NCBI RefSeq assembly: GCF_902459465.1
Contig: NW_022985717.1
Span: 62,001-126,000, forward strand
Source: Asterias rubens
Taxonomy: Eukaryota
Direction: 5' to 3'
DNA length: 64,000 nt
The first letter of the stretch is position 1; every line of letters begins with the position of its first letter. This document shows positions 1-64,000 of the stretch, piece by piece. The notes under the pieces were generated by a model, which was not told the origin of the DNA, ran no database searches, and worked only from the letters and a program-made list of their open reading frames with translations. A program made the position numbers and the translations under genes.

Positions 1-1539
1 CATAAGTCATGTTCAGATTGGAAAAACATTAGCAGGGATATCCAATCCCAAGGATAGCTGGATGAGTTTTCGTCAAGGTTAAAAAGCATCTCGGTTCTTT
101 CCGTCGGACTACGCATAATGAGCAGCTTCAGTGATTCAACACACTCTCGATTTAATCCACAAAATTGAACAGCGCGGCTATAACTTATTTTGTTATCATG
201 CAACTTCGGCACCCATGCCTAAAGCTTCTTGGACTTTGGACATTTCTTTTACGCATGAACAATAAGGGCCATTAACCAATCTGAGTGTCTGTGTAGACTT
301 CAGACAGAATCTTGGTAATACGGAGAACTTCAACAGATTTTCCATAAGAATTCGAAAATTGCCAATTTCACAAAACAACGGGGACTTCGAACCTACACAT
401 TTTTTCATAAATCATATAGCACCACGGCACTGATATTGCCTTAAACAAAATCGTCCATTCTTAAGTAGTTTCTACGCAGACTAATTGCTTGCACACATTG
501 AAGACTCTCAGAGGCAAACCATTACGAACTCCAAACCCATATTATACTCCTATTTTGGACACCGCTTTCCAGGCCGCCTTTTTATCTCACATCTCCCGGT
601 GGCTGGTGGAGAGTAATTTGACCCACTTTAGGCACTTTACACCAGGGAAATTAGCGAACATTGTATAATGAATGATGGATATATGATAAATTGAAATGAT
701 ACCGCTAATGGATGCCTGACGACTGCACATTGCCTCACAAAGTAGTATAGCAAAGTTTTTTTCTTTTTCTGAAGTGTGGAGAATGGTGATTGATTCAAAT
801 GACATGACGACACCATGTATTATATGCCTACAGCATATTGGCGATGTTTATGATCAGTGATCGTTCTGTGTATATGCATGGCTTGCCATGCGTACACGTT
901 ATAATTAGCAAACGGTACTCAGTGATGTTAACATCATTGAAATGCTCTTTGTTGCACTTCTGCCCAGAAGGAAGTTTGCCTTATATAGTTGGACAGTAAT
1001 AACATGAGATCATTACAATTAATTGAAATTGTGGCAATTGGACCGTTACACTTCAGAGGTTTTAACCTCTCAAATTGACGTGCTTATTATGGTATTAAAA
1101 TATTGTAATAAGCATGTCAATTTGAGGCCCGATGAAACCCACGATGAAGAAATACATTTTTAGAAAGAAAATCTCAAAGGAATCTCCCCGAGAAAACGAT
1201 ATTTGAAGCAGTGAAGTGGTTTAAAGTTTTGGCCAGGTGTGTTAAAGGAGATTATCTGATTGCATCTGATCATTGTATCATGCGTTGGCTAATTGGAGAG
1301 CTTGAAATGTTAGGTGGCAGCAGACTCAACAGATAAATTTCCATTGATTGTGTAGTTCTGAGCATGCGTACATTCTCGAGAGCCATGGTTTTACCTGGTC
1401 AGTCTGCTGCCACCTAGCGTCACAAACGTGATATTTTAACTCATTATAATCTCTGTGGATCTGAGTTTAAAGGTAAACTTCTTAATCGCTAACACATAAA
1501 TAAAAACGATATAAATACTTGTTTTCATTCTGTTGTCAG

Positions 1540-3798
1540 ATCCTCCGTCTTATAAATCGGTGATGCAGGAGCTTCGAGACGCAAAGAAGACGTCGAGTGG
1601 CTCAGTGGACCTAGCTACCAAGGTCTTGACTATACTCATCAATACGGGTAAGAAAAGGTTCATAGGCTACAAGCAAAAATCCACTCTCTTGACCGAGGGG
1701 GGTCAGTTTCGCTCTGTTGAGAGTGAAATTTAATTTGTGTCACTTATTTTGAGTGAAATTGTAACGAACTTCACTCGTAAATCGAGTTGAAAGTACCCAT
1801 CTTTCACTCTAAACAGAACTGTCCGCCGAGCTCTATGCAACAACGGGTGGTTTCGGTTAGCAGGAATTGGGGTTTTGAACACAAACAATAATTAACACCT
1901 TGCGCTAGCACTTTTTTTGTGTTACGTTACCACGTAGCATAATTTAAATTGATCAGTAGTTTCAGCATGTTTGACATTGCGTGGTAAGCTGTTCCAAAGA
2001 TGCACAGCAGGAAGGAGCGAGAACCATAGGAAGTACTTGTGATACCTGGGGCCGATAGCAGACTTTTGTTCTTTGAACGTGAGATTTCTAGCCGGTTGAT
2101 AATGATGAATTAATCCTGGGGATAAAGGCCTATCTGTTTAAAATAGTTCTACTTCGTTTACCTTTCAGTACTTTTCACGGTGTTGATGGCTGTGGTACTT
2201 GCTGTACCGATTGCCATGGTTATCGTGGGTAAGTAGGAACTTGAAACCGTTAATTGAAACACGATTCAAATTGAAGAATTTGAGAGAGTTTTAAGCGTGG
2301 CAGCATGGACAAGTTACACAAAATGATTGCTGCCGATATCAGGAGATTCTGTCTCCAATACGGCGCATACTGTGTATATAACTTCTTCTTTTGAATCATC
2401 ATCCTCCTTCAGCTCATTTCGCATAATTGGGGAAGAATCTCCGGGAGGCTATAGTATAGAATTTCCATCCTCAAAAATTTTCCTGATTTTTTTAAGGTTC
2501 CCTTTTTTAATCGATTTTAGAAGAACAACATTCCCCCTTTAAAAAACACTATACGACAGTGGAAATTTTTATGTACAGAAACAAAAGTGGTCTCCGGGAG
2601 ACAGGTATCCCTATAATTATAGTGACACTGGTGCAAAACACAAAATACTAGTTTTAACCTTATTCTTCCCTTCTCCCCCCCCCCCCTCCCCCTTTCATTT
2701 TTTTCCACCAGGTGCTATTCACGTGAATGACTGCCCAGTCCAGAGCCATATACCCGTCTTTCTGATCGTCTCTGGGACTATCTACATCATCAAGACGCTT
2801 TTGGATCTGTGTGTCAGGGTTAAGAAACAACGGGAAGGTCAAGACGCTGACTTCTCATTCAACGCACACAACTCCGTCAGCAGGGTCTTCGCTTGTGTCC
2901 TTCTCGTCTTCTTCATCCTGGGTAAAACAAGACATAATCAGTAAATTTTGGTGTGTGGGTTAACAAAAGGGAGGGAAGGGAGATCAACATTCAGCACAGA
3001 CACTATTTTAGCCATCAGTGCACTGCAAAAATGCGGTATTAAAAGGAACATCAAGTGTTTATATACCGATGAGAGAATCGAAATTTTAAAACAGCTTTGT
3101 TTCGTCAGGAATTTGGGGGCGTACATTTCTATTCTTTGTTGGTGGCATCTGTAGGCCTATGTGACAATATTGACCTTTATCATTCTGCCTCCATCTTGGT
3201 CATGTTTCCCGTATCGAATAACAATAATGAATGCTAAACAATAATTTTGCAATTAGGAACATAACTAGTTTGTTCTTCCAGCCTCGGTTTGGTAATATTG
3301 ATATCAATGAGGGAAATTCAAGATGGCTGCACCATGATAAATGTCTAAACCCATGTGGCATTTTAACACCACAGTTTGTTGCACTTGTGAGTGTAGCTCT
3401 GTTCTGTCAGATTTTGGGGTTCTGGGGTGAGCTGTATGAACAGACAACGTGAGCAGTTTGACAGAAGTGAGTCAGGCCTAAAGTTTACAACATATTTGTT
3501 TTATATCAAACGGCCCTCGCCTTTGTCGGTTACAGTACTGTTAGAAACTTAGGATTTTGAAACCATACTGAAACGTTGTGTCATGTCTATCGTAATGTTC
3601 TTCGTATCTCTTACAGGTAACGTTTGGGTGTACGGCAACTTCAAACCCGACGAGGATCCAACCAGCCCTAGCTACTGCCACCCAACTGTGTATTACTTTT
3701 CCTTCTGGCTGCTCACACTAACCTACATCGTCTTGATATTCGGATGTTGCTGTGCATGCTGTACCGTCTCTGTTGTGGGGATTGGATTGATCTCATAA
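1540..3798 (+). CDS. TMEM272: TMEM272-like multi-pass membrane protein, 5'-incomplete (exons 1540-1647, 2169-2228, 2712-2921, 3617-3798)
   Basis: Four AG/GT-bounded exons join in phase 1: (D)PPSYKSVMQELRDAKK...INT|VLFTVLMAVVLAVPIAMVIV|GAIHVNDCPVQSHIPVFLIVSG...FFIL|GNVWVYGNF...YCHPTVYYFSFW...IGLIS*. The PIAM..G...CP..IP.FLIVSG and GNVWVY...YC..T.Y.FSFW motifs are typical of the TMEM272 family. The start-codon exon was not located. Confidence 0.82.
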
Positions 3799-4334
3799 AG
3801 ATGCGAGGATGATGGGAGGTCAGGGGTCGATTACACACAGAGTTAGGTTAGGACTAGTCCTATAGGAGATATTAAATACTTGAGGCTAGTCCTAGTCCAC
3901 CCGGGTAAAAGTCAGAAAGCAGGACAGTTCTTTTCAGAACTGAGAAGCATCCCAAACACTTGAATAATCTACTCCGCGGTAGAAGAATAAAAAAAGATAG
4001 TTTTCTTAGAACAAACTCTACCTGGCAATTAGATACACACATGGTGTAATATCGCAAACCAAATATATAAGGATTGTTCAGTTTTAGATTTGGGAGCAAA
4101 ACCCCTAAAGGAAAACCCTACTCTGCAATCGCACTCTGGGATGTTCCATAGATGTGTTTATCTCCATTTTTATTATGAATTTGATCTAGTTTATAAAATA
4201 CAATAATAAAAAAACAAAATAATTAATTTTGTCTTTTTTTTTTGGGGGGGGGGGGGTGCAGTCAGAAAAAAACCCTGAGCTTTTCAGTTAATAAACAGAG
4301 AAATCCCATCCCTGTGTAATGCACAGATACTGAC

Positions 4335-4491
4335 CTATAGACCAACTAGCCTGGAAACCAGTGCCTTGGTTGGATGCGTCACTTCGGAACCTGATTCTGA
4401 TGACGTTGAGGGAAGAGACGATGGTAGCTGGAGCCGTGGTTCCAGAGTAGGTACCGATGAGGGTGTCGTTACTACTGCTCCCATCATTCAC
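4335..4491 (-). CDS. Isolated exon encoding the C-terminal half of a CUB domain
   Basis: On the minus strand, ttttttaattgcag|GTGAATGAT...TCTATAG|gtcagt gives a 157-nt exon (phase 0 to phase 1): VNDGSSSNDTLIGTYSGTTAPATIVSSLNVIRIRFRSDASNQGTGFQASWSI, with the CUB consensus G.Y.G...P..I.S..N...+.F.SD......GF.A.W. No partner exons were found. Confidence 0.7.
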
Positions 4492-4562
4492 CTGCAATTA
4501 AAAAAGGATTTCATAAAATATGGTTCACGGCCTGTGCTGCCAAGTTCGTGAAAGCTCATTAA

Positions 4563-4919
4563 AGGCAGTGGACACTATTGGTAATTACTCAAAATAATTG
4601 TTAGCATGCAAACTTACTTAGTAACATGCAATTAAGAGCTGTTGATTGTATAAAACATTGTCACAAACGACTCCCTCTGAAGTAACATCGTTTTTTGAGA
4701 AAGAGTAATTCCTCACTCAAATATTTGAACTGATTTCGAAACCTCAGCTGAAAGCACACAACTATGTGTGACAAGGGTGTTTTTTCTTCCATTTTTCTCT
4801 TGCAACTTCGACGACCAATTGAGTTCAAATTTTCACAGGTTTGTTATTTTATAGCATATGTTGGGATACACCAAGTGAGAAGACTGGTCTTTGACAATTA
4901 CCAAAGGTGTCCATGGCCT
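4563..4919. mobile_element. Kolobok-type non-autonomous element (family A MITE)
   Basis: TTAA|AGGCAGTGGACAC...GTGTCCATGGCCT|TTAA. The internal sequence recurs many times in the window. Confidence 0.75.
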
Positions 4920-6996
4920 TTAAAGGCTCTTTAGTAACTCATCGAAACGAAACGTCGAGTTGAAACCAATGGTTCTTTTCAATACCACCCGACTCATCTA
5001 CATGGTGTTACCGCAAAACTTTCCATATCGTATTTCCAACATGCAAAGTTTCAAATCCTACTTAAGACTATAGCCTTAACTCTTTGTGAAATCCACCCGG
5101 GTCATTTAGTTGGAGTTGGAATGAGATGGAGGTTTTCTTTTGAGGATGGGGAGTTTCCTCAGACGACCTGAAAGGAGAGGAATCTGGCCTGAGAGTGAGG
5201 ACATCTTCCCTGAGAGTGTTTATCTTTTCTTAAAATTAATTTACAAATATTAAGTATAAGTTGCACGTTGGTTGTTGTTTATGTTGTACGAAACAAAGTA
5301 TTAAATGCACTGTATTAATTTGCTTGTTCTACACCCTGTAATGTTATCGTGGACTTTTTATAAGCTATATTATTTTAAAAGCTTTGTTTTATGAAAAAGA
5401 GTGTTTAATGCAATGTTTAACTTGCTTGTTCGTACAACTTAAATGTTATAGTGGACTTTTTAAAAGTTATCTTTAAAAGATGATCGGCTGTAGAACTGTG
5501 CGTCCTACCATTGTCATAAGCTTTTGGGTGGGGTGTTGAGGGGTGGGGCGGGGGGGGGGGGGTAGCGGGCAAGGGAAAAGAGTATAGTGTGTCTCCAGAG
5601 TAGTGTCGGTTTTCTGGTCGTGAATATTACACAACTTCAGCAAATCATAACTTGCCACTGGTTTGGGAAGAGTGGAATACTTGGGGATCGGGTGATGGGG
5701 TGCGAGTGGGGGTATCCAAATTGAATACACTGAATACAACATGACCCCTTGCTGTATGGGGTGCTCAAAAAAGTTTAAACTATTTTGTTTTTCAGCTGAA
5801 AGTACTATCACATCCATTTTGTCGAATCCCGATTATCTTGGTCGATGGGGTTCTTGGGGAGCGTCATTCCACTAAGTGTGGTGGCTCTTCCAGAGCTCCG
5901 TCTTATTCTACTTTCTCCCTGTCTGTTGATCAGCTATTTATTTCTAAAGCTCAGTCACCCTGTCAATATATATTTAATTAGAATGCTCGGTAATGTTTTC
6001 GCATGACGTGGTGTCATTTAAAGCTTTCTTGCCATCTTTTGTTTAAACTTTTACTGCAATTTTAGAATGTTTAATGTATAGTATATAATGTGTATTTTTT
6101 ATGAGCTAGGTCTGGGAGGGCACATCTTTTTTGATGACAGTTTTTGGACTTTTGCCCTTCCCTGGACGGCCTGTGCTTGTTTTATTGTTTTGCTTTTTTT
6201 TTTTTTTTTCCGAAGAATTAAAATAAAATAAAATAAAATAAATAAATAACCATTATTCAAAATTAAAGGTGTTTTTTTTCGGAATTGATTTGTCTGTGTA
6301 TGTCAACGAGATGACTTGGTATTGGACCCACACCTTTATGAAACATGTGTAATCCAATAAAACTTAAACAGCGTGTGTTTCAATATAGCAGTACTCATTG
6401 CGATGTTTTGTGGTATGATTGATTCATTGAGAAGCCGAGGAGTCTCGAGGACGGTCTCTCGTTCTGTTTCGCCATTGGGGAGAACTTTGACCACAACAGG
6501 GTCATAGTTATGTTTGAAACCGTTTAGAAATGTACAATATTTTAGGGTCACACTAGAAAAAAAGTCTTATATAGGCTTTGTGACTAAGAAAACAGGTTCA
6601 CGGAGCTAGGCGGCTACTTTTCTGTTATTAAAAAGTAGGCATAAGTCACACAATCTGATCTGACTTGCTGACTAAGCTAAGCCCTTGAAACTGAAAAGGA
6701 AATGATATACTGAGATTTGCTGTAACAACTGAAACGTGAGTTTTTTCTACTTCGAACCGCAACGATTTTTCATTCACGGAGAAATACAAAATAATCACGC
6801 GGGAACGTACACACCGTACACCAAAGTCGTCCAGCATGTTCGCTCGTCCCCAGTGCCTTGCTGACTGGCCACTGGGGCCGAGCGAAGCATAGGCTGCAAA
6901 TAGTATCACAAGAGGGCGGGCTCTAAATTGCCCTCTCTCAATTCTCTCGTCAGAAAAAGTAAAGTCACAACAAACTCCTCCATGAACTCCAGAAAC

Positions 6997-10368
<3,372 letters not shown>

Positions 10369-11335
10369 TGTAGTGGACGTTCTCTTTTTCTACAATCTTC
10401 TCGCTATGAACGGGGTCGACGGCTTCCCATCATAAACAAGTCAGTTGGTCCCTAGGTATTTCGCTCCAGTTCCATTTATCAACTTATTGTACTGATACAT
10501 ATATGAACATGTATGTATATATAGGTATGCTGTGCATATATATATATTTTTTAATGAGGCTGTTGACTATAACAGCACCTAATATTTAACGAGATACTTC
10601 AATTTGCTGAACTGTTAAGATTCAGATAACTAGTCAAATTATCATAGAATGTATAGGGTTAGTGACCGGTTCCCTTCCGAAGTGTGTCATACAAAATTGA
10701 ATCCGGGAAGTCTTCTGCAAAGCAGGTCTTTAGAATTAGGCTCCTACTTCTGTTTTCGCCCTTTTAGTAGTCATACATGTACCTCTAAAGAAATCCTTTG
10801 CTGGTTTCTAAGCAATATTTAGAGTGTCCAAGTTTGTGTGTGTGTAGTGCGTCATGTTAGAGAATGGAACCAGTGGTGTGTCTATGTATGCTCTGACGAG
10901 AGTGCGTATTCCTGGTTATCCAATACCTGTTTCGGTTGAAGTGGCCATTGGTACATCACTGGTCAATAATTGAAACAGTTTTTGATTCCAGCAACTCATG
11001 GTCCACTCATAGGAACTTCAGGCGTATTTTGACCGCAGAGCCATCTGTGATTCCAGAAAACAGTTTGTGGCTTAGTGGACTCGATTTGAACATGTTGAAT
11101 AGTTGAGCAGATTCCTGGTGTTCAAGCCACAGCGGAGAATTTGAGCCTAAAATTTTAAGCCTACAATTTCCCCCATCATAATAAAAAAAACATAGTACAG
11201 AGCCCTAGAAGTGCCATCTGATTCTTTGGGACCCTTAGCTACAGTTATCTTATGAAAAACAATTTCTGTTGCAGAAGTTTAAAATGACAATTTGCATTTA
11301 TTTGTCACCCAATCGTAACCACCTCTACAATTAAT

Positions 11336-11627
11336 CCATCCACATTTCTGTGTTCCCCGACTTGAGCATCTGTACAATCTAAGCTTAAACTGACCATCCA
11401 CATTTCTGTGTTCCCGAGCCTTATCTAAAGTACAATGGAAGCTTAAAGTGACCATCCACATTTCTGTGTTCCCGAATCTAAACTCCAGTACAATGGAAGC
11501 TTAAACTGACCATCCACATTTCTGTGTTCCCGAATCTAAACTTCAGTACAATGTAAGCTTAAACTGACCGTCCACATTTCCGTGTTCCCGAACCTAAACT
11601 CCAGTACAATGTAAGCTTAAAGTGACC
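11336..11627. repeat. Tandem repeat, 5 x 58 bp (subterminal)
   Basis: CCATCCACATTTC-type unit starts at 11336, 11394, 11452, 11510 and 11568. Reverse-complement remnants occur at 22803-22822 (20/20) and 22865-22881 (16/17). Confidence 0.92.
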
Positions 11628-12091
11628 AACTAAATTTTTCTGAATTTAAACTCCCAGGGGTCCAAACAACGCATCCTTGGCTGATTGGCCGTACGCATAA
11701 GAACCAGAGAAATGTATCAAGCATGATATGTAAATGACTTGATGACGGCATTCGGGTCACTTTTTAAAAACATCAGTGAATCTTTTTTAAACCTTGTTTT
11801 AGTGACACTTGGGTCTTTATTACACTCCAGCAAACAAGAAATTAAACATAAAGTTTATTTTTTAGTCTCATTCATGTACTTCCTTAAGGAGTTATCTCTA
11901 ACCACTTGACATAAGTGATCTTCTTGCTTTCATTGGTGAGGTAGAGACTGAGGCAAGTTCAACAAACCTGGCTGCTACAGAAGTTGTCAACTGCTCGCCA
12001 GTCTTTCGAATGTCTTCTGGGACATGAACGGTGTTTTATTTCCAGTAATTTGAGATTGATAGCCAACCTCTACATAATCATATTTTCTTAC

Positions 12092-12770
12092 CTGTTCCAT
12101 TAGCTGTATTCAGCTCTTGCAAGCTCTTTCGGTACCTCCTCCAAATTGATGTTTTATTCTCCACTGCTGGGAGAAGCCGTATCCATGGATCCGATGGCTT
12201 TATTGATGGCACTCAGCCTGGAATGGTCAGTGCTCTCTCCTCAGCAAACATCGTGACAAACCTCACGGCTCTCTCAATGTCTTAAAGGACGAATTTTCGA
12301 GTGTTTTGCTGAACCAACCGCTGTGCTTCTCCATAATTTCTATCCCATTGGCACCATAGTGCTTTGTCAGCTTAGTTATGTATTTGTCACTGACCCTTGG
12401 AAATAAATAAATGGTTTTGGTTTTAGATTCCAAATCCTAGAGTCGAAACAAATGTCTTAAAACTGTACAGGAAATAGGAAGGGGTAATTTTCCTTTCCAC
12501 CACATTTAAAATTCTTACCGACAACCTGGGTTGATTCTTTAAATGTATTTTCCAACTTACTTGTAAATGAAGCAATACGAGTCTCCACAGACTCGAAGCC
12601 CATCAACATGGTAGCCCATTGTAGATCTTTTGTGCTGCCGCTCTTTCTGTTTTTGTTTCTTGGTCTCCGTCATTGGTCCGGCTTGAACACCACTGGTGGA
12701 CAACTTCCCAAGCAAGAACATCATTTTCTCCCGTGGGTTAGGGGCATTCATTGCATCTTGATGCTTAGCT
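12092..12770 (-). pseudogene. Sola-type DNA transposase, N-terminal fragment (two exons: ~12770-12561 and 12395-12092)
   Basis: ...RSTMGYHVDGLRVCGDSYCFIY|KVSDKYITKLTKHYG...RAVRFVTMFAEERALTIPG*VPSIKPSDPWIRLLP...TSIWRRY. Canonical splice sites, one frameshift and one stop. It resembles the region upstream of the CWxC motif in Sola-like transposases. Confidence 0.55.
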
Positions 12771-13084
12771 ATGGCAGTGTACGTCCTGTATTTAACTGAA
12801 TGCCCAGGACTATCAGCGCGACCATCTCCTCCAATGGTCAAAGAGTAGCCAACACCCTTGACTATCTTCTTGATGCTTAGCTCTATGGCAGGGTACGTCC
12901 CGTATTTAACTGACTGCCCAGGACTATCAGCACGACCATCTCCTCCAATGGTCAAAGAGTAGCCAACACCCTTGACTATCTTCTTGATGCTTAGCTCTAT
13001 GGCAGTGTACGTCCCGTATTTAACTGATTGCCCAGGACCATCAGCACGACCATCTCCTCCAATGGTCAAAGAGTAGCCATCACC
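12770..13084 (-). pseudogene. Kolobok-type transposase first-catalytic-Asp exon fragment, 3 x 114-bp in-frame tandem copies
   Basis: GDGYSLTIGGDGRAD(G/S)PG(Q/H)SVKYGTY.AIELSIKKIV is repeated with an exact 114-nt period (12822, 12936, 13050) and is preceded by an AG acceptor at 13085-13086. Confidence 0.72.
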
Positions 13085-13299
13085 CTTGATAGATAGATAT
13101 ATAGCTACATAAATAAACAGATACACGAAGATTAGGCCTAATGGTGTATTATTAAAAATTTTAAAAAAGAGAGACATTACAATCAGAAGATTGAATTGCA
13201 TCTAAATACACTTACAACAAATCAATTACGAATTTATTAGAAAATTACAATAACAAATTTAAACACTACTACGCTTTCACTGGTACCCATGACAACCTA

Positions 13300-13895
13300 A
13301 AGCTCAGCGTACTCCCCATGAAAGGCATCCTCTTTAGAAATAACTTGGTACATGTTGCACTCCAACATATCCAATAAACCAGCAACATCTTCAATTAACT
13401 GGACAGTTTGGTCATACACAATGGTTTTTACAGTGTTCCATATGTCCAAGGCGTGCAAATGTGTAAACTCACTGAAGGGAAAAACAGTGTGACACTCATC
13501 GAGTATTTCTTTAAATGTCAAGATGGAAAGTCTACATGCATTCATGCTAAATCTTGACTTGCATACAAGTGGTCACTACTGTCTGTCAGTAATGTTCCTT
13601 TGTATTTTGGACACCTTGGTCATACACAATGGTTTTTACAATGTGCTATACACGCGTACTTCCAAGGCGATTATCATGCATGCAATTGATGTATATCGCT
13701 CACAAAACTCTCTTAACGGAAAAACAATGTAACACTCATTGACTATTTCTGTAATAGTGTCAAGTCGGAAAGTCCACATGCTAAATCTTGACTTGTGTAC
13801 AAGTGGTCACTATTGTTTGTCAGTAATGTTTCTTTGTATTCTTGTAGCTTGCTGTCTGTCACAGTAACACCTTGGCATTCAGCTGATCCTAGCCC
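13300..13895 (-). pseudogene. RecQ-like (transposon-associated helicase) C-terminal fragments, partly duplicated
   Basis: ...YKETLLTNNSDHLYTSQD...ILDECHTVFPFSE...IWNTVKTIVYDQ. These match the continuation of the RecQ-Zn segments at 16060-16330 and 19900-20270. Confidence 0.45.
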
Positions 13896-13899
13896 ATGC

Positions 13900-15825
13900 T
13901 GTGGGATGTTAACACCTCACGGTGTACTATCGGTGACAGCCTTCCTGATGGCATTCAAGCAACTCACTTGTGTTCGCCGATATCGCTGCTTAAACAGGCC
14001 GAAGCACCAATCAAGTTTTTATTATTATTATTATCTTTGACCCAAACAACGCAAAATGTACAGAAACAAGATAGCAGCTCAAAATAATAAAGATGTACAA
14101 AATATCATGAAAGCAAACACAACAAATATAAGATGAAGAGAATAAAAAAATTTAAAAACATGTATAAACATCTTAAAAGGGTCTATACAACATTAAAACA
14201 ACTAACCAAGGACGAACCAAAATGCAAAGTGCAAACTTTGTTTGGCCAACAACCATGAAGTACAGCTGGATGGATTTGTGGAGGCCACAATGCAGTCTCA
14301 AGCAAGTACATCAGCATGAAGCGGTTCTGGTTTTGGCCGCTGCATTTGTCAAAGTGAAGTTGAATATTAGATTTACCCAATCCATACTGACCGAGAAAGG
14401 GGTGGACGAAGCTTATGACGGCACTGCTACCTTTGGAGGAAACCACAGATTGTTCAACCAGGTAGTTTAACATGCTTGGTCACCCCTTCACAGTGCACAC
14501 CAAAAGTGCCCAGTTTCCTTGGAGTCGGGAAGTAGACGAGGCCAGGCTGCAAAGGGTCAGATGGATATAATGCATCTGCTATGTGAAGTCAATAGAATAA
14601 TGCATATTGATGGGTTTGCTTCATGGGTTGTTTGGTCCCAGACGAACTCCTTCCCCCTCTGCCGATTCCTTAGACTCCTTCACCAGATCCCTGTAGAATG
14701 TCCTCTCCATGGCCAGATTGGTGAGATGCTCCTGTTGTTTTCTACAGCGCTTCTGCTTCTGTTCATCGGGAAGGTTTGCAGATTTGTAGACTAGGTTGTT
14801 GTTTTTCTGACACTGCCAGCAAACATCAGACAAAAATTTTCAAAAAGTAATTACGGCCACATTGGTAAGATGGTCCTGTTGTTTTCTACAGCACTTCTGC
14901 TTCTGTTCATCGGGAAGGTTTGCAGATTTGTAGACTAGGTTGTTGTTTTTCTGACACTGCCAGCAAACATCAGGCAAAAATTATCAAAAGGTAATAACGG
15001 CCAGATTGGTGAGATGGTCCGGGTCCTGTTGTTTTCTGCAGCGCTCCTGCTTTTTTTCATCGGGAAGGTATTTGCAGATTTGTAGACTGGATTGTTATTT
15101 TTTTGACACTGCCAGCAAACATCAGAGATCAGTTTGCAGCAAACAATGAATGGACAGACCACATTCCAGATTTTTTGAAATGTTATCAGAGTTCTGGTTT
15201 TTGCCGCTTCCATTGTCACAGTGAAGGTGAACATTTGATTTCCCATCCCATACTCACTGAGAAAGTGGTGGACACCTAAAATGCCCAGTTCCTTGGAGTC
15301 AGGAAATAGACTGGGCCAGGCTGCATAGGGGCAGATGGATATAATGCACCTGCTGTGCGGAGTCAAAGGAATAATGCATATCGATGGGTCTGCTGCATGG
15401 GTCATTTGGTCCCAGATGAACTCCTTCCTGCTCTGCTGTTTCTTTAGATATGCTTCCTCAGATCCCGGTAGAAGGTCCTCTCCATGGCCACGTTGGTGAG
15501 ATGCTCCTGTTGTTTTCTACAGCGCTCCTGCTTTTATTCATCGCAAAGGTTTGCAGGCTTGTATACTAGGTTGTTATTTTGTTGACACTGCCAGCAAATA
15601 TCAGACAAAATGATCAAAAAGTAATAATGGCCACATTGGTGAGATGCTCCTGTTGTTTTCTACAGCGCTTCTGCTTCTGTTCATCGGGAAGGTTTGCAGA
15701 CTTGTATACTAGCTTGTTATTTTGTTGACACTGCCAGCAAACGTCAGAGATCAGTTTGCAGAAAAACATGAGTGGACAGACCACCACATTCCAGATTTTT
15801 TTAAATGTTGTCAGAGCAACCACCC
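13900..15825 (-). pseudogene. Sola-type DDD transposase central/catalytic region, degraded, with internal duplications
   Basis: In order on the minus strand: SDVCWQCQKNNNLVYKSANL (5 copies at ~146-150 bp spacing), MHYSFD.AQQVHY...QPGPVYF.TPR, SKGSSAVISFVH, LHFDKCSGQNQNRFML, GLHKSIQLYFMVVGQTKF, DWCFGLFKQRYRRT. Multiple frameshifts. Confidence 0.68.
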
Positions 15826-16059
15826 TTGCATCTATTCAAAAACAATTATCAAAAAGTAATAATTATAATTAAAAAAACTTTACAACAAGTTTTGTGGCTC
15901 ATACATGTATTTCAATCATGAAAATCAAAAGGGAAAAAAAGTCAGATGATGTAACGATGTGTATTTTTATAGTAAAACAACCTCATCGTGACCTTTTTTG
16001 CTTTAGATATTCTGGGGAATTTACACAGGCTTGCTTTATCTTGGATTTTGTTAACTATT

Positions 16060-16560
16060 TTCATCTTCTATTTTCATCTTCTGATCTTCTTTCGGTTCCG
16101 AAACATTGCTGTCTTCCTCAGTAACAACTCTCCATTCAGCTGTACCTAGCCCATGCAGCAGGATATCCTTTATCTTTTGTTCAGCATGTGATGGTTCAGC
16201 TGAGCATGTGTTTTCATCACATGTACATGTTTTTGCACAAATGTCACAGCAGTTGTGTTCTTTCATCACCACTAGATGGGAAGTTGTTCCGGATGGCTAG
16301 TCGTCTACGTTTCTTTTCTTCTTATGCTAGCTAGACAAGTTTAAGATTCTTGTTGTTTGCTTCTTTTACTAGAAGATGCTTGCAGACATCAAAAGTCTGA
16401 GTCCACAAGTCCCTGCAGTATGACACTATACCACCCCTTGCGGTTGTGATAGTCTGTATAGAATGACTTGGTAGCTGAAATTTGGGTGAGCCAGCGTCTC
16501 CCCATGAAAGGCAACCTCTGCCGACTCCAACATGTCCAACAAAACAGCAATGTCTTCAGT
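16060..16560 (-). pseudogene. Chimeric fragment: Harbinger transposase piece joined to RecQ Zn-binding domain piece (copy 1)
   Basis: ISATKSFYTDYHNRKGWYSVILQGLVD (HARBI1/DDE_Tnp_4 motif) is followed by RRLAIRNNF...EHNCCDICAKTCTC (RecQ_Zn_bind-like). A near-duplicate lies at ~20030-20480. Confidence 0.62.
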
Positions 16561-17900
16561 GAACTTTGGTCATACACAATGGATTTTTACAGTCTTCCAT
16601 ACTTTCAAGGCGATTTCCTTGCGTGCAAATGTGTATCGCTCACAAAACTCACTGAATGGAAAAACAATGTGACACTAGTTGACTATTTCTTATAGTGTCA
16701 AGTCGTTAAAGAGGCCGTCTAAGAATTACTAAACCAGTGAAGTTTACACATTTCTGGAAGGTTATGTTATAAAGACACTATATTTAATTAGGTTGTTAGC
16801 CCTTGAGGCATGGTATTTATTTTAAATGTCATTTATGTCCAACCCGCATGAGTCCTGTTTTAAGAAAAGCGAGAGGTCATCTTTGTTTACATCTTTAGAA
16901 TGTGTGACGTCACAATTAGATGACCAGTGCATGCTATACATGTTGCTGCGCGAAGTGTATTACGCTAGGGATGCACGCAGCAGCGACGATAATACCAACT
17001 TGAATATCCCACTGTTGTATACAAGTACACTCGTGTATATACATTTACTAGATACTCGTGCTTGTATGTCGTGTACATGTACTTGATCCATGATCACGAT
17101 TCATTTTGGACGACTTTCATGCATGATTTACATGTGTAAGAAGTTTATTGGGGCGATTTGGTCGACTGACCATCATGGCTTGGCTTGTGTAGTCTGGCAC
17201 CTTTGTTATACGTCCTGGTTTCCCATTAGCAATATACACAATACGTACAGTAGTACTGGACTCGAGAGACTCGAGACGCAGCAATGTCGTCTCGTGTGTA
17301 TCGGGAAAACATATCATAATGTCAGATACGGACGGTTCCAATTTTTGGGAAGAAAGTAGTGTCACTTCAAACCTGTAAAAATTCAGATTTAATTGGTCAT
17401 CAAGTTTCAAGAAATTAATACATTTGTTGCAAAAGGCCGTGTTCTTTCAGATGGCAATAGTAAAAGGCTTCGCTGAAGTCTCATTATTTGAGTGAGAAAT
17501 TTCTTTTTTTGCTAAGAAACTACGTTACATCAGAGCAAGTCGATTCTAACAATGTTTTATACTGTCAATTTCTGGTCACCAAGACAATTGTTTTGAGTAA
17601 TCACCAATAATGTCCAAAGCCTAGAACACATAGTGCATACAAAGACAAACATGTCACCAATGTTGCAAAGTGGCTCAAATTCATTGAGCACTGATGTAAA
17701 ATAATGTTTCTCTTGATTCGTCTCCCAAGTTGTCAGTCTTTCTTTAATTGGTGTTGTACACGCATTAAAAGAAAAATGATGAATAAATTAATTCTTTACT
17801 GAAAGTCGTTTCTCTTGCTCATTGTGTTTTTTCCCCTTTTCACATCTATTGCACCCGTCTGCCATTTTTCTTTTTTTCTCACACGAGATGGAACTTAAAT

Positions 17901-19870
17901 CTACTCTGTTTGGGATGTCTCTCCTCGGCTGCTTTTCTTTCTTTTTCGGCTTCTCTTTTTCACTTCTGATCCCTGATCACTGTCATCTTCGGTCCTATTT
18001 TTGTTCATTCCCTTTTCCCTCTGTCTTTTTGCTGACTTCCCCTTTTTGTCTTTATTTCTACTCTTCTTTCTCTTTGTCGCTTCATCCTCAACTACCAAGT
18101 CTTCCGTTCCTTCTGGTTTCCCCACTGGTGCTACAGACTTTGAAAATCTCGACACAAAAGTGGAGACTGCTGTTGCCTTGTCCGGCTTGGTGTGCTTGAG
18201 AGTGAGAGGCCCAGGGTTCTTCATAAGCTGGCTGTATCTTGACCGTGCATCTTTGCTGCCTTCCTCGAAAAAGCCTAAGAGTCTGGTCAATTATGCGCTG
18301 GTTGTATTCTAGGACAAAAACAATAAAAGATGAACCTTGTGTATTCCAATGCTTTTTTAGAAGGCAAGATACTGCACTGGTCACTACAGGGCACGGCTTA
18401 TAAATGTATGTGTACTTACTATAAGTGCAATGCACCAGCCTTTTCCGCACAGTGTATCCACCAGTATCCTGTTTTGCCCTTGGGTAACTGATGGTGAAGG
18501 CCAATCTTCCATCAGTACTCCTTGCTTGCTCCCTGCCAGTGTTTTCGTTGTAATGCAGGGCAGCCAGATAAACCCTGTAGACCAAGCAAAGAACATAAAA
18601 CAAACAAGTTACAGTAAAGGCTTTATGTGTTTTGGGATTTTTGCACAGTGTCATTGCTTTTAAAAGTATGCTTTTCCATAGGTTAAAATTCCATTTTATA
18701 TTTGACTAGGGGCTCACCTGCAGAGCATGCCATGGTAGGAATATACAAACATCTTCGGAGCAAACTGATTTATCAGCGAGTGGAAGGCTTCCACGGAAGA
18801 TGTCTGCATCGATGAGGAGAGCATCCGCACATCCTTCATGAGCCAAGGGTTATCTAATAGTTCTGCAACTTTCTCAGCAGGTTTAGATCCTGAAAAATTG
18901 AAAAAAAAAAAAAAAAGGTAACTTTAGAAGCTACCGGGAAATATACAAAAAGAATGTACATGTGTGCAAAAACAAATTAAATGTGATTGTAATGTACAGA
19001 CATAGTACACATTGTAAATAAATTTTACAAATGGAGTTAAAAATGCACAGATTAGGGAAACTAACACTTGTCAAGAAATAGTTTTGGGTTTGGGTTGTCG
19101 TCTTCTTTCAAAAATTTGCCTAGCAATTGGAACTTCAGTAAAAACAAACTAATTATCATACCAGGGATAAGCCATCTTTGGGGTGGCAAGGGACCATGAA
19201 TACACTTCGGGTACAGTGGGTTACCATGCTCATGAACATCCAGTACATGGTTTATGGCGCTCTCAAACTTAGCCCACATCAGGTCTGGGTCACAACCTGG
19301 CGTCGACGCAGCAACCCAGTAGAGATTGTTGACTATTGAGCTCACCCAATCCTTTATTGTTTCGCACCCCTTTGGTTTTGCAGCAGCCAGCAGCTTTTTC
19401 TTGAGTCCTGCGAAAGCAATATGAAATAGAACACATTTTGTGAGTTACACTTTTTAATCAGAGGAATAACTACTGTACAGCAAAATCACTTTTATAGACA
19501 ATTTGTGTTGTTTATAAAAAGATTAAACGTGTGCCTGCAGGAATGCAGTATAGGTTTGAGTACAGCATAAATTTAAATGTTCTTTGTCTAATGTGGTTCT
19601 CAAAAATGCTACAAAAGACAATACGCTATTAAAAATTTTATGTCATGTTTATAAAGATGTTCTAACAAATTTACCCTTAGCAACGTGCCAAATGTCAAAA
19701 AAGTGGCTGGTTCCGCGAGGTTGAAGCTCATCTCGGATGTACTTGGTTATCTGTCTGTGACGATCCGTCACGATGGTGCCGATCTTGACTCCCATTTTGT
19801 CAGCCCACTTCACTGATCTCACGAGACCCTCCTTCTCCATCAAGTTCGACTTGAAACTAGTTTCACTTTT
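17901..19870 (-). pseudogene. Kolobok-type DDE transposase, C-terminal ~390 codons in five exons (19870-19675, 19407-19162, 18889-18718, 18574-18420, 18308-17901)
   Basis: All GT-AG introns are phase-compatible. Motifs: MEKEGL...IVTDRH..ITKYIR...HFFDIWHVAKG, NNLYW, NHVLDVH, KCIHGPL, QTSSVEAFHS, LAALHYNEN, PDKATAVSTFVSRF. The only lesion seen is +1 nt in an A5 run at 18268-18272. The 5' exons are missing. Confidence 0.8.
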
Positions 19871-19899
19871 CTGTAAAATTAAAGGTATTGATGTTAATC

Positions 19900-20480
19900 A
19901 ATTAAAACCCAATGCAATCTTCCTCCAGAAATGTTTGTTCATGATAGTGACTTTCCCAGCTAAATCTTGACTTGTATACAAGTGGTCACTACTGTCTGTC
20001 AGTAATGTTTCTCTGTATTCTTGCAGACTTTCTTTCAGTTCTGAAACATTGCTGTCTTCCACAGTAACAACTCTCCATTCAGCTGTACCTAGCCCATGCA
20101 GCAGGATATCCTTTATCTTTTGTTCAGCATGTGATGGTTCAGCTGAGCATGTGTTTTTATCACATGTACATGTTTTTGCACAAATGTCACAGCAGTTGTG
20201 TTCTTTCATCACCACTAGTTGGGAAGTTGTTCCGGATGGCTAGTCGTCTACGTTTCTTTTCTTCGAATGCAAGCTTGACAAATTTTTAGAGTCTGGTTGT
20301 TTGCTTCTTTTATTTGAAGTTGCTTGCGACATCGAAGAGACAAGTCCACAGGTCCCTGCAGTACTATCCTGTACCATCCCCTTGTGGTTGTGATAGTCTG
20401 TGTAGAATGTCTTGATGGCCGAAATTTGGAAGTGGCTTCCTTCAACTGCAACCCTACATTGGGGAAAACACAGCTTCTGT
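19900..20480 (-). pseudogene. Chimeric Harbinger + RecQ-Zn fragment (copy 2)
   Basis: Near-duplicate of 16060-16560, continuing into RVVTVEDSNVSELKESLQEYRETLLTDSSDHLYTSQDL. Confidence 0.6.
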
Positions 20481-20689
20481 TCAAAACCTTCAGATTGGAC
20501 TGCTGTATCCTACTGTATGGGTTGAGTACTTTGCATATATTGCTTAGCAATAGACCTTTTCGCAAATACCGGGGCGCGCGCGTAAAGCTTGGAATTAGGT
20601 GCATTGTGGTCTAGCTGGTATCCAAATTTGATCCATATATATCCCACAATGCACCTCATTCAACAGTCTGCGCTTGCGCATTGGTATTT

Positions 20690-21245
20690 GCGATAAGGTC
20701 TATGCCACACAAGCACCAACATTGTGGGGTATGTTACTTTATGTCACGCTCGTTCATTTTCAAAAGACACCGCCATCTGTTTTTTTAAATGCCCGAAAGC
20801 ATTTTCAACAATCATACGACTTCTGCTGTGAATATAATTATAGTGCACCTGTTGACAGGTCAAGTTTCCATAGGGATAGGGTTTCATTAAAAAAGTGTCT
20901 TCTTTATACGCCGAATATCCAAGTATGACGACTGGAACTTCTGCACCTTTTATTGGCCTGAGCTTGTTGGGGGGAAAAACTTCCCTTTTGTCAATTTGTG
21001 TTTCAGTGAAGAATGTTCAAATACCCAACTGTCATGGCATTTTCCTGGCCAACCAATGCCGATATCGGTAAACCTATAACAGAAGTCGACAAGTCCTTTC
21101 CGAATGACACTATACCACCCCTTGCGACTGTGGTAGTCCTTGTGGAATGACTTGGGGGAACCCCCACATTTGGGGAAACCCCACTTCTGTTGGAAACCTT
21201 TGATTATGGTTTTGGTATCCTCTGCAGATGAGGCAGTTACATATG
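20690..21245 (-). pseudogene. PIF/Harbinger (HARBI1-like) transposase catalytic core, degenerate
   Basis: IKGFQQKWGFPKC...DYHSRKGWYSVI..GLVDFCYRFTDIGIGWPGKCHDSWVFEHSSL...VPVVILGYSAY...LMKPYP...NYIHSRSRMIVENAFGHLK, with frameshifts. Confidence 0.82.
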
Positions 21246-21899
21246 ACGACGATAGTTTGATTTAGCATTGTTAACAAGGTCTCTGTATATGATACACTGT
21301 TCTTTGTACAACTCATCATGCACAGCAAGGCAAGATTTTATCCACTTTCGCTCACGACGACATTTCTTTATTCAATAATTTAGTTGTCCATTAAAAAGAT
21401 AAAAATGGAAAAATTACATGTCAAAACATTGATAAAAAGCTCCAGGACAGAAAACTAAAAGATACAGAAATATTTATAAAACTAGGATTTACATGAACAC
21501 TGATGAAAGATAAGTTAAAAACACAAAAGAACCAAACAAAAACACCACATTTAAGCAAAAACTGCCCAAACCTCTCTGCTCCCACAAGCCGTATGATAAA
21601 AATAATCAGTAAAAACCCACTAAGAATAAAGTATTAGCTACTTGCATCAGCATTTATTTACAGAAGCAAATCGATGGTCCTTTAAGTTAGTTATACACAG
21701 AACATACAAAATAACAATTTAAATCATTTTTCATGGATCTAGCTGTGACACCTTGACCCCGTCGCAGCATGCCCTGAATGCAACACTTTCTTCACATGGA
21801 ACAACAACAACATAAATTGATAGGTTTCAAAACAGTTCTTCACTCAAGGAGCGAACCTCCTGAATCAAGTATAGTAGGGCCGGAGTAACTTCCTATATG

Positions 21900-22555
21900 G
21901 TTTCATCGTCCTCTGCGATTTGACTGAGTATAGTTTCATTTATTTTGTCAAAGTTACGCCCGTCATTTTCATGAACTTGAACAAATCGTCCGTTTGACTG
22001 GGAAGTTTTATTTCTTGTCCTCGCTAACTGGTTGACCAGACAGTGAAATACACAGTTGCCCTTTTCGGTGTTTCATTTCTCTCAAGATATCCAAGTGTCA
22101 TGGCATAGGCGATTAAATCATCTTTTGCTGTATCGGCAGTGTCTTGTGAAGTAGTATCTTTAAATATGCATGAATGAAAGCATTCAATCTTTTGAAATCG
22201 TCGCCACACTTATCACTCCTCTGTGCCTCACCAGATCCAATACACTATTCCTTGTTGTCGCAAACTGGTTTTCCAGACGGTGAAATAAACAGTTGCCTTC
22301 CTTCGGTGTATCACCTCTCTCCAGATATCCGAGTTGCATGGCATAGGCGATTAAATCATCTTTTGCTGTATCGGCAGTGTCTTGTGAAGTAAGAAACTTT
22401 AAATGTGCATGAATGAAAGCGTGTAATCTTTTGAAATAGTCGCCACTCTTTTCACTTATTTTCTGAAGAAGAGCCTCCAAGAACGCATTGTCTACCATAT
22501 TATGTGATGACAATCTGCATTTTTGTTTTGCGAGTGCGCAGCAATACCAGTGCAT
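21900..22555 (-). pseudogene. OTU-like cysteine protease N-terminal fragment, tandemly duplicated
   Basis: LGYLERGDTPKEGNCLFH resembles the OTU catalytic-Cys motif (DGNCLF). A second copy reads LGYLERNETPKKGNCVFH (~22060-22190). Confidence 0.5.
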
Positions 22556-23408
22556 TGGATGTGTACATCCCGGGTCTGTGTCCCTTGTGCACTGTTCGTC
22601 TTCACACTGGCATCTTCACTTCTCAGTCTACTGCCCACATTCAATGACGGATAGTTCTTAGCCTGTGGCATGGTTTGGTGCATGAGGAATCAATTATGTC
22701 GCCGTGAAATCCAGAATTGACACAAATGCTGCACAAAGCAAATGATTATACCTTAATTTCTTTAATTACGATAATTTAGCTCAGAAACAAAAAAAATACA
22801 AATGGTCAGTTTAAGCTTCCATATCAAGTTTAAGTGTCCATGTGTGAAATTGCTTAAGTAACATGGATGGTCAGTTTGAGCCTCTGTACTTAGATGAAAA
22901 AGAAAAGATGGCTTCATCTTTAGAGAATAATTTACCAGGTGACATGTCTGCCTGTTTACTAACCCCCCCCCCCCCCACCGTCCCCCCCTCCCCCATAAAA
23001 TGAAACAACATATATATGTTCTGATCTTGACAAGTTCTAGGGCACTTTAAGAGCTCTGTACAAAGGTGTTTAGATCTTGATATTTGAACCCAGGTTTTAG
23101 CTCACAAAATGCCCCACATTAGATGTATCTTAATTGTCTTGAACACTTGTAAAATGTTCTGTATGTTTATTTGTGTTTGCTTGTAACTTCAGCCTTTTGT
23201 GTTTATGTTTGAGTTTCTTTTTAAATGTTTATATTCGGTGGTACAGTAATTTAACTGCAAACAGGGTTCATTATATAAAAAGTTGTAAGATTATTGCAAA
23301 TGCCTGAAAAGGTTTTAAGAATTTATTTTTTATGAGTAACAGAATAGTATTTTGTAAAATCTTAATCAAAGTCATCCCAGCTGGGGCCAATATTGTACAA
23401 CTTGTTAA

Positions 23409-23632
23409 AGGATTTGGGTACTTTTTGTAACACAAAACACAATGCACACAGATTTACATTAAATTTACACCGTTCGAAGATAATGATAGTAGATAAGCTT
23501 ACCTTAAAATATTACTAGCTGAGGTGCTGTAGTTTTTTGAGAAATGAGTAAAAAAAATACACGAAAATTCATTTTACATGCTAAAATAATCTCCGCGACT
23601 TGTTTTAATCCTACAAAAAGTACCCAGACCCT
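23409..23632. mobile_element. Kolobok-type MITE, family B (AGGATTTGGGTAC), internally deleted
   Basis: TTAA|AGGATTTGGGTACTTTTT with a degenerate right end AAAAAGTACCCAGACC. A related copy lies at 46541-46909. Confidence 0.55.
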
Positions 23633-24338
23633 GTAAGCAGGCGTTTTATTCTTACTACATGTTACTAGAGTCTCATAACTGCTGCTGCGCTGAAAATCAA
23701 AGCATGTTAAATTACCAGTGATTCTTGTATGGATGAGTGCTGAAACAATGAAAGTTATAAAGAATGCACATGCACACTTATAAACAATTCTTTATAACAC
23801 ACTTTTGGTTACCAGATCGTTCTTCCACATGTATAGTAAATTCAAATACTACCTAGCGAGTTACACAGCTTTACGAAATTGGGCCCCCAGAACCCAATTT
23901 TATGAAGCTTGTTTTATGTCTTGCTAGATAAGTATTTGGGCACCAGTGGCAGCAATGGGAACCATAGGCATTTCGGCTGGTAACATAATATCAGATCGCG
24001 TCTATTCCGTAACCAGCCTGATGAAAGTGGGTCCAGGTCAAATTTGAGTGTTTTTGTCCATCGCTCAAGTTACATGTACTTACATAGTGTACTATATTAC
24101 CAAATACAAAGTGTTATTGAGTAAATGCAAATCTACAATAAATAGGCAACATTTCTGTGTATTTTTAACTACATCATAGAATCATACCTCAAGACTTCAG
24201 TCTGTGTACTAAGTGACCTCAGTAAGTACTACTGAATTAGAATTAACAATGTGTGGTTTGATGGGGAGGAATCGGCACCAGACTGCTCTTATAATTATTG
24301 TAGGTCATTTTAATTTGGCAAATATTAGTCAGTGTCCT

Positions 24339-24534
24339 GGGCCCAATTTTGTATAGCTGTTAGACAGAAAATACTGCTTCACAAATTTATTTGCTTAGCA
24401 AAAAATGAGTGGGGCACCAGTCACAACGATGTTAACTTAATTTAATTTTGGCTGGTAACCTGTTGTTTATGTTGAGCAATAATTTGTTGCGCTTAGCACA
24501 TTTGTGTGCTTGTAGACTTTATGAAATTGGGCCC
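24339..24534. mobile_element. MITE with GGGCCCAATTT TIRs
   Basis: GGGCCCAATTTT...ATGAAATTGGGCCC. Related copies occur at ~29140-29320 and as a tandem pair at 31861-32252. Confidence 0.6.
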
Positions 24535-25009
24535 TGATGTTTGGACCCTAGCAGAGTCTAGCCTGAGCTTTGGAGAAAGACTCTACTACATGTACATTAG
24601 GGTCAAGACGTCAGGCTACTAACTAATGTTTGCATAAAGACCAGAGGTCCTATTGGTTGGTATGCAGCTTGCAACAGATGATTTCCATTCTCATTTTAGT
24701 GTTGTATGTAACCTGGCTTCTTGGCCATTGAAGTTTTGTTTTTTAGGCATTTAAGTGTTTTTAAGCTGTTAACTTCCATGGTAGAACATTTTCCGTGTAC
24801 TTTCCATTTATGGTTAAAATAAAGGAATGTTTAGGAAGAAATGAGTTTGATTAACTTCCATCAAACCACCATGTTCCACCTCCCTTCCAGGCCACATGCT
24901 ATATTTTCAAAGAGTAGTTTTGTTTTAGGTCTGTGAAAATTGTGCTCAAGTTGTCAAAGAAAACAGTCTACAGTTGATTCAATTTGTTGTCATATTTCTT
25001 TTATGTTAA

Positions 25010-25375
25010 AGACACTGGACACTATTGGTAATTGTGTATCTCAACTTATGCATAAAATAACAAACCTGTGAAAATGTTAGCTCTATCGGTCGTTGAAGTT
25101 GCGAGATATTAATGAAAGAAAAAAACATCCTTGTCGCACCATGGTCACACAAAGTTGTGTGCTTTTAGATGATTGATTTTGAGACCTCAAATTCGAAATC
25201 AGAGGTTTTGAAATCAAATTCATGTAAAATTACTTGTTTCTCAAAAACTACTTCACTTCAGAGGGAGCCGCTTCTCACAATGTTTTATACTATCAACCTC
25301 TCCCCATTACTGGTTACCAGGTGAGGTTTTATGCTAACATTTATTTTGAGTAATTACCAATAGTGTCCACTGCAT
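25010..25375. mobile_element. Kolobok-type family A MITE
   Basis: TTAA-flanked; AGACACTGGACACTATTGGTAATT...AATTACCAATAGTGTCCACTGCAT. Confidence 0.72.
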
Positions 25376-26718
25376 TTAAAGCACTGTATGCTTTTGTCTG
25401 AATCATGCAGACAAACACTAAACTGGCCCACTCAAATTGGAGTAGAACCCAAGACCATCTGAATTCTTGAAAAGATGGCAACTACATTTTATCACGGATA
25501 CGGTATGAACAGAAGACACCTCGGTTTTTCCCCACCCATCACCAAAGAAAAACACTAAACCATTCACCATCACCAAAGAAAAACACTAAACTGGCTCACT
25601 CAAGTTGGAGTTGAACCCAAGACCATCTGAATTCTTAAAAAGATGTCTTTTAAACTACATTTTATCACAAATCATTACTTTCAATACGCTACTAACAGAA
25701 GACACCTCAGTTATTCCCCAACCACCTCCAAAGAAAAAGAGAATCCAAAGAGGCACAAATAAACCACCAAAAAAAAAACAAAAAAAAAACAAATGCATAT
25801 TATAACATTGGGTAAAAACTTTAACAATTAACTACAGCAGGATTTGAACCTGCGACCTCTAGATTAATGTGCCAGTGCTCAACGTACGAAACTGAGCACT
25901 AATGTAGCTCTAATGTTGCGAGACCTTTTAGGGATACTTCTTAACATAAGGACTAAATAGCTCAGTTGGTATAGTGATGGCACGTTAATCCAGACGTCCC
26001 AGGTTTAAATCCTGCCGTCGATTTCACAAAGAGTTAGGATTAATCTTAAGGTCTGTATGCTACAGTGCAGGGTTGGGACTCGTCCTAAGTCCTAAGATTA
26101 ATCTTAAATTAGGAAGAGTTTTGTGAAATCGACGGCTGCTCTATTAAAATTCACCCTTAAAGAAAAACAGTAGCAACCGAAACAGTATTATTGACCCTCT
26201 GAGTTTTCTTTTTTAGGGAGTTCACATTGATGTACTTCCACATCCAAGTCTGCTTCCTTTGCAAATTAAAAAATAATATTAACAGTTGCTAACTATTGAC
26301 ATGATAATTTCACGGCAATGTTTGTCTCGCCTCTTCAAATACTAGAAGCTTTTGCACACTTACAAAATACGTGTTTTGGGGGGAAAATTTAACTCTTTCT
26401 CACCCAAAAGCGTTTATATTTGTGATTTTTTTTTTAGAGTGTTATGTATTGTAAGTAACAGCTGATAGATTGTTAAGTACATGTACACAACATGACTAAT
26501 GGAGGTTATATTAATGTCTCCCACTTTATTTAAAATATTTGAGTTGCCATAGTTACAAAGCTCTACGGATATCATGACTTGCTGAATAAAATAGTTTGGT
26601 CACAACTTTAGTTTTTGTTTCTGATTTTTACACTACTCTATTTGTGGAGTATCAAGTTCCGTTGTAACAAAGAATGGGAGTTCAAATCCTGGCTTAGTCA
26701 TCCTTTGTCAATGCCCCT

Positions 26719-26999
26719 TATTTTTGACCGCGCGAGGGCGCTATAAATAGTATTTTGATCACTTCCGGGGGTACACGCGATTCGCCCTGCACAAATTAAT
26801 AGGCGTTCTGTCACTTTTATTGCGCCGTAGTTTCAATTTGCTTTAGAGGTGGATTATAACGGCTCCTTTAAAAGTCTTATTGTCTGTGATGGATTAGATG
26901 TCTGTGGTTATAATGTGTTCCAATCTTTAAAAACTGTTTTGGGTATGAATGAATATACCCCCGGAAGTGATTGAGAGCGCCCTCACGCGGTCAAAAATA
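26719..26999. mobile_element. MITE with 24-bp TIR (23/24) and an inner inverted ATCACTTCCGGGGGTA motif
   Basis: TATTTTTGACCGCGCGAGGGCGCT ... AGCGCCCTCACGCGGTCAAAAATA. Confidence 0.68.
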
Positions 27000-28055
27000 T
27001 GGCCCATACTGAAATAGTTATTATGTCTATTTACCAATGTGTAAGTGATTTGAGGCATTTCATAGTGAGTTATCATTAATTATCAATGTGTGTTTGTGGT
27101 AGCATCATTTGTATTAATAATCTACTTTGCTGTGTGTAGATTTGTTCTTTGAGAACTTGTCACGCTATTAATACTACTGTGAGTAGAGTTTGGAATTCAA
27201 GAGCCGACTTGATTTTGAAAATATCTGTCCTGCTTGATACTATACAGGTAGGTCATGGCATAATCATGGCAATGGGAGACTTTCTGGGACGATAGAGGGC
27301 AGCAGACTTACCGGGTAAATCCATTGTTCTCAGAATTATGCGCATGTTCAGAACTACGTAAACAATGGAAATTTACCCGGTATGTCTGCTGCCCTCTATG
27401 TCTTCTTATGACTAACATTTTGTTCCTCTTACAATACTTTGTTGAGTCATGCCAATGTCTATTTTCAGCACCAAATTTAAACAACAAGCATTGTGTTTTG
27501 TATGAAGGAAAACAAGGAACTTTTCTCTTATATCAATGTATGAAAATATTGTTTGAGCTGATCAAGGTCCTCTTTTCTTTTTGGAACACCAAAATAAATG
27601 TAACACTAAAGTAAATGGATAAGTTATAGTCAAACGTCTGAGTTTTAGATGGCGTATGTTCATGTCAGTTAAAATATTAATTCAACAAAATTCAAATTCG
27701 CTAGTCAGGAAAGGTTACTATGCCCAACTGAATTGTTTGTTTGATTTATATGTAACTATAGATCTCGGTCACGGATGACGATATTAATCAGGTTGGGTAT
27801 ACATTATTTTCTACAGAAGCAAACACTTGGTAAGCATTATCAAGATTTATGTTTATCTTGGCACCACAATTTGAACACGATCAAAGTTAAGATAGCTCCA
27901 AGTTTATTTTTTAAGAAGTAAAAAGAGGAACTCTTCCTGAGTTTATTAAAATGTAAGTGTTGTTTCACTGATATGGATCACAATAATAACTATAAATTGT
28001 GCGAATTGTAAGTTAGTTGCGCGTGAGAAAGTGTTTTGCGCACTTTGGAATCTGA

Positions 28056-28062
28056 TATAAAA
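28056..28062 (+). promoter_or_regulatory. Putative TATA box of the truncated Ig gene
   Basis: TATAAAA lies ~130 nt upstream of the ATG at 28189; motif and position only. Confidence 0.3.
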
Positions 28063-28188
28063 AAGCTGGAAGCATCACTTCTCTTCTAAACGAGTTCATT
28101 TTACAACTCCACAAGGATCGTTCCCAACTCATCCCGCAGAGTGCTATCAGCTTCAAGCCTGGAGTCTTGCTTCCCTATCTACAACACT

Positions 28189-28566
28189 ATGGCGACCATG
28201 GATCGAGGGTGTTGTTGCATACAGCTGCTATTCCTGTGTATTTGGCTTGGTTTATTTCCAACCTTTTGCATCAGTGTGAATGAATTGACTGTTGAAGTAC
28301 AATTATTATCACCAACTGGTGATGTAGAGGAGGATGACACAGTGAGATTACAATGTAATGCTACTGGTATGCGGTTTGGTTATGAACTGGAGTGGTGGGC
28401 ATATTACAGCGGTAGTATGACACAAATAACAAGAAATGATGAGTGCATCGTTTATCTCAATCGCATAGTACATCTCCATCCTCAAATCAAAATCCCAGTC
28501 ATCTATACCCAGATTGCTCATACCCATGTCCAACCAGCCCCACCCCAAGAAAACAATCACCTATAG
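28189..28566 (+). pseudogene. Truncated secreted/membrane Ig-superfamily gene fragment (signal peptide + first half of an Ig domain)
   Basis: MATMDRGCCCIQLLFLCIWLGLFPTFCIS|VNELTVEVQLLSPTGDVEEDDTVRLQCNATG...ELEWW..QITRND contains a hydrophobic leader, the B-strand Cys and the C-strand Trp. The frame runs into a 98-bp tandem repeat and stops, and no DxGxYxC motif was found. Confidence 0.55.
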
Positions 28567-28800
28567 TACATCTCCATCCTCAAATCAAAATCCCAGTCAT
28601 CTATACCCAGATTGCTCATACCCATGTCCAACCAGCCCCACCCCAAGAAAACAATCACCTATAGTACATCTCCATCCTCAAATCAAAATCCCAGTCATCT
28701 ATACCCAGATTGCCCATACCCATATCTAACAAGCCACACCCCCAGCGGATAATCACTAGTCCATCTCCCCTAACCCTCAAATCGAAATCCCAATCTCTGG
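28465..28800. repeat. Tandem repeat, 98-bp unit, ~3 copies plus degenerate tail
   Basis: CATCTCCATCCTCAAATCAAAATCCCAG starts at 28471, 28569 and 28667. Confidence 0.92.
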
Positions 28801-29627
28801 TCGAGAAAGAACCAAAGTGCAGATACTTTCAGTTTATCTCTCCTTCAGAGATAGAAGGTTCTACCAATATTGAATTTATATGCGGCTAAAAAGAAGGATA
28901 AAAGGAATCAACATAATTAATTATACAAATATATTTGTCCAGTTTGTTTTCCAGTTGACATTGGTCACCTTTCTATTTCCCTTTTATTATTATTTTCTGA
29001 AATAGATTGAAACTGTTGGCTCACTACAACTGATAATTTTCAAGCACAAAAGAAAATAAAACCCATAAAAACAACAACTCAAGAAACAATTTTACAAACA
29101 GAAAACAATAACTGTTGAAAAATCCCAGCTTAGCAAATTCATACTTTTCTAGGTTTAGCAAGTTTTTGTGCTCACAAGCTTTATCCAATTGAGCCCATGG
29201 ATACTAGTCACAAACTGTACCATGTTAATTACATGTGGGTTTTTTTGACAGGTAACCTAATTCTGGTTAGCATATTTTATTTTGCTTAGCATTATACAAC
29301 TCTATGAAATTGAGCCCTCTCACCGCGAGAGGGCGCGGGCCAAAATATTGTGACATCAAAACAAGGCCGGAAGAGCTGCCTGGCACGCCTGCTCCCAATC
29401 TCGAGATTGCGCTGTTCAATCTCGCTGTTGCGCTAATTGAGCTATATGTTTAGTAAAAACTCTCGATGCTATCACCAAGATTGAGCAAATGTAGAGAATG
29501 CGCTCGAATGTAACTTCAAACAGAACCACGTACGCACGCGAGTCGACAAGGTCAATACGACGTGTGGACTGGAACTTGGAAGAATGTGATTTCCCGGTAG
29601 TTTTAGCATGATGCAATTCGACGGATA

Positions 29628-32600
29628 ATGTCTGCTCAAACATTTGTGAGGTATGTATGTTCTCTAGGATAGTATTCTATGTTCTCTCATTCATGTTGTG
29701 GACAAATTACCGTATCCTGTAGCAATTTTGCATTCTTTTTCGTCAGCAGGTCAGTCACTCAGTGCGCTTTTCTAGACCCAGTGTCAGTGACTGGGGCGCT
29801 AGTTCCTTTTTTGAAATGTCGACATTATCGGTCATCTAGATGACCATGGAGCAATGACCGATAATGTCAAAATTTCAGTAGAATCATTAAAACATGGCGG
29901 CGCCCAATATCATGTCACGTTAAATGTAATTTTTGTACACGTTTTTTTGGACCAATTTTCAAATCATCACATCTGGATGAAGTCATCATTTAGTATAGTA
30001 AGGCCTGTGGTGATGTGCATAGTAATTCCACAAATGTAAGGAATAAAATGAGGTATGTTGGAGTAGTATTGGACTTTTTTAAATGGGAGAAATTTGCATT
30101 CAAACTACCTCGCATTTTGCGACCTTTGAAAACTTAGCGTTTAAGACATGTATCGAAGGTGGGCTGTAATATGGTGACACTCCAGTGATGAGACCGATGT
30201 TAAAAGCGGAGCCAATAACAGCTCAACAAGGTGGGCTATATAGATTCTAGGTAGAAGTACTTTGTGGGATGGAGCAAGATACGGAATGTAATATGGTATC
30301 TAATTTACCTCAATGAGATATCTAGTTGCGATAATCGTAACCCTCCATCCTCCCGACGGTCGGAGACCGGAGGGTTACGACACAAGACTGATATTATCGG
30401 TGTAACTAGCAGTTTTGACCAGTTTTTGCCAGACTCGTGATCAGATTCGTCCTTTTTTTCCACTTTCCAAAATCATGACAGACATTCTAAACACATGGAG
30501 TTGATCTTTATTGTATGACAACGTCATCTGGAACCCTTAAAACTACATCATGAAAATATTTGGCAGAAAAAACGACAAAAACTTACCAAAAGACTGACCG
30601 AATATATCCATAATCCATAGCGGGACCAACTAGTGATTTTGATGTCGCACTTGCTTGGCAACAACCAATCAGCGTGACCCAACCATCGATGTCGTATGCG
30701 TATCGGCCATTCCAGCTTGCAAACTCACCGCACTGTGTGTGTAAGCACCGATCCCCCGCACCGAGTGCGCAGCATGCAGGCATGTACATGTACATGTATT
30801 GTGTACACTTGCACACACACACACAACGTCAGGGTTTGTTTGGCCATGTGGGGGTATGGAGCAGCACACGGTACTTACGAGCTGTATAGTTTGTGCACGC
30901 ACGATGTTCATACAGTACATGTACATGTACATGTACATGCCTGCATGCTGCGCACTCGGTGCGGGGGATCAGTGCTTACACACACAGGCGGTGAGTTTGC
31001 AAGCTGGAATGGCCGATACGCATACGACATCGATGGTTGGGTCACGCTGATTGGTTGTTGCCAAGCAAGTGCGACGTTCAAAATCACTAGTTGGTCCCGC
31101 TATGGATTATGGATATATTCGGTCAGTCTTTTGGTAAGTTTTTGTCGTTTTTTCTGCCAAATATTTTCATGATGTTGTTTTAAGGGTTCCAGATGACGTT
31201 GTCATACAATAAAGATCAACTCCATGTGTTTAGAATGTCTGTCATGATTTTGGAAAGTGGAAAAAAAGGACGAATCTGATCACGAGTCTGGCAAAAACTG
31301 GTCAAAACTGCTAGTTACACCGATAATATCAGTCTTGTGTCGTAACCCTCCGGTCTCCGACCGTAGGGAGGATGGAGGGTTACGATTATCGCAACTATGA
31401 GATATCCCTTTTTGTTAAAATGAGTGAAATAGTGGTGGTGGCAGCAGGATATGGAAAGTTATAATTTACCAAAAAGGTAACATCTTTGATGCCAAACAAT
31501 GAAAACGTGCAATGATAGGCTTGTTGATATATAATTGTCGTTTTCTTTTCCATACCATTCAATAGGTGTATGCTAGGTCTACTTACACCAATGCTGTTTG
31601 TGTTATTGCCGTTCCTCCCCCTGGGGATCTTACTCTTCTACTTCTTGAGGCGGAGAGTCCAGCACCAAGGGAGACTCCAGTTTGGCCACCTGAGGGAGCC
31701 AGGCAGTGATGGACAACAGCCAATTGTGGTGGGTTTTTTCCATCCGTACTGTAATGCCGGAGGTGGTGGCGAGAGGGTTTTATGGTGTGCTATTGCTGCT
31801 CTGCAAGACAGGTATTAAACATTGACAAATCTCTCCCAACCCTAGGTGATGAGCTCCAACCAGGGCCCAATTTCATTGAGCTGCATTTAAGCAAGAATAT
31901 TGCTAATCAGAAATGAGCAGGATATCAGTCATAAACTGTACCTGTAACTACATGGTAGCTCAGCTGGTAACCTTATTCTGGTAAGCAACATTTTGTTGTG
32001 CTCAGCTACTTTTTGTGCTTTAAAACAGCTCCATGGAATTGGGTCCAGGGCCAAACTCACAGAGCTGCTTTTAAAAGCAAAAAACATTGCTTTTAAAAAC
32101 ATTTTGTGCTAAACAGAGTTGAGCAGGACACCAGCCAGTCACAAATTGTACACGCTACATGTTTTGGGTTGTAACTTATTCTGGTAAGCAAAAATTCTGT
32201 TTGCACTTTGATACTTTTTCTGCTTTGAAAGCAGCTCTGTAATATTGGGCCCTGTTTAGCATGCGGCATGCCTGATTTGATGTTTCTTCCCTGAATGAAG
32301 GAACCACAAGCTTTAAAAAAATATTTGAACCTGTACTTACAAGCACTGGACACTATGGGTAACTACTTAAAGTAAATTTTAGCATTAAAACTTACTTGGT
32401 CTTGACTATGGAGAGCTTTTGAAAGTTTAAAACATAGTGAGAAACGTCTCCCTCTGAAGTAAGAAAGTTTTGAGAAAGAGGTAATTTCTCACTCACATAT
32501 AAATAAACTTCAGACCTGAAGCCTTATATAGACATCTGAAAGCAATTCAATTCACCTTATTGTGAAAATTGTGCTGAACCCAGGGGGGTGATGGACAAAA

Positions 32601-35596
32601 CTATAATGAGTTATACACAGGACATACTAAGCATTGTCCAGATAGGTTTTTAAAACAATAGGTCTTACAATCTTTGTTAACCTAGTTTACTTAAAAAAAA
32701 TATTTAAAAAATGTAATTTTTGATGAAGGGATTAATTTTTGTTTTGAAATTCAGCATTAGGATATTGAAATTGTATACTGTTTACTTTTTAAAACACTAC
32801 ATCAATCTGTGTGGCTTGGCTTGGCTTGTCCCTTTCATCGCATGAAAAAGTAGTTGTTGCTACGAAAGCATATTTTTTTAATGTAATTAGGGTGTTGTAG
32901 GGTGTCGTGGCCGAGCGGATAAGAGTACTGAACTGAAGCTGTGGGGCTTCTGTTCAGCAGAGCACGGTCGTGACTCGTGTCCCTGAGCAAGACACTTGAC
33001 TAGAATTGCGTCTCTCCACCCTGGGGCAAATGGGTACCTGTGAGTGCAGAGATGGTTCTTGTGATTGATTAAGCCGAGTAACGCATATTTGTTGCACACG
33101 GCTGTATACTCCACAGGGAGCTGAGATGGTTTAAAGAATGTCTTAAATGGCCCAGTGACCAGGGGTGATAATGTTGGAAGCACTTTGAGACGCCCTTTTT
33201 AGGTGTGAAAAGCGCTTTATAAAACCTGATAATTATTATTATTAACTAGTCATTCTTACCAACCTTCTGAAATTAACTGCAATTGTTAACACATTAATTT
33301 GACTTTTCTTCTAGATATTCCTTTGTGAAGTGTGTGGTGTATACCGGTGACAGTGACATAAGAGGTGAAGAAATTATACAAAAAGCAAAGCAACGCTTCA
33401 ACATCAGCATCACTAAACCTGTGGAATTTGTGTTCCTGAAAAAGCGCCACCTTGTTGAGGCATCGACATACCCCTACTTCACTCTTCTTGGGCAGAGCCT
33501 CGGGTCTATGATACTTGGATGGGAAGCTTTAATGAACTGTGTACCTGATGTATACATTGACTCCATGGGTTATGCCTTTACATTGCCGCTCTTCAAGTAT
33601 CTCGGTCTATGTAAGGTTGGCTGTTATGTTCACTATCCCACCATCAGCACTGATATGCTGACCAGGGTGACCCAGCGCACAGCCACGTACAACAACCCAG
33701 GTTTTGTTGCCAGAAGTCGTGTCCTTAGTTTCTTGAAGGTGATCTACTACCATATGTTTGCATACCTATATGGAATTATGGGCGCACGCAGTGATGCCGT
33801 GATGGTCAACTCATCATGGACAAACGGTCACATCCAATGCATCTGGAAGATACCAGCTCTAACAAGCATAGTGTATCCACCCTGTGATACAGACGCCTTC
33901 CTAAAAAAACCTTTGGTCTCAAAAGCTGGAAAGAAGAAACAGGTGATTGTTTCCATAGCTCAGTTCCGTCCTGAGAAAAACCACCCATTACAAGTAGAAG
34001 CATTCTTTGAGCTCTTAAAACGGCTCCCGATGGAAGAGAGGCAAAATTTGAAACTTGAACTCATTGGGAGCTGTCGGAATAAAGATGATTCAGACCGTGT
34101 GGATGCGTTGCGGGAACTTTGCGAGGACCACAAAATACGCGCCAATGTGGACTTTTTGCTGAACATCTCATTCGAAGATCTCAAAGAGCACTTGTCTGCT
34201 GCCACCATTGGGCTACATACCATGTGGAATGAACACTTTGGCATTGGTAGGTATTGTCGTTGCAAAGAAACCAATGATTGCTGGGGTCGGTTTACAAAGA
34301 ACTTGGGACTAGTCCTTGGAGATATTAAAAACTTAAAGACAGTGGACACTATTGGTAATTGTCAAAGACTAGTCTTCTCACTTGCTGTATCTCAACATAC
34401 GCATAAAATAACAAACGTATGAAAATTTGAGCTCAGTCGGTCATCGAAGTTGCGAGATAATAATGGAAGCACCCTTGTCACACGGAGTTGTGTGCTTTTC
34501 AGATGCTTGATTTCGAGACCGCAAATTCTAAATCTGAGGTCTCGAAATCAAATTCGTGGAAAATTACTTCTTTCGCGAAAACTACTCCACTTCAGGGGGA
34601 GCCGTTTCTCGCAATGTTTTATACTACCAACCTCTCCCCATTACTTGTTACCAAGTAAGGTTTTATGCTAACAATTATTTTGAGTAATTAACAGTGTCCA
34701 CTGCCTTTAAGGCTAGTCCTAAGTTAGGAGGAGAAACTTGTCCTAACTCGAGATAAGACTAGTCTTAACTCCATGTGAAATCCACCCTTGGGGCCTTTCT
34801 CAGATCCGGATTAGGCTCCAGGCTCTGTCTGCTGATGTTCAAACTACCGCGTGCAATACGCAGGCTGCGTTTCCAATGTGTAACGCAGCGCGGGGGGCCT
34901 AAGTATAAGCCAGAGCCCAAGCCAAGGTTTGAGAAAGGCCCCCTAGTCTATCAAAATTTTTTATTTTCCACCTCCATATTTATTTTGACCGAATAAAGCG
35001 TGTACACCCCATTGTCAGCGAAAAGAAGATGAGTGTGCCTTCTTCGAATCTCTATGGGTCTGTACCATTGTCTCAATTCATTGAAAACAATTCTTGTTGT
35101 TGTTCTGAGTCAAGAGAAGCCATATCAAAATGTAGGTGAAGAAGTGTAAATAAGTCTCAGAGTGATATGGAGAAGCAGGGCCACAACACCACAGGGCTTT
35201 TGTCTCGGAAGAATCTGGGGCAAATGTTTGGTTTATAACTAGGATACGGTCGTAGCAACACAAATTCAGCTTATTTGACATGGATAGCAAACAAAGCCAT
35301 ATTTTCTAATTGTTTTCTGTACAGGTGTGGTTGAGTGCATGGCAGCAGGTACAGTTATCGTGGCACACAACTCAGGAGGACCAATGATGGACATTGTCAT
35401 TGACTCTGATGGCAAACCCACGGGGTTCCTTGCTGACGATGTGATGAGCTACGCTGATGCCTTTGAAAAGATCCTTAGAATGAGTGACGAGGAGCAGATG
35501 GAGATCCAAAGGAATGCTAGAGCTTCGGTCGGGCGTTTCTCCGAGGAGGAATTCAAGAGAGGTTTTATTGATGCTACCGAAATTCTTATTAAATAA
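29628..35596 (+). CDS. ALG11: GDP-Man:Man3GlcNAc2-PP-Dol alpha-1,2-mannosyltransferase, 490 aa; exons 29628-29650, 31566-31811, 33315-34246, 35325-35596
   Basis: MSAQTFVR|CMLGLL...[21 protein letters not shown]...R|Y...[13 protein letters not shown]...[12 protein letters not shown]...AQFRPEKNH...[12 protein letters not shown]|[17 protein letters not shown]. All GT-AG, phases are consistent and the total is 1473 nt. The short exon 1 has a phase-2 intron like vertebrate ALG11. Confidence 0.96.
30323..31397. mobile_element. 1075-bp foldback element (476-bp arms, 123-bp spacer), TAG...CTA termini, 9-bp TSD; AcademH-like non-autonomous
   Basis: Arms 30323-30798 and 30922-31397 are near-perfect reverse complements. 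TGAGATATC is duplicated at 30314-30322 and 31398-31406. The uninterrupted host-MITE sequence is visible at 7500-7530. Confidence 0.85.
32899..33243 (+). mobile_element. tRNA-derived SINE in ALG11 intron 2
   Basis: A-box-like head GTGGCCGAGCGG, central CCTGAGCAAGACACTT motif, and an AAGCGCTTTATAAAA...(ATT)n tail. Confidence 0.65.
34337..34706. mobile_element. Kolobok-type family A MITE nested in another TIR element, ALG11 intron 3
   Basis: TTAA on both sides. The flanking halves (TTTACAAAGAACTTGGGACTAGTCC / GACTAGTCTTAACTCCATGTGAAAT) belong to a host MITE family also seen at ~3830-3900 and ~26020-26135. Confidence 0.72.
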
Positions 35597-35619
35597 AGTT
35601 AAATGGTTACATCAATCTT

Positions 35620-35937
35620 GGTGGTTACATTATTCAGTCCCCTGACGATGACTAGAGCAAGCTAGTCGAAACGTTGCGACCAGTTTAAGAACTGACTCCG
35701 CGGTAGTGCAGTTAATCACAATCCTATAAGCTAAAGTAGTAGTCCCAGCCTATTTTCTATACCATCCGCCCGGGTAATAGTTAAAAAGCAGGAGAGTTCT
35801 TTTCAGAACTGAGAAGTCTCCCGAACCCCTGAACATCTACTCTGCGGTAGTAGAATAGAGCAAGAAGACAGTTCTCTAAGAACAAACTCTACCTGGCAAG
35901 TAGATACACGGTAGTGTTACGGCAAACCAAATATATA
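35620..35937 (+). mobile_element. Penelope-like pLTR fragment with 13-bp TSD, carrying a hammerhead motif
   Basis: TTACATCAATCTT at 35607-35619 and 35938-35950. The same family occurs at ~3895-4070, 57118-57345 and 59715-60110, the last two as inverted partial pairs typical of PLEs. Confidence 0.65.
35637..35680 (+). ncRNA. Minimal type-I hammerhead ribozyme motif (PLE-type)
   Basis: GTCCC-CTGACGA-T-GACTAG-AGCAAG-CTAGTC-GAAAC-GTT-GCGAC: catalytic core, 6-bp stem II, palindromic ACGT stem III, and stem I with 4/5 pairs. Confidence 0.6.
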
Positions 35938-36008
35938 TTACATCAATCTTATTGTAAAATTTTGATCAGCTACGAAGTTGAGAAAGTTTGAGGAATGTCT
36001 TTGTTTAA

Positions 36009-36391
36009 AAGCAGTGGACACTATTGGTAATTGTCAAAGACTAGCCTTCACAGTTGGTGTATCTCAACATATGCATAAAATAACAAACCTGTGAAAATTT
36101 GAGCTCAATCGGTCATCGAACTTGGGAGATAATAATAAAAGAAAAAACCACCCATTTGTCACGCGAAGTTGTGTGCGTTTAGATATGGTTGATTTCGAGA
36201 CTTCAAGTTCTAAACCTGAGGTCTCGAAATCAAATTCGTGGAAAATTACTTCTTTCTCGAAAACTATGTCACTTCAGAGGGAGCCGTTTCTCACAATGTT
36301 TTATACTGTCAACCTCTCCCAATTACTCGTCACCAAGAAAGGTTTTATGCTAATAAATATTTTGAGTAATTACCAATAGTGTCCACTGCCT
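36009..36391. mobile_element. Kolobok-type family A MITE
   Basis: TTAA|AAGCAGTGGACACTATTGG...CCAATAGTGTCCACTGCCT|TTAT. Confidence 0.72.
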
Positions 36392-37847
36392 TTATACGGC
36401 GAGAACTGTACACAACGCTCTAATTTGTGCAGTCAAATTATTTCTGACTCCACAAAATGGTCAACCATTTTAGTTCGCTAAGTGAAAGGAACATCCACAT
36501 TTAATTAGGTGACAGCGAGTACACAATTCCATCTGCACTTGTAGCCATAGCATTCATGAACGGATACCACAGAAATTTTCATTAAACCCTAAGAAATCTT
36601 GGAATCAATTCATGCATGAATCGATTCTCAGTTTCAAATGTTTTGTGTGAGCAATTTTAATGTGAAGGAAATTCTATCTCAAACACTTTTCAGTGCTTCT
36701 TACCAAATAAGTTTTTATGTTTTAGAGTATTAACTAATCTCAGAACCTACCTTTAATCAAGGGGAGAGTTCAATATACTTGATTTGAAGGAACATGGGAA
36801 TCAGAAGGCATTTTGTAGATTAATAATGATAAGTATGTATCAGTTATAAAGATAGTACAATATTTTATCATTTTGTCAAAAGATTGATATTATAAACAAA
36901 AATATGAGAATCTTTAAAGGAAATTTATTTTTATAAATTCATCTCCAACTCACAGTTTCTGACTTTTAAAATGGATAAGTATTTTTTGTTATTTTGAAAA
37001 AGTATTTGTTCACAATATTTTAGGCAAAAATTGTTGAATTTACTTTCCTCTATATGTAGTTCAGATATATCAAGGTTTTACGACACCAATTCTCTACAGG
37101 TAGCACATTCTATAGAGAGATTGTTTCTTTTGTGGCCTCTTTTCCTGATATGGACCATTTCAAAACCCAAAATTTACTGACATTATCATTGACAAGATAA
37201 TTAAGAAAACAGCAAAATTAAAAGATAAAGTACAAAAACAGTAGTGTTCAGTGTCTTTAGAGTACATGTAAAGTATGCTTTTTATATGTAAAGTAGCAAT
37301 TAAAACCAAGAAAGAATGAGATATTTTAAAACGTTCAAAAAAATGACATGCAATAGGGTTTTGTATAAAACCTGAAAACCATTCTGGGGGGGGGGAGGGC
37401 GTGGCAAGGCCATTTTTATTTTGAAGTGGGTACTTTCATTGGAAAATTCTATGGGAAACTTTTTAAAGACACCAGGGCAACAGTGGCCTCCGTGAAATTC
37501 CAGGCATATGTATCACCCTGGTTACAAAACTATTATCGCCAATGCCCCATTTCCAACATTTTAAAAGGCAATGACTTAAAATGTTTATCAAATTGTGCTT
37601 GTACACAAAATCAATATTATTTAATATTTCACTGGAACACCTTTATTTTATAATGTTTAAACCATATTGCTACTTGTAACATCTTGAAGAAGGAATTAAA
37701 ACAAACAAAAACAACCATGCATTTCATTGTGGTTCTTAATAATTGTTTCTGTCGCGACAAATTCATTTCATTTCGGGGGGAGTTTTGTAATTATTGATAA
37801 AATTATTACTCAAATGTTGCTATAATGAAGGATTTTAGTTTTATTGC

Positions 37848-38211
37848 GGACACTTTCGGAACAGAAAAAAAAATAAAAGTTCACAGATTTACAAATAACT
37901 TACAGGGTTTATAGAAGGTAATGGTGAAAGACTTCTCTTGAAATATTGTTCCATGAATTGCTTTACTTTTTGAGAAAACATTAAAACAATTATCAATTCT
38001 CAATAACGAGATTTACGGATTTATTTTGAACAAATGTCCATGACACGGCGAAACGTGCGGATACAAGGTATGGGTTTTCCTGTTATTTTCTCCCGACTCC
38101 GATGACCGATTAAGCGTAAATTTTCACAGGTTTATTATTTTATATAAAAGTTGTGATACACGAAGTGTGGGTCTCTTGGACAATACTGTTTACCGAAAGT
38201 GTCCAATGGCT
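37848..38211. mobile_element. Kolobok-type MITE, family C (GGACACTTTCGG)
   Basis: GGACACTTTCGG ... CCGAAAGTGTCCAATGGCT|TTAA; left end eroded. Confidence 0.55.
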
Positions 38212-39253
38212 TTAAAGTCACATTATACTGTGTCCTTCGCTAATTATTGTTGCAACTGGTTTCTAAACTGCCTGTCCCAGGGAGTTCTGTCCACCACTGG
38301 GAAGTTAACCTGGGCTGAGGAGGATGATTTTAAAAAGGTGCTATCAGAAGAAGTTTGTACATAGTTTTGCCATATGGGTGGACCGAATCACCGGGGGACA
38401 GAATCTCCTTCCACACCTGCCCAAATGATGGTAGTCCTATAGACCATAAGGGGCACTAGTTAATTATAGAGAAATAATTTCTGTTAAAAAATTACCAGTA
38501 AGGTGACTTACATCAATACAAACTTTTTTCATTATCTTGCAAAACCAAAAAAGCTTTTAATTTAATATTGAAATTAAATACAAGATGTTTTAAAAGTCAA
38601 TGACAATAGCAAATCACATGAAGGTGTTTTCCTCATACCCGGTAGAGGAAAACAGCAATAAGGGAAAGTTTACTATTCTTTACTTCAAATGGATAGAAGC
38701 ATTATTAGTATTTTCATCAATTATAATCATTATGTAATCATGAGTTTGGGCTTTATATTTGTTTTAGCGTACACCATGGAGCTTATGGTGTACACGAAGA
38801 AGTTTGTCGTCTACTAATATGAAATAGCGCCCTCTCGCGCAAATAATAGTAAACGTTTTTAGCTCTCTAAAGTAAAACAAACAAAAGTAGACATGAAACA
38901 GACGTAGACAATAGAAAAGAAAGGACACGGACGTTCGTTGCCGGATCCCCCACTTCGATCTGTTGAGTCAACTTTTTCCCAACAATTGTTCACTTCTTAT
39001 TCACAAAAACTCAAGAACACGCTATTAATTTGTTGATCGGCTATCGTTTAACACTTGATTGTACGAAAGGAATATAGGAATCTCCGAATATAGCTGGAAT
39101 ATGATTTGCGCGAGTTGAGATTGCGCTTGGCTTGTGCAAACTGTGTGTGTGGGAATTCAACGTAAATTCAAGATGGCGATGCACAGCAGAAAGTGATTTT
39201 TTTAGTCGGTGTCTCTTTTCGCTCCGTCTGGAATGTCATTAAAAGCTGAAAAT

Positions 39254-42200
39254 ATGCAGCCACCGCCAAGAAAGGTAAGTTTTACTATTGTGCTTCGATG
39301 TAAGTGTGTATCATAAATCATAACTTGTCATTGTTTACATTTTTTAATGTTTTCAAAAAGTATCGTATCCACCCGTACATACATGGCTTGCCGTACAAAA
39401 CAAAAAGTATCCGTTTAAAAAAGTAAACACCTGCCTGACTGAAACTCAGCTGTGCTGAGCAGCCGAGGTTAAACGGAAGGGTACGGCGGTCAGTGCTCGG
39501 CCCCTTCCACACAGTGTGAGTAGCAGCATGTGAATGGTCAATGGGGAAATAAACATCCCTTGATCATGATGATGTAAAATGCTAAATTATATAAAAGGCC
39601 AAGGGCAAGGCGAATAATCTTTTTGTTAAGAGTAAAGAACAATTATTTTTTTGTGTGCCTTGAGTTTTGTCTGCACTTGCTATTCTGCACTCCAACCGGT
39701 CCTCCAATGCTCCAACCAATGCAATGTGTGTGTCCAGAGGAGGTTTCTGCACAGTATACATGTAATCATGTAGAGGTCCTAACTACTTGCCGTCAACTCG
39801 CCGTCAACTCAATTGTGCCGTCAACTCGCCGTCAACTCCTCCAATATACATTTTAAATCCACAAAATAATTATAGAACGGTGACGTATCAGCTAAAAGAG
39901 AATTCGCGTAAGTTTTAGGTCATATTTCGGAATCAAAAATGAGGTTTTTTTCTTGTGAAAAAATTATCTCGAAGCAGCAAAACCATCGGCCGCCATCTTG
40001 CTTTTTCGTATGGATTAGTCTTGGCCCAAGATGTCAATGATTGGCACTTTTTTTCCAACACAAAGTCGTGTTTGTGAATGAAACTTAACCGAAATCCATG
40101 AGAAATTTGTAGTGTAGCCCAGACTTAACACTTCCGTGCCCCATTTATAAATCTTTCAAGTAAATTTAATGAGTTGACGGCACGAAAGTGATTTGACGGC
40201 GAGTTGTTGGCAAGTCGGCAAGTTGACAGCAAGTAGTAGGACCGTCATGTAGGAAGATGTGGATAACTCTCCGTATCACACCACCACTTTTTCATTCATT
40301 ACAAAAAGGGATAGGCCTATCTCATTGAGGTAAATTAGATACTTTCCCTATATTATATCACATCGAAAGAAAAAGTGGTATTGTGATACAGAAACTTTTC
40401 CGAAGATGATGATGATGATGAATAATCTCTCTTTACCATTTTTCTTTTAACTAAGGTGAAACTTGGCCAAGAACTGCGAGTCACACACACTGAACAACTT
40501 TCTAATTTACATGCCAAACATCAACAGGAGTCTGACTTATTGGAAGAAATAAGGTGAGGTTTTTATTTGAAGATTTTGAAATTAAGTCTGACTTAATATT
40601 AAAGGCTCGGTCACACTAAACTAGTTCTCAAAACAGCTGGTTTGGTCAGGATGGAAAGTAATGTATCTAGGGTCGAAACGTCAGGCCATTAACATTTTTT
40701 TTGCATTTATACCCTCGGTCCATTTGGTTGGTAAGTTGTTTGCAACAGCTATTTCTATTTTCTCAGCTTTAGTTTAAGCCGGACATTCTTAGGAAATTTC
40801 TGGTAATGAGTTGGGTTTGTCTGTGACGGGATAAACATGCTACAAATGGAAAATCTCTGTATTCACGATGTATTCAAAATGAGTCTCGGCTGCACCACTT
40901 CTAGCCCGTCCCTATATTAAGTACAATCCGAGATGGCAGTTCTGTTCATAGCACATGTCCCTCTCATTCTAAGTTCGTTGCCACTCTAATTGCTTTTACA
41001 ATGTTTTATCATTTTGTTTTGGTTGCAGGGATTTCTGTAAACAAAGAGCAGCAATCGAAAAAACTTATGCACAGGTAAGTTTCTCTCATCTATTTAATAT
41101 CATTGATCAATAAGGGAAACCCTCCAGGATCCATATGCCACTGTACTAACCATTGCAACTGATGTGACCATAGAGCAAGATGTTACACACAGTCTAATGA
41201 AAAGTTGTTGCACAGCCAGGCTAGAAAAACAACCAGTGTTCCTATTGCTTATAATTGAAGCAGTCAAGCATGATTATCCTGCTGACTATAGCCATGTTCA
41301 CGCACACTGGATTAATATTTTGGGTAACTTAACCATGACGCTGGGTAAAATTCCGACGGGTTAACGTTCCCACCGTCCGCACTTGGATTTATTTGACTCG
41401 GGTAAACTTACCGAGACCATGGGTAAACTAACCGAGCTGGCTCCAGGCGTAACCTTTGACCGCACTTTTTGGTTTTCGGCTCGATCTTTCGCAAATAATA
41501 TTGTTAATCCAAACGATTCGATATCAAATTCACCGCTCCTCTTTTGTATTTTTACAACTTGGAAAACAACGCCGCCTGCCAATGAGGCATGCGCCAACAC
41601 AGAGGGCCCATTACTCGGCTAGGAATACCTTCTACACTATTTTCTGCACGGCCTGGCTCCGTTGTAATTGTGTTGTGCATAGAGACATATAGGGACCAAT
41701 AATCGGCTAGCTTTAGTACACGCGATCTAGCGGTTGTTGACTGCATTTGCCTATTAATGCTGTACAAATCAATGCATATTGAAACTTTTGATCGCAACTT
41801 CTGAACGGGTCATTTCTCGAACGTGTACGGGAAAATTATTCAGCGTTTTTCAGCTTACGAGTTGCATTCCTGATTTGTGCTACATTGAATAGTTCGATAA
41901 TCACGAAAATCTTATTCTTCCATGACAAAACATGTCAGCTTCCTCGGGTCAGGAAGATTTAACCGAGACGTCGCGTCCGCACTGGACTTTCTGGCTCGGT
42001 TAAACTGACTCGGTCAATCTTCCTAGGCACTCGATCAATCTTCCTGGGCACCTTTGGCTCGGTTAAACTAACCGCGCGGCGTGGGTAAGTTACCTGTCAG
42101 GAAAACTACCCAGGCTGTTCGCACTGGACTTAAAATGGGTAAGTTACCCATTGGCTCGGTTAGTTTGCCCAAATTAAGTCCAGTGCGAACACGGCTTAAG

Positions 42201-45200
42201 GAGCAAGCTGTTGCCTCATGGTAGCTTACCTCCACAACAACATGTAGAGCTACTGTAACCTACAGGCACATGTTTCAGATTTCTGTGATAAAGATTACAG
42301 TTGACACATGAAATGTTGACACAAAACTGTATCAAATTACATCCCTTGGAATTTCATTCCTAGAGGGGAAGCCAACTTGAGTTCTGTGCACTTCTAAGGC
42401 ATGGTAGAATGTGTAGTGGCACTGAGTCTACATGCATTTTTTGGACCACATAATAATAATAATAAAAATGCATTTATAATGCGCCATCTATCTAGTGTAC
42501 AAGACCCTATTCCGAGGCGCAGAACAAAAAACAATACATACAACAAAAAAGAAATGTAGAACATAATACAAAATTATACAATGAATAATCTACTGTCAAG
42601 ACATGTAACGAGCTAAGTGTAAGAGGATTTAAATAAATGAGTTTTAAGCAAGTTTTTAAACAATGGAAGAGAACTACAGCGCCCAAAGTTTAGGAGCACA
42701 AGCGGAAAAGGAACGATCGCCATATGATGAGGAAGTTCTAGGAATAGTTAAAAGGGACTTAGCAGAAGAACGAAGAGTGCGAGAGGGGGCATAAGGTACA
42801 AGGAGATTTGCAATATAAGACGGAGTCAAGCCAAACTGGGATTTAAATGCAATAAGTAGAATTTTGAATTGAATTCGTTGTCGAATGGGTAGCCAGTGAT
42901 GTTCCTGCAATATAGGTGTAATATGTGACCATCCACCACCAATGGGCTGTAAAGTTGACACTTTTACTGTTATGGGCTCAATGCATTTTTGGAGAGAGTG
43001 TGTAATCAGCTTCAAAATGATACCATCCACATTTAAATCAGACTTTTCTTGACGAAGTTATGATTTCTCAAGGCCACCTACTTTTTTATTCAGATTTCTC
43101 AAAGATTTCTTGAAAACCCAAACAATTTAATAGGCTCTGCAATGTACAAGTGCAACTTTACAGCCTATTGGTGGTGGATGGTCACATATGATCATGTAAC
43201 ATTTCTCAAAGACCTTTGCAACTCTAGGGAAAAATTCCTTGTTTATATTTATGCTAATAATATGCATATTGGATACATATTCATAAGGTTTAATAAAGGC
43301 CATGACCACTTTATTTTAAATAAGGCCAACGCTAGTTGCGCTTTGATTTTTTTTATGCAAAGGACGCAGACTAAATTTTGAATTATTATTATATTTAAAG
43401 TCTGACGCCCATTACCTACATTCACAACACTCTGTGTTCTCAATGAACAAGGCATTTCATTCTGCTTGGTTAAACCTTTTAAAAGGACCTTTTTATCAGA
43501 ATAACTAACTTAAATTTTGGTGAAGCAAGAATAGCTCGGGTAAAACATATGGAAAATATTTAACAAATGAAAATACAAACACACACAGCTCTGATAAACA
43601 GAGTCAACACTTGTGTTACACAAGACCAGCTAAATTGTATTTAAACAAATCCTGATGAAGGTAATATAGCCTGAAACCCATACTTCGTTTGGGGTTTGGT
43701 TTGGTATCTGATGTCCATACACTAGTCATGGAGCAATAAACTAGTAAGTTTGTTGCTCCATGATACAGTTTGTATGTGACTCACTCTTCCCATGTATTCT
43801 AGGTACCTGGGATTATGAATGCATGACTCAACCAGATTGCATTGACCTGACCTAGATTGATGAATTATTCTTTAGAAACTAAATTCTCGTTTGTGATGTA
43901 AACAAAAATAGTGAACAAATATGTACCAGTCCTCGGTCAAAAGTTCGGTACATCAAAGAAGTAATCAGAAGTGCTTGCTTTCTACCTCCATGTTTTCAGT
44001 GAGACCATAGAGCTATAGGCCTAAAAAGGTGATGTGAAGGGTTGTTAGGCCTACAACACCAGTTTGGATTATCAAACACCTGTCTGCTTGTTTTGTGTGT
44101 TTAATCCACTGAAAAACCTTTATTATTTGTACCCAAGTGTGTGTTTGTGCAGATTCAACTCAAATTTTGTGGTTTTGCCTTCTAAAATTGAAGATTTTAC
44201 TTTTTCATGACAAATGCAGACTGTACGTATAGTATGTCAATAATAAATTTGTAGTATGAATTTGAAGACTCTTGGAAAAAACTAATCATTTTAACCACTG
44301 TAGTGACATACATGTACGGTTGTACATGTACATAGTATGATCATATAGACGGTATGATCCAACCCCTTGCAGTTTCCATGCAACCAGAATGTACCCTTCA
44401 CTGGTACAAAGATCATGTATTGCCTTTAAAAGACAAGCATGTTGTATCACAGATGATGACAAAAGTTATTCCTAATCAAAATGTACATGTAAACAACAAA
44501 TACACAATCAAGTTACTGGACCTTGAAAGTTGTGAAATATGAGATTTGTGGTGAAGATTTTTTCCAAACATCAACTTTTAATTTAACTTGTTATGATGGA
44601 GGTTGGGAGGTACAGTTTGTAGTTCATATTTGACAGGTTCATTTTATTTTGGTGAAGATTTTAGTTTATTGCTGTGTATGTAAACTTACAGGCTACGGTA
44701 CATATGTACTCCCTGCACTAATGGACCGATCCGGCCTATCAATCAAACTGTGCGCGTTCACCCATTTGACCAATCATAGCAATGATTGTGGTCGGACAAA
44801 CTCGGTCATGCGTGCGTGTATGTTTGGCACGCGCGGCAGAATGTCATTGGGAGTGTTCGTACACGTGTCTTGCTCACGTGCGTGGTGGGCGGAGCTTAGT
44901 GGAAAGCCGGAACGGTCCATAACTGGTGAGAAGTGAAAAGTGCTTCACCAGACTTGTAACCAACAGTACACACTGTATTATGATTGAACTCTCACAGGTG
45001 GCTTTTTCACACACAAACCGTCAAATTCAAGGTTTAGTGATGTTCAGATGGATATGAAATTGTATTTAATCTAGGCTACACACAGTCATAGGGGCTGGTC
45101 CTTCATGGTACACTACAGTACCTTGTATTTGGCAGCAGTGGTTTGTCCATGACACATTTGTGAGGGTACAGTTTGTGTCATTCTCAGGATGTGGGGGGGG

Positions 45201-48200
45201 GGGGAGGTTACAGGTTAAAAAATTGAGGCATGTGTGACTGTACCATGGAGGAAGGAACTAGGCTGTACTAAGACAATAACTTTTGTTTATTGAATGAATG
45301 ACACATTTTTGTACCTTATAAATGTACAATGTAGTACAATATACATATAAAATGGCTAAGTGGGCATTTACTTTATTTCACGTATGGTTGGTACAGGGTT
45401 TCAGGCCTGATACTTCGCGAAGGCAACGAAGGCGTTTGCCCCCATGCCCCCTGGTCATTGCCTTGATGCCCTTGAACTGCTCCAGTTCAAATTTGCAATT
45501 TTCTCATAGGGTGTCTTTTACCAAGGAGAAAATGCCTTGGTGCCCTTGCACTGTAAAAAAAACTAAGCAAACCGGCCTGGGGTTTGCCCTTAAAGGGAAG
45601 GTACACGTTTGGTAATTAGTCAAAACCAGTATTAACTTAAAAACTGACTTGGTAACAAGCATTGGAGAGCTGTTGATAAACTTTTTGAGAAACAGCTCCC
45701 TCTGAAGTAGCATAGATTTTGAAATAGGGGTAATTTCTCACTTAAATAATAAAAGACTTTATAGCTAGAAGTCTTTTATTTCTATCTGAAAGCACACAAA
45801 TTTGTCCAACAAGGGTGTTTTTTCTTTCATCATTTTCTCCCAACTCCGATGACCAATTGAGCTCAAATTTTCACAGGTTTGTTATGTTATGCATGTGTTG
45901 AGATACACCAAGTGAGAACACTGGTCTTTGACAATTACCAATAGTGTACCTTCCCTTTAACTTTTCCAGCAACTAGCCAGCAAGTCCAGCTAGCTTCTCA
46001 TGTATAGCTGGGCCGCCAGGCTTTTCACTGGTCTGTTAAAATGTCAACATCTAGCATGGGACTTCATCAAGGGTTGTTGTCCTTAATTTATTTAAAGGCA
46101 GTGGACACGACACTGTTGGTAACTGTCAAAGACTAGCCTTCACAGTTGGTGTATCTCAACATATGCCTAAACTAACAAACCTGTGAAAATTTGAGCTCAA
46201 TCGGTCATCGAACTTGCGAGATAATAATGAAAGAAAAAAATACCCTTGTCACACGAAGTTGTGTGCGTTTGGACAGTTGATTTCAAGACCTCAAGTTCTA
46301 AACTTGAGGTCTCGAAATCAAATTTGTGGAAAATTACTTCTTTCTCGAAAACTATGGCACTTCAGAGGGAGTCGTTTCTCACAATGTTTTATACCATCAA
46401 CCTCTCCCACTGCCTTTAATAGTCACAACTATGGCACTAGTCGCCCAGTATTCAAGACTAAAACAATGGAGCTTTATGCAGAACAAGAGATGTTAAAGCA
46501 GATTCTTCTCAAGTAGTCATCTTTTAAAACGTATGTTTAAAGGGTCTATGTATTTTTCTTTTGTAGGACAAAAAACACAATGTCCACAGATTTACACTAA
46601 ACTTACACAGTTTGAAGATAATGATAGTAGAAAGCTTCCCTGAAAATATTACGTGCTGAGGTGCTATACATGTAGTTTTTGGGAAATGAGTAAAACAATG
46701 TCATGAAAATAATTTTTGTCTCATGAGACGAAAATGATAGTAATATAATAATTTACAAACGTATTTTCATGACATTGTTTTACTCATTTCTCAAAAACTA
46801 CAGCACCTCAGTGAGTAAAATTTGAAGGGAAGCTTTCCACTATCATTATCTTCAAACCCTGTAAGTTTAATGTAAATCTATGGACATTTTGAAAAAGTAC
46901 CCAAATCCTTTAAAATGTCAAGCGCAGGCTGAGTTCCCTATATGAAATTTAGGCTCAGGGCTTGGACTTTGGAGTGTGGTTTTGTTATCAACATCAAACC
47001 ATTCCAGGTACCTATACTGTTTAGACAAATTTATTGACCTTGCAATGATTACATTATTTGGGAGTGTTATCAAGTCCCTATGAAGTACCCTTTAAATTCC
47101 TGCCCACCCAGTAAAATAGGGGGGTCTACTCATCCTCTCAACCTCCCAATCTGATGAAGTACATGAAGCTGTTATTGCAATGATGCATTTTTCAAATGTG
47201 ATTTTTAAACGCTAGTACAGTACCATGTACAGGGCCTTGTTTTATCTACATATTTTAGACTAACACGAGTATCTCTGTCCTTTATCCTATCGTCTTCTCA
47301 CAAGTAAATTGACATACACGTGTTGTACTATAATGATGCGCACACGATACGAATGGTAGTAGTCAAAATCCAGTCTTCTCACTTTGTGTATCTCAACATG
47401 TACATGGAATCACAAACCTGTGAAAATTTGAGCTTGATTGGTCATCGGAGTTGCGAGATAACTATGAAAGAAAAAAAACACCCTTGTCACACAAAGTTGT
47501 GTACTTTCAGATGCTTGATTTCAAGACCTCAAGTCTAGAACTTGAGGTCTCGAAATCAAATTCGTGGAAAATTACTTCTTTCTCAAAAACTACACCACTT
47601 CAGAGGGAGCCGTTTCTTGCAAGGTTTTGTACTATCGACCTCTCCCTATTACTAGTTACCCATTCAGGTTTTATGCTAATAATTATTTTGAGTATTTACC
47701 AATAGTGTCCATTGCCTTTTAATTCTCCCTGATATTCATGTACTGTAGTAGCCTTAGAAGCACAAATAGCATTAGAACTTAGATACGATCTATTTTAGAT
47801 ACAGTACAATGGGGCTAGAGCTCCGGCATGTTAATCTGGAGGTCGTCAGTGGCTCAGGTCCTGCAGTAGTCAAAGTTTTGGGCCATTTATTTGTCTGCAA
47901 TTATCCCAATTCCATTTTAATACAAGGATTGTGTTTGCTAGATACGCACCTTGGTGCATCACAATATAAAAGGCTAATACATGTACATGGGGTACCTTTA
48001 TTATGTAATGTAGGTCAGCTGAGTATTTGTAATTTAGGGATCTTTAGAATGAATAAATGTTGACAGTCCTTGTAGTTCTTGGCAGTTCACTGCTTTAGCC
48101 TGTGTTATGCCTTTTGCCTTAAAGGCAGTGGACACTATTGGTAATTACTCAAAATAATTATTGGCATAAAACCTTTATTGGTGACGAGTAATGGGGAGAG

Positions 48201-51200
48201 GTTGGTGGTATAAAACATTGTGAGAAACGGCTCCCTCTGAAGTGCCATAGTTTTCGAGAAAGAAGTAATTTTCCACGAATTTGATTTCGAGACCTCAGAT
48301 TTAGAACTTGAGGTCTCGAAATCAAACATCTTAATGCACACAACTTTGGGTGACAAGGGTTTTTTCTTCTTTCATTATTATCTTGCAACTTTGATGACCG
48401 ATTGAGCTCAAATTTTCACAGGTTTGTTATTTTATGCATATGTTGAGATACACCAACTGTGAAGGCAAGTCTTTGACAATTACCAATAGTGTCCACTGCC
48501 TTTAAACTAAAGTAGCCATTTCATACTGCAGTACCCCATGACCATTTTGTGAAATATTTTCTGATGTATGCGATACTGTTTTCATCAATCAATCAGTTCA
48601 ATATTCTTCCTACTTTAGTCTGATTTCTGATTTGTTTGCACTTGACTTGGGAAAAACCAGAATTTTTTTATATTTTTTTTCAAATGGCCAGATATCATGT
48701 CTGCATCAAGGAGAAAGCATGTAAGGTTACTTGGTCTAAATTGTTTTTTTTTTATTTACAGAAAGCTCAGCTGGGATTAGTAAGAATGAAAGAGGATTTT
48801 TCCTCTTACCTTACAACCGTGTTCTTTTCTTTATCAATTTTGTTCAAGGCAGAATGAGATTATCTTAGAATACTTTCAAAGTGGTTCAGATAACGGTAAC
48901 GATAACCACAACAAACTAAAGCCTTCAGAGTATGTGTGGAGATCTAGATCAGTTAAAATGTCTCCAGATTTTTTCTGTATGAGTTCCAGGACTTCTCTTC
49001 ATAGCATTGTAAACTCCAAATTTGTATGACGACAGAATGCTTTTTGGAGTAAGTGGCCTAGAATATACATGTTGTATCAGCGCTAAAACTTGTTGCACGT
49101 TTTTTTTCATGCAATGCAAGGTACAATGTATGTAGAGCTCTGTTTTTGAAGTACACATGAGAGCTTTAGCCAATCAAACCATGAACACCGGGACGAACCC
49201 CTTTCCTTTATGATAAGTGCACTAGGTTGAATTTTACATGCATTCTACACATCACACAGGACCAAGGGCTTTACATACAAATGTCCCATCTAAAGGATGT
49301 ACACACTATTTAGCAATTAGGCTAATGGTTTAAAATGTCTCGCTGAAGGACAAAAATGTCACGACTGGGACTCGATCCCACTTTATGCTGCTCAGAATCA
49401 CCAGGGCCCCATTTCATAGAGCTGCTAACAGGGCTGTATGCTTCGTTTTTGAAAGGGCAAGGGCACCAAGGCATTTTCTCTTTGACAAAGGGCACCCTAT
49501 GAGGAAATTGTAAATTTCTATTGGAGCATTTCAAGGGCACCAAGGCAATGACAAGGGGCAACGGAGGCAATCGCCTCCGTTGCCTCCGTGAAGTATCAGG
49601 CCTGTGCTAAACGGTAAGCAATTTTATTTGCTTGACGTTGCATTGCAATAAAAAAATTGCCTTTTATAAACCTATTTCACTCTGAAGTAACGTAGTTTTC
49701 AAACAAGAAGTAAAGAGGAAACATACACATCTGCCTGCTAGAGACAAAACAGGAAGGACTCTGCTGTAGTCATCAAATTCTCCTGACATTTATTTTAAGA
49801 TGAAGGAAGGAGCAAAAAGGCTGTGCTCTCCAAAAGGAGGGCAATTTAATTTGTCACCATGGTTTTAAAATAAAATGCTCTTTACAGAGTGTAGGCGAGG
49901 TGATGTGTCAGAGGCCGGTGGTGACATGTTGGTAATGAATAACCTACGGATGCTTGTAAAGGGATAAGATTAGATAGATAGTGTTAAAGGAACGTTGAAG
50001 AATTTGAACGATTCTTTTTTTTTTTTAATCACAGATTTACATAAAACGGACAGGGTCTAATGATGATGATAGTAGAAAACATTCATTGAAATATTTCTGT
50101 ATAAAATGTAATAATTGATGAGAAATAAAAAATCTCATTTCGCGTTTGGAGTTAGTCTTTAGATATTGGGAGTTTTATCCTTTTTTTTTGCATCGATGTC
50201 ATGCAAAATGTGTTATAAGTTTTCCACTACTTTCTTGTGACCCAGATTGTGTTAAAGTGGGATAAGAGGACATACTCTAGGGTCTTGTGTTTGTTTTTCC
50301 AAATCCTTCAATACCCTCATTGCCTTAGTGCAGGATTCTGAGGGCTTTGAGCAAAAAAACAACAACAACAACAACAAAGAAAAAACACAAACACTATAAT
50401 TGATCAAAACATATTAAACGTGTAAACCAGGGACCCCAGTGCCAGAGCACCTAAAGTAAATCACAAATTTGACTCCAGCACTTCTGTCATAAAAGGATTT
50501 AGACCGATTTGGGCTAATACATTGTAGGCATTTACAAAAGTAGTTCAGGGTGTAGAAGGATTTGGGCACTTTAGGTTTAAAATGACAATTTTAATTGAAG
50601 GATATAAAAGGATTTGGGCAGTATGTTTACCCATAGAGCAATTTACCTAAGGGTCTCGTCTGTTGGGGTAAATAATTGTTAAAGCATAAAGGTACAAATG
50701 TAGGTGTTGGTTGGAGATTAGATTTTGGTAGCGTACATGTACAAGTTTATTTATCAAGGCACAATTAAATGCATTCAAATAAATTTAAAACATTTTCCTT
50801 TATATGTGCATGTTGTTGCTTTACAATGATTGATTGAAAAAAGATTCAACTAGAGAATTGATGGAGTTTGTTTGTGATTATGTGATGCATTCCTACGAAG
50901 ACTGCTGGATTGATAAAGTATCGGGTATGGCAAGTTCAAGTATGTACAGTGCATGAACTCTCTGAGCATGAAAGAATGTTTACATTATGTCAGTCGTCTG
51001 ACATTAACATTTTGGTCTTCTTGAAGTACAGTAAGCAAGTAAAATTTGACATCAAATATTTTGTTAGTTATATCGTTCAGGCAACACATTTTGTATCAGA
51101 TATTAATTGATATTTAAATTGATTTGTTGTCCAATACAAAAATAAAAATGGCAAATTTACTGGTTTAAACATGATAAAAGCTTCAAAACAAAACGCTAAA

Positions 51201-52395
51201 AAATACAGTTATAACGATAAAACTAGATTTACACAATCTAATTTTACAGCTAGAAAAAGAAGTCGTATTAACTATTTTAAAAAAACAAACAAAAATACAG
51301 ATAAATGCCATTGATGGTCCTGTATTGGCAGGCTACAGCTACAACTACAGCTTTTGTTAAGGGTGTAGCTAAGAATGTGCTAAATTTCAAATACTAATAA
51401 ATTGGTAATCCAGCCTTAGTGAGAGCTGTACATAGCTGACGATTCAGACATGACCTTAGAGCATTATTGACACCTCTTCTGGGAGAGTCTTTTGATGGCT
51501 TATCTTGATGTTAAAAGTCTTTTTTGCATTTTCTCTGACCCCTTTTACTGTAATTTCATGATCTGTCAATTTACATAACATAAAACATAACGTAATTAAC
51601 AATTAAAATTTACAAGTCGCTCTTCCATCAAGATCGATAGCGCTTAAATTGTAGTTGCTGGGTAAATACAGTAAAAAAATGCTGCATACAAATACTATAC
51701 TTTCGTTGAGAGTTTAATTGCAATTGTATTCAGTGTCGGGATTTACATACAGGTCTCATATCGGGTTGATAACTGAATATTCTCTATCCACAGTGTAAAC
51801 CAAGTTGACAAACAGAAAGAGTTAATCAATAGTATTCTAGAAAGGATAATTTGTGGTTTACACAGGAAGGTGTTATTGATTGGTTTTATCAAAGCAGTTG
51901 GTTCCTGGTTGTGTTTATAGGTTGTGGAAACAAAACAACATTGATAGTTTTTAGAAAGTGGGGTGTTTTAATACCCTTGAAAATCATTAATTATGTGATA
52001 ATTTGAAAGAGTTGCCCTATTTTCCGTAACAGGCTAGGACAGCTTTTTTGTGTGTGACAATACTTTACTAGTGTATTTTCACACTTGGCTTGCCCTGCTG
52101 TTACATGGAAATAGGTGGCAATTCTAAAAGAAAACCGAAAGGCCTCTAAATGTTTTGTAGTTTTCTATTACTCATGTACTGTGTTAGCATTCTAGTGTAG
52201 CCTACAGTTATGTACATTGTTTGCCCATTTTATGGATAAAAGTTTTGCAATAAAGCCTTGCCATTAAATTTGTTTATTTATTGTCCTTTCTGTTGTATTC
52301 TTTGCGCAGTCTCTTCAGAAACTTGCTACACAATTTCAGCAGAAGCGAGATTTCCCAGGACCGATTGAGGACCAGTCAGGAAATGCACAACAAAG
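39254..52395 (+). CDS. FCHSD2: F-BAR and double SH3 domains protein, first four coding exons (39254-39274, 40456-40553, 41029-41074, 52310-52395); 3'-incomplete
   Basis: MQPPPRK|VKLGQELRVTHTEQLSNLHAKHQQESDLLEEIR|DFCKQRAAIEKTYAQ|SLQKLATQFQQKRDFPG...QR matches the FCHSD1/2 N-terminus (MQPPPRK|VK..QEL...Q..KHQ.E.DLLE). GT-AG with consistent phases. The next exon was not found before 64000. Confidence 0.9.
39774..40244. mobile_element. hAT-type MITE with perfect 8-bp TSD and GCCGTCAACT subterminal repeats
   Basis: TCATGTAG at 39766-39773 and 40245-40252; TIR (A/C)GGTCCTA(A)CTACTTGC. Confidence 0.75.
40261..40401. mobile_element. MITE of the 7451-7582 family, reverse orientation
   Basis: GGATAACTCTCCGTATC...GATACAGAAACTTTTCC, flanked by GAAGATGT/GAAGATGA. 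Confidence 0.62.
42451..42930 (-). mobile_element. 5'-truncated L2/CR1-group LINE 3' end
   Basis: SHITPILQEHHWLPIRQRIQFKILLIAFK...PSYIANLL..Y.PSRTLRSS..LL.IPRT...GDRSFSACAPKLW is the typical post-RT C-terminus; (TTA)n tail at 42451-42465. Confidence 0.88.
44722..44919. mobile_element. PIF/Harbinger-type MITE with TAA TSD
   Basis: TAA|TGGACCGATCCGGC ... GCCGGAACGGTCCA|TAA. Confidence 0.68.
45594..45956. mobile_element. Kolobok-type MITE (AGGGAAGGTACAC variant)
   Basis: TTAA|AGGGAAGGTACAC...GTGTACCTTCCCT|TTAA. Confidence 0.75.
46096..46415. mobile_element. Kolobok-type family A MITE with internal deletion
   Basis: TTAA on both sides; the right part jumps from CCTCTCCC to CACTGCCT. Confidence 0.68.
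46541..46909. mobile_element. Kolobok-type family B MITE
   Basis: TTAA|AGGGTCTATGTA...AAGTACCCAAATCCT|TTAA. Confidence 0.68.
48123..48501. mobile_element. Kolobok-type family A MITE, best-preserved copy
   Basis: TTAA|AGGCAGTGGACACTATTGGTAATT...AATTACCAATAGTGTCCACTGCCT|TTAA: perfect 24-bp TIR. Confidence 0.82.
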
Positions 52396-52774
52396 GTAAG
52401 AGCCAACAGAATACAAAATAATTCTCTAAATGAATATTGTTCTGTTACAATCATTATAGACGGTCTGTTAAATGTTAAGTTGTTTTTAACCTCATTTTTA
52501 AATCACTCCATTTTTATAGCAATATAACTATAACATAGGATTCGAACTGCCGCTAGCCCCCGGGCAATCTCGGTGGTCTAGTTGGTACATGTATGACACT
52601 TCTCTGGAATCGCAAAGGTTGTGGGTTTAAATCCCACTCGATTAATATGCCTGTGATTTTGTTTTACACAACTCGGGTAAGTACTGAGTATTCAGTGCTA
52701 TTACACGTTGGTGTATATGGGTAAAAACCAAAATGAATATTCTTTATCCCCGATGAAAATTTAACATCTATTAA

Positions 52775-53146
52775 AGGCAGTGGACACTATTGGTAATTAC
52801 TCAAAATTATAAATAGTTCAACCTTACTTGGTAATGAGTATGGGGAGCTGTTGATAGTATAAAACATTGTGAGAAACGGCTCCCTCTGAAGTAAAGTAGT
52901 TTTCCAGAAAGAAGTAGTATTCCACGATTTTGATTTCGAGACCTCAGATTTAGATTTTGAGGTCTCGAAATCAAGCATCTCAAAGCACACAACTTCGTGT
53001 GACGGGGTGTTTTTCTCTTTTGTTATTATCTCGCAACTTCGACGACCGATTGAGCTCAAATTTTCACAGGTTTGTTATTTAATGTTGAGATGAACACCAA
53101 GTGAGAAAAATGGTCTTCGTTAAGTTACCAATAGTGTTCAGTGTCT
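52775..53146. mobile_element. Kolobok-type family A MITE
   Basis: TTAA on both sides, inserted directly after a SINE tail (SINE ~52553-52770). Confidence 0.7.
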
Positions 53147-53529
53147 TTAAATTAACACTTGAGTATGTTGTTCTCCCCCAAACACCTCTAGACATTTTCA
53201 CAAGTTACTGTCTGATTCAATTTATCCCTCAGAAGGATTCGAATAAATGTAATGTTCAACAATTTAACAAACATTTCCAAGCGATTCTTGGAATTTATCT
53301 TGATAGTCTTAGATGGTTTTGTCAGGATCACTTCACCCTTCTTAGTGGAATACATCACATCATGTTATGGTGCCCTTTCAATTCAGGCTTTAAAACAAGA
53401 CATTATTAGGAGACGTTGTTATCACGCAGGCTTCTCGCCCACTAGCAATTTCCAATAATAACTCTTCACCATGTACTTTGAGCACTTTAGAGTGCAGTCA
53501 CTTTTAGACAGATTTGCTGAAGGAATGGA

Positions 53530-54250
53530 GTAGCTTTGGTTTTCTCAACAGTTCAATTCAATTCAATTCAGCTCAGTTTCAAGTCAACATGGCTTTATTG
53601 TACCAAAGAATAATAAATATGTAAAAGCAAACAAATCCTCTTCCAATCCGTCAGGCATCATCTCTTGAATCCTTCACAGCCAAGTTAAAACTCATTTTGC
53701 TTTTATGCTAAGCCAAGTTATTACACATGAATTTATGTTTATTCGTAGAAACTCTGTACAGTACAGCTCTTTGTAACTTTTGTAAAAAATGCTTTATCAT
53801 TTTTTTTATTACACATGACACTAGTCAGAAGACCAAAATCAAGATTATTTTGAGAAAGATTTCACCTCAAAGTAATTTTGCATCAGACAGAGATTTATGA
53901 AGCAGCTTCGGTTTTTCTCAATTCAATTCAGCTCATTTTCAAGTTAATGTAGTTTATTGTACCCCAAAATAATAAATAACGAAAAGCAAACAAACCCTCT
54001 TCCAATCTGTCAGGCATCATCTCTTGAATCATTCAAAGACATAATAAAACTCATTTTGCTTTTAAAATAATAATTAATATGCTAAGCCAAGTTGTTACAC
54101 ATGAATTTGTGTTTATTTGTAATACTCTGTACAGCTCTTTGTAACTTTTGTAAAAGGTGCTTTAAAAATATGATTTCTTTTAACACAATGACACTGTTGT
54201 CAGAAGACCAAAATGCAAATTTTGAGAAACATTTCACTTCGAAGTAATGT
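53530..54250. repeat. Imperfect tandem duplication, ~360-370 bp unit x2
   Basis: The AAAAGCAAACAAA...GTCAGGCATCATCTCTTGAATC...TATGCTAAGCCAAGTT...GTCAGAAGACCAAAAT block occurs twice. Confidence 0.75.
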
Positions 54251-56651
54251 GATACTGGAAAAATATATCACAGCAGGTTTTATGGCCCAAAATTAGAACA
54301 ACGTGTATTCAATTGAAATAAATTGCTCAAATTGCTTTGCCTGAACAGATTTGTATTATTCCACGTAGCCAAAATGGGTTCATGTCTTTAAATTAAGGAA
54401 AAGTCAATTTGAAACCTGAAACTCAAATGGAGGTTGTAAAGTGGTATTCATGTATCAAGTGTTTCTGGGGACTGTAACATGGAGGTAAATGGACATTCTG
54501 TGCCAAGTATTCAGACCTTTGGGATATAATGGTGGCAAGGCACCACAGCTTTCAAGCATTGCATGTCTTTATCACAAATGTCAAGTTGTCTGGTACCAGG
54601 GGTGCGTTCCACTCGCGCAAACGTTGCCAACAGTTGCGCACGTTCGCCAACAATTTCAAGTGGAACGAGTTGTTCGCTGCCACCGTTGGCGAACGTTGGC
54701 AACTTTAGGCGAACATACTTCGGAGGTGTTGGCGAGTGGTTTTTAAAATGGCAGACAAGCATACGGTACTATTTCTTTGTCACAAACATAATTACATTGT
54801 ATTTTCGGTGGATGATAATGCAGATTTGGAATAACAAAGTCAATTAGTTGATGTAATGATGTCAAAAAGAGGACTATTGCAGCAAAATAAAGTTTAAAAA
54901 AACTACGTATGGTGCGCGCCATCTTCATTTCAGGGCGCCGCCATATTGACATCGCGTATACGCACCAATCGTTCAAAAGATCAAAAACGTTTGCGCGAAC
55001 AGTTTCATAATAATGAAAGAAAAATAACCCTTTCACACGAAGTTGTGTGCGTTTACGTAGATGGTTGATTTCGAGACCTCAAGTTCTAAATCTGAGGTCT
55101 CGAAATCAAATTTGTGGAAAATTACTTCTTTCTCGAAAACTATGGCACTTCAGAGGGAGCCGTTTCTCACAATGTTTTATACCATTAACCTCTCCTCATT
55201 ACTCATCACCAAGAAAGGTTTTATGGCAATAATTATTTTGAGTAATTACCAATAGTGTCAACTGCCTTTAATTAAAATCACCTTTCTCTTACATGAATAA
55301 TACGAATAAGTAAAAATAATATTGTTTGAAGAGCCCAATGATCTGCAGTGATTACATCCAGTATGCAATCTGCCACTTCACCATGACTGTGGACTCACTT
55401 GTGAATCACCTGAATAAACATACAGAGGAAATGTCATCAGACTTTAAAAATTATAAAGCAGGATGTTAAAACACTGACTATTTCCCAGGAGTCCGTGCCC
55501 TACATAAAAAACACTGTGTACATTTCCACAACGTTTACCTCTACCAATGCGTGGGCAGAGAATGATTTCCCATGTATAGCAGAGCAGAATGATACACAAA
55601 ATGTTTCGATTGCTACTCAAAATCCACCCTTTGCTACTCAATATTGGGATTCACTGGGCACAAAATAAGTATGCATTGTTGGCTGAAATCATGCCCTTCG
55701 TGGTAACTTAATGCACGGTGTACTGTACATTTACAGTTAGAGATGTTTAATTTGTTGTGTTCAGCCTCCTGCCATTTTGTCTGAATCAAAAATGATTTTT
55801 TAAATAATAAGTGACTTAGTTATGGAGAGCCAATTCGCTGAAAGATTTTTGGATTTGATATGAGTTGAAATGTTTTTGTATTCACAATTAAAAAAGTGTT
55901 TGTGGCCAGAGGGTGAATTAAAACATAAACATTAAAAAACTTACAATATAACAATGGAAATGAAACTAACAAGAAAGAAAAGTGGTCTTTAGCAAATCAA
56001 AATTACAATTCAGACAGGACAATTGTAAAGAAACAATTATTTTAGAAAAAGAGTATTAAATGCGGTGTTCATGTTAAGGGTGGGGTGTATCCGACAGACA
56101 TGTATTTTGAGCAACAGTGACGTCATTAGTGCGGAGTGCTATTACCGTCATTTCCATCGTGAAGTGTATGAGGGCGTAGACACTTAGAGCTGCAGGTTTA
56201 AGTATAAAATTGTAGTGTGTTTAAGATCTCAGGAAGTGACTCATCCGCCTCTGCTGCATGTTCATGTTAAAAAGTTTAACTTTATAGGGGAACTTCACTA
56301 AACAAGTAAATTAAAGGTACAAACAGCACAGATTCATTCAGATTATGCGAATTAAGTTATCATGTACAAGCGCGAGTGAAATGTGAAAAAATATAGTGCT
56401 TCCTGTCTTCTGCGTCCTATATATACATGTATCCAATGATGCTGAGTTGGATATGGGACGGAGATGTGTTTTTTTTTTCTGTATTCCATGACCGCGCTTG
56501 TGATAACGAATTTATCTTCCAGCCTCATTAAATCAACCTGACAAATATACACTAACAAAACGCACAGTGCACAAATTTAAAAACTGGGAGTAGGTTATGG
56601 TTTGATTGGAAGATTAGGTCTACTGCTTACTCTGAAAGATAAAGTGTATTA

Positions 56652-57091
56652 GGCCACATAAAAAAAAAATTGTAAAAAAATTGTTGGTCGTCCTCGCCCG
56701 ACCGTTCAAAACCCCCCGACCCCCTTTTTTTTTTTTTTTTCTTTTTTTTTTTGAATCATAAAAAACAACCTTTTCAGCTGGTTACTTCCTCAAGGTTTGA
56801 GAAGATGTTTAAAGAAGGTTTTTTTTCATGTTGGCAAAGCAAGAACAATTCTGCAAATATTTACCTGGGGTACACTGTGCTTAGTTGTTGAAAAAATTTA
56901 CAGAAAATGACATCTATGAGGAGTTAAATTTGTTCGAAAAAACTATTGAAAACATCAAAAGCACACAAACCCTCCGTTTTATAGTGATTGTGATGATTTC
57001 TTTATTCTTGATTTCATATTTGGCATGTCAACAAAACTAAAAAAAAAGAAAAAAAAAAGGACGATCAAAAATTTTTGTTTTTTATGTGGCT
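56652..57091. mobile_element. PIF/Harbinger-type MITE with TTA TSD
   Basis: TTA|GGCCACATAAAAAA ... TTTTTATGTGGCT|TTA. Confidence 0.6.
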
Positions 57092-58504
57092 TTATGTGAC
57101 CAATGAAATTATCAAATTTGAGGCATTGCATGGTGACAAATCAATGTACTGTATTATTTGTGTTGCGTTAAAACTATGTGTGTATCTACTTGCCAGGTAG
57201 AGTTTGTTCTTTAGAGAATTGTCTTTCTATAATATTCTACTACCCCGAACATCTGCTCCGCGGTAGTAGAATAAAGCATGACAGTTCTCTAAAGAATAAA
57301 CTCTACCTGGCAAGTAGATATGGTGTTACCACAAACCAAATATACATCAAAACTCTTCTTGGAATGTACACTATAAACATTATCAGTATGTTGTTGTTTA
57401 GGTAGGAACAGCAAGCAATGGCTTTCTACGGAGAAACAACTTAATAAATACTGATTTCTGGTGTAAAATGACAAATAAATCACGAAATTGGGCCTGTAAA
57501 CTTTTTATGATCATCAAATGATTCGTTTTGTTTCATATCAGGCTTATTTTGATTCAATGTTATGATCAAAATAACCAATTGCTATTTCTCTGACTTTGAC
57601 AGTAGTCCCGACCATTTTTTTCTGCTGGTTCATATGTATGGTTAAGCCACAATACAACATTAATCTTGATGAAAATAATTATTTTATTTTGTATCCCCAT
57701 AAAGATTTCCTGTTATTATTAATTTTAAAATGAACACTTCCTGTTTACTCGTGTTAAACCAGACTAATGAATGGGCACGTTTATTGATTACAATTCTTAA
57801 AATTAATTAATTAGTTGTTTAAATGATGGGTAAATCAATACCATCATCGTGCCTTAAGCCTGGTTGGGGGCGGATTTAAAATCAATAAAAAAGTATCTGC
57901 TAAAAGATAGAATCTGCTTGCTTCACAAAGAAGCCATGAAAAAGCCTGCATGCACACGTGCATCATTTCTATCAGAATTGTTTTGACATCATATTGATCA
58001 TAACTGTTCAAAAGTGATGTTTGTTTTCAGAAATGATGACTCTTTTCCATGGGATGTGAAATTTCACAAATTGTTACTTTCTGTTTTACGATCGTTTGCT
58101 TTATTTCTATTAAATGGGTTAGAATTTGTTTAATTTTCCCCCTCATAATTAACAGCCCCAGTTTAAACGCATGGGACATGTCCCAACATGCATAAAATAA
58201 CAACCCTGTAAACATTTTGGCTCAACTGGTCATCGAATTTGCAAGAGAATAATGAAAGAAAAAACATCCTTGTTGGATTACTTTGTGGGCTTTCAGATGC
58301 AAAGTCAACATTGAAGGCTTCAGCTGAAGTCTTTTATTATTTGGGTGAGAAATTACCTCGATCTCAAAAACTAAGTTACTTCAGGGGAGCCGTTTCTCAC
58401 AATGTTTTATACTATCAACAGCTCTCCATTGCTGGTTGCCAAATAAGTTTTTATGAGTAGTCCATGCAAATGTGTCCAGTGCCTTTAAATTAGAAAACTG
58501 CCTC

Positions 58505-58895
58505 TAGCTCCCGGGCAATCCCGGTGGTCTAGTTGGTATGACCACGTTCATAGTATGGCCATAGAGCAAGGAACAGACACTGCTCTAGATTTGCAAAGGT
58601 CATGGGTTCAAATCCCACCCGAGTAATTTATGGGTGCGTTTGTTTAGCTCCCCTGGGTCGAACCCCGGTGTGTGGCGTGTTTTTTTCTCCAGGCAGACGT
58701 GTCCAGATAATTACCCACGTTCGTCCTGGAAAAAAAAACGCCACACACCGGGGTTGACCAGGGAAGCTAAACGAACGCACCCTAAATGCCTGTGATGTTT
58801 TTTCACAGAACTCGGGAAAGTTCAGAGTGTACAGTGCTGCGTATGGGTAAAAACCAAAACGAATATTCTTTATCCTCGATGCAAATTTAACATCT
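58505..58895 (+). mobile_element. tRNA-derived SINE interrupted by a 151-bp hairpin MITE (58632-58782)
   Basis: Head GGTGGTCTAGTTGGT...GGGTTCAAATCCC; body shared with 52553-52770 and with 59400-59640 (reverse). The insert has GGGTGCGTT...AACGCACCC TIRs and TAT/TAA flanks. Confidence 0.68.
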
Positions 58896-59714
58896 TGTAT
58901 CATTGATATTTCCCGCACATCTTGTCTTGACTGTCTTCTTGTAGTAGTAACTTTTTACTTGGGGGGTCATTCAACCCAAGACCTGAGGAAAAAAAAAGTG
59001 ATGATAAGTAGCTCTACACACTGCGTAGCTGCCGTTACCGTGGCAACCCTGTCTTGTTTCCTTTTATACGCTCGGGTTAAGTGAGATTTGAAGTCTTGAC
59101 AGAGGATACTAGGACTGATATTCAGATATCATTATTGCCATTAATAGCTAAGGATTGTTATCATTTGAATGGACTGTGAATAATTTCCCTTGTATTGGAG
59201 AACAAACTGCTACGCAAAATGTGCCAGTTGCTACTAAATACATCATCATAATTTGCTATTCAAAATAAGCGTGCTGTGCACTAAATTTGTTCAGTTACAT
59301 TACATTTGTTCGAGTAATAACCAATAGTGTCCGCTGCCTTTAATACGAAATGAGCCGGTTACACGCATGTTAATGTGCATGTACAATCCTTTTTTTAAAA
59401 ATACAGAATGGATGTTAATTTTTGCATCGGGGATAAATAATTTAAATAGGTTTTTTTACCCATACACCGAACTGTATACCCCTCCTGTTCCGAGTTCTGT
59501 AAACAAAATTTCACAGGCGAATCACTGGAGGGGGATTTGAACCCACAACCTTTGCATTCCAAATGCCTCTATCCACTGGGCTAGCTTTGTGGTCTAGTGG
59601 TAAGACATCTACTTCAGCAATGCAAAGGTCATGGGTTTGAAGCGCTGACAAATAGTTTGGGTGACAGTCAAAATCAAAATACCAATATAGTACATTCGAC
59701 TGTAAAATCATAGT

Positions 59715-60110
59715 TTACCTTTTAGGATTTGAGGCATTGCATGGTGACGTATCAATGTATATTTGGTTTGCGGTAACACCATGTGTGTATCTACTTGCCA
59801 GGTAGGGTTTGTTCTCCTAATGATGACTAGAGCAAGCTAGTCGAAACGTTGAGACCATTTCAGAACTGACTCTGCGGAAGTACAGTTAATTACGATCCTA
59901 TAAGCTAAAGTAGTAGTCCAGTCTAGTTTCTATACCATCCGCCCTCGTAATAGTTAAAAAGCAGGACAGTTCTTTTCAGAACTGAGAAGTCGCCCGAACC
60001 TCCGATTATCTTCTCCGCGGCAGTAGAATAAAGCAAGACAGTCCTCTAAGAACAAACTCTGCCTGGCAAGTAGATACACACATGGTGTTACCACAAACTA
60101 AATATACATA
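59715..60110. mobile_element. Penelope-like pLTR with inverted partial copy and mutated hammerhead (59812-59855)
   Basis: The reverse-oriented 3' piece (59715-59816) abuts the forward copy. The motif reads TTCTC-CTAATGA-T-GACTAG-AGCAAG-CTAGTC-GAAAC-GTT-GAGAC. Confidence 0.62.
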
Positions 60111-61656
60111 GTTTACCTTCTCAAGTGAAATTTCTGTTTAGCATTCATGAGCAAGAGCTTAACATGGTTCAAGGCATAGAGTCGTTGGGTTCAATGACAA
60201 TGAGTGCATTTAATTACCAAAATAGATTTTGTAGGAAATCAACGTCTGTTTTTGTTGGTCGTATGAACATACGTTGTGTTTGTTTATTATCCTTGTTGAT
60301 TGTTTACAAAAATAATCCATAGAGAAACCTTGCAGTTTCATAATGTGTTCATGAGTCCTTGCTCTTCATAAGTGCTATACAATAATGTACGGCGTGTAAA
60401 ATAGATTTACTTGAGTGGTATTTACTACAATTAAAGGGAAGATACACCTTTGTTAATTGTCATAGACCAGTCTATTTGTTATTTTATGTTTAGAAACACC
60501 AAGTGAGAAGACTGGTCTTTGACCATTACCAAAGGTGTGTGTGAACTTTTGCACGCGACGGTTTGTTTTCTTCATGATGATGTTTCCATCTGGTGACCTG
60601 TGAGATACGAATGCCATCGTTGGGGGAAATTCTTAGGAGCAACAGTTGATCACTGTGGAATCTCCCTTTTAATTTGTTTGTTTATACATTTATAACACTT
60701 CTCTAATTTTGGCATCGGCACTGAATTACATGATAGTGCACTGTGTCATGAGTAATTCTACAATCCCGGCCAAAATGCTTTGGCCAGCCATTCCTGAAGT
60801 TATATAAAACAATTCAATGTGCGCTTCCCATTCACAATAAGAAATTTTTCCCCCGCCCCCTGCTCAATGTTGACTGTAACTCAAAAGACAATCGGCAATT
60901 GGAACCAACATTGAAAGGGGGGCAGGGGGGGCCCCAACGAGATATGGCCGAGATTGTAGCTAGATGGTTGTACCCGGTAACCTCCATGTGAAACTGATGG
61001 CAGGCCTGATAATGTACGTCACAGCTAGGCCTTGGTGCCCTTGAAATGCTCCAGTAGTAACTAACAATTTCCTCATAGGGTGCCCTTTACCAAGGAGAAA
61101 ATGTCTTGGTGCCCTTGCCCTTTTAAAAACGAAGCATACATGTAATTGGCCTGTGACGGGTTCGATTTACCGGTCGGAAAGTGAATAATTATCACAATTT
61201 CCCTTGAACCCAGTCGTGTCATGCTGAGGTTGATTGTTTTGGTCAGCATAATGTGGTATTGTTTCACTCTGTGGAAGTTAATACTCAAGTACTTCCTTCC
61301 CCGTGGTTGTAAAAAAAGCTGGGCGCTTCCCTTTGTTCCAACAGCACTAATAATACTAAGTTTCCACTGAACGCAGTGTTCAGTTACACAGGGTTCAAGT
61401 ACATACGAATCGTCCTAGTTATGAACCCTTGCCTACTAGAGGCTTTGTGACCATAGAGAGCGATGACAACGTTTTGTTCATTTTCATTTTCGAGTAATTC
61501 TTTTTGATAGTTTCAATTTGTACTAATAAAAAAAAAACATATATCCTGAAAAACAAATATTGAAAGCTTTGATATGCCATAGGGATGTGATAAAGTGCAT
61601 GAACAAATAAATAATATTATACACATAATTCACTCAATTCATAATGGCTTTTAAGC

Positions 61657-62049
61657 AATAATAACCGTATTTATAACGCGCCTTTTGCCAAAGGATACAA
61701 AGCGCCAGGTATTATTACTGCAAGGAGTGGGGCGAATTTTTGAGATATAAGACCTAATCCTTAAGCACCATGTAATGGTTTACAAGGTGCTGTGGCGCAA
61801 TATGCTGCCAATCCAGCCAGGAACACATGGGCGAACCCCTTCTCTTTTTCGATAAGTGCACTGGGTTCTTTTACATGCGTTTACACAACACATGGGACCA
61901 ACGGCTTTACGTCCCATCTGAAGGACGAAGCAATGTGTCTTGCTTAAGGACACAAGTGTCACGGCTGGGGATTCGAACCTCCCACTCTGCTGATCAGAAA
62001 CACCAGAGTTTGAATTCGGTGCTCTTAACTGCTCGGCCACGACACTCCC
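61657..62049 (-). mobile_element. tRNA-derived SINE (full length)
   Basis: The minus strand reads GGGAGTGTCGTGGCCGAGCAG...GGTTCGAATCCCC (A/B boxes), then a GATGGGACGTAAAGCC...TGTAAAAGAACCCAGT core and a (TTA)n tail. Fragments occur at ~9588-9755 and ~49190-49400. Confidence 0.78.
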
Positions 62050-63606
62050 ACAATAAACTTTCTTCATACATGGAACTTTTTCATGGTGACCAAGAGTCGA
62101 AGTTGGGGGAAAGTTACATGTTATTGGCATAAATGTTTTGCTTTTGTATTTTTGAACCTCATTCAAGTTGATGATATGCAATGACGTTTTTTATTTTATT
62201 GTGCAAATCAGTGTTATTTAAAAGAAGACTGGCTTATTTATCGGAATAGTACGTTTAATAAGTGATCAGCCACTGGCATAAACTTGTGTTACTTATCTGC
62301 ATTGTGTAACTGATTAACTAATCCTTAATCAGATTAAATGCATGGATCATGTCAAAACAGAGAGAGAGACCTGTTTAATATGCATTCACCACGGGATCAA
62401 GATTATTCATTAGCTAAGCATTGACTAAAAGAGAGGCATGCTACCCTATGTACACAGAACAAAATCAATTTCTTCCTCAATAAACCAGTCTTCAATTATG
62501 AATTTCCAACATAACAGCTTGAAATCAAATGATGTAGCAGGATTGTGATTAGGAAACTATCAAGAAGAAATGGTCAGTTTTACTTTAGCTGCTGGGAGGA
62601 AAAACCTCATTGGGAAAAGCTCAATGCAAACTTAAGGTTGGGACTGAAAACCTGATCTACATAGTGTACATACTTTACAAGACTCTGGTCTGAAGTGGAT
62701 TTCGCACCAGGGCCCAATTTCACCAGAGCTGCTTTTGCGTGCGTAATAATTTAAGCAAAAATAATTGTTTCATTGTCAATATACATGATCTAGAATTATT
62801 GTTAAAATGCTGTGCTATAGTACCTTAAATTCAAAAAATGACAATCTCGGTAACACATACAATGCCTCACAATGTTTACATTGTGTACCTGGCACGACCC
62901 ACTTTGGATTGTATTTTCAATGCAGATAATGTAGGGCCTTGAAAATGTACACACTAGTTTATCACACAGATGGTTACACAACACTGTACATACATTACGA
63001 GAGCTAACTAATGATGTATGTCAATGTTTTGTTCATTTGTATCATAATACCAGCCTTACTGATGAGAGTAATTTTCCATGGTACATGTATGTTTTGTGAC
63101 TCACACAGAGACAGTTATTGACTTTTGAATCCTGGCTCTTCATACCTGTTTGTGCCTTTCTGTGTATTGAGAGAGAGAAAGACTGCATTATTTATCATAA
63201 TGCGATTAAATGTTCATCTTGGACAAACTTGTGCTAAATTACAATAATTATTATCTTATTGATGGAACACAGTCTCCTTCATTGTGGAAGTTTATCAAAT
63301 AAAATTTAATAAAGTTGATTTGAAGTATTTAGAAAGACCAATCCTTGTAGGAAGTAACCCATGCTTGTGCTTGATTCTGTTTTGCTTATTTTTTTTTTAT
63401 TGTTTAGCTCATTTTGAGGGCTTTTGAAACTCCGTTTGATGACTTGTGATTTTAGTGGGATAACTTCCTTGAAAACATTTGTAAATTAAAGTTGTTTTCT
63501 CTGACCTATGACTGAGTCATGTTGATATAAAGTGAATTGATAAAAGGTAGTGGACACTATTGGTAATTACTAAAAATAATTGTTAGCATAAAGACTTACT
63601 TGTTAA

Positions 63607-63973
63607 AGGAACACGTTGCCTTGGTCGGGTTGGTCTATAAAAAGCATTTGTAACCGTTTGTTATAAAATGCATATGGTGAGAAAGATAGAATACAATGAT
63701 CCACACAAACATGCCTCGAAATTGCACCGTTGTCCTTTTACATCGTCGACAAACACGGTCGGCCATTTATGGGAGTCAAATTTTTGACTCCCATAAATGG
63801 CTGACCGTGTTAGTTTGCAAAGTAAAAGGAAAACCACGCAATTTAGAGGCAAATTTGTGTGGATCTTTGTATTTTACTTTTAAAACGTCTTTCTAACCAT
63901 ATGCTTTATAAAAAAACGGTTACAAAATTCTTTTTTATAGACCAACTCATCCGATCCAAGGCAACGTGTTCCT
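63607..63973. mobile_element. Kolobok-type MITE nested in a family A MITE
   Basis: TTAA|AGGAACACGTTGCCTTGG...CCAAGGCAACGTGTTCCT|TTAA. The host (starting ~63546) resumes in register after the TSD. Confidence 0.8.
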
Positions 63974-64000
63974 TTAATGAGCAATGGGAGAGCTGTTGAT

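What the first reader, a model, noticed from the sequence alone, without database searches (positions are those of the whole stretch)
11195..23061. 12-kb co-oriented mosaic of at least five unrelated mobile-element genes inside one pair of inverted ends (candidate Pack-type 'transposon of transposons')
Seen in sequence: on the minus strand only, fragments of a Kolobok-type transposase (12770-13084, 17901-19870), a Sola-type transposase (12092-12770, 13900-15825), a Harbinger transposase (16400-16560, 20340-20480, 20690-21245), a RecQ-like helicase C-terminus (13300-13895, 16060-16330, 19900-20270) and an OTU-like protease (21900-22555) abut directly. I saw no internal TIRs or TSDs at the junctions. 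The block is bounded by 18/21 inverted termini and inverted subterminal repeats. Established knowledge: ordinary nested insertions keep their own ends and occur in both orientations, whereas Pack-MULEs, Pack-CACTAs and Helitrons acquire end-less fragments, often co-oriented. Inference: a non-autonomous element built by repeated template switching among other transposons' coding regions. I know of no described animal element with this cargo, but I cannot search to confirm novelty.
Basis: partly seen in the sequence, partly recalled or inferred. Interest (0 to 1): 0.78.

Follow-up and report, generated by a model that had tools for sequence, protein, structure and literature searches.

The report
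Old transposon shell packed with transposon debris
A 12-kb stretch bounded by real Tc1/mariner-type inverted ends holds same-strand fragments of four transposase families and a RecQ-like helicase, but part of this content arrived by ordinary nested insertion and local duplication, so it is an unusual but explainable dead transposon and not a demonstrated 'Pack' element.

Summary
The observation largely holds. The 18/21 inverted ends, the inverted subterminal repeats and the minus-strand gene fragments are all present. Public contigs from about 12 studies contain the block, so it is not a misassembly.

The ends are flanked by TA. They belong to an abundant TA-target (Tc1/mariner-like) MITE clan. 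A sister family in that clan has a 16-kb and a 34-kb copy that are 99.6-100% identical.

Fragment identities:
- Harbinger: Pfam DDE_Tnp_4.
- RecQ-like C-terminus: through a paralogue on contig 15.
- The 'OTU' piece: part of a Ginger1-type integrase-OTU transposase.
- Kolobok: supported by its signature features.
- 'Sola': shown only to be a DUF7869-type transposase.

The claim of no internal ends is wrong. The block contains:
- a polymorphic 155-bp MITE;
- two short interspersed repeats;
- a genuine TTAA-flanked Kolobok-type terminus, with only 12 bp of its target missing.

Much of the repetition comes from local tandem or segmental duplication. The block, its ends and its junctions are single-copy. 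Nothing shows it ever moved with this cargo, and template switching is neither shown nor excluded.

Most likely this is an old non-autonomous Tc1-like element filled by nested insertions, then rearranged and decayed. The same scan had already noted giant non-autonomous Tc1-like elements elsewhere in this genome. Interest is modest.

The parts
11196..11197 (.). TA flank (putative target-site duplication), left
   Evidence: TA flanks most ends of the related MITE family and both giant sister elements.
11198..11242 (+). Left terminal inverted repeat, starting CAGAGCCCTAGAAGTGCC.
   Evidence: 48 bp are similar to the MITE-family terminal repeat.
11336..11654 (+). Tandem 58-bp subterminal repeats, about 5 units. 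Each unit carries a TIR-like motif, GGAAGCTTAAASTGACCATCC.
   Evidence: The motif is itself the terminus of a sister TA-target family.
12120..12752 (-). N-terminal part of a DUF7869-type ('Sola-like') transposase gene. Homology starts at an ATG.
   Evidence: 80-85% DNA identity to L022:4842-5563, which lies upstream of that copy's CWxCQ zinc motif.
12756..13201 (-). Kolobok-type first-aspartate region (GDGRADSPG motif), a 114-bp unit repeated 2.9 times. It sits downstream of the rest of the Kolobok gene, so it is displaced.
   Evidence: In other copies (L056, L059) this region lies about 150 bp upstream of the second-aspartate region.
13257..13898 (-). Two older partial copies of the RecQ-like C-terminal region (middle plus tail, then tail again). 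They are uninterrupted at the Kolobok insertion site.
   Evidence: 69-74% identity to L023.
13899..15837 (-). Internal fragment (aa 238-506 of 652) of a DUF7869-type transposase, with 144-bp tandem duplications. No element ends are present.
   Evidence: 83% identity to L021. No inverted repeats at the boundaries.
16084..16326 (-). RecQ-like zinc-motif piece, copy 2.
   Evidence: 91% identical to 20030-20270.
16327..16491 (-). Harbinger DDE N-terminal piece, copy 3.
   Evidence: It lies within the 16087-16485 stretch that is 91% identical to 20030-20429, and is 83% identical to 21084-21155. Sequence.
16492..16690 (-). RecQ-like tail that continues the 19959-20270 piece across the Kolobok insertion.
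   Evidence: Only 12 bp of the target are missing.
16706..16709 (.). TTAA next to a genuine transposon terminus.
   Evidence: The sequence TTAA|AGAGGCCGTCT is seen with different flanks in contigs 18 and 19; a fourth copy on contig 7 aligns from the same position, but its flanks were not read.
16710..19958 (-). Kolobok-type element, 3' two-thirds. It holds the transposase from the second aspartate to the C-terminus (19882-17791) and the 3' terminal region (16710-17044). It is 5'-truncated.
17368..17628 (.). Short interspersed repeat nested inside the Kolobok part.
   Evidence: Copies occur in both orientations elsewhere in the window and in other loci. Very high contig depth.
19959..20270 (-). 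RecQ-like zinc-motif and middle piece, copy 1.
   Evidence: 82% identity to L023; aa 26-124 of the 209-aa C-terminal ORF.
20271..20509 (-). Harbinger DDE N-terminal piece, copy 2.
20550..20703 (.). Young 155-bp palindromic MITE, polymorphic.
   Evidence: 60-nt arms. Dozens of copies at 99-100% identity. Absent in runs X2 and X17, where the joint runs 20549->20702.
20747..21337 (-). Harbinger transposase fragment (DDE_Tnp_4 profile positions 16-129).
   Evidence: Pfam E 5e-6 for two pieces.
21372..21630 (+). Discrete interspersed repeat of about 265 bp, with an A-rich tail on the plus strand.
   Evidence: Four copies whose flanks diverge at the same points.
21896..22615 (-). Two tandem partial copies of the start of the OTU domain of a Ginger1-type integrase-OTU transposase.
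   Evidence: 48% identity, E 4e-30, to aa 356-465 of the rve+OTU protein L048:439-2658. Duplication shown.
22802..22884 (-). Inverted copies of the subterminal TIR-like motif.
23014..23058 (-). Right terminal inverted repeat, ending CTCTG.
   Evidence: 38-43 bp are similar to the MITE-family repeat.
23059..23060 (.). TA flank, right.

Best explanation
The block is one old, single-copy, non-autonomous DNA transposon of a TA-target (Tc1/mariner-like) clan. Its ends are CAGAG...CTCTG, and TIR-like motifs are repeated just inside them. It has no transposase of its own type and is most likely immobile and without function today.

Its interior is a pile of other mobile-element genes that arrived in the usual way and were then reshaped in place. 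A Kolobok-type element inserted at a TTAA inside a RecQ-like gene fragment and later lost its 5' third. Two short interspersed repeats and one MITE inserted later, and the MITE is still polymorphic. Fragments of a Harbinger, a DUF7869-type ('Sola-like') transposase, a Ginger1-type integrase-OTU transposase and the RecQ-like C-terminus were cut down by deletions. They were multiplied by local tandem and segmental duplications with units of 58, 114, 144, about 210 and about 237 bp, plus a roughly 0.4-1 kb Harbinger+RecQ unit.

Shown: the ends and TA flanks, the fragment identities, the duplications, the nested insertions, single-copy status and neutral divergence after duplication.

Inferred: that the two ends belong to one element; that the end-less fragments result from insertion followed by deletion or rearrangement and not from templated capture; and that the shared orientation is largely inherited through non-inverting duplications plus chance.
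For: Ends:
- The 18/21 TIR, the TA flanks and the inverted subterminal motif are real.
- The terminus belongs to an abundant MITE family: at least 199 first-look candidates and 89 scored matches, mostly TA-flanked.
- A sister family moved 15.8-kb and 34-kb copies that are 99.6-100% identical and have TA flanks. The clan can therefore carry large interiors.

Ordinary insertions inside the block:
- A TTAA-flanked terminus is shared with copies on contigs 18 and 19, whose flanks differ; a contig-7 copy aligns from the same point (flanks unread).
- Only 12 bp of the RecQ target are missing across the 3.25-kb Kolobok insert.
- The MITE is absent in other individuals.
- The 265-bp repeat has sharp borders in four copies.

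Local duplication:
- Searches show it. 16087-16485 matches 20030-20429 at 91%. The differences are spread 2/3/2 over codon positions, with 1 synonymous and 5 non-synonymous codon changes, so the copies are evolving neutrally.

No sign of mobility as a unit:
- The ends, the interior and the junction unit have no other copy.

No own enzyme:
- No Tc1-type transposase domain is found on either strand.

Not an assembly artefact, and old:
- The block is held by 20 runs from 12 studies. Part of it, including a RecQ/Harbinger junction, is present at about 90-95% identity under another species label.
Against: - Several junctions join internal points of unrelated ORFs, with no detectable element ends.
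- The N-terminal parts of the Kolobok and DUF7869 genes lie together, downstream of their own C-terminal parts. The breakpoints are complementary to within about 30 codons. Simple insertion plus deletion does not predict this.
- The RecQ-like pieces differ widely from one another (72-91% identity). One copy (13257-13898) never carried the Kolobok insert. My simplest model, three tandem copies of one nested unit, therefore fails in detail.
- The RecQ-like gene is low-copy, with one other DNA-level locus. It may not be a transposon gene at all, which would make it captured cargo.
- All the transposase and helicase fragments I searched for in the window lie inside the ends. That fits capture as well as it fits nesting.
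Confidence: 0.55

Rival explanations
1. Pack-type origin. After excision attempts or breaks inside the element, gap repair or replication restarted on other templates. It stitched end-less pieces of transposase genes and a RecQ-like gene between the two ends. This corresponds to the 'gap-filling' or FoSTeS-type route described for animal Pack-TIRs. Ordinary insertions came later.
For: - End-less internal ORF fragments abut unrelated sequence without inverted repeats.
- Fragment order is scrambled while orientation is kept.
- Many short tandem duplications look like slippage.
- A low-copy RecQ-like gene fragment is present in five partial copies. Its divergence from the contig-15 paralogue is enriched at third codon positions (14/9/24), so it came from a gene that was then under selection.
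- The cargo is confined between the ends.
- Single-copy Pack-TIRs formed without transposition are the common kind in animals, and TcMariner elements host 115 of 370 (PMC8277862).
Against: - The largest piece (Kolobok) has a true TTAA-flanked terminus and a near-intact target, so it transposed in.
- No candidate parent lies within the window, although single-copy Pack-TIRs show a strong bias to parents closer than 15 kb.
- Captured pieces are typically about 224 bp, not 2-3 kb.
- No close parents exist in the genome for testing microhomology; the best are 80-88% identical.
- Template switching does not by itself predict one orientation.
Confidence: 0.22
2. Transposon trap or single-strand small-RNA (piRNA) cluster. 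The block is kept because read-through transcription of the plus strand yields antisense RNA against several transposon families. This would explain the shared orientation.
For: - All coding fragments from five families are antisense to the plus strand.
- The neighbouring ALG11 gene is on the plus strand.
- Another first-stage note raised this idea.
- Contigs from two runs guessed to be RNA lie on parts of the block at low depth.
Against: - No small-RNA data were available.
- The RNA label of those runs is a guess. Their contigs also cover the flank and show no splicing.
- At about 12 kb the block is small for such a cluster.
- Orientation agreement among about five independent insertions happens by chance about 1 time in 16.
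- One nested repeat has its A-tail on the other strand.
- Duplicates evolve neutrally, though that is also expected for a small-RNA source.
Confidence: 0.1
3. The two ends are unrelated solo ends of an abundant family. They happen to bracket a transposon-rich patch, so there is no single element.
For: - The terminal motif belongs to a family with hundreds of copies.
- A third, weaker match lies at about 5900 in the same window.
- TA flanks are only 2 bp.
- No second copy proves unity.
Against: - The two ends face outward.
- Beyond the clan-wide terminus they share a specific subterminal motif in inverted orientation, which typical family members lack.
- They enclose the whole patch of coding fragments with margins of only 0.4-0.9 kb.
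- At roughly one family copy per 2 Mb, two ends 12 kb apart in the correct orientation are unlikely by chance.
Confidence: 0.08

Closest known systems
Non-autonomous Tc1/mariner-type elements, including unusually long ones
   Same: TA flanks, ends CA...TG, repeated TIR-like motifs inside the ends, and no transposase of its own. In the same genome a sister family has 15.8-kb and 34-kb copies with TA flanks. An earlier scan note reports a 6.7-22 kb non-autonomous Tc1-like family (I did not check that note).
   Different: Single copy. No autonomous partner was identified. The interior is made almost entirely of coding fragments of other transposon superfamilies.
Pack-TIRs of animals (Tan et al. 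2021, PMC8277862); Pack-MULE and Pack-CACTA of plants
   Same: A TIR element whose interior holds end-less pieces of genes from elsewhere. Single-copy cases are the common kind in animals. TcMariner hosts are frequent.
   Different: Pack-TIRs are defined by non-TE cargo with an identifiable parent. Captures are typically about 224 bp, and single-copy cases have nearby parents. Here the cargo is mostly transposase genes, the pieces reach 3 kb, no nearby parent exists, and the largest piece entered by its own transposition.
Nested transposon clusters ('TE graveyards')
   Same: Transposons inserted into transposons, later truncated. Younger insertions (MITE, short repeats) keep sharp borders. Divergence is neutral.
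   Different: All coding fragments share one strand. Their order is scrambled without inversion. The cluster is confined exactly between one pair of inverted ends.
Foldback-type elements and FB-mediated capture (Ssk-FB4 in Drosophila, PMC8277862)
   Same: Ends built partly of tandem sub-repeats. Such repetitive ends are linked to rearrangement and capture.
   Different: The repeat arrays here are short and unequal (5 units against 2). The flanks are TA, not a 9-bp duplication.
Single-strand piRNA clusters such as flamenco
   Same: Co-oriented fragments of several transposon families in one short region.
   Different: No small-RNA evidence. The size is much smaller. The region is bounded by transposon ends.

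Membership tests
Tc1/mariner-type (TA-target) TIR element | TA target-site duplication at both ends | tested here: met
   TA|CAGAG...CTCTG|TA at 11196-11197 and 23059-23060. Most of about 25 ends of the related MITE family and both copies of the giant sister element are TA-flanked. TA is only 2 bp, so this is weak on its own.
Tc1/mariner-type (TA-target) TIR element | Terminal inverted repeats shared with other family members | tested here: met
   18/21 between the two ends. 43-48 bp of similarity to the MITE-family terminal repeat. The genome pattern search gives 4 hits against 0 for the control.
Tc1/mariner-type (TA-target) TIR element | DD(34)E/D transposase, in the element or in an autonomous relative with the same ends | tested here: not met
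   No such domain is found in the block on either strand. No autonomous relative was identified. The sister giant element carries only an rva_4/rve integrase ORF. Assignment to the superfamily rests on TA flanks and terminal sequence only.
Pack-TIR / Pack-type transposon | Non-TE sequence duplicated from a parental locus, lying between the ends of a TIR element | tested here: inconclusive
   The RecQ-like C-terminal fragments have one DNA-level relative, on contig 15, at 82%. Whether that gene is a host gene or transposon-borne is unknown. The rest of the cargo is TE-derived and so falls outside the published definition.
Pack-TIR / Pack-type transposon | Breakpoints with microhomology to the parents, and no own ends or TSDs on the captured pieces | tested here: inconclusive
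   The DUF7869, Harbinger and RecQ pieces show no ends. The Kolobok piece does have a TTAA-flanked terminus. Microhomology cannot be tested because the closest relatives are only 80-88% identical.
Pack-TIR / Pack-type transposon | Mobilisation of the chimera (further copies or an empty site) | tested here: not met
   The ends, the interior and the junction unit are single-copy. The empty-site pattern was not found in metagenome contigs, which is uninformative.
Kolobok (internal piece 16710-19958 and 12756-13201) | TTAA target duplication and 5'-RR...YY-3' termini (PMC9587614) | tested here: met
   TTAA|AG... on the plus strand, which reads ...CT|TTAA in the transposase sense. The same terminus has different flanks in two other copies; a third aligns from the same position. 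Only the 3' end is present.
Kolobok (internal piece 16710-19958 and 12756-13201) | [quoted passage not shown] | tested here: met
   Read directly from the translations. 'FDIWH' follows 'VTDRH' in 19652-19897. An H/C-rich motif lies in 19064-19444. 'SVEAFH' lies in 18717-18923. No Pfam model exists, and there is only a weak MULE match at E 0.02.
PIF/Harbinger (20747-21337 and two short copies) | DDE_Tnp_4 catalytic domain | tested here: met
   PF13359, E 5e-6, above the curated cut-off for two adjacent pieces.
Ginger1 (21896-22615) | Gypsy-like integrase followed by a C-terminal OTU protease domain (PMC2836005) | tested here: inconclusive
   The block holds only the stretch at the start of the OTU domain. 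Its relative L048:439-2658 (48% identity, E 4e-30) has rve plus OTU. Ginger1 ends and the CCGG duplication were not examined.
Sola | Sola-type DDD transposase, 4-bp duplication and family termini (features recalled from memory; no held paper defines them) | not testable with these tools
   The fragments match intact 650-aa ORFs carrying Pfam DUF7869. No Sola reference sequence or definition was available.
RecQ helicase family (13257-13898, 16084-16326, 16492-16690, 19959-20270) | SF2 helicase core of RecQ type, followed by a zinc-binding region | tested here: met
   In the paralogue L023, the ORF directly upstream hits Helicase_C and RecQ/WRN/BLM chains at E 4e-12. The block pieces align to the following 209-aa ORF, which carries the CCDIC...C motif. 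The block itself has no helicase core.
Single-strand piRNA cluster | Strand-biased 26-31-nt small RNAs across the region | not tested
   No small-RNA run was available. The only possible RNA runs are contigs, which carry no strand information.

The most novel reading that the evidence does not exclude
A TA-target giant element in a sea star acquired end-less, same-strand pieces of at least four transposase families and a RecQ-like gene by serial template switching during repair. That would be a Pack-TIR whose cargo is other transposons. Its antisense transcript could then act as a multi-family transposon trap.
Probability: 0.12. Interest if true: 0.65.

Novelty: new member of a known kind. Interest (0 to 1): 0.3.

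Why it matters
If the end-less fragments were copied in by template switching, this would extend animal Pack-TIRs to transposon-derived cargo. It would also point to one route by which multi-family antisense 'traps' could arise.

As it stands, the case mainly shows how a mosaic that looks engineered can come from ordinary events:
- one old non-autonomous shell;
- a nested Kolobok insertion with a recognisable TTAA end;
- later small insertions;
- repeated local duplication.

A more useful by-product is evidence that this genome's TA-target clan recently moved elements of 16-34 kb. That is relevant to how large cut-and-paste transposons can become.

Tried and rejected
- Chance ends: rejected.
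- Misassembly: rejected, because independent contigs span the junctions and the right end.
- Other copies of the block, its ends or its junction unit in the genome: none found.
- Inverted repeats at the borders of the two large inserts: scores were at shuffle level.
- Close intact parents for junction analysis: the best Kolobok relative is 80% identical at protein level and fragmentary. DNA relatives are 200-630 bp long at 80-88%.
- A model of three tandem copies of one nested unit (Harbinger-RecQ-Kolobok-'Sola'), each with different deletions. It reproduces the order of all pieces. I rejected it in its simple form because the RecQ copy at 13257-13898 is intact across the Kolobok insertion site and is only 75-80% identical to the others.
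- Selection on the duplicated pieces: differences are spread evenly over codon positions.
- Empty-site pattern in metagenome contigs: no hit, which is uninformative.
- Naming 'Sola' through Pfam, the ESM Atlas and papers: this gave only DUF7869.
- Expression: the only possible RNA runs are low-depth contigs without strand information or splicing.
- The large protein searches were not used. Family scans plus paralogues in the genome settled the identities that mattered.

Full report
**Setting**

The window is contig 47, positions 62001-126000, of a 417.6-Mb assembly in 150 contigs. Earlier notes of this scan call the genome the sea star Asterias rubens. I did not verify the name. The only host gene I confirmed nearby is ALG11, at 31528-35593 on the plus strand. 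The window has no N.

**The ends are real**

- A degenerate pattern of this terminus occurs four times in the genome and never for the reversed control. Two of the four are the block's own ends. A third belongs to a 369-bp MITE on contig 2, and the fourth is a lone match on contig 1.
- Searching with that MITE showed an abundant family, with at least 199 first-look candidates and 89 scored matches.
- I inspected about 25 family ends. The element starts CGGAG/CAGAG and is flanked by TA in most cases.
- The block reads TA|CAGAG...CTCTG|TA.
- Each of its ends shows 43-48 bp of similarity to the family's terminal repeat.
- Inside the left end are 5.1 tandem 58-bp units. Each carries the motif GGAAGCTTAAASTGACCATCC, and two inverted copies lie inside the right end.
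- That motif is itself the terminus of a sister TA-target family.
- One member of the sister family exists as a 15.8-kb copy on contig 8 and a 34-kb copy on contig 11. These are 99.6-100% identical, and their flanks differ right up to the TA. They carry an intact 422-aa integrase-like ORF. The clan therefore moved very large elements recently.
- No Tc1-type transposase domain is present in the block on either strand, so it is non-autonomous.

**Fragment identities**

All recognisable coding pieces lie on the minus strand.

|---|---|---|
| Harbinger | Pfam DDE_Tnp_4 at 20747-21261. Two short extra copies of its N-terminal part at 20271-20509 and 16327-16491. | 4, 8, 9 |
| RecQ-like C-terminus | The pieces align to a 209-aa ORF on contig 15 (locus L023). 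That ORF follows a Helicase_C ORF whose best solved relatives are RecQ, WRN and BLM (E 4e-12). | 41, 50, 51, 82 |
| OTU-like protease | 48% identical (E 4e-30) to residues 356-465 of an intact 739-aa protein with rve and OTU domains. This is the Ginger1 architecture (PMC2836005). | 58-61, 63 |
| Kolobok | No Pfam model exists. The translations show a second-aspartate region followed by a DxxH signature, a zinc motif, then the glutamate region, as described for Kolobok (PMC9587614). | 28, 76, 77 |
| Sola | The pieces match intact 650-aa ORFs carrying Pfam DUF7869. I could not test the superfamily name. | 64-67, 74 |

**Internal ends do exist**

- At 20550-20703 sits a 155-bp palindromic MITE with dozens of copies at 99-100% identity. 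Contigs of runs X2 and X17 lack it; the joint runs 20549->20702.
- At 21372-21630 lies a discrete repeat of about 265 bp. Its borders are the same in four copies.
- At 17368-17628 lies another short repeat, found in both orientations across the window.
- Most important is the stretch 16710-17044. It ends in TTAA|AGAGGCCGTCT, and copies on contigs 18 and 19 share this terminus with different flanks. A contig-7 copy starts at the same position, but I could not read its flanks. TTAA and the RR/YY termini are Kolobok features.
- This terminus is the 3' end expected for the Kolobok transposase that runs from 19882 down to 17791.
- The RecQ-like sequence on either side of this 3.25-kb insert is continuous except for 12 bp.
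- The Kolobok part is therefore an ordinary nested insertion that later lost its 5' third.

**Local duplication explains much of the repetition**

- 16087-16485 and 20030-20429 are 91% identical. This is a unit made of a Harbinger N-part and the RecQ-like zinc motif.
- Tandem units of 114 bp (Kolobok first-aspartate region, 2.9 copies) and 144 bp (DUF7869 zinc-motif region) were found by TRF.
- Duplications of about 210 and 237 bp affect the RecQ-like tail and the OTU piece.
- The unit copies differ evenly over codon positions (2/3/2), so they are neutral. The divergence from the contig-15 paralogue is enriched at third positions (14/9/24).

**What remains odd**

- The DUF7869 fragment covers only residues 238-506 of 652. 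It runs straight into RecQ-like sequence at 13899/13898.
- The borders of this insert and the upper border of the Kolobok insert show no inverted repeats above shuffle level.
- In two other copies (L056 and L059) the Kolobok first-aspartate region lies about 150 bp upstream of the second. In the block it sits 7 kb downstream, directly next to the N-terminal part of the DUF7869 gene, which is likewise displaced.
- Three tandem copies of one nested unit, each with different deletions, would reproduce the order of every piece. However, the RecQ-like copy at 13257-13898 is intact across the Kolobok insertion site and is only 75-80% identical to the others. The history was therefore more complex.
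- The RecQ-like gene has just one other DNA-level locus, so it may be captured non-transposon DNA.

**No evidence that the mosaic moved**

- The two 500-bp ends, the interior and the Harbinger/RecQ unit have no other copy in the genome.
- Relatives of the fragments elsewhere are 200-630 bp long and 80-88% identical.
- The best Kolobok relative is 80% identical at protein level, and most of the rest carry stop codons.
- No parent lies within the window.

**Public reads**

- Twenty runs from twelve studies hold the block.
- Contigs of run X2 cover 17310-23290 in a few pieces. These include the RecQ/Kolobok junction and the right end with its flank.
- A run under another species label (X17) has pieces of 20107-22789 at about 90-95% identity, including one contig across a RecQ/Harbinger junction. 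It has none over the Kolobok part.
- Two runs guessed to be RNA give only short, low-depth contigs that also cover the flank. Expression is therefore undecided.

**Reading**

The simplest account that fits the shown facts is an old non-autonomous TA-target element whose interior collected other transposons and was then duplicated, deleted and rearranged in place. I put this at about 0.55.

It would match the published gap-filling route for single-copy animal Pack-TIRs (PMC8277862). Four points argue against it:
- the largest piece transposed in by itself;
- no nearby parents exist;
- the pieces are far larger than typical captures;
- nothing can be tested at the junctions.

About five independent coding insertions share one strand, which has a chance probability of about 1 in 16. 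One nested repeat points the other way, if its A-rich tail marks its 3' end. Co-orientation therefore does not force a special mechanism. A small-RNA trap is untested.

**Comparison with earlier notes**

The scan had already noted giant non-autonomous Tc1-like elements and apparent Tc1-type excision scars in this genome. My independent finding of the 16/34-kb pair agrees with the first of these. I did not check the scar notes.

Noticed in passing
L008:2107 to L009:7924 (contig 8, about 20712606-20728423), and L012:1859 to L013:9157 (contig 11, about 15026355-15060656): Two copies of a giant TA-flanked element, 15.8 kb and about 34 kb. They are 99.6-100% identical over at least 14.7 kb and are the only two copies in the genome. 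The termini read CGGAAGCTTAAAGTGACCATCC, followed by tandem sub-repeats. They carry an intact 422-aa rva_4/rve integrase-like ORF (L009:5273-6538, minus strand). This looks like a very recent transposition of a very large element.
   Followed up: partly
window 20550-20703: A 155-bp palindromic MITE with dozens of copies at 99-100% identity. It is absent from this site in runs X2 and X17, so the family has been active recently.
   Followed up: partly
L048:439-2658 (contig 4): An intact 739-aa ORF with integrase (rve) and OTU domains, which is the Ginger1 transposase architecture. It may be an active or domesticated copy.
   Followed up: no
L055:880-2838 (contig 1), plus contig 2 at 7115728, contig 17 at 3848874 and contig 7 at 9665148: Four loci with open frames of about 650 aa for a DUF7869-type transposase. 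This suggests a family that is still coding. Only the contig-1 locus was fetched.
   Followed up: partly
L019:5002 and L020:5001 (contig 18 at 1920001, contig 19 at 10772000): Two copies of the Kolobok-type terminal region stop matching the window exactly at round genome coordinates. Local alignment confirms real divergence there. I cannot explain the coincidence; it may reflect how the genome is tiled for searching.
   Followed up: partly
window 17700-19900 in run X17: The run under another species label has contigs for the RecQ/Harbinger/OTU part but none for the Kolobok part. The Kolobok insertion may be absent there, or this may simply be low coverage.
   Followed up: no
window 12560-13201 (minus strand): A 214-aa open frame runs through three tandem Kolobok-derived units into the start of the DUF7869-type fragment. 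That is unusually long for decayed DNA, probably because the in-frame 114-bp duplication is young (95% identity).
   Followed up: no
window 36095-36376, 46187-46513, 47424-47702 and 52790-53074: A repeat whose translation starts KFELNRSSNL occurs four times in the window, in both orientations. It is an abundant interspersed element.
   Followed up: no
window 31528-35593 (plus strand): The ALG11 mannosyltransferase gene (Pfam ALG11_N and Glycos_transf_1), 8.5 kb from the block's right end.
   Followed up: partly
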